NCBI RefSeq assembly: GCF_032444005.1
Contig: NC_091285.1
Coordinates: forward strand, 13,144,001 to 13,208,000
DNA length: 64,000 bases
From: Ranitomeya imitator
Lineage: Eukaryota
Reading direction: 5' to 3'
Shown: piece after piece, positions 1 through 64,000 of the stretch
Position numbering within the stretch: the first letter of the stretch is position 1
Layout of the letters: every line of letters begins with the position of its first letter
Notes under the pieces: generated by a model
The model's input: the letters and a program-made list of their open reading frames with translations, nothing else
The model's database searches: none
Told to the model about the DNA's origin: nothing
Made by a program: the position numbers and the translations under genes

Positions 1-378
1 CACCCTAATACAGGTAGGATGTATGATATCTCTAAACGTTATACATGCTCTAGCAGTTAGGTGGTGTACATCTTGAGCTGTCCATGTGGTCTCTTCTATG
101 TGGGAGAGACCACAATGGAGGTGAAGGCAAGAATTAGCAAGCATAAAAGCACAATCAGGACAGGGATGGTGGACCTCCCGATACCGAAACATTTTAAGGA
201 GCTGAGACACTCTGTAAACCTGTTACGGTTCAGAGTCATTGATGATGTGCCGGTCCTAAGACGGGGAGGGGGTAGAGTTGCTCTCTTGAACGAAAAAGAA
301 CTGAAATGGATTTTTGAATTGGATACCCTGAGGCCTAGGGGTATGAATGTGGACTATAATCAGGGTTGCCTACTATAA
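1..378 (+). mobile_element. Penelope-like element, 3' end of ORF (GIY-YIG endonuclease), degenerate
   Basis: Frame 1 reads HPNTGRMYDISKRYTCSSS*VVYILSCPCGLFYVGETT...KHF...ELKWIFELDTLRPRGMN, a PLE-type GIY-YIG domain. There is an in-frame TAG at 58-60. Confidence 0.85.
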
Positions 379-812
379 GGAATTGATGGGCTGAAGGCTT
401 TGGGATTCCTCACTGATTAGAATATGCACCTCCCATGTTGTGTCATCCTGTGTTTGGATAAATGATTCTGAGTGGAAGGAGCTTGCCTTGTCTGGATAGG
501 TGCGGTGCCCAATGACTTCTGGATGCTGGGGCATGCGCAGATGGAAGGAGGACTGCTAATGTTTACACACGTTCTCTATGGGGACATGTGTCTGCAGTCA
601 TCATGTTCATGTGTTTGTATATTAGCGATCGGGGTTGATGTATTTTCTGGCGATGTGTTAGTGGGCAGTTTGGGGAAATATGGGGCTATTTTTAACTGTT
701 GAATGTCTGTATATGTATGGAGGCATACTGTGTTCAGTTTTCATTGGTGCATGTGTACAGAAAGTGTGGGGAGGGGTTTGCACTATATAGTTTGGGTTGA
801 AACACTCCTGTA

Positions 813-854
813 CTGTGCTTGAAAAAGATCTGTTGGATCGAAACGTTGCCACAG
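813..854 (+). ncRNA. Hammerhead-like motif with variant core, in the Penelope 3' terminal region
   Basis: CTGTG-CTTGAAAAA-GATC-tgttg-GATC-GAAACGTT-gc-CACAG. Stems I and II pair and stem III is the palindrome AACGTT. The core differs from CUGANGA. Lies about 440 nt after the PLE ORF on the same strand. Confidence 0.55.
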
Positions 855-1088
855 GAGGCAGAATAAAATGTGTTTTTTTTTTTTTCACCAACATTTGAGG
901 CGCTGTCTTCTCTACTACTTGGTATGGACTTTCTTCCGGGATGAACTCCCTGGTTGTGACGTGCGTCTTAAATAGTGTCCTGTAGGACCCTGGCTACATG
1001 AGGTGCAGTTTAACTTATAATTTTTGATCGGTGCAGATTACTTTTGTCCTGCCCAACTGCCAATGTATAACTGCAGAATACGCTTTAA

Positions 1089-2696
1089 CCCTCCGTCACA
1101 TACAATATTCGGACTAACGAGTTCACATACAATGTGCCTGTCAGGCGCCTGCTGGAAAAATACCTATAATATCTAATGTTTGCAATTTCAGTGCTCTAAA
1201 AGTGATCAGTGACCTTCATATGGATGTAATAAAAAGAGACTACACATAATCAGTTGCAAAAAAAAACATTTACTTAACATAAAACTAATAACTATGAAAT
1301 ACAAACTTTTCAAAACTCCCGCCAAATAGTCCCCAGTTCGACTCTCTCAAAAAAATGTACAAAGAAAATTTTTGAACACAAACTTAATTTTAAGGTACCT
1401 TAAGTACTATTAAAAACATATTCAATCAGAAGTAGATGCTGAGGTTTCCCCAGAAAAGTCACACTTGCAGAGCAAATAGCAAGAATTACACACCATTTTT
1501 GCATGTGTCAGGCAAATTGCTTTATGACATTTGAGACATTCATAATTTGAAAGCCTTCTGGTTCCACTTTCCGTTTGGCAGGTGGTGCAGATGGTGACTT
1601 TTCACCATCATCTTCTGGGCGGAACCTTTTGAGCTGAACTTGAAGGCGAGAGGGGATACCGATTGTTTTCACGCTTCTGCTGCGTAGCTCTCCAAGTACT
1701 AGTTCATGGGCCAATTTTTTCAGATTCAATCGTCTACGGAGTGGTTCAAGCTTGTTTTCAAGATAAATTACTTGTGAATTTATACCACCCAAATTCAACA
1801 TAGCAAAAAATATGACCATTGGCCAGCGTTTGATGTTTCTGCTGACGTTGAAAGTGGAGCACATCTGATCTGCTGTATCCACACCCCCTTTGGTGGCATT
1901 GTAAAATGTAATTATCTCCGTTTTTTTTTCTGCCCCAGTCCCAGGATCGATGGCAGCATCATCATGAAGTGTTGATAGAAGAAGTACGATTTTTTTGGCA
2001 TGTGGTACATAGGAAACTAAAGCCTTTCCATTATGGAATGCAAACATACTGCTGTACTGTTGTCTCTCTTTCACACTTACAAACTGTGGCGGCAATTCCC
2101 TTTTGTTTTTTCTTACAGTTCCCACATATGACAGCTTCTGAATTTTCAGATAATCAATCAGATCACAACTTGTAAACCACTTTCCTTTCCTAAATCCTCA
2201 TTCAGTGTGAGGTCTCTATCATCTAACAGCATGTTTGTTACTTCCTCAACATCAAGTTGTTTGGATAAATTGTACATTTTCCTCTCCATTTCAGCAGATA
2301 ATCTGAAGCAAGAGAAGGAATGTGTTAGGGAACTACTGTATATGCCTGAGCAGCACACTTTCTTTTATAAAATCTCCCTTATTTCTATGAAATATCCTCA
2401 CATTTTGTGCTATACATTCATAAAACAAGCTAAATAAACTATTGTGATGAATAAAAACATAAAATACCAACCTTACTGAATGTGACGTATTCACATACAA
2501 TGAGCCTGAGAGATCTGTGCAGCCAGCTATATCCTCTCCCCTGAAGCTCTGAAATCCAACTGTGATATCAGGTTTCACAGACCTTCAAGAGACAGGAGAC
2601 TACCTGGAGGGAGGGGGTTTCCTCACAATCTGGTGAGGAAGGAGAAATGAAAGTAAAAGAGAAGCGCCTGTCAGATCAGTTGTATGTGACGGAGGG
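1089..2696 (-). mobile_element. piggyBac transposon, internally deleted
   Basis: TTAA on both sides (1085-1088, 2697-2700). 17-bp TIR CCCTCCGTCACATACAA / TTGTATGTGACGGAGGG. Transposase remnants on the minus strand. Confidence 0.95.
1508..2125 (-). pseudogene. piggyBac (PGBD4-like) transposase, C-terminal fragment
   Basis: GTVRKNKRELP...YNATKGGVDTADQM...RWPMVIFFAMLN. The Cys-rich tail (KCHKAICLTHAKMVCNSC) is in another frame and the central catalytic part is deleted. Confidence 0.9.
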
Positions 2697-3399
2697 TTAA
2701 AAGTATTGCACAGATGACCCAGCATACGTGCTATCCCTAGCCTTATCTGAATATATAAGAAGTCTCCGCGGGGGGTCTAGCACCAATTGGTCTCATTGAA
2801 TAATTAAGCAATTTGCACAAGACCAGAGCAGGCATTACTACCCAAGATAAACAACCCCATGTTAAACAGTGAGACCATAAAAAACACCAATGAAAGAGAT
2901 AGCAAAGAAAAAAGAAACAATTGATCAATACCAAAGAAAAATCTTGCACAATAGGATGGTGATGTTCACACATAGAACATAAAACACAAGTTGAAGGATG
3001 GATAAATAAATATGAGAAGAGAAGAAAGATGAGTATTCTTCTCATGCCATGTATAACTGTTTATACACTTTGTATAAAGATAATTTTCTCCCGCTGCATT
3101 CGGCTGCGTGCAGGTGCTGGACAGAATCATAACGCTGTTAACCTGCAGATTAACAGTGTTATTCAGTGGTGACAGGTTCCCTTCAAGGACTGGAGCAGTG
3201 TGAGAATGTTAGCTGAGAGGCCACAGAGGAGGATGAGGGCATGCAGTATTATGATTATTTATTATTATAGCGCCATTTATTCCATGGCGCTTTACATGTG
3301 AGGAGGGGTATACATGATAAAAAAACAAGTACAGTAATCTTAAACAATACAAATCTCAACAGGCAAAGAAGTGAGGAGCAGGAGCAGGAAGTCCTGTTT

Positions 3400-4440
3400 T
3401 TATGGGGGCTGCCTTATTCTACAGTATCTGCCTATAGGGGAGGGAGTGCTGCCTTATATACAGGATCTGCCTATAGGGGGGGAGTGCTGCCTTATATACA
3501 GGATCTGGCTATAGGGGGGGGGGAGTGCTGCCTTATATACAGGATCTGGCTATAGGGGAGGGAGTGCTGCCTCATATACAGGATCAACCTATAGGGGAGG
3601 GAGTGCTGCCTCATATACAGGATCTGCCTATAGGGGGGAGTTCTGCCTCATATACAGGATCTGCCTATAGGGGGGGAGTGCTGCCTTATATACAGGATCT
3701 GCCTATAGGGGGGGAGTGCTGCCTTATATACAGGATCTGCCTATAGGGGGGGAGTGCTGCCTTATATACAGGATCTGGCTATAGGGGAGGGAGTGCTGCC
3801 TCATATACAGGATCAACCTATAGGGGAGGGAGTGCTGCCTCATATACAGGATCTGCCTATAGGGGGGAGTTCTGCCTCATATACAGGATCTGCCTATAGG
3901 GGGGGAGTGCTGCCTTATATACAGGATCTGCTTATAGGGGGGGAGTGCTGCCTTATATACAGGATCTGCCTATAGGGGGGAGTTCTGCCTCATATACAGG
4001 ATCTGCCTATAGGGGAGGGAGTGCTGCCTTATATACAGGATCTGCCTATAGGGGGGGAGTGCTGCCTTATATACAGGATCTGCCTATAGGGGGGGAGTGC
4101 TGCCTTATATACAGGATCTGGCTATAGGGGAGGGAGTGCTGCCTCATATACAGGATCAACCTATAGGGGAGGGAGTGCTGCCTCATATACAGGATCTGCC
4201 TATAGGGGGGAGTTCTGCCTCATATACAGGATCTGCCTATAGGGGAGGGAGTGCTGCCTTATATACAGGATCTGCTTATAGGGGGGAGTGCTGCCTTATT
4301 CTATAGTATCTGCCTATGGGGGGAGTGCTGCCTTATATACAGGATCTGCCTAAAGGGGGAGTGATGCCTTATTCTACAGGATCTGCCTATGGGGGGGTGC
4401 TGCCCTATACTACAGGGTCTGCCTATGAGGGGTACTGCCT
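3400..4440. repeat. Minisatellite, about 38-39 bp unit
   Basis: Tandem GAGTGCTGCCTTATATACAGGATCTGCCTATAGGGGGG with a variable G-run. Confidence 0.95.
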
Positions 4441-4832
4441 TGTGCTATATTGAGGACTATCTGGCATATTATACTATTTGGTGGTTATCTATGGGGCCAT
4501 CATACAGTGTGGGGATTACAGTGTTGGAGTCATCAAACAGTTTGAAGGCTACTAAGGGGTCAGTATACTGTGTGGGTAGTACTATACAGTTAGGGGGCAT
4601 TATACTGTGTATAGGGGAGCTGTACGGGGACTCGGGACATTATTAAATGTAAAGTGGGCACTTATTGTAATAGGGGAACTCAGGTTACTGTGACTATCAA
4701 AGGGGCACACAGAGGGCATTATTACTTTCTAGAGGGCAAAATGTGGGATCTGTTTTCTGCGGCACTTGCACCCAGCATTACTATATTATAGAGGGGTGCT
4801 TTAGAATTTAGAGGGTACAGAGAACCACAGAG

Positions 4833-5878
4833 TAGGTGCAGTAATAGGGTCACATACGGCAGCAGAGGCTCAGTATCGGGGTATCAGGTGCAGTAATAGG
4901 GACACATACGGCAGCAGCGGCTCAGTATCGGGGTATCAGGTGCAGTAATAGGGACACATACGGCAGCAGCGGCTCAGTATTGGGGTATCAGGTGCAGTAA
5001 TAGGGACACATACGGCAGCAGAGGCTCAGTATTGGGGTATCAGGTGTAGTAAAAGGGTCACATACGGCAGCAGCGGCTCAGTATTGGGGTATCAGGGGCA
5101 GTAATAGGGACACATACGGCAGCAGCGGCTCAGTATTGGGGAATGAGGTGCAGTAATAGGGACACATACGGCAGCAGCGGCTCAGTATTGGGGTATCAGG
5201 TGTAGTAATAGGGACACATACGGCAGCAGCGGCTCAGTATTGGGGTATCAGGTGTAGTAATAGGGACACATACGGCAACAGCGGCTCAGTATTGGGGTAT
5301 CAGGTGTAGTAATAGGGACACATACGGCAGCAGCGGCTCAGTATTGGGGTATCAGGTGTAGTAATAGGGGCACATACGGCAGCAGCGGCTCAGTATTGGG
5401 GTATCAGGTGCAGTAATAGGGACACATACGGCAGCAGAGGCTCAGTATTGGGGTATCAGGTGTAGTAAAAGGGTCACATACGGCAGCAGCGGCTCAGTAT
5501 TGGGGTATCAGGGGCAGTAATAGGGACACATACGGCAGTAGCGGCTCAGTATTGGGGTATCAGGTGCAGTAATAGGGACACATACGGCAGCAGCGGCTCA
5601 GTATTGGGGTATCAGGTGCAGTAATAGGGACACATACGGCAGCAGCGGCTCAGTATTGGGGTATCAGGTGTAGTAATAGGGACACATACGGCAACAGCGG
5701 CTCAGTATTGGGGTATCAGGTGTAGTAATAGGGACACATACGGCAGCAGCGGCTCAGTATTGGGGTATCAGGTGTAGTAATAGGGGCACATACGGCAGCA
5801 GCGGCTCAGTATTGGGGTATCAGGGGCAGTAATAGGGACATATACGGCAGCAGCGGCTCAGTATTGGGGTATCAGCAG
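4833..5878. repeat. Minisatellite, 52 bp unit, about 20 copies
   Basis: Tandem CAGGTGCAGTAATAGGGACACATACGGCAGCAGCGGCTCAGTATTGGGGTAT; period 52 (4885 to 4937). Confidence 0.95.
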
Positions 5879-6120
5879 GATGAGGGGTTTGTGCAGGTTG
5901 GGAATAGATGGTGATGGCTGGAATGTGAGAAGTGAAACGTGTCTTTGTTGTTTTCTCTGCAGACGAGCTGTAGCTCGAAGAAGTTGTCATGTCGGTCTGG
6001 GCCAGATGGAAAAGATGGGAAAAGTGACGATTCCATCATAAAGAACGTCAATGGTAAGTCATCTAATATATAATTGCCTAGAATACTACTTCCTGCAATT
6101 TGTGCCAACTTCCGTGGCTT

Positions 6121-6221
6121 TGTCCGGAGCTAATGTCCGGAGCTAATGTCCAGAGCTAATGTCCGGAGCTAATGTGCGGAGCTAATGTCCGGAGCTAATG
6201 TCCGGAGCTAATGTCCGGAGA
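6121..6221. repeat. 13-bp tandem repeat
   Basis: TGTCCGGAGCTAA, about 8 copies. Confidence 0.9.
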
Positions 6222-7090
6222 TAAGTGACGTCAACAGTGTCCAGTGTCTGATTGGTTGCCGCCTGCTGCGAGCGACCAATCAGAAACGTGCCGTACTGTG
6301 ACACACTCCGCCCGCCATTTTGGTGTGATTTTTGAATTTTTACCTCACAGCAAGTTTCTACTGCGTGGAGGCGGGCCCAGTGACGTTGCTCTTCAAGCTC
6401 CTGCCGAATTTCGTCAAAAAAATGATAATACCATTTACCAAAACTATATATATTTAGTTGGGAAGTGGTTCAGTGACATTTTCACACCAATTTTGAACTT
6501 TTGTTTGGTGTTTTCTCCATATACTGCCTATTATTCACTGACTGTTATACTGAGAGACTGCCGTTTATTAACCTCTTCTTTGCCACATTGGGTATATTGC
6601 TCTATTATTTGCCACATAAGGACATTGTCCATTATTGCCCAGCAATTTCTCTGCAATATAAACTGCCTATTTATTAATATCTGCATTCCTGCAAAGAACT
6701 ATTGCCTATTATTAACTGGCTATTTTCCTACTACCTGACACTGCCTCTTATTAACCTGTTGTTTGCCACCACCACACTTAAAGCTGTTTAGCTTAGCCAA
6801 CATGAGCTCTAATAGTAAGGATACTAATGACACAGAGCCCAAAGCTGCTGATGGCGCACGTAAGATTAGGTCTGATATAAAGTATACTAATAATGCAGAG
6901 CAAAAAGACAAGTTGTCGTCTGATGTCTTTCATCCCTCCCCTCATAAGCATGTTCATGGATCCTGTGTAACTGTACCTTAAATAACAAGAATTGTCAAGA
7001 GCTGGTGAGTGCAGCCATTTTTTGTTCTTTCTTACTATTATTTATTAATTGTATTATTCTTACATTTGAATAAATAAAGTATATATGGAT

Positions 7091-7130
7091 TCTAGACTCC
7101 CGATTCTTTAGAATCGGGCTGCCATCTAGT
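7091..7130 (+). mobile_element. Helitron-type 3' terminus
   Basis: Hairpin CCCGATTC-ttta-GAATCGGG (7099-7118), then CTAG (7126-7129) and T. The 5' end was not identified. Confidence 0.65.
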
Positions 7131-7491
7131 TATTTATAACTGTGCAGTGATCTCTTATATGCTCTGTAGGGCTGGTATCTACCACTGACCATATGGCGGT
7201 AATATCCATGTTGGTCGTTATATAGAGATTATCTTCAGTAACAGCGCGGTCATCTGCTGAGGTTCTCCTCCACTATTAGGTGGCGTCATCAAGTAGTAAT
7301 CAAGGTTACCTGGTTAGGGGCCCACTCAGAAGCTTCGCCCCCTGGACCTAAACCCTAGCTACGCCTCTGGATAGGGGTCGAGGTGAAGAGGTGGTGTACG
7401 AGTGGGAGACACCGGTTTCTTCATAGTCATAGCCCCGATTGGGACTCCTGCACCCACCCAGTGACCTATGTCCTCCGCTTCTACCATTCTA

Positions 7492-7528
7492 AGGTTTGAG
7501 AAAGACCCTGTGGGTCGAAACGTTACCT
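7492..7528 (+). ncRNA. Hammerhead-like motif with variant core, Penelope terminal remnant
   Basis: AGGT-TTGAGAAA-GACCC-tgt-GGGTC-GAAACGTT-ACCT; AATAAA follows downstream. Confidence 0.5.
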
Positions 7529-8248
7529 ACCTTGAAACACTGCGGTGCTACCTTTAAGTTTGGTGTTTGTAAATAAAGAAAACCACAATTTTTTTGAGAC
7601 AAAAATCCAACCTCCGATAATCTTTATTGAGTGCGACTGTTGTTGTATGAACATAATCTGGAGCAACCCTCCATGTTCAGTCTGCACCACCCATAGCGAG
7701 AGTGCACGTCTTGTTCTACTATAACAGTCTGTTAGATATGACAAGATCCAAGATAAGGCCAAGTCTGTGATGCCAAGAGATGAGAGTGCAGCACCCCAGG
7801 TAACCGGTTGCTGCAGTGATGCTGTCGTCCCTTCGGGGAGGGTGATGTCTCGCTTGGAGGCAAGGGGGATTCTCTCTATCAGGTAAGGCAGTCATATTCA
7901 ACACATCTGAATCTAGGCCAGGAGGGGGAGCTCAGGACCCGGATTCAGTGGAGCTTCCCTAGACTTGAAGTGTCCTGGTCTGGAGGAGGAGTCAGTCAAT
8001 CTGGAGGAGAGAGTGAGAGAAGGAAGTCTGGAACTGAGAGCAGACGTAGAGGCCTAGCAGCCACGAGGGAGCTGTAGCAGGGCCGGCTCCAGGTTTTTGT
8101 GGGCCCCGGGCAAAAGAGTCTCAGTGGGCCCACATACCACGATTCATGATGCACAGATACGGAGGAGAAATATAGTTATACTACACAGGGCCTAGCCTTC
8201 CCCCTCATCCTTCACATAGGCAGATCTACACACAAAATACGCAGACAT

Positions 8249-8318
<70 letters not shown>

Positions 8319-9029
8319 CGCAGACATGTACACATACAATACGTAAACATACATATACATACAGTAGGCAGACATGCACAAACATACAATAAGCAGACAT
8401 GCACACACATACAGTACGCAGTCATGCGCACACACACAGTACGCAGACATGCGCACACACACAGTCTGCGTTATACAGTATGGAGCATCACATGGGGCTA
8501 TTATACACTATCGAGCATTATGTGTGGCCATTATACAGTATAGAGCATCATGTGTGGCCAGCGTCAGACTGGAGCACCTTGGGCCCACCAGAGAAAATCA
8601 TTCTTGGGGCCCACTATGTAGCTACATAGAAATAGATACAAGACCACCAATTGTGCTGTAAAAAGCGCTAATATCAGGGTATAATATAAGGTAGTACACG
8701 TCTTAATTACGTAGCAAGGGTTGGGGTAGCCTCCTCGCAGAATATAATTTAGCCCCCTCATAAAATATAACGCAGTCCCCTCTAATAGAATATAATGTAG
8801 CACCCTCATAGGGTATAATGCAGCCCACCTCATATAGTATAATGCAGCCACCACAGAATATAATGTAGTCAACTGAGAGAATGCAGCCCCACCACAGAAT
8901 ATAATGCAGCCCCCCATAGAGTATACTGTAGCCCCCTCACATAGTATGATGTAGCCCCCATAATATAATGTAGTCCCCTTAGAATAATGCAGTGCCCCCA
9001 CAGAATATAATGTAGCCCCCTCATAAAGT

Positions 9030-9930
9030 ATAATGGAGCCCCTCTCCACCCCATCATTGTCCTCATCACCACCTCCATCATTGCCTTCTCCCCCACCACC
9101 CTTATCATTCTCCCCCACCACCTCCATCACTGCCCATTCCACCACCTGCATCATTGCCTCCTCCCCCACCATCATTGTCCATTTCATCACCTCCATCATT
9201 GCCTCCCCCACCACCATCCTTGCCCATTGCCTAAATCATTGCCTCCCCCCACCACCATCATTGCCCATTTCATCACCTCCATCACTGCCTCCCACCACCA
9301 CCATTGACCATCACCTCCATCATTGCCTCTCCCCTACCACCATCATTGCCCATCACCTCCATCATTGCCTTCCCACCATCATAGCCTATCACCTCCATCA
9401 TTGCCTCCCATACCATCATTACCTATCACCTACATCATTGCCTCCCCCACCATCATTGCCTCCCCTCACCCTCATTTCCCATCACCTCCATCATTGTCTC
9501 CCCCACCATCACTACCCCTTACCTCCATCATTGCCTCCCCTCACCTCCATCATTGCCTCCCCACCACCACCATCATTGCCCATCACCTCCATCATTGCCT
9601 CTCCCACCATCATTGCCTCCCCTCACCCTCATTGACCATCACCTCCATCATTGCCTCTCCCACCATCATTGCCTCCCCTCACCCTCATTGACCATCACCT
9701 CCATCATTCCCTCCCTCACCATGATTGCCCATCACCTCCATCATTCCCTCCCTCACCATGATTGCCCCTCACCGCCATCATTGCCTCCCCACTACCACCA
9801 TCATTGCCTATCATCTCCATCATTGTCTTCCCCCCACCATCATTACCCATCACCTCCATAATTGTCTCCCCCAACCACCATCATTGCCCATCACCTCCAT
9901 CATTGTCTCCCCCCACCAATATCATTGTCC
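9030..9930. repeat. Low-complexity CAT/CAC-rich degenerate tandem repeat
   Basis: Recurring CCATCACCTCCATCATTGCC and CCACCACCATCATTG motifs. Confidence 0.9.
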
Positions 9931-10579
9931 TTCACCACACACACACAGCTCACCGCAGCTCATCACACACACACACAGGCAGGCACACACGCAGCACAGC
10001 TCACCTCCCCGCATCAGCAGCTCATTCCAGCAGCCTCTTCCTCGCTAGATTCCTGGAAGCTTTCTGACTGAGACAGCAGCACGCTAGATGATGACGTCAT
10101 CCAGATGGGCTGTCTCAGACAGGAAGCAGGGCGCCTGGAGGTGAGCTGCTCTGTGAGTCTGTGCCTGCGTGTGTATGTGTGCGGTGCTGTGTGTGTGTGT
10201 GTGTGTGTGTGGGGGGGGGGTTGCGGTACTTTGTGAGTGTGTGTGGTGCGGCTTTACAATCGGGTAGTGTTAGCTGCACCCTGCGGCTAACGCTGCCCGC
10301 TATTAAAGACAAATGGTATTCACGCCTCTTCCACGCCCATAGGGGCATGGGGAAGCGTGAATATTCATTTGGCTTTAGCAGCGGGGACAAGATCCTGTCT
10401 CCAGCTACTGCTACTGGCACAGGGCGGGCCGCCTTGACTCAAGGGCCCTATAGCCACAGGCAAGGGGCCCCTGGAGCAGTGGGGGCCCTAGGCAGCTGCT
10501 GGCCAGTATGCCAGCAGGTGTCAGTGTCTGGGCACACCGGAGAATCCTCCGGTTCTCCGGTGGGCCAGTCTGAGCCTGC

Positions 10580-11250
10580 ACACAGTACGCAAACATGCAC
10601 ACACACACACAGTACGCAGACATGCACACACATACAGTACACAGACATGCACACACACAGTACACAGACATGCACACACACATACGTAGACATGCACACA
10701 CACAGTACGCAGACATGCACACACACAGTACGCAGACATACACAGTACGCAGACATGCACACACATACAGTAGGCAGACATGCACACACATACAGTACGC
10801 AGACATGCACACACACACAGTACGCAGACATGCACAAACATACAATAAGCAGACATGCACACACATACAGTACGCAAACATGCACACACACAGTACGCAA
10901 ACATGCACACAGTACGCAGACATGCACACACACACAGTACGCAGACATGCACACACACAGTACGCAGACATGCACACACACACACACAGTACGCAGACTT
11001 GCACACACACAGTACGCAGGCATGCACACACATACAGTACGCAGACATGCACAAACACACAGTATGCAGACATGCACAAACACACAGTATGCAGACATGC
11101 GCGCACACACACAGTACGCAGACATGCACACACACACAGTACGCAGACATGCACACACACAGTACACAGACATACACACACACAGTACGCAGACATGCAT
11201 ATATACAGTCATACACACAGATATGCACATCATACATGCATACACAGACA
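10580..11250. repeat. CA-rich minisatellite (CACACAGTACGCAGACATG)n; same motif at 8229-8470
   Basis: Direct inspection. The same motif lies on both sides of the nested 8557-10578 element. Confidence 0.9.
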
Positions 11251-11781
11251 GACACAAGCCTAACTCACCTCCCCCTGGCTTGTCGCTCATCAGGCTGCTC
11301 TGGCATGTGGCTATGGAGGGCACGTTGTTTGATGGCAGTCAGACATGGCTGCACACAGTGCACTCTGCAGCTGTGTCTGCTACTAAATGATGCGGTCAGG
11401 CCGGCACTGTGCCTTTAAGTGTGCTTGTGTGTCTGCCCGGCTGCATCATTACTACAGCTGCAGAGTGCACTGTGCGCGACCATGTTTGTTTAAGTGATGG
11501 CTGAGCTCAAGTAGTGCCGATTCTCCGAAGCTGCTGGGGGAGCAGCCAGGGCTCCCTGGTGTCCCGGCCACCAGTGGGCCCCCGGCAGTTGCCCGGGTAC
11601 CCGGGTGCTGACGCCGGCCCTGAGCTGCAGCCTCTGGAAAGAGAGATAACTTGAAGTCCTTGACTCCCTTTGACGAAGGCACATCGCCAAAATGCGCATT
11701 GGGGCTGTGGCATCACCATTTGGATGTTGGTAAGCTTTATTTGATGTAACTTTATAACCTACTGCATGTATCATCTTAGGT

Positions 11782-12165
11782 ATTATTATTATTATTATTT
11801 ATTTATATAGCACCATTAATTCCATGGTGCTGTACATGAGAAGGGGGTTACATACAAGTTACAAATATCACATACAGTAAACAAACAATGACGGACTGAT
11901 ACAGAGGGGCGAGGACCCTGCCCTTGCGGGCTTACATTCTACAGGATTATGGGGAAGGAGACAGTAGGTTGAGGGTTGCAGGAGCTCCGGTGTTGGTGAG
12001 GCGGTAGCTCCGGTGTTGGTGAGGCGGTAGCTCCGGTGTTGGTGAGGCGGTAGCTTCGATAGTGATGAGGCAGCAGCGGTGTCAGTGCAGGCTGTAGGCT
12101 TTCCTGAAGAGATGAGTTTTCAGGTTCCGTCTGAAGGATCCGACTGTGGGTGATAGTCGGACATG
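11782..12165 (-). mobile_element. L2 LINE 3' end, 5'-truncated
   Basis: Reverse complement of the copy at 36198-36685, including the 22-bp internal repeats and the (TAA)n-like tail. Confidence 0.85.
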
Positions 12166-12337
12166 TATATACTCAGGTATATACTGAGGGTTTATGGATT
12201 TTAGCATCAGGGGCCTCCTGTGGTTTAAATGACAGCACTATTGCATGTATGCAGCCTGTAATTCACTTTTAAACCCTGTAGTTTATAATCCATACATATA
12301 CTATGTTACTTATGTACTGGGGACCAAGGGATCCGAG

Positions 12338-15300
12338 CAGGGCTGCCACTAGAAATTTTGGGGCCCCATATTGGCAAAATTTTCGGGGCCCCCTTGAGAC
12401 TCCGCCCAGGCTCCACCCCAGCCCCGCCTCCAGGCTCCACCCCTCGAACTCTCCACAGTCCCACCGCTCTCTCTTGGAAAATCTCCACTTCTCACTTATC
12501 ACACATTGACAGTTCCCATCACCAGATCACACATATAGCCGGCAGCTTTTGTTTTGGCCAAAAGATTTTTTAAGCCGCCACCAGAACACGGTTGACACTT
12601 TTGGCCGGGCCCTACTGTACTGTAACCTACTAAATATTTGTTAAAATATGCAATACAATTTAGGTATATTTTTATTTATTTTTCAATTTTTAAAATTACC
12701 TATAATACTACATACAAGGAACAAATACCACAGCACTATGACCAGATGACATATTACCACCACAGTGACCGAATAATATCAAATACAAGGAACAAATACG
12801 CATATTACCACCACATAGTGACTGAATACTACACTACTGATCAGTAATAAAAAAAAAAAAAACACAATACTATCACCATCAGTGCCATTATACACAGGAG
12901 ATCTGTAATTAGTAAGCAGTGTCTGTGTACAGGTAATACAGTGATCACCGGTGACATTATACACAGGAGCTCTGTATATAGTATACAGTGTATAGTGTCA
13001 GTGTATAGTTAACACTGACTCACCAGTGACGTCTCTAGGTGAAGTCCTTCATCTTTCATCCAGCACAGACCGCCATTATTTCTTCCAGCCAGGACTCGTC
13101 TCTGCAGGAAATAACACAGTTATCTCGAGTTCCACTTGCAGAACACATTACTTAATTTTCACATCCTCTACATTACACCACATGAAGAAGGCAACATAGT
13201 ATCACTCTGCACAGTAACAGGACCTCCCCCCATTTAAAACAGTATACTCAAAAAATAAAATAAATACATCACTGCAATAATAATATCCCTTAATTAGCCC
13301 CTATGGTAATATTCGCCATCCTAGCCCCCGTGTATCTCATTGCAGGCTCCAGCCATATGTTCTCCCATCCTGCCCTCATGAGTATCCATTCTGCCCCATA
13401 TGATCTCCCCATCCTGCCCCATCTGTCTCCATCGTATCCATCCTGCCCCATCTGTCTCCATTCTGCCCCATCTGTTTCCAATCCTGCCCCATATGTATCC
13501 CGCACTCTGCCCCATCTCTGTCCAGCACTCTGCCCCATCTCTTCCCAGCACTCTGCCCCATCTCTGTCCAGCACTCTGCCCCATCTCTGTCCAGCACTCT
13601 GCCCCATCTCTGTCCAGCACTCTGCCCCATCTCTGTCCAGCACTCTGCCCCATCTCTTCCCAGCACTCTGCCCCATCTCTGTCCAGCACTCTGCCCCATC
13701 TCTGTCCAGCACTCTGCCCCATCTAAGCCCAGCACTCTGCCCCATCTCTGCCCAGCACTCTGCCCCATCTCTGCCCAGCACTCTGCCCCATCTCTGTCCA
13801 GCACTCTGCCCCATCTCTGTCCAGCATATCTGCCCCATCTGTGTCCAGCATATCTGCCCCATCTGTTTCCAATCCTGCCCCATCTCTGTTCAGCACTCTG
13901 CCCCATCTCTGCCCAGCACTCTGCCCCATCTCTGTCCAGCACTCTGCCCCATCTCTGCCCAGCACTCTGCCCCATCTCTGCCCAGCACTCTGCCCCATCT
14001 CTGCCCAGCACGCTGCCCCATCTCTGTCCAGCACTCTGCCCCATCTCTGTCCAGCACTCTGCCCCATCTCTGTCCAGCACTCTGCCCCATCTCTGTCCAG
14101 CACTCTGCCCCATCTCTGTCCAGCACTCTGCCCCATCTCTGCCCAGCACTCTGCCCCATCTCTTCCCAGCACTCTGCCCCATCTCTGTCCAGCACTCTAC
14201 CCCATCTCTTTCCAGCACTCTACCCCATCTCTGTCCAGCACTCTGCCCCATCTCTTCCCAGCACTCTGCCCCATCTCTTTCCAGCATTCTGCCCCATCTC
14301 TGTCCAGCACTCTGCCCAGCACTCTGCCCCATCTCTGTCCAGCACTCTGCCCCATCTCTGTCCAGCACTCTGCCCAGCACTCTGCCCCATCTCTGTCCAG
14401 CACTCTGCCCCATCTCTGTCCAGCACTCTGCCCCATCTCTGTCCAGCACTCTGCCCCATCTCTGCCCAGCACTCTGCCCCATCTCTGCCCAGCACTCTGC
14501 CCCATCTCTGCCCAGCACTCTGCCCCATCTCTGTCCAGCACTCTGCCCCATCTATGTCCAGCATATCTGCCCCATCTGTTTCCAATCCTGCCCCATCGCT
14601 GTCCAGCACTCTGCCCCATCTCTGTCCAGCACTCTGCCCCATCTCTGCCCAGCACTCTGCCCCATCTCTGCCCAGCACTCTGCCCCATCTCTGTCCAGCA
14701 CTCTGCCCCATCTCTGTCCAGCACTCTGCCCCATCTCTGCCCAGCACTCTGCCCCATCTCTGCTTAGCACTCTGCCCCATCTCTGTCCAGCACTCTGCCC
14801 CATCTCTGTCCAGCACTCTGCCCCATCTCTTTCCAGCACTCTGCCCCATCTCTGTTCAGCACTCTGCCCCATCTCTGTTCAGCACTCTGCCCCATCTCTG
14901 TCCAGCACTCTGCCCCATCTCTGCCCAGCACTCTGCCCCATCTCTGTCCAGCACTCTGCCCCATCTCTGCCCAGCACTCTGCCCCATCTCTTCCCAGCAC
15001 TCTGCCCCATCTCTGTCCAGCACTCTGCCCCATCACTGTCCAGCACTCTGAACCATCTCTGTCCAGCACTCTGCCCCATGTCTGTCCAGCACTCTGCCCC
15101 ATCTCTGTCCAGCACTCTGCCCCATCTCTTCCCAGCACTCTGCCCCATCTCTGTCCAGCACTCTGCCCCATCTCTGTCCAGCACTCTGCCCCATCTCTGT
15201 CCAGCATTCTGCCCCATCTCTTCCCAGCACTCTGCCCTATCTCTGTCCAGCACTCTGCCCCATCTGTGTGCAGCACTCTGCCCCATCTGTGTCCAGCATA

Positions 15301-18300
15301 TCTGCCCCATCTGTTTCCAATCCTGCCCCATCTCTGCCCAGCACTCTGCCCCATCTCTGTCCAGCACTCTGCCCCATCTGTTTCCAATCCTGCCCCATCT
15401 GTGTCCAGCACTCTGCCCCATCTGTGTCCAATCCTGCCCCATCTGTGTCCAGCACTCTGCCCCATCTGTTTCAATTCCTGCCCCATCTCTGTCCAGCACT
15501 CTGCCCCATCTCTGTCCAGCACTCTGTCCAGCACTCTGCCCCATCTGTCCAGTACTCTGCCCCATCTGTTTCCAATCCTGCCCCATCTCTGTCCAGCACT
15601 CTGCCCCATCTCTGTCCAGCACTCTGCCCCATCTCTGCCCAGCACTCTGCCCCATCTCTGCCCAGCACTCTGCCCCATCTCTGTCCAGCACTCTGCCCCA
15701 TCTCTTCCCAGCACTCTGCCCCATCTCTGTCCAGCACTCTGCCCCATCTCTGTCCAGCACTCTGCCCCATCTCTGTCCAGCACTCTGCCCCATCTCTTCC
15801 CAGCACTCTGCCCCATCTCTGTCCAGCACTCTACCCCATCTCTGTCCAGCACTCTACCCCATCTCTGTCCAGCACTCTGCCCCATCTCTGTCCAGCACTC
15901 TGCCCCATCTTTTCCCAGCACTCTGCCCCATCTCTGTCCAGCACTCTGCCCCATCTCTGTCCAGCACTCTGCCCCATCTGTGTGCAGCACTCTGCCCCAT
16001 CTGTGTCCAGCATATCTGCCCCATCTGTGTCCAGCATATCTGCCCCATCTGTTTCCAATCCTGCCCCATCTCTGCCCAGCACTCTGCCCCATCTCTGCCC
16101 AGCACGCTGCCCCATCTCTGCCCAGCACTCTGCCCCATCTCTGCCCAGCACTCTGCCCCATCTCTGTCCAGCACTCTGCCCCATCTCTGTCCAGCACTCT
16201 GCCCCATCTCTGTCCAGCACTCTGCCCCATCTCTGTCCAGCACTCTGCCCCATCTCTGCCCAGCACTCTGCCCCATCTCTGCCCAGCACTCTGCCCCATC
16301 TCTGTCCAGCACTCTGCCCCATCTATGTCCAGCATATCTGCCCCATCTGTTTCCAATCCTGCCCCATCGCTGTCCTGCACTCTGCCACATCTCTGCCCAG
16401 CACTCTGCCCCATCTCTGCCCAGCACTCTGCCCCATCTCTGCCCAGCACTCTGCCCCATCTCTGTCCAGCACTCTGCCCCATCTCTGTCCAGCACTCTGC
16501 CCCATCTCTGCCCAGCACTCTGCCCCATCTCTGCTTAGCACTCTGCCCCATCTCTGTCCAGCACTCTGCCCCATCTCTGTCCAGCACTCTGCCCCATCTC
16601 TGTCCAGCACTCTGCCCCATCTCTGTTCAGCACTCTGCCCCATCTCTGTCCAGCACTCTGCCCCATCTCTGCCCAGCACTCTGCCCCATCTCTGCCCAGC
16701 ACTCTGCCCCATCTCTTCCCAGCACTCTGCCCCATCTCTGTCCAGCACTCTGCCCCATCACTGTCCAGCACTCTGCCCCATCTCTGTCCAGCACTCTGCC
16801 CCATGTCTGTCCAGCACTCTGCCCCATCTCTGTCCAGCACTCTGCCCCATCTCTTCCCAGCACTCTGCCCCATCTCTGCCCAGCACTCTGCCCCATCTCT
16901 GTCCAGCACTCTGCCCCATCTCTGTCCAGCACTCTGCCCCATCTCTTCCCAGCACTCTGCCCTATCTCTGTCCAGCACTCTGCCCCATCTGTGTGCAGCA
17001 CTCTGCCCCATCTGTGTCCAGCATATCTGCCCCATCTGTGTCCAGCATATCTGCCCCATCTGTTTCCAATCCTGCCCCATCTCTGTCCAGCACTCTGCCC
17101 CATCTCTGTCCAGCACTCTGCCCCATCTCTGTCCAGCACTCTGCCCCATCTCTGCCCAGCACTCTGCCCCATCTCTGCCCATCACGCTGCCCCATCTCGG
17201 CCCCATCTCTGTCCAGCACTTTGCCCCATCTCTGTCCAGCACTCTGCCCCATCTCTGTCCAGCACTCTGCCCCATCTCTGCCCAGCACTCTGCCCCATCT
17301 CTGCCCAGCACTCTGCCCCATCTCTGCCCAGCACTCTGCCCCATCTCTGCCCAGCACTCTGCCCCATCTCTGTCCAGCACTCTGCCCCATCTCTGTCCAG
17401 CACTCTGCCCCATCTCTGTCCAGCACTCTGCCCCATCTCTGTCCAGCACTCTGCCCCATCTCTGCCCAGCACTCTGCCCCATCTCTGTCCAGCACTCTGC
17501 CCCATCTCTGTCCAGCACTCTGCCCCATCTCTGCCCAGCACTCTGCCCCATCTCTGCCCAGCACTCTGCCCCATCTCTGCCCAGCACCCTGCCCCATCTC
17601 TGCCCAATCTCTGTCCAGCACTCTGCCCCATCTCTGTCCAGCACTCTGCCCCATCTCTGTCCAGCACTCTGCCCCATCTCTGTCCAGCACTCTGCCCCAT
17701 CTCTGTCCAGCACTCTGCCCCATCTCTGCCCAGCACTCTGCCCCATCTCTGCCCATCACGCTGCCCCATCTCTGCCCCATCTCTGTCCAGCACTCTGCCC
17801 CATCTCTGTCCAGCACTCTGCCCCATCTCTGTCCAGCACTCTGCCCCATCTCTGCCCAGCACTCTGCCCCATCTCTGTCCAGCACTCTGCCCCATCTCTG
17901 TCCAGCACTCTGCCCCATCTCTGTCCAGCACTCTGCCCCATCTGTGTGCAGCACTCTGCCCCATCTGTGTCCAGCATATCTGCCCCATCTGTGTCCAGCA
18001 TATCTGCCCCATCTGTTTCCAATCCTGCCCCATCTCTGTCCAGCACTCTGCCCCATCTCTGTCCAGCACTCTGCCCCATCTCTGCCCAGCACTCTGCCCC
18101 ATCTCTGCCCAGCACTCTGCCCCATCTCTGCCCAGCACTTTGCCCCATCTCTGTCCAGCACTCTGCCCCATCTCTGCCCAGCACTCTGTCCCATCTCTGC
18201 TTAGCACTCTGCCCCATCTCTGTCCAGCACTCTGCCCCATCTCTGTCCAGCACTCTGCCCCATCTCTGTCCAGCACTCTACCCCATCTCTGCCCAGCACT

Positions 18301-19425
18301 CTGCCCCATCTCTGCTTAGCACTCTGCCCCATCTCTGTCCAGCACTCTGCCCCATCTCTGTCCAGCACTCTGCCCCATCTCTGCCCAGCACTCTGCCCCA
18401 TCTCTGCCCAGCACTCTGCCCCATCTCTGCCCAGCACTCTGCCCCATCTCTGTCCAGCATATCTGCCCCATCTGTGTCCAGCATATCTGCCCCATCTGTT
18501 TCCAATCCTGCCCCATCTCTGTTCAGCACTCTGCCCCATCTCTGCCCAGCACTCTGCCCCATCTCTGTCCAGCACTCTGCCCCATCTCTGCCCAGCACTC
18601 TGCCCCATCTCTGCCCAGCACGCTGCCCCATCTCTGCCCATCACTCTGCCCCATCTGTGTCCAGCATATCTGCCCCATCTCTGTCCAGCACTCTGCCCCA
18701 TCTCTGCCCAGCACTCTGCCCCATCTCTTCCCAGCACTCTGCCCCATCTCTGTCCAGCACTCTACCCCATCTCTGTCCAGCACTCTACCCCATCTCTGTC
18801 CAGCACTCTGCCCCATCTCTTCCCAGCACTCTGCCCCATCTCTTTCCAGCACTCTGCCCCATCTCTGTCCAGCACTCTGCCCAGCACTCTGCCCCATCTC
18901 TGTCCAGCACTCTGCCCCATCTCTGTCCAGCACTCTGCCCAGCACTCTGCCCCATCTCTGTCCAGCACTCTGCCCCATCTGTGTCCATCTTTTTGCCCCT
19001 GTGTCCAGTGTTCTTCCCTGGGCCCCCGGATCGCCGCTCTCAAGAAAAAAAAAAAAAAAAGAAGTTCTTCTTACCTGGCCGCGCTCCTGCGGCGGGCGAA
19101 GTCTCCACGCAGCTGCAGCGTGCATGCACTCGCCGGCGACTGACAATGATGTCAGACGCCGGCGACATGCACGCACGCTGCGGCTGACGTCAGCTGCCAG
19201 CCTCAGATTGGCTGGCAGCGCCGCGGCTGTTAACTGTTGACGTGCGGGCCCGCTCCTGCACGTCAATAGCTTTAAACAGCTGCAGCGTCGGCGCTAAGGG
19301 CCCGGTTAGCCTGCGGCTGCCGGTAAGGGCCCGATGAGCAGATAAGACGGGGCCCAATGCGGGCCCCCTCTGCTCACCGGGCCCCATACGCCAGTCACGG
19401 CCGTCATGCCCTGATGGCGGCCCTG
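12338..19425. mobile_element. 7.1-kb non-autonomous hAT element carrying a satellite
   Basis: Perfect 8-bp TSD GATCCGAG (12330-12337, 19426-19433). TIR CAGGGCTGCCA / TGGCGGCCCTG matches at 10 of 11. Confidence 0.92.
13400..18985. repeat. 23-bp satellite, about 240 units
   Basis: CAGCACTCTGCCCCATCTCTG(T/C)C in tandem; accounts for all the long repetitive ORFs here. Confidence 0.97.
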
Positions 19426-20999
19426 GATCCGAGTATTGGGGATTTGCAATAGTATACTACTGTTTATGCATAGTCTGATATTACATTATACCCCGTAACC
19501 CATGATCCATGTACTGAGAAATTGACCTGCAGTTTGTTACTTTTGTGACCAATTTACCCAGCTATTTGTGATGCCTGTTTGTTTCTTTGGCTCACTTTCA
19601 GCACTGTTGGCTATTTTTAAATGTCTGTTTTTATACAATTTAATAGTTTGTTACTATTGTTCATGAATACGTGTTCTTTCTATAAGTTTCATAGATATCT
19701 TTCAGGTAGTCAGCATAAAATGTCAAATTTAAAAAACTGCCTTAACGTGGCTACCAGGTACACATGAATTTGCCAATTTTTGTGCTAAACTTTCTCAATT
19801 TTTCATATTTGTAGTGCAGTAATGCAATTCATTTTTCATGTTTATAAGTTTTGGCGCTATAGTTTGCCGCCTTTTTTGTTTGTGTGTTTATGAGTTGGTG
19901 ACTCTAGGTTCAGCACCTGTTCACACTTAGTCTATGTTTGTATGTGACAGTCAGTTTTTTGAAATTTGTATTCATTAGCCTTCTGACTGAGCACTCCGCC
20001 TCCTAGCCACAGGTGTTTTTAATCCCAGCAGGACCACTACCCCTCCATAGAGATATAGATTTTAGTCTAACAGAGGATTCATGTTCCCATACAGATGAAG
20101 ACTTTATTCTACGTGAGGAAAGGCATTGTTAGGTCCTAGTATACGAGAAATGCCTCATCGTGGCTACAAGTATTGGCCAATTTATGTGCTAAACTTTCTC
20201 AATTTTTCATATTTCTAGTGCAGTAATGCAATTTAATTTTCATTTTTCTTGTTTGCAAGTTTTGGCACTACAGTGTGCTGCCTTTTTCGTTTGAGTCAGC
20301 AGAAAACTGACTGCACAGTCCTCCTTTATGTAGTCCGTGAGTGGACCAGAAAGAGAACTGCAGCGATGACATGTTTTCACGGCAGGGATGTAAATTAATG
20401 TGCATCAGCTCCGCCCCTTCCTCTGCTGATTGGCTGAGTGCAGAAATGTTAGTTATTTTGAATTTCCCGCCCATTGTTTTGTTTTATTTTCCCGCTTCTA
20501 CAGGGATGATGCTAAAAATAGTCAGAAACCAGATTCCTCTCCCCAGTGACCTCCTGCTCAGTAGTTACAATGTGAGAGCCAGACCTGGAGATCAATCTGA
20601 CAATTATAGTGCTGTATTCTCTCCATCCATATAGTAGTGTATAACCTCCATATACTGCTGTATACCTGTAATGTACTACTGTATTCCTCCATGTAGTGCT
20701 ATAAACCCCCATATTGTGCAGTCAGCAGAACAAAGGAAACTGGGCACTAGGACCCAGTGCTCAGTGAAGGGCAACCAATCTATACCTACCTGCACTTGCC
20801 CTGTTGTCACACTATTCCAGATGTAGAACGGATAAGGGAACATCTCACCATGACCCTCAGCATTCTCCCCCCATTTAACCATCATCCTCTTATCCCCACC
20901 CTCTATTGCAAGATGCATTGATCTGATCTCTTCCTTTTGCTAACACATAAAGGAGCAGGACACAGACCTAGCCACAGCTCTGATGTAGACGGGGTGGGT

Positions 21000-21015
21000 G
21001 GCTCTTAGAAGAGCC
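21000..21015 (-). terminator. Histone 3' stem-loop of H2B, with downstream element (HDE)
   Basis: Minus strand GGCTCT-TCTA-AGAGCC, then TCAGAGCTGT. Confidence 0.95.
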
Positions 21016-21046
21016 TTTGGGTTGTGGGTGCAGAGCACAGAGCAGA

Positions 21047-22145
<1,099 letters not shown>

Positions 22146-22784
22146 GCGACACTGACCCCGTATCATCCACACAACCCAAAGGCTCTTCTCAGAGCCACCC
22201 ACACCGTCACCACAAGAGCTGACGCCGCTGATCTGATAATAATGTATATGATGGAAAATTCATCACTGTCCCCCAGCAGCACAGCACTAGGGGGTAGGAA
22301 CAATCCAAATATATATTCTGTAGTGCGCTGTAAATTCCTGATGCAAAAAAGTTTGATTTCAAAATAAAGCTGTATCCCATCCATCCAGTACTGTATATCA
22401 TCCATCCATGTACCTTGTTGTATACTCCTCAGTGTTGTGTACCCACAAAACTGATCTAGTGGTAGAAAAAGAACAGATCAGCTCACACCTGTATTAGCGC
22501 TGGAAACGAGCGATCCAAAGATCAGTGCTCCATCAGAGAACTGAGAAAAAAAAATTCTTTATTCAAAAGTGGATTAAAACATTTATTTAGCACATAATGT
22601 AAATTTCTGCTTATTTAGACTTAAGGTACCGTCACACTTAGCGACGCTGCAGCGATACCGACAACGATCTGGATCGCTGCAGCGTCGCTGTTTGGTCGCT
22701 GGAGAGATGTCACACAGACCGCTCTCCAGCGACCAATGATGCCGGTAACCAGGGTAAACATCGGGTAACTAAGCGCAGGGCCGC

Positions 22785-22938
22785 TCATGATTAAGGGTGC
22801 TTAGTCACCGGAAACGCGTTGACCTTGGTTTTAAAATATTTTTTTGTATGCTGATGTTTTGTCCTTTCACTATATTTTAAGTGAAATAAACTATGGATTT
22901 TTCACTATTTCGTTGAGCTGGATCTCCTTCTCTTTCCA
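22785..22938 (+). mobile_element. Short Penelope-like terminal fragment with a degenerate hammerhead-like motif, inside the MITE
   Basis: ATGATTAAG-GGTG-cttagt-CACC-GGAAACGCGTT followed by an AATAAA-containing tail. It interrupts the MITE where sister copies read GGGCCGCGCTTAGTAACCCG. Confidence 0.5.
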
Positions 22939-22994
22939 ACCCGATGTTTACCCTGGTTACCATCCTAAAAGTAAAAAAAAACAAACACTACATA

Positions 22995-24601
22995 CAGTGG
23001 GGCAAAAAAGTATTTAGTCAGTCAGCAATAGTGCAAGTTCCACCACTTAAAAAGATGAGAGGCGTCTGTAATTTACATCATAGGTAGACCTCAACTATGG
23101 GAGACAAACTGAGAAAAAAAAATCCAGAAAATCACATTGTCTGTTTTTTTTATCATTTTATTTGCATATTATGGTGGAAAATAAGTATTTGGTCAGAAAC
23201 AAACAATCAAGATTTCTGGCTCTCACAGACCTGTAACTTCTTCTTTAAGAGTCTCCTCTTTCCTCCACTCATTACCTGTAGTAATGGCACCTGTTTAAAC
23301 TTGTTATCAGTATAAAAAGACCCCTGTGCACACCCTCAAACAGTCTGACTCCAAACTCCACTATGGTGAAGACCAAAGAGCTGTCAAAGGACACGAGAAA
23401 CAAAATTGTAGCCCTGCACCAGGCTGGGAAGACTGAATCTGCAATAGCCAACCAGCTTGGAGTGAAGAAATCAACAGTGGGAGCAATAATTAGAAAATGG
23501 AAGACATACAAGACCACTGATAATCTCCCTCGATCTGGGGCTCCACGCAAAATCCCACCCCGTGGGGTCAGAATGATCACAAGAACGGTGAGCTAAAATC
23601 CCAGAACCACGCGGGGGGACCTAGTGAATGAACTGCAGAGAGCTGGGACCAATGTAACAAGGCCTACCATAAGTAACACACTACGCCACCATGGACTCAG
23701 ATCCTGCAGTGCCAGACGTGTCCCACTGCTTAAGCCAGTACATGTCCGGGCCCGTCTGAAGTTTGCTAGAGAGCATTTGGATGATCCAGAGGAGTTTTGA
23801 GAGAATGTCCTATGGTCTGATGAAACCAAACTGGAACTGTTTGGTAGAAACACAACTTGTCGTGTTTGGAGGAAAAAGAATACTGAGTTGCATCCATCAA
23901 ACACCATACCTACTGTAAAGCATGGTGGTGGAAACATCATGCTCTGGGGCTGTTTCTCTGCAAAGGGGCCAGGACGACTGATCCGGGTACATGAAAGAAT
24001 GAATGGGGCCATGTATCATGAGATTTTGAGTGCAAACCTCCTACCATCAGCAAGGGCATTGAAGATGAAACGTGGCTGGGTCTTTCAACATGACAATGAT
24101 CCAAAGCACACCGCCAGGGCAACGAAGGAGTGGCTTCGTAAGAAGCATTTCAAGGTCCTGGAGTGGCCTAGCCAGTCTCCAGATCTCAACCCTATAGAAA
24201 ACCTTTGGAGGGAGTTGAAAGTCCGTGTTGCCAAGTGAAAAGCCAAAAACATCACTGCTCTAGAGGAGATCTGCATGGAGGAATGGGCCAACATACCAAC
24301 AACAGTGTGTGGCAACCTTGTGAAGACTTACAGAAAACGTTTGACCTCTGTCATTGCCAACAAAGGATATATTACAAAGTATTGAGATGAAATTTTGTTT
24401 CTGACCAAATACTTATTTTCCACCATAATATGCAAATAAAATGATAAAAAAACAGACAATGTGATTTTCTGGATTTTTTTTTCTCAATTTGTCTCCCATA
24501 GTTGAGGTCTACCTATGATGTAAATTACAGACGCCTCTCATCTTTTTAAGTGGTGGAACTTGCACTATTGCTGACTGACTAAATACTTTTTTGCCCCACT
24601 G
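22995..24601 (+). mobile_element. Tc1-like transposon, full length, 1607 bp
   Basis: TA on both sides; long TIRs starting CAGTGGGGCAAAAAAGTATTTAGTCAGTC. Confidence 0.97.
23363..24385 (+). pseudogene. Tc1 DD34E transposase, 340 codons, inactivated
   Basis: Motifs [15 protein letters not shown] and [11 protein letters not shown] in one frame. In-frame stops at 23594, 23798 and 24236. Confidence 0.95.
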
Positions 24602-27087
24602 TACTTACCTACAGCCGTCTGTCCCCGGCGCTCCGCTTCTCTGCACTCCTCCTGCACTGACTGTGAGCACAGCGGCCGGAAAGCAGAGCGGTGACGTCAC
24701 CGCTCTGCTTTCCGGCTGACCGACGCTCACAGCCAGTACAGGAGGAGTGCAGAGCACAGCGCTGGAGGACAGACAGCGGTAGGTAAGTATGTAGTGGTTG
24801 TTTTTTTTACTTTAACGATGGTAACCAGGGTAAACATCGGGTTACTACGCGCGGCCCTGCGCTTAGTTACCCGATGTTTACCCTGGTTACCAGTGAAGAC
24901 ATCGCTGAATCGGTGTCACACACGCCGATTCAGCGATGTCTGCGGGGAGTCCAGCGACCAAATAAAGTTCTGGACTTTCTTCCCCGACCAGCGACAGCAC
25001 AGCAGGGGCCTGATCGCTGCTGCCTGTCACACTGGACGATATCGCTAGCGAGGACGCTGCAACGTCACGGATCGCTAGCGATATCGTCTAGTGTGACGGT
25101 ACCTTAAAGTTTATATAGACAGGTAAACATTAGAATTTCAAGTATTCAGGGTGATCCTGACAAGCACAATGGATACGGCCTGAGGTCATAGATTACAGAA
25201 CTTGTTCTTCCAGGTTGGGGGATGCTTGGAGAAAAGTCCATGTACATGGGTAATTCAGGGAACAAGATGGATGACAAAATGGTTTCCTTCGCAATTTTCA
25301 TTAAAAGTTGAAACATGGTGCAGGAGAAAAGAATATACCTCAGATGGAGGACATAAAGCGACAACACAGGCTTCGTCAAATCTACGTCATAAGAGCACTA
25401 CTAATGACAAAGGGGAGTTGAACAAATCATGTGATCATATATAGTAATCTGGTTTACAGATAGAAATACAAACAGAATGAAGGTAGTAAAAAAAAAACAA
25501 AAAAAAAAACAATAAAATAAAATAAAAGCAAAAAACAGCCCTAACAAACTAATATTGATACATATTTTTTTTTTACGCATATTCAAACCGTAACCTATCG
25601 CATGCATCTCGCTTTGTTACACATCACCATAGACAAACTTTGTCTTTTCAAGTATATGGCATTGAGAAAGTCTCCAGATCAGACAGAAGAGGGGAACTAC
25701 AGGAATCGTTTATGCCCAAAAGAAGCCTGTTGGATGTGTCACTTAGTCACCTGTATTCCGAATGGACTGAATATGCGTAAAGAAATCTGATTGGTCGAGA
25801 ACAAAACGCTTAGTGATTTCGAATTTCCTGCTTCTACCACAATGCAAAAAAAGCCGCAAACCTGATTCCTCTCTGCGGTGACATCCTGCTTGTAATAATT
25901 TCATTGAAAGTCAACCTGGAAATAAATCAATCATTGCGAGGTCTATAGTGCTATATGCTCTCCATCCACATTGTGATGTATACCCCCATACAGTGCTATG
26001 TAAAATTCTATATACTGCTGTATTCCCGGAATATACTACTGTATTCCTCCTTTCAGTGCTCATAAAGTGCTTTATACCCTCCATATTGTGCTTTGTTCAT
26101 TTATCTCAGCGGCAATAAACAAGTGATCGGTTTCTCCGTTAATCACAATGTGAGATTCAGACCTAGAAATGGATGTCTTTGGGACCGCACTTTTTTTTTT
26201 TTTTTTTTGCAATTTCACCGCACTTTGAATTTTGTTTCTCGTTTTCCAGTAAACGATATGGGAAAACCAATGGTGTCGGTCACAATTACATCTCGTCCTG
26301 CAAAAAAACAAGCCCTCACATGGCCATATTGACGGAAAAAGAAAAAAGTTATAGCTTCCGTAAGAAGGGGGAACAATAAAACGTAAAACCCAAGGTCGCA
26401 ACGGGCTTAAAGGAAGTGCGGGAGATCATCTCTGCAGGCTGCCGATTCGTCCACTTTGCTGGCTGGATCTGCTCTCTCTTGCCGACCCTGTCTCTGTGTG
26501 GTCCGGCTGCCCTTCCACTGACACGGACGGCGACGCTAGACTCAATCCTGGGGATTTCTATGCTGCTGCTCCAAATCTGCCTCCATATTGCTAAGAGGAC
26601 AGGTGAGCTAGGTAGCCCTGAGCAGAGGTGCCAGCTTACCCTTATACTGGCTTCTATGCTCTCGAAGACCCCCGGGATTTCTGTGTCACATGGCTCCTGG
26701 TGTTGTCACCTTCTCACTCCCCCGGCAGGAAGCGTCACCCGCATCACCACACACACACCAACTAATGTATTTTTCCCACGGGGCGTTTAACTGTTGCCTT
26801 ATTGGCCGTGTCACTGGCTCAGCATACCGCCGACCTCCCAAAACGCGGCACTTCCGGTTTCAGCCACGGGAATCCAGGACTGGGCAGGCACAGTGCATAC
26901 ACTCACCACCCCTGAGCTACGCCAGAGCCGTCCATCACCAGTCAGGGCGTCCACACACAAGTGAGAGCCCCCCTTCCACCTGCCCTGGTGCTTCCAGGAA
27001 TCCTGCCCAAGCCGAGGTAGAGAAGGGAACCCTGCCTAAGCCAAGTGTCCAGGTCTGAGAAGGAACTTTCTTCTTCTTCACAGGTAA

Positions 27088-27465
27088 GGCTACTTTCACA
27101 CTAGCGTTGTGCACTGCACGTCGTAATGCGTCGTTTAGGAGAAAAAACGCATCCTGCAAAATTGCTTGCAGGATGCGTTTTTTCTCCATTGACTAACATT
27201 AGCGACGGTTGCGCAGTGTTGTGGCGGACCGTCGGCAGCAAAAAACGTTACGTGTAACGTTTTTGCTGTGTTGTGTCTGCCATTTCCGACCACGCATGCG
27301 CGGCTGGAACTCCGCCCCCACCTCCCCGCAACTCACAATGGGGCAGCGGATGCGCTGGAAAAATGCATCCACTGCCCCCGTTGTGCGGCGCTTGCACAGT
27401 ATGCGTCGGTACGTCGGGCCGACGCAGTGCGACGGCCCCGTACCGACGCTAGTGTGAAAGTAGCC
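27088..27465. mobile_element. PIF/Harbinger-type MITE
   Basis: TIR GGCTACTTTCACACTAGCG; 3-bp TSD TAA on both sides. Confidence 0.88.
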
Positions 27466-27469
27466 TAAA

Positions 27470-28130
27470 CCTGTACCAGGACAGGAAACTGATGTGAGGG
27501 ACAGGAGACGCAATTTTTAGCCTGAAGGTTTCCTGTCCTTGGTGGGCAGAGCCCCTCTCTCTGGTGTGGTTGTGTTGCAGTATTGGACTCCTGCCATAAG
27601 AGGTCACTGTTCCCTCTTTAATAGACTTTATGGCCGATCTGGTATTTTTTTAGTTTGAGCAGAGACCTGACAATGAAATCCTGAAGCTCAGAGTGTGCTC
27701 TGTGAAGGAAACTGATCAGAGTAGTGCAGAAAAGAGTAACTGTCCCTGTGCCTCCTGTTATAGAAAGATTCAGTTAGGGGGACAACTACGGTTGGATGTA
27801 GAGTTGGATTCTGCTGTGATGTGGAAGGCCTTCTGTTTTCCTATCAGGCTAAAACTACTCTCCAGGTGACAAGTCCAGGACCCACTCCTCAGCCTCCCAG
27901 CTAAACGGCCAAATGGACGAGCAGCCAGCCTCATCAGGGTCCAGGTTATGGCTGGTAGGTCCTAACCTCAGGCCCCACCACAAGGATCCCGGTGGGAGCG
28001 TGCACGCAGAATTTAGAGAGAGTTTGGCGCCAAACATAGATTCTCAGACAGAGACATTGTTTGGTAGTAGGACTGAGTGAACCAGAGCTTGATACTCACC
28101 CTATTATTGGGAGCTTATGTACAGATAGCC
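27470..28130. mobile_element. Possible DIRS-like remnant
   Basis: Inverted GGACAGGAAAC / GTTTCCTGTCC pair and a short degenerate Cys-containing frame. Resemblance only. Confidence 0.3.
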
Positions 28131-28134
28131 TTAA

Positions 28135-28517
28135 GGTACCTTCACACTGAACAACTTTCCAACGAGAACGACAACGATCCGTGACGTTGCAGCGTCCTGG
28201 ATAGCGATCTCATTGTGTTTGACACGCAGCAGCGATCAGGATCCCGCTATGACATCGCTGGTCGGAGCTGAAAGTCCAGAACTTTATTTGGTCGTTAGGT
28301 CGGCGTGATTCCTCCTTTTTTTGACAGCAAAAGCAACAATGCCTGCAATGTTTTTTCATGGAGCAACGACCAGCGAGAACGTTAAGTACGTCACTGGATC
28401 GCTCCTGCATCGTTCTGCTTTTGCTGTGTTTGACGTCTCCTAGCGACCTAAACAGCGACGCTGCAGCGATCGGCATTGTTGTCTATATCGCTGCAGCGTC
28501 GCTAATGTAACGGTACC
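28135..28517. mobile_element. MITE, GGTACC-TIR family
   Basis: TTAA on both sides; termini GGTACCTTCACAC / ATGTAACGGTACC. Confidence 0.85.
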
Positions 28518-29137
28518 TTAACAGAATTGTAATCTTAGAGAATTGTTATGTTTGTGAACCTCTGCGCTGCCGCCTGTTGCACTCATCTAATTACACCCTT
28601 GCTCCTGGGTAACTCTTGGTGCGTACAGCAGGATCTAAAATTGCCACTGTGTGTAAACAGCAACTAATTTTCAGCTGCGTTTTACACCACCAGCAAAGCC
28701 TATGAGATTTCAGAAATCTCATCCACACACATTGGTCTATTTTGTCATCAGTAATTTGTGCTTTTCACGTTTTTTTCGACATAGAGTGTGTCACTTCTTT
28801 CAGCGTTTTTCACCCCTGGACTTGAATGGGTAGTGAAAAAACGCACCAAAACAACAGATACCATGTTTTCCTGCGTTTTTTGTGCCAAAACCTGATTCTA
28901 AAGAATAGGACTTTTCTTTTTCATCACTAAACTTTATCAGCATGCACAAAAGACAAAGCTAGCATGCCAAAATCGCCACAAAAAAACGTGTCAAAAACAT
29001 TTTTTTTCCTGCAGCTTCTTTTTTTTTTCGCCAAGAGATCAGATTTTGCTGCAGAAAGAAAAATGCTGAAAAAACGCCTAGTGTGAACTTTCCCTTAGAG
29101 CGCTGTGATCGGTCAATCTGTCATCGCAGTTATTCAA

Positions 29138-29459
29138 GATTCCTCCAGAAGCGGGGAAGGTGATCTGGCCCTATAACGGCTGCCTTACCTAAGCCCCAAG
29201 ACTCCATCCCTGATAAGGGCAGTCCACATCTGCCACAACACAGGAGTGTTTCTTTTTGTTTGCCCATGTGTGCTACAGGTCTCCTGAAGAAACATTTGAT
29301 GAAACGCGTTGGGACGCACAGGGAGTGTGCAGGGCCTCCATTGTAAGGGTCAGATGTGGACTGCCCATGTCAGGGCGAGAGTCTTGGGGCTTAGGTTAGG
29401 ACAGCAGTTATAGGGTTTTATAGGGCCAGACTACCTTCACCGCCTCTCCAAGAGGAATC
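29138..29459. repeat. Foldback element with a hammerhead-like motif in its loop
   Basis: Perfect inverted arms at 29187-29204/29379-29396 and 29217-29232/29351-29366. The centre reads GTCTC-CTGAAGA...GAAACGCGTT-GGGAC. Confidence 0.75.
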
Positions 29460-29939
29460 GCATTCTCCTTAGTGTGACACGTGGTACACAGTGCTATGTG
29501 GAGGGTGTATAGTACATGGTGGCATACAGCACAATATGGGGTGTGTATACATTTGGATATCTCCCCCATATACACCATACTGTGCCACCACAGGGTATGT
29601 GAGGACAGTGCAGTAACATAGGGTCATACTGCAGTGCACTAGTGCTGCCACCAGGAGCGGCATCTGCCCACAATACACGGTGCCCATCAAAGGTCACAAA
29701 TATAAACGTGGTCACCTTACTGTGGGTTTATTACGCACACCTCGCACTGCAGGACATGAAGGTTGGAGGAGAGGAGGGTGTAAGACCTGATTCTGGACCA
29801 GTAAGTGCCAGTCACCGCAGGTTAAATCATCAGTCCCACTGTGCCAACCCAATAGTGACAGGATTATATCCACTGCCAGGTATAACTCTTGTAAACTCTG
29901 AGTTTCTGCCAAATAACAGATCTGTACATACAGAACATC

Positions 29940-30030
29940 ACACCAGAGATCAGCGGCGTTAGCTCTTGTGGTGACGGTGTGGGTGGCTCTTAGAAGAGCC
30001 TTTGTGTTGTGTGGATGATACAGGATCAGT
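29940..30030 (-). pseudogene. Orphan H2A 3' UTR, stem-loop (29985-30000) and HDE with no coding region
   Basis: Near-identical to the H2A 3' ends at about 31480-31565 and 41668-41760; similarity stops a few nt before the stop codon position. Confidence 0.9.
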
Positions 30031-30036
30031 GACAAC

Positions 30037-30793
30037 TAGTGTTGAGCGATACCGTCCGATACTTGAAAGTATCGGTATCGGATAGTATCGGCCGATACCC
30101 GAAAAATATCGGATATCGCCGATACCGATATCAATACAAGTCAATGGGACATCAAGTATCGGAAGGTATTCTCATGGTTCCCAGGGTCTGAAGGAGAGGA
30201 AACTCTCCTTCAGGCCCTGGGATCCATAGGGATGTGTAAAATAAAGAATTAAAATAAAAAATATTGATATGCTCAAATCTCCGGCGGCCCCTGGACTTCA
30301 CGCTGCTAACCGGGAGGCTTCTTTGTTTAAAAAGCGCGCCTTTCGGACCTGTGAATGACGTCCCGGCTCCTGATTGGTCGCGTGCCGCCCATGTGACCGG
30401 CACGCGACCAATCAGAAGCCGCGACGTCATTCGCAGGTCCTCAATTCCTAGAATTAGCAGTTTTGTGAATGAGAATGACGTCGCGGCTTCTGATTGGTCG
30501 CGTGCCGGTCACATGGGCGGCACGCGACCAATCAGAAGCCGGGACGTCATTCACAGGTCCGAAAGGCGCGCTTTTTAAACAAAGAAGCCTCCCGGGTAGC
30601 AGCGTGAAGTCCAGGGGCCGCCGGAGAGGTGAGCATATCAATATTTTTTATTTTAATTCTTTATTTTACACATCCCTATTGATCCGATACCGATACCCGA
30701 TATCACAAAAATATCGGATCTCGGTATCGGAATTCCGATACCGCAAGTATCGGCCGATACCCGATACTTGCGGTATCGGAATGCTCAACACTA
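30037..30793. mobile_element. hAT-type MITE
   Basis: TIR TAGTGTTGAGC / GCTCAACACTA; perfect 8-bp TSD GTGACAAC. Confidence 0.93.
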
Positions 30794-31567
30794 GTGACAA
30801 CAAAACGTATGGACAGAATATAAAGTACTATATGGGGGAATATTCATCAGGATATGGATGGTATACAGCGGTATTTTGTGGTTTACAGCAATATATGGGT
30901 GGAAGGTATGAGCATTGTTGTGGCAGCCCCTTCCAAAGAGCTAATTTCAGCTGAGATATTAACCATCTCCAGATCTGCCATTGATATAAAAATAAAATGA
31001 AATAAAATAAATACGATGCAACAGAGGGAAGAAAATACACACAGCCAGTGTCTGCCCGTGTACAATTCTTGTCTGGTTCTCAGAAGCCCAGTCACAAGTC
31101 TGTATTACAACTAGAGAGATAAGAAAGTGGGAATGGCTTCTTACATTACCTAAGAAAAGACTTTAGTTGGCAAATTATTTTCAAACCAGTTCTACCGATC
31201 TTACTATAGGTTCCGAGACAAAGGATTGTTTAATACAGACCCCTCTATATGAGACAACGCCGTGTGTTATTGCTTTTATGAATAACCCTTACAAAGCCAA
31301 TACTAAAATACAGAATTCACAAAGGTATATATAGGTAGAATTGTCCAAAATAATAATCAAAGCAAAGTATATTTACCATAACAGCACTATATAAAGTGTG
31401 CCTGTACTTAGGAAATCCCATCACTATATGTTGGCATTATCTATCATCAGCATTCTGTGTAAAAAAAAAATACACTAGAGATCAGCGGCGTCAGCTCTTG
31501 TGATGACGGTGTGGGTGGCTCTTAGAAGAGCCTTTGGGTTGTGTGGATGATACGGGGTCAGTGTCGC

Positions 31568-32023
<456 letters not shown>

Positions 32024-32265
32024 TTATAACCTGCTGCTCCCCCGCCTCCTCTCCTGCCATTGGCTGAATCTGAAGTCACCAATGCAAACAAGACTTGTGG
32101 AAACACCAATGGGCTGCAGAGGGCGGGTATTATTGCATCTACTCTACTCACTTGACTTTCTCACCCAATAGAACAGCGATCTGACAGCATTGCTCATTTG
32201 CATGGCCGGTCTATAAATACGGCCGCTCTGGGAGGAGCAGGATCATTATTTTCTTTTTCCAGTGA

Positions 32266-32667
<402 letters not shown>

Positions 32668-34083
32668 TCTGCTCCGTGCTCTGCACCCACAACCCAAAGG
32701 CTCTTCTAAGAGCCACCCACCCCGTCTACATCAGAGCTGTGGCTGCTTTTGTTCTACTCTTTTCAATGGGGAACATGTGGCTGCACTGACCGGCATCTCA
32801 TTAGTTCAGAGGCTCAGATGAGGGTTTGTTTCTATCCTTAGAGCACAAGTTGGGATGGAGATTAGAGGAAGGTGATATAAAGATGAGGAGAATGATGATG
32901 TTGATAGTGATCTATAGAGCGGATGTGGAATGCTGGGAATGGTCTGGCCATAAAGGGGCAGATGCCGGCCACCATTGATGCCCTATTGCACTTCAGTCTC
33001 TGAATCCTGTTCTCCCAGAGTGCGGAGTCCTAGTTCTCTGGTTACGTTGTTCTGCTGACAATAGGTGGAGATGGGCTGTTTTAAGGGCTTTCAGTGTCAG
33101 TGATGATTTCAGCAGTTTCTATTAAATCTCATTGGAGCTGTGTTCTCGCTGATATTCCTGATATTACACACCCTCTGCTCTGCAAACAGCTGAAGGCACA
33201 TGGTCAATAAGCTCCTAAAGAATGATCTATTTGTAGGTCTGAATCTCACATTAATGGAGCAGTAGTGTTGTGACACAGGCACTGCTGCTACGTGAGCAGA
33301 GCGCAATACGGAGGGTATAAAGCACTTTGAGGGTTTATAGCACTACATGGAGGAATACAGTAGTATATAATAATTTACGTAGCGCCAACATATTGGACAT
33401 GGACATTTCTCCAAGCATCCCCCAACCTTGAAGAACAAGTTCTGGACTCTGTATGACGGCAGGCCGTATCCATTGTGCTTGTCAGGATCACCCTGAATAC
33501 TTACAATTAATTTGCATACTTGTCTATATAATCCTGTGTGAGTCTAAATAAGAAGAAATTAACATTATGCACAAAATAGAAAAAAGCTGAATCCTCACAA
33601 TAGCCTTTATTTCCATATATACAGAGGCGCTGGGAGCTGCACACTCTATTCCAAATGAAAACAAAGACAAAATATCAGTTTTTAAGCTGAAAATGAAGAA
33701 GGAATAATCAGATGCTCAAAAAATACCAGTGTGTGCAATTTCATTTACAAACTTGAATATTTACAGCATAAACTGAAATTACAGGGTCTGTGCACACGTT
33801 GCAGATTTGCCTGTGGAATGTTCTGTGCAGATTCTTCTCTCTCTTGCCAGAAAACGCTGCATTTTTGCTGTGTTTTTTTATGCGTTTTTTTTTTCATGCG
33901 GATTTGTATTCGTTTTTGAAAGCTAAATACAGATCTATTATTGAACAAAAAAAAAATGTCATTTCTGGTCCAACCCACACTCCATTACACACACAGATAG
34001 ACAAGATAGATAAATAGAAGGAATGAGATAGATCTACAGATAGATATATATGTCGATCTATCGATAGAAAAAAATTTGCTTTA

Positions 34084-34279
34084 GGCCGGGGTCACGATTT
34101 ATGAGAAACTCGCACAAGTCTCGCACCTCAATACCCGGCACTGCCGCCGGCATTTGGACAGGAGCGTCCAGCTGCATAGAAATGCATGGAGCCACACAGT
34201 CCGGTCCAGAGTGTCAGCTGCAGTGTCGGGTATTGAGGCGAGAGACTCGTGCAAGTTTCTTGCAAGTGTGACCCCGGCC
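34084..34279. mobile_element. PIF/Harbinger-type MITE
   Basis: TIR GGCCGGGGTCAC / GTGACCCCGGCC; TSD TTA on both sides. Confidence 0.85.
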
Positions 34280-35803
34280 TTAAACACAATATCTGTTTAA
34301 TTTGTTTAAAAAATTGGCGTGGGCTCCCGTGCAATTTTCAAGTCCAGAGTGGGAAAGCCAGCGGCTGGGGTCGGTGTTTATAGCCTAGGAAGCAGGTAAT
34401 ACCCATGGCCCCCTCCCAGGCTATGAATATCATCCCACAGCTGTCTGCATGGCCATTACTGGCTATTGAAATAGGGGGACCCCCCAAAAAAATGATGTGG
34501 GGTCCCCCTATATTTTATAGCCAGAAAGGCTACGCAGACAGCTGCGGGCTGATATTCATAGCCTAGAGAGGAGCCATGGATATTGCCCCCCTGCTGCAAA
34601 TACCAGCCCACAACCACCCCAGAAACAGCAAATCTGTAAGATGCGCCAATTTTGGCACTTAGCTCCTCTCTTCCCACTGCCCTGTAGCGGTGGGATATGG
34701 GGTAATAAGGGGTTAATGTCACCTTTGTATTGTAAGGTGACATTAAGCCCGGATAATAATGGAGAGGCATCAATAAGAAACCTATATATTACTAATCCTA
34801 TAGTAGTGAAAGAGTTAAAAAAAAACCCCAGCCAGAAATTTTTTTTTGTAATATTCTTAATTTCACCATACTTACCATACTCAATTGCCTGCAACAAAAT
34901 AATAAACCAACCGTATACTCCCTGTCCGACGCAGTTCAATTAATATCGAGTGTCCCACGACGATCTCCCCTATAGAACAGTGATATCGGGTGATGTCAGT
35001 GCTCTATAGGCCTCCAGTGACGCACGACAAGAGACAATGGCTCCTGCAGTGCATCACTGAAGAGGTTACTTTAGTTCATTGCTCTCACTTTATGGCAATG
35101 CTGTGTGGGAAATTTCCCACACAGCAGTGCCGCAAGTGACAGTATGAACAACACTGTACTCACAGCGGTGGAGGGATACAGTGCGGAAGGATACCTTGAG
35201 TCATTGTATCCCGGATCCCCTGGAGAGTGGTGGCATCTACCGATGTGACAGATCTCCTTGGGAGATCATCGTGGGACACTCGTTATTAAAAGGATTACTG
35301 CAGATCAGGGAGTATATTGTTGGTTTATTATTGTAATATTTTATAACAGGTAATCTATGGCTTCTGGGACAAGGTGATTGATGAGTATGTACTCTATGTT
35401 GTATGTTCTGTATGTGTTTTTTTTTTTTTTTTACACTTGAACACAGTAGCCTGATGATAGGACTATACTGTCCCATTATCCGACTAGCTGTCACTGTAGC
35501 AGGCATAGCTGGATGGGACTAGTAGTAGTAGTAGTCCCATCGGCTGCCTACTTACAGCCTCGCACACACACAGCTCTGCACACACCCACACACAGCCCCG
35601 CGATCCCCGCAGTCACACACACACAGCCCCGCGATCCCCGCACAGCCCTGCAGACCCCCGCAGTCACACACAAACACCCGCACACACACACATCTTCACC
35701 GCACAGTCTCCGCCCACACACTCTTCCCCCTCCCGATCTGCAGCGTTTCTCGCACCCAACTCCGCAGCATAAATATGTGATTCTTCAGAAATTCTTTTTG
35801 TCT

Positions 35804-35844
35804 TTGCCTGATGAAGAGACCTGTGTAGTCTCGAAAGCTTGCAA
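35804..35844 (+). ncRNA. Minimal type I hammerhead motif, Penelope-type
   Basis: TTGC-CTGATGA-A-GAGAC-ctgtgta-GTCTC-GAAA-GCT-T-GCAA. Stems I and II are perfect; stem III is the palindrome AGCT. Confidence 0.7.
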
Positions 35845-36197
35845 TTTGTTACCCTCTTTTCAGTTAGCCTCTGCTCCAGTGTTCTGCTGGTTGGAGCCAG
35901 AGATTGGCTGTTAATTTTCAGCAGAGTCTGCTGGTTCGGATTGGAGCTCTCTGCAATTTCTTGCTTATATTCCCCTGATATTACGCACCCTTCACTCCCC
36001 AGACCGGTGGAGGCTCCTGATCAATGATGAATTAAAGACTGATCTATTTCTAGGTCTGAATCTCACATTGTCATTAATGGAGAAACATGAACAAAGCACA
36101 GTATGGAGGGTATATAGCACTATATGGGGGTATACAGCAGGATATGAAGGGTATATAGCACTATATGGGGGTACACAGCAGGATATGAAGGGTATAG

Positions 36198-36685
36198 ACT
36201 TTTCCCGAATATCCCCCATCCAATGGAACTCTGTGCCCCAACACGTCCGACTATCAACCACAGTAGGATCCTTCAGACGGAACCTGAAAACTCATCTCTT
36301 CAGGAAAGCCTACAGCCTGCACTGACACCGCTGCTGCCTCACTATCGAAGCTACCGCCTCACCAACACCGGAGCTACAGCCTCACCAACACCGGAGCTAC
36401 CGCCTCACCAACACCGAAGCTACCGCCTCACCAACACCGGAGCTACCGCCTCACCAACACCGGAGCTACCGCCTCACCAACACCGGAGCTCCTGCAACCC
36501 TCAACCTACTGTCTCCTTCCCCATAATCCTGTAGAATGTAAGCACGCAAGGGCAGGGTCCTCGCCCCTCTGTATCAGTCCGTCATTGTTAGTTTGTTTAC
36601 TGTATGTGATATTTGTAACTTGTATGTAACCCCTTCTCATGTACAGCACCATGGAATCAATGGTGCTATATAAATAAATAATAAT
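36198..36685 (+). mobile_element. L2 LINE 3' end inserted in a minisatellite
   Basis: IQWNSVPQHVRLSTTVGSFRRNLKTHLFRKAYSLH* is an L2-type ORF2 C-terminus. The 3' UTR ends in AAATAAATAATAAT. Confidence 0.85.
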
Positions 36686-36689
36686 ATCT

Positions 36690-37620
36690 AGCATTATATG
36701 GGGGTACACAGCAGGATATGAAGGGTATATAACACTATATGGGGGGGTATACAGCAGGATATAGAGGGTATAAAGCACTATATGGGGGAATACAGCAGGC
36801 TATGGTGTATAGCACTATATGGGAGTACACAGCAGGATATGAAGGGTATATAATACTATATGGGGGTACACAGCAGGATATAGAGGGTATATAGCACTAT
36901 ATGGGGGTATAGAGCAGGATATGGAGGGTACATAACACTATATGGGGGTATACAGCAGGATATGGAGGGTATATAACTCTATATGGGGGGTATACAGCAG
37001 GATATAGAGGGTATATAGCATTATATGGGGGTACACAGCAGGATATGAAGGGTATATAGCACTATATGGGGGTACACAGCAGGATATGAAGGGTATATAG
37101 CACTATATGGGGATATTCAGCAGGATATAGAGGGTATATAGCATTATATGGGGGTATACAGCAGGATATGAAGGGTATATAGCACTATATGGGGGTACAC
37201 AGCAGGATATGAAGGGTATATAGCACTATATGGGGGTATACAGCAGGCTATGGAAGGTATATAGCACTATATGGGGGTATAGAGCATTATATGGGGGTAT
37301 ACAGCAGGATATGAAGGGTATATAACACTATATGGGGGTATACAGCAGGATATGAAGGGTATATAGCACTATATGGGGGTATACAGCAGGCTATGGAAGG
37401 TATATAGCACTATATGGGGGTATAGAGCATTATATGGGGGTATACAGCAGGATATGAAGGGTATATAACACTATATGGGGTATACAGCAGGATATAGAGA
37501 GTATATAGCACTATATGGGGGTACACAGCAGGATATGGAGAGTATATAGCACTATATGAATGAGGGTGTACAGCAGGATATGGAGGATATATAATGGCAC
37601 TATATGGGGGTATACAGCAT
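36690..37620. repeat. 41-bp spacer minisatellite; shorter arrays at about 44160-44375 and 61885-62115
   Basis: GGGTATATAGCACTATATGGGGGTACACAGCAGGATATGAA; period 41 (37031 to 37072). Confidence 0.93.
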
Positions 37621-37659
37621 ATACCCTTTGCTCCCCTGACCAATGATGATCTCAGTGAT

Positions 37660-38070
37660 TTCTCAGTCTCACGTCGCCATTGTTCCGAGCAGGAGGACTC
37701 GGGTCTGTGACTAGATGTAACGTCCTCGCGATAAAAGCGGGAAAATGACAGGAAAAAGTGCGGGAAATTCAAAATCCCCAACAGTTCTGTGCTCCGCCCA
37801 CATGTGAGGAGAAGCCGCGGCTCCTTCTGCTGGGGGAGGGGCTGGTGATCGCCCGGTGCCCGGATGGCTGCAGTCTGCTCTGCGGGAGATGGAAACATCG
37901 GATAACAAAGGGTTAACAGCAAGCGTCTGCGGGAAGCGACTCTGTGGGCGGAGCCATAGCCCTACTGAGTGCTGATTGGCTGAGCGCTGAATATGAAATT
38001 CCCGCCCAACGGCTGATAGTTTCTCCCGCTCTTTGTTCTCCTCAGTAACACGTGGTGCAGAGCGCTGTAT
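37660..38070. promoter_or_regulatory. CpG-rich promoter-like block; copies at 44390-44815 and 62130-62560
   Basis: Several GCGGGAAA/TTCCCGC E2F-like sites, an adjacent TTCAAA (CHR-like), a GC box, a CCAAT box and CACGTG. No linked gene found. Confidence 0.55.
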
Positions 38071-38439
38071 GGAGGGAGGGAAATGATATATGGCCGTATA
38101 CAGCGCTATATGGAGGGTGTATGGTACTATTTGGGCATAGACCGCATCACAGGGAGGAATACAGCACGATATACAGTGTATGAGGCATTATATCCTGTCA
38201 CACAGCACTATATGGGGTGTGACACTATCTGGTGATATATAGCACCATAGATGGGGTATTCAGCACTATATGGCCATATATAGCACAATATTAATGCTGA
38301 GGGCGGACACAGCGCTATTTCCAGGGTATATAGTGATATTCTTCACTATATGTGGACATAGTCACAGATAAGGGGGAATGGGAAAGAGTCCGCTCACCCC
38401 AGTGGCAGCACGGAGAAGCCTGGAACCAGCAGAGGCAAA

Positions 38440-38697
38440 ACAGAGGAACGAAAATCCAGCGAGGCCGGAGGTGTGTACGATAAAATCCACATGTATTATA
38501 GAAAGATGAATGAGAAGTGCCCGACAGATCCAGTGTGACCGAGTCCTGCGCCTTCCAGCTCTTCGGGGCCTCAGTCAGGTCACTTATCTTGGGTCTCAGT
38601 CACACTGGATCTGTCGGGCACTTTTAATACAATTTTCTACAATAAATTTGGATGTTATTGTACATGGCTGCCGCCTCAATGGTTTTTTGTTCCTCTA
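38440..38697. repeat. Foldback of about 260 bp in the histone repeat spacer; copies near 47255-47510 and 62955-63205
   Basis: Perfect 25-bp arms at 38515-38539 and 38599-38623, with imperfect outer arms. Confidence 0.85.
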
Positions 38698-39373
38698 TAT
38701 GTGGAAAAAACACTATTTTGATGTACACATCAGTATATAGCGCTATATGGAGGGTTTCAGCTCTATATGTATCTATGCGGCACAATTTGGAGAATATAAA
38801 ACATTACACGGACGTATACAGAACTATATGTTGATATATAGCCCAATACTGAGGTTCAGAGCACTATATGGAGATATGTGATAAAGACAAGGAGCCTCAC
38901 CTTAAAAATGAGCAGTAGCTGCCCCGTCCTTTTACTGTAAACAATATCTATAACTCTGTACGTAACCCCCTTCTCATGTACAGCACCATGGAATTAATGG
39001 TGCTATATAAATAAATAATATATTAGGGCAGAGCATTCGTGTTACTGACAGGTGAGCATTTCCCTCACATCCTGTGTCTAGATGTGAGGATTGGGGGGAT
39101 CTAGGGTGATGATGAGGGGGCTCCACTATACAGCGCAGTGTACGGGGATATGGAAGTACAGCGCCATCAGAGGCCGCTGCTGCAGAAGCCTCGTGTAGAC
39201 ATGATGTGACCCTTCCTGCATTATCGCAGCCCGTAACCAGTGTGAACAGTGGAGACCCAGCAGCACTTCATGCAGGGGGGACCAGCAAGATTACTGGGAG
39301 TTGTGCTGAGCTTCCCCTGCATAATGATTGGACGCAGACAACCAATGGAGTGTAGGGGGTGTGTTTGACATAA

Positions 39374-39865
<492 letters not shown>

Positions 39866-40329
39866 ATCTATCCCGGGCACCGAAGACAACACAACGGCTC
39901 TTCTCAGAGCCACCAAATCCTCCCACTAAGGAGCCAATTACTAAACTCTCCAGATCCTGCACTGGATCCTTTAATAGGTTTAGATGGGTTAAGTGAGTGT
40001 CCTTTCTGGAAACAAATCACATTTTAGTCAGTAAGTGATAAGCAAATGTGCTTGGATAAGGCATCATCTGAGCATGATCATGTGCTAGCGGTGTATTCAG
40101 CATGCTCGAAAAATATGTTGCAATCTCCGCGGCTGCATGTCTCGCTCCTGTTAGACAGCCGCAACACGTATCCGCTAGGACTCACCTATTTTTTTTGAGT
40201 ACGCCCTAAACACTGCTAGCAGCCTAGCACATGAGCATGCTCTCATCACTATGTAACATATGCGCCTCCATCAGTCTCAAGAGCGAAAAGGGTAATGTAA
40301 TATCAGTGCTAAAAAGTTCAATTCTTTTC

Positions 40330-41400
40330 CAAAAGGGAGCCCCGATTCCTGACTCCATTGCCACACACATTTAAAACATTGATTCCCAAAACAGGTAAGG
40401 ATAGACCGATTGCCCTTCTCAATTCAAATGTTAAAACATTTTCAAAAATTTTAGCAATGTGTCAATCTGTGGTTACCTTGTATGATCCACAAAGACCAAG
40501 TGGGATTTGTGCCTTTTAGACAAGGGGGAGACAACACCCGAAGGGCAGTCGATCTCATAGAAATACAAAAAAAAATCTTGGGAATCTACTCTAAGTTTGG
40601 ATGCTGAGAAGGTGTTTGATCTCCTTAGTTGACCCTTTATGCTTAAGGCCCTTGGGACATATGGCATAGTGGGCCCTTTTATGGATTATACTCTAGTCCC
40701 TCATGGCTCCTCTAAACCAATTAAGATTAAAAACTGCACCAGACAGGGGTGCCCACATTCCCCCTTACTTTTCATCCTTTGCATTGAGCCTATGGCTGCT
40801 GCTATCAGAGCATCACCAATTAGAGGTGTTTGGGTTAAAGATAAAAAATTCAAATGATCCTTTTTGCAGACCATATCCTCCTAACACTCACAAAGCCTCA
40901 CACATAGCTCCCCAACCAAGCAGTAATTTCAAATTTCATTATTGTGAGGCATCGCACCTCTGCACGATCCCATCCTGGTCTTCTAAACCTGCCTATATGA
41001 AATGGATGGAGACTGAAAAGTTCTGGTTAGCCCCAGCTCACCCCAACCCCCTGATCTGGAATGGGGCTTACAATCCTCCTTCAATAGACCTTTTAGGTCC
41101 AATAATGCACACTAGAAATATGAGGATCTGGTCAAAACAAATTTAAATCTGGCATCACTGAACTCCGCTCTTCCTTCCTTTTCCATTCAGATTTCCCTGG
41201 AAGTCTAAGCCACTCAATGACAGGGGTATGGACTCAGTCTGGTTTAACTTCGCCAACAAAGTTCTCTTTTAATTCAAAGGTCTACAGAGTCAGACCTCCA
41301 TTTCTACCTCCTTCAAGAGACCATGGAAGAATACTTCAATAACAAAAGGTTTAACCACCCCCGGGTTAGCCCCCCTTTTTGAGAAATCGGGTAAAAAATG
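40330..41400 (+). mobile_element. Degenerate L1-clade ORF2 (RT) relic, part of the repeat unit
   Basis: LIPKTGKDRPIALLNSNVKTFSKILA, LDAEKVFD and [24 protein letters not shown] motifs, with stops and deletions. Confidence 0.85.
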
Positions 41401-41762
41401 ATTCCATTCGTTAGATCTGGTTTCATCAACCAAAACTAAAGTTAGATCTCTCCTACAAAATATAATATTTATGATCTATTTCTGAGTCTGTTGGTTTGTG
41501 AGCTTTTACACTATATTTACAAGAATGTTTAACCGAATGTCAATTTACAGAATAATATTGGTTAGCCAGCTATAAATAAGTGGAAAATTTAAAATTGCTA
41601 AATTGTTCTCTCTTCCTGGAAAACTTAAAATTAAAATCAAAATTCCAATTTTTGTTACAAAAATTTCACACCAGAGATCAGCGGCGTCAGCTCTTGTGAT
41701 GACAGTGTGGGTGGCTCTTAGAAGAGCCTTTGGGTTGTGTAGATAGAAGGGATCAGTGTCGC

Positions 41763-42159
<397 letters not shown>

Positions 42160-42470
42160 CACTGAGCTCACAGTTATCAGCAGATAAAGAACTCTATTGT
42201 GTGGTGAGTGTGCCGCCTCCTGCGCCTTTTATAACCTACTGCTGCCCTGCCTCCTCTCCTGCCATTGGCTGAATCTGAAGTCACCAATAAAAACAAGACT
42301 TGTGGAAACACCAATGAGCTGCATCGGGTAGAGATAATGGGCATTTACATTGGTCACATGACTTTGTCACCCAATAGAATATTGAGCTGACAGCATTGCT
42401 CATTTGCATGGCCGGTCTATAAATACAGCCGCTCTGGGAGGAGCAGGATCATTATTTTCTTTTCCAGTGA

Positions 42471-42902
<432 letters not shown>

Positions 42903-43686
42903 GAGCCACCCACCCCGTCTACATCAGAGCTGTGTCTGTGTCCAGCTGCCTTTACCGGCTGTATAGGAGATGACCTGCAAAATGTATTTTAGAAAGTAAT
43001 TTAATGACTGACCATCAGTAAGGATTCCTGAACAATGACTGTCTTAACCCGAATGTTGGGTGTCTAGAAGGTAAGTGCCAATCTGGATATTTGTAATGCA
43101 GCCAATGTGATATCTGGTCTGATAATACTGAACCACACAACAGATGCAGATTGGAGAACTGGCTAAGAAAGGAAACTGGTGTAAATAGTACATGAAATGC
43201 AATATGGAGTGGGGACTGCAAGGATCTGTAGTGGGAGCAGTGGGGACCCCAAGTTATTGTTTTTTTTTATAACTAATAATGGCATTGTGAGTGGGACTGA
43301 GTAGTGTCAGCCTTTGCTATTGACACCACTATGCAGGATAATAAACTGACCTCGATATTACAATGCCATTATACATTTTTATAGCACCATTTATTCCATG
43401 GCACTTTATATATGAAAGGGGCGAATATAGACAAGTACAATAGACCTGAGTAACACAAGGCGCACAGGAGCACAGAGGGAGGGAGGACCCGGCCCTATTT
43501 ATAGAAAGGAAACATCTAGAATACGGAATCCAGTTTGTGGCACATAATAAAAATCAAATATTAAAAAAAAAGCGGCAACACCTCCCGCTGTCACCTTCCA
43601 CTGATCCCAGTGCGCTGGGTCCTAGTGCCGCCAGACTCCAGTGTTCTGGTAATAGGCGCAGATGAGCTGTGAACTTTCAGTGCTTA

Positions 43687-43994
43687 GCTACGTTCAGAGT
43701 AGCGTTGTGCTAGTGTGCGTCGGGTTAGCGTCGGGCGACGCAGCGGCGACGCACGCGTCATGTGCCCCTGTGTTTAACATGGGGGACGCATGCGTTTTTG
43801 TTTGTTGCGTTTTGCGACGCATGCATCTTTTTTGCCGCAAGCGTCGGACCAAGAAAACGCAACAAGTAGCATTTTTCTTGCGTCCGATTTTCGGCAAAAA
43901 ACGACGCACGCGTCACAAAACGCAGCGTTTTTGCGTGCGTTTTGCCACGTTTTTGCGTGCGTTGCGTCGCCGACGCAGCGGCGCACAACGCTAG
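43687..43994. mobile_element. Harbinger-type MITE with a damaged right end
   Basis: Starts TTA|GCTACGTTCA; the interior resembles the reverse complement of the element at 61478-61701. Confidence 0.75.
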
Positions 43995-45033
43995 TCTATT
44001 TTCAGCAGTTTCTCATTGTTCTGTTCCAAATGTTCTGATATAACGCACCGGTCACTCCCCAGACCAGAGGCTCCTGATCAATGATGAACTCACAATCACT
44101 GATCTGTCTGGGTCTGAATCCCACTGGTTTATCGCAGCCGGAGCTACAAGAGCAAAGCACAGCACGGAGGGTGTATAGCGCTATACAGGGGTATAAGGCA
44201 CAATATGGATGTATATGGGGGGTATAAAGGGGGATATAGATGGTATATAGCACTATATGGGAGTATTCAGCAGGATATGGAGGAGATACAGCACACTATA
44301 GCGGTATACAGCAAGATATGGAGGTTATACGGCAATATATTGGAGTATACAGTAGGATATGGGGGTGTACAGAACTATGTGCATCTGTGATTTCTCTCGG
44401 TCTCCCGCCGCCATTGTTCCGAGCAGGAGGTCACCAGGGAGGACTCGGGTCTGTGACTAGATGTAACGTCCTCGCGAAAAAATGCGGGAAAATGACAGGA
44501 AAAAGTGCGGGAAATTCAAAATCCCCAACAGTTCTGTGCTCCGCCCACATGTGAGGAGAAGCCGCGGCTCCTGCTGCTGGGGGAGGGGCTGGTGATCGCC
44601 CGGTGCCCGGATGGCTGCAGTCTGCTCTGCGGGAGCTGGACACGTAGGACACTAAAGGGTTAACACCAGGTGTCTGCGGGAAGCGACTCTGTGGGCGGAG
44701 CCATAGCCCTACTGAGTGCTGATTGGCTGAGCGCTGAATATGAAATTCCCGCCCAACGGCTGATAGTTTCTCCCGCTCTTTGTTCTCCTCAGTAACACGT
44801 GGTGCAGAGCGTTATATGGAGGGAGGGAAATGATATATGGCCGTATACAGCGCTATATGGAGGGTGTATGGTACTATATGCACATGCTAGCCACCTTAGG
44901 GAGAGACCCAAGTTGGGCTAAATGTAGCGGGACGAAAGAGACCGAAAAGCCCTCTACTTAAAGGAAATACATAGTGGATGCTTTCCTGAAACGGAAAGTA
45001 CTTGCAAGCAGCATAATACAAAGAATAGCTGGT

Positions 45034-45072
45034 TTACCCAGAATCCTTTGCAGTAGGCGGAGCTATGCAAAT
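45034..45072. promoter_or_regulatory. snRNA-type distal sequence element (SPH/Staf site, GC box, octamer), repeated every 384 bp
   Basis: TTACCCAGAATCCTTTGCA (45034-45052), GGCGGAG (45056-45062) and ATGCAAAT (45065-45072). Confidence 0.8.
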
Positions 45073-45170
45073 CATCTCTTTCCACCCCAGTCTAATCCAC
45101 AGCGCTTGGAACCGCCAAGCGTGCAATGCTGCGGATTAGTTTCTAAATTTACACAGCCAACCAATTCCTA

Positions 45171-45214
45171 CCTGTGGACACGTGTTTCGGGCTTTAGGCC
45201 CTCATCAGCACAGG
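45171..45214 (-). ncRNA. Type I hammerhead ribozyme, copy 1
   Basis: Minus strand CCUGUG-CUGAUGA-GGGC-cuaaa-GCCC-GAAA-CACGUG-UC^CACAGG. All core nucleotides are canonical, with a GUC triplet; predicted cut between 45177 and 45176. Confidence 0.95.
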
Positions 45215-45278
45215 GCTGGAATTGGTTGGCTGTATGGAGTGGGGCTCGGTGAGCAAGCGATACACACATGCTAGCCAC

Positions 45279-45289
45279 CTTAGGGAGAG
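45279..45289 (-). promoter_or_regulatory. PSE-like motif, repeated every 384 bp (first copy at 44895-44905)
   Basis: Minus strand CTCTCCCTAAG resembles the Xenopus U1/U2 PSE core TCTCCNNATG (consensus from memory). It lies 160 nt from the octamer and points toward the ribozyme. Confidence 0.55.
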
Positions 45290-45554
45290 ACCCAAGTTGG
45301 GCTAAATGTAGCGGGACGAAAGAGACCGAAAAGCCCTCTACTTAAAGGAAATACATAGTGGATGCTTTCCTGAAACGGAAAGTACTTGCAAGCAGCATAA
45401 TACAAAGAATAGCTGGTTTACCCAGAATCCTTTGCAGTAGGCGGAGCTATGCAAATCATCTCTTTCCACCCCAGTCTAATCCACAGCGCTTGGAACCACC
45501 AAGCGTGCAATGCTGCGGATTAGTTTCTAAATTTACACAGCCAACCAATTCCTA

Positions 45555-45598
45555 CCTGTGGACACGTGTTTCGGGCTTTAGGCCCTCATCAGCACAGG
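45555..45598 (-). ncRNA. Type I hammerhead ribozyme, copy 2
   Basis: Identical to copy 1, offset +384. Confidence 0.95.
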
Positions 45599-45938
45599 GC
45601 TGGAATTGGTTGGCTGTATGGAGTGGGGCTCGGTGAGCAAGCGATACACACATGCTAGCCACCTTAGGGAGAGACCCAAGTTGGGCTAAATGTAGCGGGA
45701 CGAAAGAGACCGAAAAGCCCTCTACTTAAAGGAAATACATAGTGGATGCTTTCCTGAAACGGAAAGTACTTGCAAGCAGCATAATACAAAGAATAGCTGG
45801 TTTACCCAGAATCCTTTGCAGTAGGCGGAGCTATGCAAATCATCTCTTTCCACCCCAGTCTAATCCACAGCGCTTGGAACCGCCAAGCGTGCAATGCTGC
45901 GGATTAGTTTCTAAATTTACACAGCCAACCAATTCCTA

Positions 45939-45982
45939 CCTGTGGACACGTGTTTCGGGCTTTAGGCCCTCATCAGCACAGG
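45939..45982 (-). ncRNA. Type I hammerhead ribozyme, copy 3
   Basis: Identical to copy 1, offset +768. Confidence 0.95.
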
Positions 45983-46322
45983 GCTGGAATTGGTTGGCTG
46001 TATGGAGTGGGGCTCGGTGAGCAAGCGATACACACATGCTAGCCACCTTAGGGAGAGACCCAAGTTGGGCTAAATGTAGCGGGACGAAAGAGACCGAAAA
46101 GCCCTCTACTTAAAGGAAATACATAGTGGATGCTTTCCTGAAACGGAAAGTACTTGCAAGCAGCATAATACAAAGAATAGCTGGTTTACCCAGAATCCTT
46201 TGCAGTAGGCGGAGCTATGCAAATCATCTCTTTCCACCCCAGTCTAATCCACAGCGCTTGGAACCGCCAAGCGTGCAATGCTGCGGATTAGTTTCTAAAT
46301 TTACACAGCCAACCAATTCCTA

Positions 46323-46366
46323 CCTGTGGACACGTGTTTCGGGCTTTAGGCCCTCATCAGCACAGG
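46323..46366 (-). ncRNA. Type I hammerhead ribozyme, copy 4
   Basis: Identical to copy 1, offset +1152. Confidence 0.95.
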
Positions 46367-46706
46367 GCTGGAATTGGTTGGCTGTATGGAGTGGGGCTCG
46401 GTGAGCAAGCGATACACACATGCTAGCCACCTTAGGGAGAGACCCAAGTTGGGCTAAATGTAGCGGGACGAAAGAGACCGAAAAGCCCTCTACTTAAAGG
46501 AAATACATAGTGGATGCTTTCCTGAAACGGAAAGTACTTGCAAGCAGCATAATACAAAGAATAGCTGGTTTACCCAGAATCCTTTGCAGTAGGCGGAGCT
46601 ATGCAAATCATCTCTTTCCACCCCAGTCTAATCCACAGCGCTTGGAACCGCCAAGCGTGCAATGCTGCGGATTAGTTTCTAAATTTACACAGCCAACCAA
46701 TTCCTA

Positions 46707-46750
46707 CCTGTGGACACGTGTTTCGGGCTTTAGGCCCTCATCAGCACAGG
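46707..46750 (-). ncRNA. Type I hammerhead ribozyme, copy 5
   Basis: Identical to copy 1, offset +1536. Confidence 0.95.
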
Positions 46751-47566
46751 GCTGGAATTGGTTGGCTGTATGGAGTGGGGCTCGGTGAGCAAGCGATACA
46801 CACATGCTAGCCACCTTAGGGAGAGACCCAAGTTGGGCTAAATGTAGCGGGACGAAAGAGACCGAAAAGCCCTCTACTTAAAGGAAATACATAGTGGATG
46901 CTTTCCTGAAACGGAAAGTACTTGCAAGCAGCATAATACCTGGTACTATATGGGCATAGACCGCATCACAGGGAGGAATACAGCACGATATGCAGTGTAT
47001 GAGGCATTATATCCTGTCACACAGCACTATATGGGGTGTGACACTATCTGGCGATATATAGCACCATAGATGAGGTATTCAGCACTATATGGCCATATAT
47101 AGCACAATATTAATGCTGAGGGCGGACACAGCGCTATTTCCAGGGTATATAGGGATATTCTTCACTATCTGTGGACATAGTCATAGAGAAGGGGGAATGG
47201 GAGAGAGTCCGCTCACCCGAGTGGCAGAAGCCTGGAACCAGCAGAGGCAAAACAGAGGAACGAAAATCCAGCGAGGCCGGAGGTGTGTACGATAAAATCC
47301 ACATGTATTATAGAAAGATGAATGAGAAGTGCGCGACAGATCCAGTGTGACCGAGTCCTGCGCCTTCCAGCTCTTCGGGGCCTCGGTCAGGTCACTTATC
47401 TTGGGTCTCAGTCACACTGGAACTGTCGGGCACTTTTAATACATTTTTCTAGAATAAATTTGGATGTTATTGTACATGGCTGCCGCCTCGATGGTTTTTT
47501 GTTCCTCTATATGTGGAAAAAACACTATTTTGATATACACATCAGTATATAGCACTATATGGAGGG

Positions 47567-50500
47567 TGTTGTGAATTCTGTGGCTGAGTTCACTTCTGTG
47601 GTCACAAGTGGTATTGCAGTCTCTGGGCTTCCTCCCTCAGGTGTTTTGGTGAGCTCGTTGGCTGCCTTGCTATTTAGCTCCACCTGAGTCTGTCTTCCTT
47701 GCTCCTTGTCATTGTTCCAGTGTTGGATCTGAGCTACTGCATCTTTCCTTGGGCCTGCTGCTCTGCTAGATAAGTGCTTCTAGTTTGTTTTCTGTTTTTT
47801 CTGTCCAGCTTGCTATTATCTTTTGCTGGAAGCCCTGAGAAGCAAAGGGGTGCACCGCCGTGCTGTTAGTTCGGCACGGTGGGTCTTTTTGCCCCTTTGC
47901 GTGGTTTTCGTTTTAGGGTTTTTTGTAGACTGCATAGTTCTCTTTGCTATCCTCGCTCTGTCTAGAATATCGGGCCTCACTTTGCTGAATCTATTTCATT
48001 CCTACGTTTGTCTTTTCATCTTGCTAACAGTCATTATATGTGGGGGGCTGCCTATTCCTTTGGGGTATTTCTCTGAGGTAAGTCAGGCTTGTATTTCTAT
48101 CTTCAGGCTAGTCAGCTCCTCAGGCAGTGCCGAGTTGCATAGGTAGTTATAGGCGCAATCCACTGCTGCTTATAGTTGTGTGAGGATAGATCAGGTACTG
48201 CAGTCTACAGAGATTCCACGTCTCAGAGCTCGTCCTATTGTTTTTGGTTATTGCCAGATCTCTGTATGTGCGCTGATTACTGCACGCTGTGTTGCCTGAT
48301 TGCCGGCCATAACAGTACAAGGAGCCACACCAATGATTCCCAATAGAGGGAAAAAAGAAATCCTGACATCATTTTTTTTTCTTAGCTCTGTCTTCAGTCT
48401 TTTTTTTCCCCTAGACATTAGAGTGCTTCAGGACACAGCTGTGGACATGGATATTCAGGCTCTGTGCTCCTCAATGGATAATCTCGTTGTAAATGTACAA
48501 AAGATTCAAGATACTATTGATCAGAAATCGATGCTAGAACCAAGAATTCCGATTCCTGATTTGTTTTTTGGTGACAGAACTAAGTTCCTGAGCTTCAGAA
48601 ATAATTGTAAGCTATTTTTGGCCTTGAAACCTCATTCTTCTGGTAATCCTATTCAACAGGTTTTGATTATTATTTCTTTTTTGCGCGGCGACCCACAGGA
48701 CTGGGCGTTTTCTCTTGCACCAGGAGATTCTGCTTTGAGTAATGTTGATGCATTTTTCCAGGCGCTGGGATTGCTTTACGATGAGCCTAATTCAGTGGAT
48801 CAGGCTGAGAAAAATCTGCTGGCTTTATGCCAGGGTCAGGATGATATAGAAGTATATTGTCAGAAATTTAGAAAGTGGTCAGTACTCACTCTGTGGAATG
48901 AATCTGCACTAGCGGCTTTGTTCAGAAAGGGTCTCTCTGAAGCTCTTAAGGATGTAATGGTGGGATTTCCTATGCCTGCTGGTTTGAATGAGTCCATGTC
49001 CTTGGCCATTCAGATCGGTCGTCGCTTGCGCGAGCGTAAATCTGTGCACCATCTGGCGGTATTGTCTGAGAGTAAACCTGAGCCTATGCAGTGCGACAGG
49101 ACTATGACTAAAGTAGAACGGCAAGAACACAGACGTCTGAACAGACTGTGTTTCTATTGTGGTGATTCTACTCATGCTATTTCTAATTGTCCTAAACGCA
49201 CTAGGTGGTTCGATAGCTCTGCCGTTATTGGTACTGTACAGTCCAAATTCCTTTTGTCCATTACCTTAATGTGCTCTTTGTCATCGTATTCTGTCATGGC
49301 GTTTGTGGATTCAGGCGCTGCCCTGAATCTGATGGATTTGGATTATGCTAAACGTTGTGGGTTTTTCTTGGAGCCTTTGCGGTGTCCTATTCCGTTGAGA
49401 GGAATTGATGCTACACCTTTGGCCAAGAATAAGCCTCAGTACTGGGCCCAGCTGACCATGTGCATGGCTCCTGCACATCAGGAAGTTATTCGCTTTCTGG
49501 TACTGCATAATTTGCATGATGTGGTCGTGTTGGGGTTGCCATGGCTACAAACCCATAGTCCAGTATTGGATTGGAACTCTATGTCGGTAACCAGCTGGGG
49601 TTGTCAGGGAGTACATGGTGATGTTCCATTTTTGTCTATTTCGTCATCCATTCCTTCTGACATCCCAGAGTTCTTGTCGGACTTTCAGGATGTATTTGAA
49701 GAGTCCAAGTCTGATGCCCTACCTCCGCATAGGAATTGTGATTGTGCTATCGATTTGATTCCTGGTAGTAAATTCCCTAAGGGTCGTTTATTTAATTTGT
49801 CCGTACCTGAACACACCGCTATGCGCAGTTATGTGAAGGAGTCCCTGGAGAAGGGACATATTCGCCCATCGTCGTCACCATTGGGAGCAGGGTTCTTTTT
49901 TGTAGCCAAGAAGGATGGTTCGCTAAGACCGTGTATTGATTACCGCCTTCTTAATAAGATCACTGTTAAGTTTCAGTATCCCTTGCCATTGATTTCTGAC
50001 TTGTTTGCTCGGATTAAGGGGGCTAGTTGGTTCACCAAGATAGATCTTCGTGGTGCGTATAATCTGGTGAGAATCAGGCAAGGAGATGAATGGAAAACGG
50101 CATTTAATACGCCCGAGGGTCATTTTGAGTATCTGGTGATGCCGTTCGGACTTGCCAATGCTCCATCTGTTTTTCAGTCTTTTATGCATGACATTTTCCG
50201 TGAGTATCTGGATAAATTCTTGATTGTTTACTTGGATGACATTTTGATCTTCTCAGATGATTGGGAGTCTCATGTGAAGCAAGTCAGAATGGTTTTCCAG
50301 GTACTGCGTGCTAATTCCTTGTTCGTGAAGGGATCAAAGTGTCTCTTCGGTGTGCAGAAAGTTTCATTTTTGGGGTTCATCTTTTCCCCTTCTACTATCG
50401 AGATGGATCCGGTTAAGGTTCAGGCCATCCAGGATTGGACTCAGCCGACATCTCTAAAAAGTCTGCAGAAATTCCTGGGCTTTGCTAATTTTTATCGTCG

Positions 50501-53255
50501 CTTCATCTGTAATTTTTCTAGCATTGCCAGACCATTGACCGATTTGACCAAGAAGGGTGCTGATTTGGTTAATTGGTCTTCTGCTGCCGTGGAAGCTTTT
50601 CAGGAGTTGAAGCGTCGTTTTTGCTGTGCCCCTGTGTTGTGTCAACCTGATGTTTCTCTTCCGTTCCAGGTCGAGGTTGATGCTTCTGAGATTGGTGCAG
50701 GGGCGGTTTTGTCACAGAGAGGTTCTGGTTGCTCAGTGTTCAAACCATGTGCTTTCTTTTCCAGGAAATTTTCTGCTGCTGAGCGTAATTATGATGTGGG
50801 CAACCGAGAGTTGCTGGCCATGAAGTGGGCATTCGAGGAGTGGCGTCATTGGCTTGAGGGTGCTAAGCATCGCGTGGTGGTTTTGACTGATCATAAGAAC
50901 CTTACTTATCTTGAGTCTGCCAAGCGCTTGAATCCTAGACAGGCCCGTTGGTCGTTATTTTTTGCTCGTTTTGATTTTGTGGTTTCATACCTTCCGGGCT
51001 CTAAAAATGTGAAGGCGGATGCTCTGTCTAGGAGTTTTGTGCCCGACTCTCCGGGGTTATCTGAGCCGGCGAGTATCCTCAAGGAAGGAGTCATTGTGTC
51101 TGCCATCTCCCCTGATTTGCGGAGAGTGTTGCAGAAATTTCAGGCTAATAAACCTGATCGTTGTCCGGCCGAGAAACTGTTCGTCCCTGATAGGTGGACT
51201 AGTAAAGTTATCTCTGAACTTCATTGTTCGGTGCTGGCCGGTCATCCAGGAATCTTTGGTACCAGGGAGTTGGTTGCTAGATCCTTCTGGTGGCCATCTC
51301 TGTCACGGGATGTGCGTGCTTTTGTGCAGTCCTGTGGAATTTGTGCTAGGGCTAAGCCCTGCTGTTCACGTGCCAGTGGGTTGCTTTTGCCCTTGCCGGT
51401 CCCGAAGAGGCCTTGGACACATATTTCGATGGATTTCATTTCTGACCTTCCCGTTTCTCAAAAAATGTCGGTCATTTGGGTGGTCTGTGATCGCTTTTCT
51501 AAAATGGTCCATCTGGTGCCCTTGGTTAAATTGCCTTCCTCCTCTGATTTGGTGCCTTTGTTCTTCCAGCATGTGGTTCGTTTACATGGCATTCCTGAGA
51601 ATATTGTTTCTGACAGAGGTTCCCAGTTTGTCTCGAGGTTCTGGCGAGCCTTTTGTGGTAGGATGGGCATTGACCTATCTTTCTCCTCGGCCTTCCATCC
51701 TCAGACTAATGGCCAGACCGAACGAACCAATCAGACCTTGGAAACATATCTGAGATGTTTTGTTTCCGCTGACCAGGATGATTGGGTGTCATTTTTGCCG
51801 TTGGCTGAGTTCGCCCTTAATAATCGGGCCAGCTCGGCTACCTTGGTCTCTCCATTTTTCTGCAATTCTGGGTTCCATCCTCGTTTCTCTTCAGGACAGG
51901 TTGAGTCTTCGGACTGTCCTGGTGTGGATTCTGTGGTGGACAGGTTGCAGCAGATCTGGACTCAGGTGGTGGACAATTTGACCTTGTCCCAGGAGAAGGC
52001 TCAGCTTTTCGCTAATCGCAGACGCCGTGTGGGACCCCGACTTCGTGTTGGGGATCTGGTTTGGTTATCTTCTCGTCATATTCCTATGAAGGTTTCCTCT
52101 CCTAAATTTAAACCTCGTTTTATTGGTCCGTATAGGATTTCTGAGATTCTCAATCCGGTGTCTTTTCGTCTGACCCTCCCAGACTCCTTTTCCATACATA
52201 ATGTATTCCATAGGTCGTTGTTGAGGAGATACGTGGCACCTATGGTTCCATCTGTGGAGCCTCCTGCCCCTGTTTTGGTGGAGGGGGAATTGGAGTATAT
52301 TGTGGAGAAGATTTTGGATTCTCGTGTCTCTAGACGGAAACTCCAGTATCTGGTCAAATGGAAGGGTTATGCTCAGGAAGATAATTCCTGGGTTTTTGCC
52401 TCTGATGTCCATGCCCCAGATCTTGTTCGTGCCTTTCATGTGGCTCATCCTGGTCGGCCTGGGGGTTCTGGTGAGGGTTCGGTGACCCCTCCTCAAGGGG
52501 GGGGCACTGTTGTGAATTCTGTGGCTGAGTTCACTTCTGTGGTCACAAGTGGTATTGCAGTCTCTGGGCTTCCTCCCTCAGGTGTTTTGGTGAGCTCGTT
52601 GGCTGCCTTGCTATTTAGCGCCACCTGAGTCTGTCTTCCTTGCTCCTTGTCATTGTTCCAGTGTTGGATCTGAGCTACTGCATCTTTCCTTGGGCCTGCT
52701 GCTCTGCTAGATAAGTGCTTCTAGTTTGTTTTCTGTTTTTTCTGTCCAGCTTGCTATTATCTTTTGCTGGAAGCCCTGAGAAGCAAAGGGGTGCACCGCC
52801 GTGCTGTTAGTTCGGCACGGTGGGTCTTTTTGCCCCTTTGCGTGGTTTTCGTTTTAGGGTTTTTTGTAGACTGCATAGTTCTCTTTGCTATCCTCGCTCT
52901 GTCTAGAATATCGGGCCTCACTTTGCTGAATCTATTTCATTCCTACGTTTGTCTTTTCATCTTGCTAACAGTCATTATATGTGGGGGGCTGCCTATTCCT
53001 TTGGGGTATTTCTCTGAGGTAAGTCAGGCTTGTATTTCTATCTTCAGGCTAGTCAGCTCCTCAGGCAGTGCCGAGTTGCATAGGTAGTTATAGGCGCAAT
53101 CCACTGCTGCTTATAGTTGTGTGAGGATAGATCAGGTACTGCAGTCTACAGAGATTCCACGTCTCAGAGCTCGTCCTATTGTTTTTGGTTATTGCCAGAT
53201 CTCTGTATGTGCGCTGATTACTGCACGCTGTGTTGCCTGATTGCCGGCCATAACA
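47567..53255 (+). mobile_element. Intact Ty3/Gypsy chromovirus (Tf1/sushi-like) LTR retrotransposon
   Basis: 748-bp TG...CA LTRs (47567-48314, 52508-53255). PPT G-run before the 3' LTR. TSD GGAGGG, with empty sites near 38750 and 63260. Confidence 0.98.
48447..52628 (+). CDS. Gag-Pol polyprotein, single ORF of about 1393 aa
   Basis: Gag, CCHC knuckle CFYCGDSTHAISNC, protease DSGA, RT YLDD, RNase H, integrase (HHCC; MDFI, SDRG, QTERTN) and chromodomain YIVEKILD...YLVKWKGY. The start codon is inferred. The ORF ends inside the 3' LTR. Confidence 0.96.
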   Translation: MDIQALCSSMDNLVVNVQKIQDTIDQKSMLEPRIPIPDLFFGDRTKFLSFRNNCKLFLALKPHSSGNPIQQVLIIISFLRGDPQDWAFSLAPGDSALSNVDAFFQALGLLYDEPNSVDQAEKNLLALCQGQDDIEVYCQKFRKWSVLTLWNESALAALFRKGLSEALKDVMVGFPMPAGLNESMSLAIQIGRRLRERKSVHHLAVLSESKPEPMQCDRTMTKVERQEHRRLNRLCFYCGDSTHAISNCPKRTRWFDSSAVIGTVQSKFLLSITLMCSLSSYSVMAFVDSGAALNLMDLDYAKRCGFFLEPLRCPIPLRGIDATPLAKNKPQYWAQLTMCMAPAHQEVIRFLVLHNLHDVVVLGLPWLQTHSPVLDWNSMSVTSWGCQGVHGDVPFLSISSSIPSDIPEFLSDFQDVFEESKSDALPPHRNCDCAIDLIPGSKFPKGRLFNLSVPEHTAMRSYVKESLEKGHIRPSSSPLGAGFFFVAKKDGSLRPCIDYRLLNKITVKFQYPLPLISDLFARIKGASWFTKIDLRGAYNLVRIRQGDEWKTAFNTPEGHFEYLVMPFGLANAPSVFQSFMHDIFREYLDKFLIVYLDDILIFSDDWESHVKQVRMVFQVLRANSLFVKGSKCLFGVQKVSFLGFIFSPSTIEMDPVKVQAIQDWTQPTSLKSLQKFLGFANFYRRFICNFSSIARPLTDLTKKGADLVNWSSAAVEAFQELKRRFCCAPVLCQPDVSLPFQVEVDASEIGAGAVLSQRGSGCSVFKPCAFFSRKFSAAERNYDVGNRELLAMKWAFEEWRHWLEGAKHRVVVLTDHKNLTYLESAKRLNPRQARWSLFFARFDFVVSYLPGSKNVKADALSRSFVPDSPGLSEPASILKEGVIVSAISPDLRRVLQKFQANKPDRCPAEKLFVPDRWTSKVISELHCSVLAGHPGIFGTRELVARSFWWPSLSRDVRAFVQSCGICARAKPCCSRASGLLLPLPVPKRPWTHISMDFISDLPVSQKMSVIWVVCDRFSKMVHLVPLVKLPSSSDLVPLFFQHVVRLHGIPENIVSDRGSQFVSRFWRAFCGRMGIDLSFSSAFHPQTNGQTERTNQTLETYLRCFVSADQDDWVSFLPLAEFALNNRASSATLVSPFFCNSGFHPRFSSGQVESSDCPGVDSVVDRLQQIWTQVVDNLTLSQEKAQLFANRRRRVGPRLRVGDLVWLSSRHIPMKVSSPKFKPRFIGPYRISEILNPVSFRLTLPDSFSIHNVFHRSLLRRYVAPMVPSVEPPAPVLVEGELEYIVEKILDSRVSRRKLQYLVKWKGYAQEDNSWVFASDVHAPDLVRAFHVAHPGRPGGSGEGSVTPPQGGGTVVNSVAEFTSVVTSGIAVSGLPPSGVLVSSLAALLFSAT

Positions 53256-53890
53256 GGAGGGTTTCAGCAGTATATGTATCTATACGGCACAATTTGAAGG
53301 GCATAAAACACTACACGGACGTATACAGAACTATATGTTGATATATAGCCCATTACTGACGTTCAGAGCACTATATGGAGATATGTGATAAAGACAAGGA
53401 GCCTCACCTTAAAAATGAGCAGTAGCTGCCCCGTCCTTTTACTGTAAACAATAGCTATAACTCTGTACGTAACCCCCTTCTCATGTACAGCACCATGGAA
53501 TTAATGGTGCTATATAAATAAATAATATAGGGGCAGAGCATTCATGTTACTGATGTCTGGATGTGGGGCGCTATGTGAGGATTGGGGGGATCTAGGGTGA
53601 TGATGAGGGGGCTCCACTATACAGCGCAGTGTACGGGGATATGGAAGTACAGCGCCATCAGAGGCCGCTGCTGCAGAAGCCTCGTGTAGACATGATGTGA
53701 CCCTTCCTGCATTATCGCAGCCTGTAACCAGTGGGAACCGTGGAGACTCAGCAGCACTTCATGGAGGGGGGACCAGCAAGATTACTGTGAGTTGTGCTGA
53801 GCTTCCCCTGCATAATGATTGGACGCAGACAACCAATGGAGTGTGGGGTGTGTTTGACATAAACCAATGAGAAAGATCACATGAGTATAA

Positions 53891-54358
<468 letters not shown>

Positions 54359-55155
54359 ATCTATCCCGGGCACCAAAGACAACACAACGGCTCTTCTCAG
54401 AGCCACCAAATCCTCCCACTAAGGAGCCAATTCCTAAACTCTCCAGATCCTGCACTGGATCCTTTAATAGGTTTAGATGGGTTAAGTGAGTGTCCTTTCT
54501 GGAAACAAATCACATTTTAGTCAGTAAGTGATAAGCAAATGTGCTTGGATAAGGCATCATCTGAGCATGATCATGTGCTAGCGGTGTATTCAGCATGCTC
54601 GAAAAATATGTTGCAATCTCCGTGGCTGCATGTCTCGCTCCTGTTAGCCGCAACACGTATCCGCTAAGACTCACCTATTTTTTTGAGTACGCCCTAAACA
54701 CTGCTAGCAAATGAGCATGCTCTCATAACGTCTTATTTCGGCACGTTCGCTCATCACTATGTAACATATGCGCCTCCATCAGTCTCAAGAGCGAAAAGGG
54801 TAATGTAATATCAGTGCTAAAAAGTTCAATTCTTTTCGAAAGGGAACCCAGATTCCTGACTCCATGCCACACTCATTTAAAACATTGATTCCCAAAACAG
54901 GTAAGGATAGACCGATTGCCGTTCTCAATTCAAATGTTAAAACATTTTCAAAAATTTTAGCAATGTGTCAATCTGTGGTTACCTTGTATGATCCACAAAG
55001 ACCAAGTGGGATTTGTGCCTTTTAGACAAGGGGGAGACAACACCCGAAGGGCAGTCGATCTCATAGAAATACAAAAAAAAATCTAGAGAATCTACTCTCC
55101 TAAGTTTGGATGCTGAGAAGGTGTTTGATCTCCTTAGTTGACCCTTTATGCTTAA

Positions 55156-55877
55156 GGGTACCGTTACACTATACGATTTACCAGCGATACGACCTGGCGG
55201 TGATCGTTGGTAAGTCGTTGTGTGGTCGCTGGAGAGCTGTCACACAGACAGCTCTCCAGTGACCAACGATGCCGAGGTCCCCGGGTAAACATCGGGTTAC
55301 TAAGCGCAGGGCCGCGCTTAGTAACCCGATGTTTACCCTGGTTACCAGCGTAAAAAAAACCAAAACACTACATACTTACATTCCGGTGTCCGTCAGGTCC
55401 CTTGCCGTCTGCTTCCTGCACTGACTGACTGCTGGCCGTAAAGTGAAAGCACAGCACAGCGGTGACGTCACCGATGTGCTCTGCTTTCACTTTACGGCAG
55501 TCAGTGAGTGCGGGAAGCAGACGGCAAGGGACCTGACGGACACCGGAATGTAAGTATGTAGTGTTTTTTTTTTTTTTTTTTACATTTACAATGGTAACCA
55601 GGATAAACATCGGGTTACTTAGTGAGGCCCTGCGCTTAGTAACCCGATGTTTACCCTGGTTACAAGCGAACGCATCGCTGGATCGGTGTCACACACACTG
55701 ATCCAGCAATGACAGCGGGAGATCCAGCGACGAAAGAAAGTTCCAAACGATCTGCTACGACGTACGATTCTCAGCAGGGTCCCTGATCACTGCTGCGTGT
55801 CAGACACAGCGATATCGTATGGATATCGCTGGATCGTACCGTCGTAGCGACAAAAGTGCCACTGTGAGACGGTACCC
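55156..55877. mobile_element. MITE, GGTACC-TIR family
   Basis: Termini GGGTACCGTTACAC / GAGACGGTACCC. The empty site TATGCTTAAGGCCC is near 40648. Confidence 0.88.
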
Positions 55878-56442
55878 TTAGGCCCTTGGGACATATGGCA
55901 TAGAGGGCCCTTTTATAAAAGCTGTTGATGGATTATACTCTAGTCCCTCATGGCTCCTCTAAACCAATTAAGATTAAAAACGGCACCAGACAGGGGTGCC
56001 CACTTTCCCCCTTACTTTTCATCCTTTGCATTGAGCCTATGGCTGCTGCTATCAGAGCATCATCAATTATTAGAGGTGTTCGGGTTAAACATTCAAATGA
56101 TCCTTTTTGCAGACCATATCCTCCTAACACTCACACAGCCTCACACATAGCTCCCCAACCAAGCAGTCATTTCAAATTTCATTATTGTGAGGCATCGCAC
56201 CTCTGCACGATCCCATCGTGGTCTTCTAAACCTGCCTATATGAAATGGATGGAGACTGAAAAGTTCTGGTTAGCCCCAGCCCACCCCAACCCCCTGATCT
56301 GGAATGGGGTTTACAATCCTCCTTCAATAGACCTTTTAGGTCCAATAATGCACACTAGAAATATGAGGATCTGGTCCAAAAAAATTTCAATGTGGCATAA
56401 CTGAACTCCGCTCTTCCTTCCTTTTCCATTCGAATTTCACTG

Positions 56443-57328
56443 CAGTTAATACAAGAGAAGATAGTATTCTGCTACAGATGGATCTGGATAAGTTGGAAAC
56501 TTGGGCTGAAAGGTGGCAGATGAGGTTTAACAATGATAAATGTAAGGTTATACACATGGGAAGAAGGAATCAATATCACCATTACACACTGAATGGGAAA
56601 CCACTGGGTAAATCTGACAGGGAGAAGGACTTGGGGATCCTAGTTAATGATAAACTTACCTGGAGCAGCCAGTGCCAGGCAGCAGCTGCCAAGGCAAACA
56701 GGATCATGGGGTGCATTAAAAGAGGTCTGGATACACATGATGAGAGCATTATACTGCCTCTGTACAAATCCCTAGTTAGACCGCACATGGAGTACTGTGT
56801 CCAGTTTTGGGCACCGGTGCTCAGGAAGGATATAATGGAACTAGAGAGAGTACAAAGGAGGGCAACAAAATTAATAAAGGGGATGGGAGAACTACAATAC
56901 CCAGATAGATTAGCGAAATTAGGATTATTTAGTCAAGAAAAAAGACGACTGAGGGGCGATCTAATAACCATGTATAAGTATATAAGGGGACAATACAAAT
57001 ATCTCGCTGAGGATCTGTTTATACCAAGGAAGGTGACGGGCACAAGGGGGCATTCTTTGCGTCTGGAGGAGAGAAGGTTTTTCCACCAACATAGAAGAGG
57101 ATTCTTTACTGTTAGGGCAGTGAGAATCTGGAATTGCTTGCCTGAGGAGGTGGTGATGGCGAACTCAGTCGAGGGGTTCAAGAGAGGCCTGGATGTCTTC
57201 CTGGAGCAGAACAATATTGTATCATACAATTATTAGGTTCTGTAGAAGGACGTAGATCTGGGTATTTATTATGATGGAATATAGGCTGAACTGGATGGAC
57301 AAATGTCTTTTTTCGGCCTTACTATGTT
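56443..57328 (+). mobile_element. CR1 LINE, 5'-truncated
   Basis: ORF 56478-57236 (DLDKLETWAERWQMRFNNDKCKV...LIKGMGELQYPDRLAKLGLFS) is a CR1 ORF2 C-terminus, with an ACTATGTT-type tail. Absent at the sister site near 41195. Confidence 0.93.
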
Positions 57329-58237
57329 ACTGGAAGTCTAAGCCACTCAATGACAGGGGTATGGATTCAGTCTGGTTTAACTTCGCCAACAAAGTTCTCT
57401 TTTAATTGAAAGGTCTACAGACCTCCATTTCTACCTCCTTCAAGGGACCATGGAAGAATACTTCAATAACAAAAGGTTTAACCACCCCCGGGTTAGCCCC
57501 CCTTTTTGAGAAATCGGGTAAAAAATGATTCCATTCGTTAGATCTGGTTTGATCAACCAAAACTAATGTTAGATCTCCCCTACAGAATATAATATTTATG
57601 ATCTATTTCAGGGGAAGGGGGGGGCTATCCCGTATATAAACCCCCCTACTTTGAAATTTGCCGGTTTTTGGATGGATTCTGATAGATATTTGTTAGGTTT
57701 AATATCTAATGTTTACAATGTTACATAATCCATAACTAAACACTCCTATGCTCAAATGGGAGGAATATCTGGGTAAAAAAGTGGAGAAATGTTTGGACCA
57801 GAGCAACTAAGACTGCATCTTTTATTTCACACAAAGAAAATAAGTACAAAATCCTTCATCTCTGGTACGCCTGAATTTTTACATAAACTTGACCTATTCC
57901 TCCACTTTTGCTGGCGGTGCCCCTACCTTAAGGTTTTATTTTTCAGATCTGCCCTTTGATTAAACCATTTTGAGTGAAAGTCCAACACCTCACTAAGCAA
58001 GTTTTTGAAGTAGATTGTCCTTCTAGATGTTTAGCTCTTTCTATTACATTTTTCCCGAGTCCATATCGAACATCCATCAGATTGCTTTTACATATGCTGA
58101 CGACAGCACACAGATTGCTTACCATTGGATGCAAACCTCTCCACCATCCCAAGTAGATGTAGATTCTCGCCTCAATATCAGGAATCCGGATTACCAGGGA
58201 GCAACTAATGACAATACTGTAGATGTAACCTAATTAG

Positions 58238-59082
58238 TAGTGTTGAGCGATACCGTCCGATACTTGAAAGTATCGGTATCGGATAGTATCGTCCGATACC
58301 CGAAAAATATCGGATATCGCCGATACCGATATCCGATACCAATACAAGTCAATGGGACATCAAGTATCGGACGGTATTCTCATGGTTCCCAGGGTCTGAA
58401 GGAGAGGAAACTCTCCTTCAGGCCCTGGGATCCATAGGGATGTGTAAAATAAAGAATAAAAATAAAAAATATTGATATATTTACCTCTCCGGCGGCCCCT
58501 GAACTCAGCGCGGGTAACCGGCAGGCTTCTTTGTTCAAAATCAGCGCTTTTAGGACCTGAGAATCACGTCCCGGCTTCTGATTGGTCGCGGGCCGCCCAT
58601 GTGACCGCCACGCGACCAATCACAAGCCGTGACGTCATTCGCAGGTCCTTAACGCGCTCATTTTTTAAAAATGAGCGCGGTAATGACTTTCAAAGACGTA
58701 GCGGCTTGTGATTGGTCGCGGCCACGCGACCAATCACAAGCCGCGACGTCACCGCAAGCTATTAACGCGCTCATTTTTAAAAATGAGCGCGTTAATGACT
58801 TTCAAAGACGTAGCGACCAATCAGAAGCCGGGACGTGATTCTCAGGTCCTAAAAGCGCTGATTTTGAACAACGAAGCTTGCCGGTTACCCGCGCTGAGTC
58901 CAGGGGCCGCCGGAGAGGTAAATATATCAATATTTTTTATTTTAATTCTTTATTTTACACATCTCTATGTATCCGATACCGATACCCGATACCACAAAAG
59001 TATCGGATCTCGGTATCGGAATTCCGATACCGCAAGTATCGGCCGATACCCGATACTTGCGGTATCGGAATGCTCAACACTA
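58238..59082. mobile_element. hAT-type MITE, same family as 30037-30793
   Basis: TIR TAGTGTTGAGC; perfect 8-bp TSD CTAATTAG. Confidence 0.93.
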
Positions 59083-59462
59083 CTAATTAGGTCTCCTTGG
59101 GATTTTTGAGCTATGTGAATTATATGGATACAACTAGGTCTCAACATTCTATATCATATCCCCTCCCCCATTTCTATTTATCCGAGTCTGTTGGTTTGTG
59201 AGCTTTTACACTATATTTACAAGAATGTTTAACCGAAAGTCAATTTACAGAATAATATTGGTTAGCCAGCTATAAATAAGTGGAAAATTTAAAATGGCTA
59301 AATTGTTCTCTCTTCCTGGAAAAATCTTCATTTCAATAAAAATTCCAATTTTTGTTACAAAAATTTCACACCAGATATCAGCGGCGTCAGCTCTTGTGGT
59401 GACAGTGTGGGTGGCTCTTAGAAGAGCCTTTGGGTTGTGTAGATAGATGGGATCAGTGTCGC

Positions 59463-59936
<474 letters not shown>

Positions 59937-60178
59937 TCATAACCTGCTACTGCCCCGCCTCCTCTCCTGCCATTGGCTGAATCTAAAGTCACCAATAGAA
60001 ACAAGACTTGTGGAAACACCAATGAGCTGCATCGGGTAGAGATAATGGGCATTTACATTGGTCACATGACTTTCTCACCCAATAGAATATTGAGCTGACA
60101 GCATTGCTCATTTGCATGGCCGGTGTATAAATACGGCCGCTCTGGGAGGAGCAGGATCATTATTTTCTTTTCCAGTGA

Positions 60179-60580
<402 letters not shown>

Positions 60581-61477
60581 TCTGCTCCGTGCTCTGCACC
60601 CACAACCCAAAGGCTCTTCTAAGAGCCACCCACCCCGTCTACATCAGAGCTGTGTCTGTGTCCTGCTGCCTTTACCGGCTCTATAGGAGATGACCTGCAA
60701 AATATATTTTAGAAAGTAATTTAATGACCGACCATCAGTAAGGATTCCTGAACAATGTCTGTCTTAACCCGAATGTTGGGTGTCTAGAAGGTAAGTGCCA
60801 ATCTGGATATTTGTAATGCGGCCAATGTGATATCTGGTCTGATAATACTGAACCACACAACAGCCTTATACCGGCGCTCCAGAACCTGGGAATATAGAAT
60901 ATATACACTATATGCAGATGGAAGAACTGGCTAAGAAAGGAAACTGGTGTAAATAGTACATTAAATGCAATATGGAGTGGGGACTGCAAGGATCTGTAGT
61001 GGGAGCAGTGGGGACCCCAAGTTATTGTTGGGACCAATTTTTTTTTATTTTTTATAACCAATAATGGCATTGTGAGTGGGACTGAGTAGTGTCAGCCTTT
61101 GCTATTGACACCACTATGCAGGATAATAAACTGACCTCGATATTACAATGCCATTATTATTATTATACATTTTTATAGCACCATTTATTCCATGGCACTT
61201 TATATATGAAAGGGGCGAATATAGACAAGTACAATAGACCTGAGTAACACAAGGAGCACAGAGGGAGGGAGGACCCGGCCCTATTTATAGAGGGGAAACA
61301 TCTACAATACGGAATCCAGTTTGCGGCACATTATAAAAATCAAATAAAAAAAAAAAAGCGGCAACACCTCCCGCTGTCACCTTCCACTGATCCCAGAGCG
61401 CTGGGCCCTAGTGCCGCCAGACTCCAGTGGTCTCCTGGTAATAGGCGCAGATGGGCTGTGAACTCTTTCAGCGCTTA

Positions 61478-61701
61478 GGCTACGTTCACATTAGCGTTGC
61501 GCCGCCGTGCGTCGGCGACGCACGCTAAAACGCGCGCAAAAACGCTTTCCGACGAAAATCGGACGCACAGAAAATGCTACATGTAGCGTTTTCTTGCGTC
61601 CGACGCTAGCGTCGGAAACGACGCACGTGGCGAAAAACATAGGGGCGCGTCGCCGGCGCAACAGCGACGCACATTGGCGGAACGCCAATGTGAACGTAGC
61701 C
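61478..61701. mobile_element. PIF/Harbinger-type MITE
   Basis: TIR GGCTACGTTCACATT / AATGTGAACGTAGCC; TSD TTA on both sides. Confidence 0.88.
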
Positions 61702-63954
61702 TTAGCGATATTTTCAGCAGTTTCTCATTGTTATGTTCAAAATATTCTAACGATATAACGCAGCGGTCACTCCCCGGACCAGAGGCTCCTGATCATTGGT
61801 GAACTCACAATCACTGATCTATGTCTGGGTCTGAATCCCACTGGTTTATCGCAGCCGGAGCTACAAGAGCAAAGCACAGGAGGGTGTATAGCGCTATACA
61901 GGGGTATAATATGGATTTATACAGCACTATATGGGGTATAAAGGAGGATATGGAGGGTATATAGCACTATATGGGGGTATGAAGGATATATAGCACTATA
62001 TGTAGTATATAGCAGGATATGGAGAAGTTACAGCAAAATATAGCGTTATACAGCAATATATGGGGGTACACAGTAGGATATAGGGGGCAAATAGCAATGT
62101 ATGGGGGTATACAGAACTATGTGTATCTGTGATTTCTCTCGGTCTCCCGCCGCCATTGTTCTGAGCAGGAGGTCACCGGGGAGGACTCAGGGCTGTGATT
62201 AGATGTAACGTCCTCGCGATAAAAGCGGGAAAATGACAGAAAAAAGTGCGGGAAATTCAAAATCCCCAACAGTTCTGTGCTCCGCCCACATGTGAGGAGA
62301 AGCCGCGGCTCCTGCTGCTGGGGGAGGGGCTGGTGATCGCCCGGTGCCCGGATGGCTGCAGTCAGCTCTGCGGGAGCTGGAAACATCGGATACTAAAGGG
62401 TTAACACCACGTGTCTGCGGGGAAGTGACCCAGTGGGCGGAGCCATAGCCCTACTGAGTGCTGATTGGCTGAGCGCTGAATATGAAATTCCCGCCCAACG
62501 GCTGATAGTTTCTCCCGGTCTTTGTTCTCCTCAGTAACACGTGGTGCAGAGCGTTATATGGAGGGAAGGAAATGATATATGACCGTATACAGCACTATAT
62601 GGAGGGTGTATGGTACTATATGGGCATAGACCGCATCACAGGGAGAAATACAGCACGATATGCAGTGTATGAGGCATTATATCCTGGCACACAGCACTAT
62701 ATGGGGTGTATAAGGTATTATATGGGGTGTGACACTATCTGGCGATATATAGCACCATAGATGAGGTATTCAGCACTATATGGCCATATATAGCACACTA
62801 TTAATGCTGAGGGCGGACACAGCGCTATTTCCAGGGTATATAGGGATATTCTTCACTATATGTGGACACAGTCATAGAGAAGGGGGAATGGGAGAGAGTC
62901 CGCTCACCCCAGTGGCAGCACGGAGAAGCCTGGAACCAGCAGAGGCAAAACAGAGGAACGAAAATCCAGCGAGGCCGGAGGTGTGTACGATAAAATCCAC
63001 ATGTATTATAGAAAGATGAATGAGAAGTGCGCGACAGATCCAGTGTGACCGAGTCCTGCGCCTTCCAGCTCTTCGGGGCCTCAGTCAGGTCACTTATCTT
63101 GGGTCTCAGTCACACTGGAACTGTCGGGCACTTTTAATACATTTTTCTAGAATAAATTTGGATGTTATCGTACATAGCTGCCGCCTCGATGGTTTTTTGT
63201 TCCTCTATATGTGGAAAAAACACTATTTTGATATACACATCAGTATATAGCACTATATGGAGGGTTTCAGCAGTATATGTATCTATACGGCACAATTTGG
63301 AGGGCATAAAACACTACACGGACGTATACAGAACTATATGTTGATATATAGCCCAATACTGACGTTCAGAGCACTATATGGAGATATGTGATAAAGACAA
63401 GGAGCCTCACCTTAAAAATGAGCAGTAGCTGCCCCGTCCTTTTACTGTAAACAATAGCTATAACTCTGTACGTAACCCATTTCTCATGTACAGCACCATG
63501 GAATTAATGGTGCTATATAAATAAATAATATAGGGGCAGAGGATTCATGTTACTGACAGGTGAGCATTTCCCTCACATCCTATGTCTAGATGTTGGGCGC
63601 TATGTGAGGATTGGGGGGATCTAGGGTGATGATGAGGGGGCTCCACTATACAGCTCAGTGTACGGGGATATGGAAGTACAGCGCCCTCAGAGGCCGCTGC
63701 TGCAGAAGCCTCGTGGAGACATGATGTGACCCTTCCTGCATTATCGCAGCACTTCATGCAGGGGGGACCAGCAATATTACTGGGAGTTGTGCTGAGCTTC
63801 CCCTGCATAATGATTGTATGCAGACAACCAATGGAGTGTAGGGGGCGTGTTTCACATAAACCAATGAGAACGATCACGAGTATAAATACCCTGCTCTTGT
63901 TGCTCTTCTCATTACATCTGTGTTCCTTCATCTCTACAGAGTACAGACAGAGCT

Positions 63955-64000
63955 ATGGCCAGAACTAAGCAGACCGCCCGTAAATCCACCGGAGGGAAAG
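63955..64000 (+). CDS. H3: Histone H3, 5' part cut by the window end
   Basis: [15 protein letters not shown] with the same CCAAT/TATA promoter as the other H3 copies. Confidence 0.95.
   Translation, partial: MARTKQTARKSTGGK

What the first reader, a model, noticed from the sequence alone, without database searches (positions are those of the whole stretch)
44881..46940. Hammerhead-ribozyme tandem array (retrozyme / newt satellite-2-like) inserted in a histone repeat
Seen: five near-identical 384-bp units plus a partial one, with only one substitution noticed (45498). Each carries, on the minus strand, a fully canonical type I hammerhead CUGAUGA...GAAA...GUC^. Established: tandem repeats of a few hundred nt with one hammerhead per unit define animal non-LTR retrozymes and newt satellite 2, which self-cleave to monomers and give linear or circular RNAs. 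Inference: this is a young, non-coding, ribozyme-bearing retroelement. A minus-strand multimer transcript would release four 384-nt monomers. The family is best known from salamanders, and whether this anuran version is described needs checking.
Basis: partly seen in the sequence, partly recalled or inferred. Interest (0 to 1): 0.95.

Follow-up and report, generated by a model that had tools for sequence, protein, structure and literature searches.

The report
Frog hammerhead retrozyme array, freshly inserted
A 2-kb tandem array of a 384-bp non-coding repeat, each unit carrying a self-cleaving hammerhead ribozyme, was inserted recently into one copy of a frog histone gene repeat; this kind of mobile element (non-LTR retrozyme) is already described in frogs, but here the untouched sister repeats show exactly how it went in.

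Summary
Positions 44881-46939 hold five 384-bp units plus 139 bp, and the only difference is at 45498. Each full unit carries a type I hammerhead on the minus strand. Its core is canonical, helix I is 6 bp with a long extension, helix II is 4 bp, and helix III is minimal and palindromic. The best Rfam match is HH9 (30.1 bits, E 6.6e-5), which is below the gathering score.

New here: a perfect 12-bp target-site duplication (TGGTACTATATG) flanks the array. Two paralogous histone repeat units in the same window carry that site once, with no array. The array is therefore a recent transposition-type insertion, not a local satellite.

Contigs from other public runs suggest a fixed left end, variable right ends and a much greater abundance than the flank. 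One adapter junction lies exactly at the predicted cleavage site.

Best reading: a young non-LTR retrozyme copied from a multimeric or circular minus-strand RNA by target-primed reverse transcription, probably with Penelope-like element enzymes. The class is already described in Xenopus (2010-2026 papers), and this scan noted many other hammerhead arrays on other DNA of the same genome. In vitro self-cleavage, circular RNA and the source of the reverse transcriptase remain untested.

The parts
44881..46939 (-). Retrozyme array of 5 full 384-bp units plus a 139-bp partial unit (46801-46939). The partial unit is the 5'-truncated end on the ribozyme strand.
   Evidence: Units are identical except at 45498.
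45148..45236 (-). Extended type I hammerhead of unit 1, repeated at +384, +768, +1152 and +1536. Helix I is CCUGUG/CACAGG plus an internal loop and a 12-18-bp extension. Helix II is GGGC/GCCC with loop CUAAA. Helix III is A-U and C-G closed by ACGU. The predicted cleavage GUC^C lies at 45177|45176; the other sites are 45561|45560, 45945|45944, 46329|46328 and 46713|46712.
   Evidence: Sequence. Rfam HH9 hits at 30.1 bits, E 6.6e-5. Monomer and dimer folds. Covariation of helices I and II in a 36-sequence alignment.
44869..44880 (.). Left copy of the 12-bp target-site duplication, TGGTACTATATG.
46941..46952 (.). Right copy of the 12-bp target-site duplication, TGGTACTATATG. One extra base precedes it (C at 46940, which is G at the 5' junction on the ribozyme strand); it belongs to neither the unit nor the target.
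38122..38133 (.). Empty site in a paralogous histone repeat unit. The site is present once (TGGTACTATTTG) with no array. Flank identity is 85% on the left and 96% on the right.
62611..62622 (.). Second empty site in another paralogous unit. The site is present once (TGGTACTATATG) with no array. Flank identity is 88% on the left and 94% on the right.
45498..45498 (-). The only substitution among the units. It is CpG to TpG on the ribozyme strand and looks like deamination after insertion.
45056..45072 (-). Perfect octamer ATTTGCAT (45065-45072) followed 2 nt later by CTCCGCC (45056-45062), repeated in each unit. This is a candidate snRNA-type distal promoter element and remains a hypothesis.
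   Evidence: The motif assignment rests on general knowledge of the Oct-1 site. Newt satellite 2 is reported to use an snRNA-type promoter (Coats 1994, as cited in PMC2220036).
44894..44906 (-). TCTCTCCCTAAGG, about 165 bp downstream of the octamer and about 55-60 bp upstream of the 5' edge of the extended hammerhead, repeated in each unit. This is a candidate proximal element and remains a hypothesis.
   Evidence: Its likeness to the frog PSE is recalled from memory and was not verified.

Best explanation
This is a young copy of a non-LTR retrozyme, a non-coding, hammerhead-bearing, non-autonomous retroelement.

Shown:
- A 2,059-bp head-to-tail multimer (5.36 units) was inserted into an AT-rich spot of one histone-repeat spacer.
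- The insertion made a 12-bp target-site duplication and added one extra base at one junction.
- Sister repeats keep the empty site.

Inferred life cycle:
1. The minus strand is transcribed, possibly from an snRNA-type promoter inside the unit.
2. Adjacent hammerheads pair through the palindrome ACACGUGU into a double hammerhead, or use the long helix I as an extended single hammerhead. [quoted passage not shown]
3. A host tRNA ligase closes the monomers into very stable circles.
4. A reverse transcriptase/endonuclease, most likely from a Penelope-like element, nicks AT-rich DNA and starts cDNA synthesis at a fixed internal site of the RNA. That site is monomer position about 296, which is 88 nt upstream of the cleavage site.
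5. The enzyme runs round the circle, or along an uncut multimer, more than five times, giving the tandem array with a truncated 5' unit.

The confidence of 0.75 is for the whole statement. That this is a retrozyme-type array inserted with a target-site duplication is about 0.9. The Penelope-like helper and the rolling-circle step are about 0.55.
For: Insertion: the flanks align to two paralogous units whose left and right alignments overlap by exactly the 12 bp that are duplicated here.

Young age: there is 1 substitution in 2,059 bp, and it is a CpG transition. The duplicated target copies are identical, while the paralogous flanks differ by 4-15%.

Single template: every unit carries T at the position equivalent to 45030/45798, where contigs of eight other runs all read A.

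Template longer than one unit, and not a cleaved linear monomer: on the ribozyme strand the array ends at monomer positions 158 (5') and 296 (3'), neither of which is the cleavage site.

Fixed 3' end and variable 5' ends, as expected for a retroelement: three contigs from three other runs (X4, X12, X20) leave the unit into unrelated, AT-rich flanks within 3 nt of this array's left end. Breaks on the other side fall at many unit positions.

Ribozyme: the core is canonical. All 12 pairs are formed, and helices I and II covary across 35 unrelated hammerheads with the same helix III. In that alignment 94.4% of cells are paired, against 23-47% when the partners are slid. The double-hammerhead fold is about 10.7 kcal/mol better than two monomers.

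RNA: the monomer folds at -155 kcal/mol with z = -7.6. In run X20 one contig joins the reverse complement of the Illumina small-RNA 5' adapter to the unit, so that a minus-strand RNA would begin at 45944, which is +1 of the predicted cleavage.

Literature:
- Amphibian retrozymes have weak helix III hammerheads that act as dimers, give circular RNAs, and show target-site duplications above 4 bp 'when present' (PMC7229834).
- Xenopus non-LTR retrozymes are related to Penelope-like element terminal repeats (10.64898/2026.07.22.740005).
- Penelope-like element insertions are 5'-truncated partial tandems with a bias toward repeats (PMC8557442).

First-reader notes of this scan report many Penelope-like elements and 14-15-bp target-site duplications in the same genome (not checked here).
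Against: - No run on record as RNA holds the unit, and all runs are contigs, so expression, strand and circles are not shown.
- The adapter junction is one contig in one run. The same adapter sequence is used in some DNA protocols and, reversed, as a 3' adapter in PRO-seq.
- The hammerhead scores below every Rfam gathering threshold.
- In the 2026 preprint, 8 of 9 Xenopus retrozyme dimers did not cleave in vitro at 6 mM Mg. This family was not among those tested, because none of their primers matches the unit.
- No Penelope-like element lies in the window, and no homology of the unit to one could be tested.
- The nearest reverse transcriptase is a Ty3/gypsy element 630 bp away. Its own 5-6-bp duplication does not fit a 12-bp one.
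- The copy number could have grown after insertion by unequal crossing-over.
- The promoter motifs are post hoc, and the PSE likeness is from memory.
Confidence: 0.75

Rival explanations
1. Insertion of a short element followed by local satellite growth. Only about 1.4-2.4 units were inserted, and unequal crossing-over or replication slippage later raised the number to 5.4.
For: Tandem repeats expand this way, and the 2026 preprint favours local amplification for retrozyme arrays. The units are nearly identical, which either route can produce.
Against: The insertion itself must already have been longer than one unit, because its two ends overlap by 139 bp of unit sequence. The array is very young. 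This rival only changes how many rounds the reverse transcriptase made, not what the element is.
Confidence: 0.25
2. The element is mobilised by a LINE, in the manner of a SINE, rather than by a Penelope-like element. A LINE endonuclease and reverse transcriptase copied the RNA.
For: A 12-bp target-site duplication, 5' truncation and an extra base at the 5' junction are also typical of LINE-mediated insertions (general knowledge).
Against: There is no poly(A) and no 3' microsatellite tail at either end. The 3' end is internal to the repeat unit. The literature links type I hammerhead repeats phylogenetically to Penelope-like element terminal repeats (10.64898/2026.07.22.740005; PMC7761336).
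Confidence: 0.12
3. DNA-level route. An extrachromosomal circular DNA from another array was amplified by rolling-circle replication and was captured at a staggered break.
For: Satellite repeats are known to form circular DNA (general knowledge). The ends of the array do not coincide with the RNA cleavage site.
Against: A clean 12-bp duplication, a recurrent terminus shared by independent copies and variable opposite ends are hallmarks of target-primed reverse transcription, not of break capture.
Confidence: 0.05
4. The hammerhead is catalytically dead or irrelevant. The array is a mobile repeat whose ribozyme motif is a passenger inherited from a Penelope-like element terminal repeat, and it yields no self-cleaved or circular RNA.
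For: In the preprint, 8 of 9 Xenopus dimers were inactive in vitro. The Anolis Penelope-like element hammerhead needs protein and is dispensable for insertion in vitro. The Rfam score is below gathering.
Against: Every core nucleotide and all three helices are intact in all five copies. The architecture is the canonical loop-loop type, not the minimal Penelope-like element type. One adapter junction lies exactly at the predicted cleavage site.
Confidence: 0.15

Closest known systems
Non-LTR retrozymes of amphibians (axolotl: Cervera & de la Pena 2020, PMC7229834; Xenopus families: Li, Clavereau & Pollet 2026 preprint, 10.64898/2026.07.22.740005)
   Same: Tandem units of 150-450 bp with one type I hammerhead each. 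There is no ORF, LTR, PBS or PPT, and GC is below 50%. Helix III is weak and palindromic, so a dimeric mode is expected. The predicted monomer RNA is highly self-paired. The target-site duplication is longer than 4 bp.
   Different: The family could not be matched to any named Xenopus family, and none of the preprint's primers fits it. This locus shows a filled site beside two empty paralogous sites, an extra junction base and a recurrent 3' terminus. I did not find these details in the papers I read. RNA circles were not tested here.
Newt satellite 2 (Epstein & Gall 1987; extended hammerhead, Pabon-Pena 1991; snRNA-type promoter, Coats 1994, as cited in PMC6155905 and PMC2220036)
   Same: A repeat of about 330-390 bp in an amphibian. 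It has a type I hammerhead with a minimal palindromic helix III and an internally looped extension of helix I. An internal octamer/PSE-like promoter layout is possible.
   Different: This is a frog, not a salamander. Here the element is a dispersed low-copy array with a target-site duplication rather than a large satellite block. Sequence homology to the newt repeat was not testable, and the promoter is only a motif-level guess.
Hammerheads in the terminal repeats of Penelope-like elements (Cervera & de la Pena 2014, PMC4209133; Frangieh 2024, PMC11167929)
   Same: Head-to-tail partial tandems with 5' truncation, AT-rich targets, a 3' end set by internal initiation of reverse transcription, and a hammerhead inside the repeated part.
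   Different: There is no RT/GIY-YIG ORF here. The hammerhead is the canonical form (helix I 6 bp, helix II 4 bp, with loops), not the minimal Penelope-like element form (helix II 7-8 bp, helix I 4-5 bp). No 30-40-bp 'tail' was recognised.
Rfam Hammerhead_HH9 (RF02275), the conserved intronic hammerhead of amniotes
   Same: It is the best-scoring Rfam model, matched over all 77 positions. It shares the core, the 4-bp helix II with an A-rich loop and the UA bulge 3' of helix I. Perreault 2011 (PMC3088659) already noted the striking likeness between these amniote ribozymes and the Xenopus repeat hammerheads.
   Different: The score is 30.1 bits against a gathering score of 52. Helix III is shorter. 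The context is a tandem mobile repeat, not a conserved intron.
Plant LTR retrozymes (Cervera 2016, PMC4918200)
   Same: A non-autonomous, non-coding retroelement with hammerheads, thought to spread through circular RNA.
   Different: The plant elements have type III hammerheads inside LTRs, a tRNA-Met PBS, a PPT and 4-bp duplications, and they depend on Ty3/gypsy. None of these features is present here, although a young Ty3/gypsy element happens to lie 630 bp away.

Membership tests
Hammerhead ribozyme, type I | Conserved core C3-U-G-A-N-G-A9, G12-A-A14 and a cleavage triplet N-U-H (here GUC). | tested here: met
   CUGAUGA, GAAA and GUC^C are present in all five full units.
Hammerhead ribozyme, type I | Three helices around the core, with helix I open-ended, supported by covariation. 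| tested here: met
   The window sequence forms all 12 pairs. In an alignment with 35 metagenomic hammerheads that share helix III, 94.4% of cells are paired, there are 130 double-sided changes, and slid controls give 23-47%. Helix III is invariant because of how the set was chosen, so it is not tested.
Hammerhead ribozyme, type I | Score at or above an Rfam gathering threshold. | tested here: not met
   The best match is HH9 at 30.1 bits against 52. Nothing passes at gathering.
Hammerhead ribozyme, type I | Mg-dependent self-cleavage at the predicted site. | not testable with these tools
   There is only a hint: one contig in run X20 joins a 5'-adapter sequence to position +1 of the predicted product.
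Non-LTR retrozyme | Tandem repeats of about 150-450 bp, each with a type I hammerhead. | tested here: met
   384-bp units in 5.4 copies with five hammerheads.
Non-LTR retrozyme | Non-coding, without LTRs, and GC below 50%. | tested here: met
   The longest ORF in a trimer is 96 aa and GC is 49.0%. No terminal repeats other than the units themselves are present. PBS and PPT motifs were not searched for specifically.
Non-LTR retrozyme | Mobile: target-site duplication longer than 4 bp and dispersed copies. | tested here: met
   A 12-bp duplication with two empty paralogous sites. Other junctions and wrap-around contigs appear in eight other runs.
Non-LTR retrozyme | Expressed as linear and circular RNA of unit length. 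| not testable with these tools
   No run on record as RNA holds the unit, and contigs cannot show circles.
Non-LTR retrozyme | Stable, highly self-paired monomer RNA. | tested here: met
   -155.3 kcal/mol, z = -7.64, and 0 of 100 shuffles fold as well.
Newt satellite 2 | Sequence homology to the roughly 330-bp newt repeat. | not tested
   No newt sequence was available in any tool.
Newt satellite 2 | Internal snRNA-type promoter (octamer-containing DSE plus PSE). | tested here: inconclusive
   A perfect octamer plus CTCCGCC lies about 165 bp upstream of a TCTCTCCC block, with the right geometry. The PSE consensus could not be checked, and no expression data were available.
Penelope-like element (autonomous) | An ORF with a telomerase-like RT and a GIY-YIG endonuclease. 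| tested here: not met
   The unit has no ORF. The only RT in the window is Ty3/gypsy.
Plant-type LTR retrozyme | Type III hammerheads in LTRs, PBS, PPT and a 4-bp target-site duplication. | tested here: not met
   The hammerhead is type I, there are no LTRs, and the duplication is 12 bp.

The most novel reading that the evidence does not exclude
Frog non-LTR retrozymes may be self-contained transcription units. Each unit would carry an snRNA-type Pol II promoter (octamer plus GC-box element at about -225, PSE-like block at about -60) that starts RNA right at the 5' edge of the hammerhead, as reported for newt satellite 2. New copies would be made by a Penelope-type enzyme that starts cDNA at one fixed internal site, 88 nt upstream of the cleavage site, and runs several times round a 384-nt RNA circle. 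On this reading the locus, with its two empty sister sites, would be a natural record of a single rolling-circle retro-insertion.
Probability: 0.25. Interest if true: 0.55.

Novelty: new member of a known kind. Interest (0 to 1): 0.4.

Why it matters
Non-LTR retrozymes are known, but how they move is still inferred. The reviews state that the repeats show no motif that points to the helper element (PMC7761336). The newest Xenopus survey leaves open whether arrays arise by rolling-circle insertion or by local amplification (10.64898/2026.07.22.740005).

This locus gives a clean filled site beside empty sites within one gene family. It shows an exact 12-bp duplication, a more-than-unit-length insertion whose ends are not the ribozyme cut site, and hints of a fixed 3' terminus. 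It is therefore a good template for a genome-wide junction analysis and for a retrotransposition assay.

It does not change what is known about the class. Insertion in a histone spacer has no evident consequence for the histone genes.

Tried and rejected
- Rfam at gathering thresholds found no ribozyme in the window. A whole-window scan at E <= 0.01 found only histone stem-loops and one weak miRNA-family match, and even lost the HH9 hits because of stricter filters. No second ribozyme or Penelope-type hammerhead was seen in the window.
- Exact search for the hammerhead with its helix II found nothing in metagenome and viral contig collections. A looser pattern gave 40 metagenome contigs that share only the ribozyme with the unit, not the rest of it.
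- Primers for the nine Xenopus retrozymes tested in the 2026 preprint do not match this unit, so no family name could be assigned.
- Two 30-nt sequences that continue from the unit in other runs were not found in the window.
- Coats 1994, Pabon-Pena 1991 and de la Pena 2010 are not held in the paper library. The newt promoter and the frog PSE consensus therefore rest on a citing sentence and on memory.
- The supplement of PMC7229834 holds no sequence with an octamer.
- Ty3/gypsy as helper was considered and rejected. Its own duplication is 5-6 bp, and the array has no LTR. PBS and PPT motifs were not searched for.
- Pol III transcription was considered unlikely, because each unit has a TTTT run on the ribozyme strand.
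- Precise deletion from both paralogs, instead of insertion here, was rejected as less parsimonious and at odds with the near-identity of the units.
Full report
**1.

Tandem Repeats Finder reports one array at 44881-46939 with period 384, 5.4 copies, 99% matches and no indels. Direct comparison of the units shows five complete 384-bp units and a 139-bp partial unit (46801-46939). The single difference is A at 45498, where the other four units have G. On the ribozyme strand this is a CpG-to-TpG change, the typical mark of deamination after insertion. The periodicity stops exactly at 44880/44881 and 46939/46940.

**2. The ribozyme**

Read on the minus strand, every full unit contains ...CCAACCAAUUCC-AGC-CCUGUG-CUGAUGA-GGGC-CUAAA-GCCC-GAAA-C-ACGU-G-UC^CACAGG-UA-GGAAUUGGUUGG.... 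All core positions are canonical.
- Helix I is 6 bp, followed by an internal loop and a 12-18-bp extension.
- Helix II is 4 bp, starts with the G-C pair and has an A-rich loop.
- Helix III is only A-U and C-G closed by the tetraloop ACGU.
- Cleavage is predicted after GUC, at 45177|45176 and every 384 bp up to 46713|46712.

At Rfam gathering thresholds nothing is found. With E-value thresholds, five hits to Hammerhead_HH9 (RF02275) appear at 30.1 bits and E 6.6e-5. They cover the full model length but lie below the gathering score of 52. That HH9 is the best model agrees with Perreault et al. 2011, who pointed out the striking similarity between the conserved amniote intronic hammerheads and the repeat-associated hammerheads of Xenopus (PMC3088659).

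For an independent test of the fold, I collected hammerheads with the same helix III from metagenome contigs: 40 loci, of which 35 distinct sequences had enough flanking sequence to use. They share nothing else with the unit. In the 36-sequence alignment:
- the window's ribozyme forms all 12 pairs;
- 94.4% of cells are paired, against 23-47% when partners are slid;
- all six helix I pairs and three of the four helix II pairs show changes on both sides.

Helix III and the core are invariant because of how the set was chosen and are therefore not tested.

The stretch ACACGUGU is an 8-nt palindrome. A co-fold of two copies forms the classical double hammerhead with an 8-bp helix III and is 10.7 kcal/mol better than two monomers. 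This is the architecture described for newt and axolotl ribozymes. Those act poorly as single motifs and well as dimers (PMC7229834; PMC4209133; PMC6155905). Newt ribozymes can also use an internally looped extension of helix I (PMC6155905), which this unit has.

**3. It is an insertion, shown by empty sister sites**

The window is a histone gene cluster. H3, H2A and H2B genes and eleven histone 3' stem-loop matches recur. The sequence left of the array (44169-44880) aligns to 37416-38133 and 61709-62622. The sequence right of it (46941-47567) aligns to 38122-38755 and 62611-63265.

In both paralogs the left and right alignments overlap by exactly 12 bp. An alignment with the array removed shows a 13-bp surplus in the filled copy. 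That surplus is the second copy of TGGTACTATATG plus one extra C at 46940. The array is therefore flanked by a perfect 12-bp target-site duplication, and two sister repeats keep the unoccupied site.

The paralogous flanks differ from the filled copy by 4-15%, while the units differ at 1 of 2,059 positions. The insertion is therefore much younger than the histone-repeat duplications. Two precise deletions in the paralogs would be a far less economical account.

**4. What the ends say**

I number the monomer from the cleavage site on the ribozyme strand. The array then starts at position 158 (its 5' end, at 46939, preceded by one untemplated G) and ends at position 296 (its 3' end, at 44881). 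Neither end is the ribozyme cut site. The two ends also overlap by 139 nt of unit sequence. The template therefore cannot have been a cleaved linear monomer. It was longer than a unit: either an uncut multimer or a circle copied more than five times.

All units share T at the position equivalent to 45030/45798, where contigs of eight other runs read A. This fits copying from one template molecule.

**5. Other copies and a hint of RNA**

The scan's run index finds the unit in 20 runs from 10 studies and several coded organisms. None is on record as RNA, and all are kept as contigs.

Laid on the unit, small runs give wrap-around contigs ('goes back 383/384'). They give none on the histone spacer 44560-44871, so the unit is far more abundant than its flank. 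Whether that abundance is DNA copies or RNA cannot be told.

Three contigs from three runs (X4, X12, X20) leave the unit into unrelated AT-rich sequence within 3 nt of this array's left end. On the other side, breaks fall at many unit positions: 67, 163, 213, 220, 256, 369 and 383. This suggests a fixed 3' end and variable 5' ends, the signature of a retroelement whose RNA is the ribozyme strand. It rests on few contigs. A second recurrent boundary, at monomer position about 204-210, is unexplained.

In run X20 one contig continues from 45946 into TCGTCGGACTGTAGAACTC. With the two ambiguous bases GA, this is the reverse complement of GTTCAGAGTTCTACAGTCCGACGATC, the Illumina small-RNA 5' adapter. 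Read that way, a minus-strand RNA begins at 45944, exactly +1 of the predicted cleavage product.

This is the only direct hint of cleavage in vivo, and it has caveats:
- it is one contig in one run;
- the adapter is also used in some DNA protocols and, reversed, as a 3' adapter in PRO-seq;
- ligation to a 5'-OH end would need a kinase step.

**6. Properties of the RNA and the unit**

The 384-nt monomer folds at -155.3 kcal/mol, and none of 100 shuffles folds as well (z = -7.64). Helix I is closed by the rest of the molecule, as described for retrozyme circles (PMC7229834, PMC7761336). The unit is 49% GC, and its longest ORF in a trimer is 96 aa.

On the ribozyme strand the unit has:
- a perfect octamer ATTTGCAT followed by CTCCGCC at positions 105-121;
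- a TCTCTCCCTAAGG block at 271-283;
- the extended hammerhead from about position 329.

The spacing is about 165 bp between the two blocks, and about 55-60 bp from the second block to the hammerhead. This is the geometry of vertebrate snRNA promoters. Newt satellite 2 is reported to be transcribed from such a promoter (Coats 1994, as cited in PMC2220036).

I could not read that paper or check the frog PSE consensus, so this stays a hypothesis. A TTTT run in each unit argues against long Pol III transcripts.

**7. Most likely mechanism**

The class-level model in the literature has four steps: transcription, hammerhead cleavage, ligation by a host tRNA ligase into circles, and reverse transcription of the circle into multimeric cDNA (PMC7229834; PMC7761336). 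Penelope-like elements are the probable helpers. The 2026 preprint finds 57 Xenopus retrozyme families, 24 of them homologous to Repbase elements (21 Penelope-like elements and REP4_XT), and places nearly every family next to Penelope-like element terminal repeats in a tree.

A purified Anolis Penelope-like element enzyme cuts AT-rich DNA. [quoted passage not shown] Penelope-like element insertions are 5'-truncated partial tandems with a bias toward repeats (PMC8557442).

This locus fits on every structural point: an AT-rich target inside a minisatellite-like spacer, a 12-bp duplication, an internal 3' end, a truncated 5' unit and a head-to-tail structure. First-reader notes of this scan report many Penelope-like elements, and hammerhead-bearing insertions with 14-15-bp duplications, elsewhere in the same genome. 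I did not check those notes.

What is shown is the insertion, its anatomy and its youth. Transcription, cleavage, circles and the identity of the reverse transcriptase are inferred.

**8. Cautions**

In the preprint, 8 of 9 Xenopus retrozyme dimers did not cleave in vitro, and only a REP4 element of X. tropicalis did. The Anolis Penelope-like element hammerhead needs protein and is dispensable for insertion in vitro. None of the preprint's primers matches this unit, so its activity is unknown. The number of units may have changed after insertion by unequal crossing-over. A LINE helper cannot be excluded on the duplication alone, although there is no poly(A) or microsatellite tail.

**9. Verdict**

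Repeat-associated hammerheads of Xenopus were reported in 2010-2014, non-LTR retrozymes were defined in 2020, and Xenopus families were surveyed in 2026. The same genome yielded hundreds of hammerhead notes in this scan.

The value of this locus is as an unusually clean natural 'before and after' of one retrozyme insertion. It offers a few testable leads: a fixed 3' terminus, an snRNA-like promoter layout and an adapter junction at the cut site.

Noticed in passing
window 47567-53256: An intact, young Ty3/gypsy (chromovirus-type) LTR retrotransposon lies 630 bp from the array. Its 749-bp LTRs are 99.87% identical with TG...CA ends. It has one 1,442-aa gag-pol ORF (48300-52628) with RT, RNase H, integrase and chromodomain, and a 5-6-bp duplication (G)GAGGG. 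It is absent from both paralogous histone units, so two recent insertions hit the same spacer.
   Followed up: partly
window 13462-18987: A 5.5-kb minisatellite of a 23-bp unit (TCTGCCCCATCTCTGTCCAGCAC, about 240 copies) with strong C-over-G skew. It explains the pile of long overlapping ORFs there. Further CA-rich and CCATCA-type repeats lie at 8256-11199.
   Followed up: partly
window 20975-60652: A histone cluster with H3, H2A and H2B genes in diverged repeat units. Eleven matches to the histone 3' stem-loop model were found, eight of them just below the Rfam gathering score (31.5-33.6 against 34 bits). No H4 or H1 gene was confirmed among the ORFs I scanned.
   Followed up: partly
window 44232-44378 and 36685-37620: The spacer that received the array is built of a degenerate 20/41-bp 'ATATAG/ACAGCA' minisatellite, which is much expanded in the paralog at 36.7-37.6 kb. 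The retrozyme target lies at its edge. This recalls the repeat-insertion bias described for Penelope-like elements.
   Followed up: no
window 47254-47508 (also 38442-38696, 62952-63206): A stretch of about 255 bp that matches its own reverse complement at about 72%, forming a long imperfect palindrome. It is conserved in all three paralogous spacers.
   Followed up: no
run X20, junction at window 45944-45946: One contig joins the reverse complement of the Illumina small-RNA 5' adapter to the unit exactly at +1 of the predicted hammerhead cleavage product. X20 also shows 130 unit-derived contigs at 85-100% identity, so it may be a small-RNA library rich in retrozyme fragments.
   Followed up: partly
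loci L001-L040 (metagenome contigs); L036:930-962 and 2345-2377: Forty environmental contigs carry type I hammerheads with the identical palindromic helix III (GAAACACGUGUC) but unrelated surroundings. L036 has two copies 1,415 bp apart on the same strand. This helix III variant is therefore widespread outside amphibians.
   Followed up: partly
runs X4, X17, X20: unit positions equivalent to window 44967 / 45735-45741: A second recurrent boundary (monomer position about 204-210) where contigs from three runs leave the unit into different sequences. In addition, two junctions at 45689 and 45732 continue into the same foreign sequence in both X17 and X20. These may be chimeric or related elements that share only the 3' part of the unit.
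   Followed up: no
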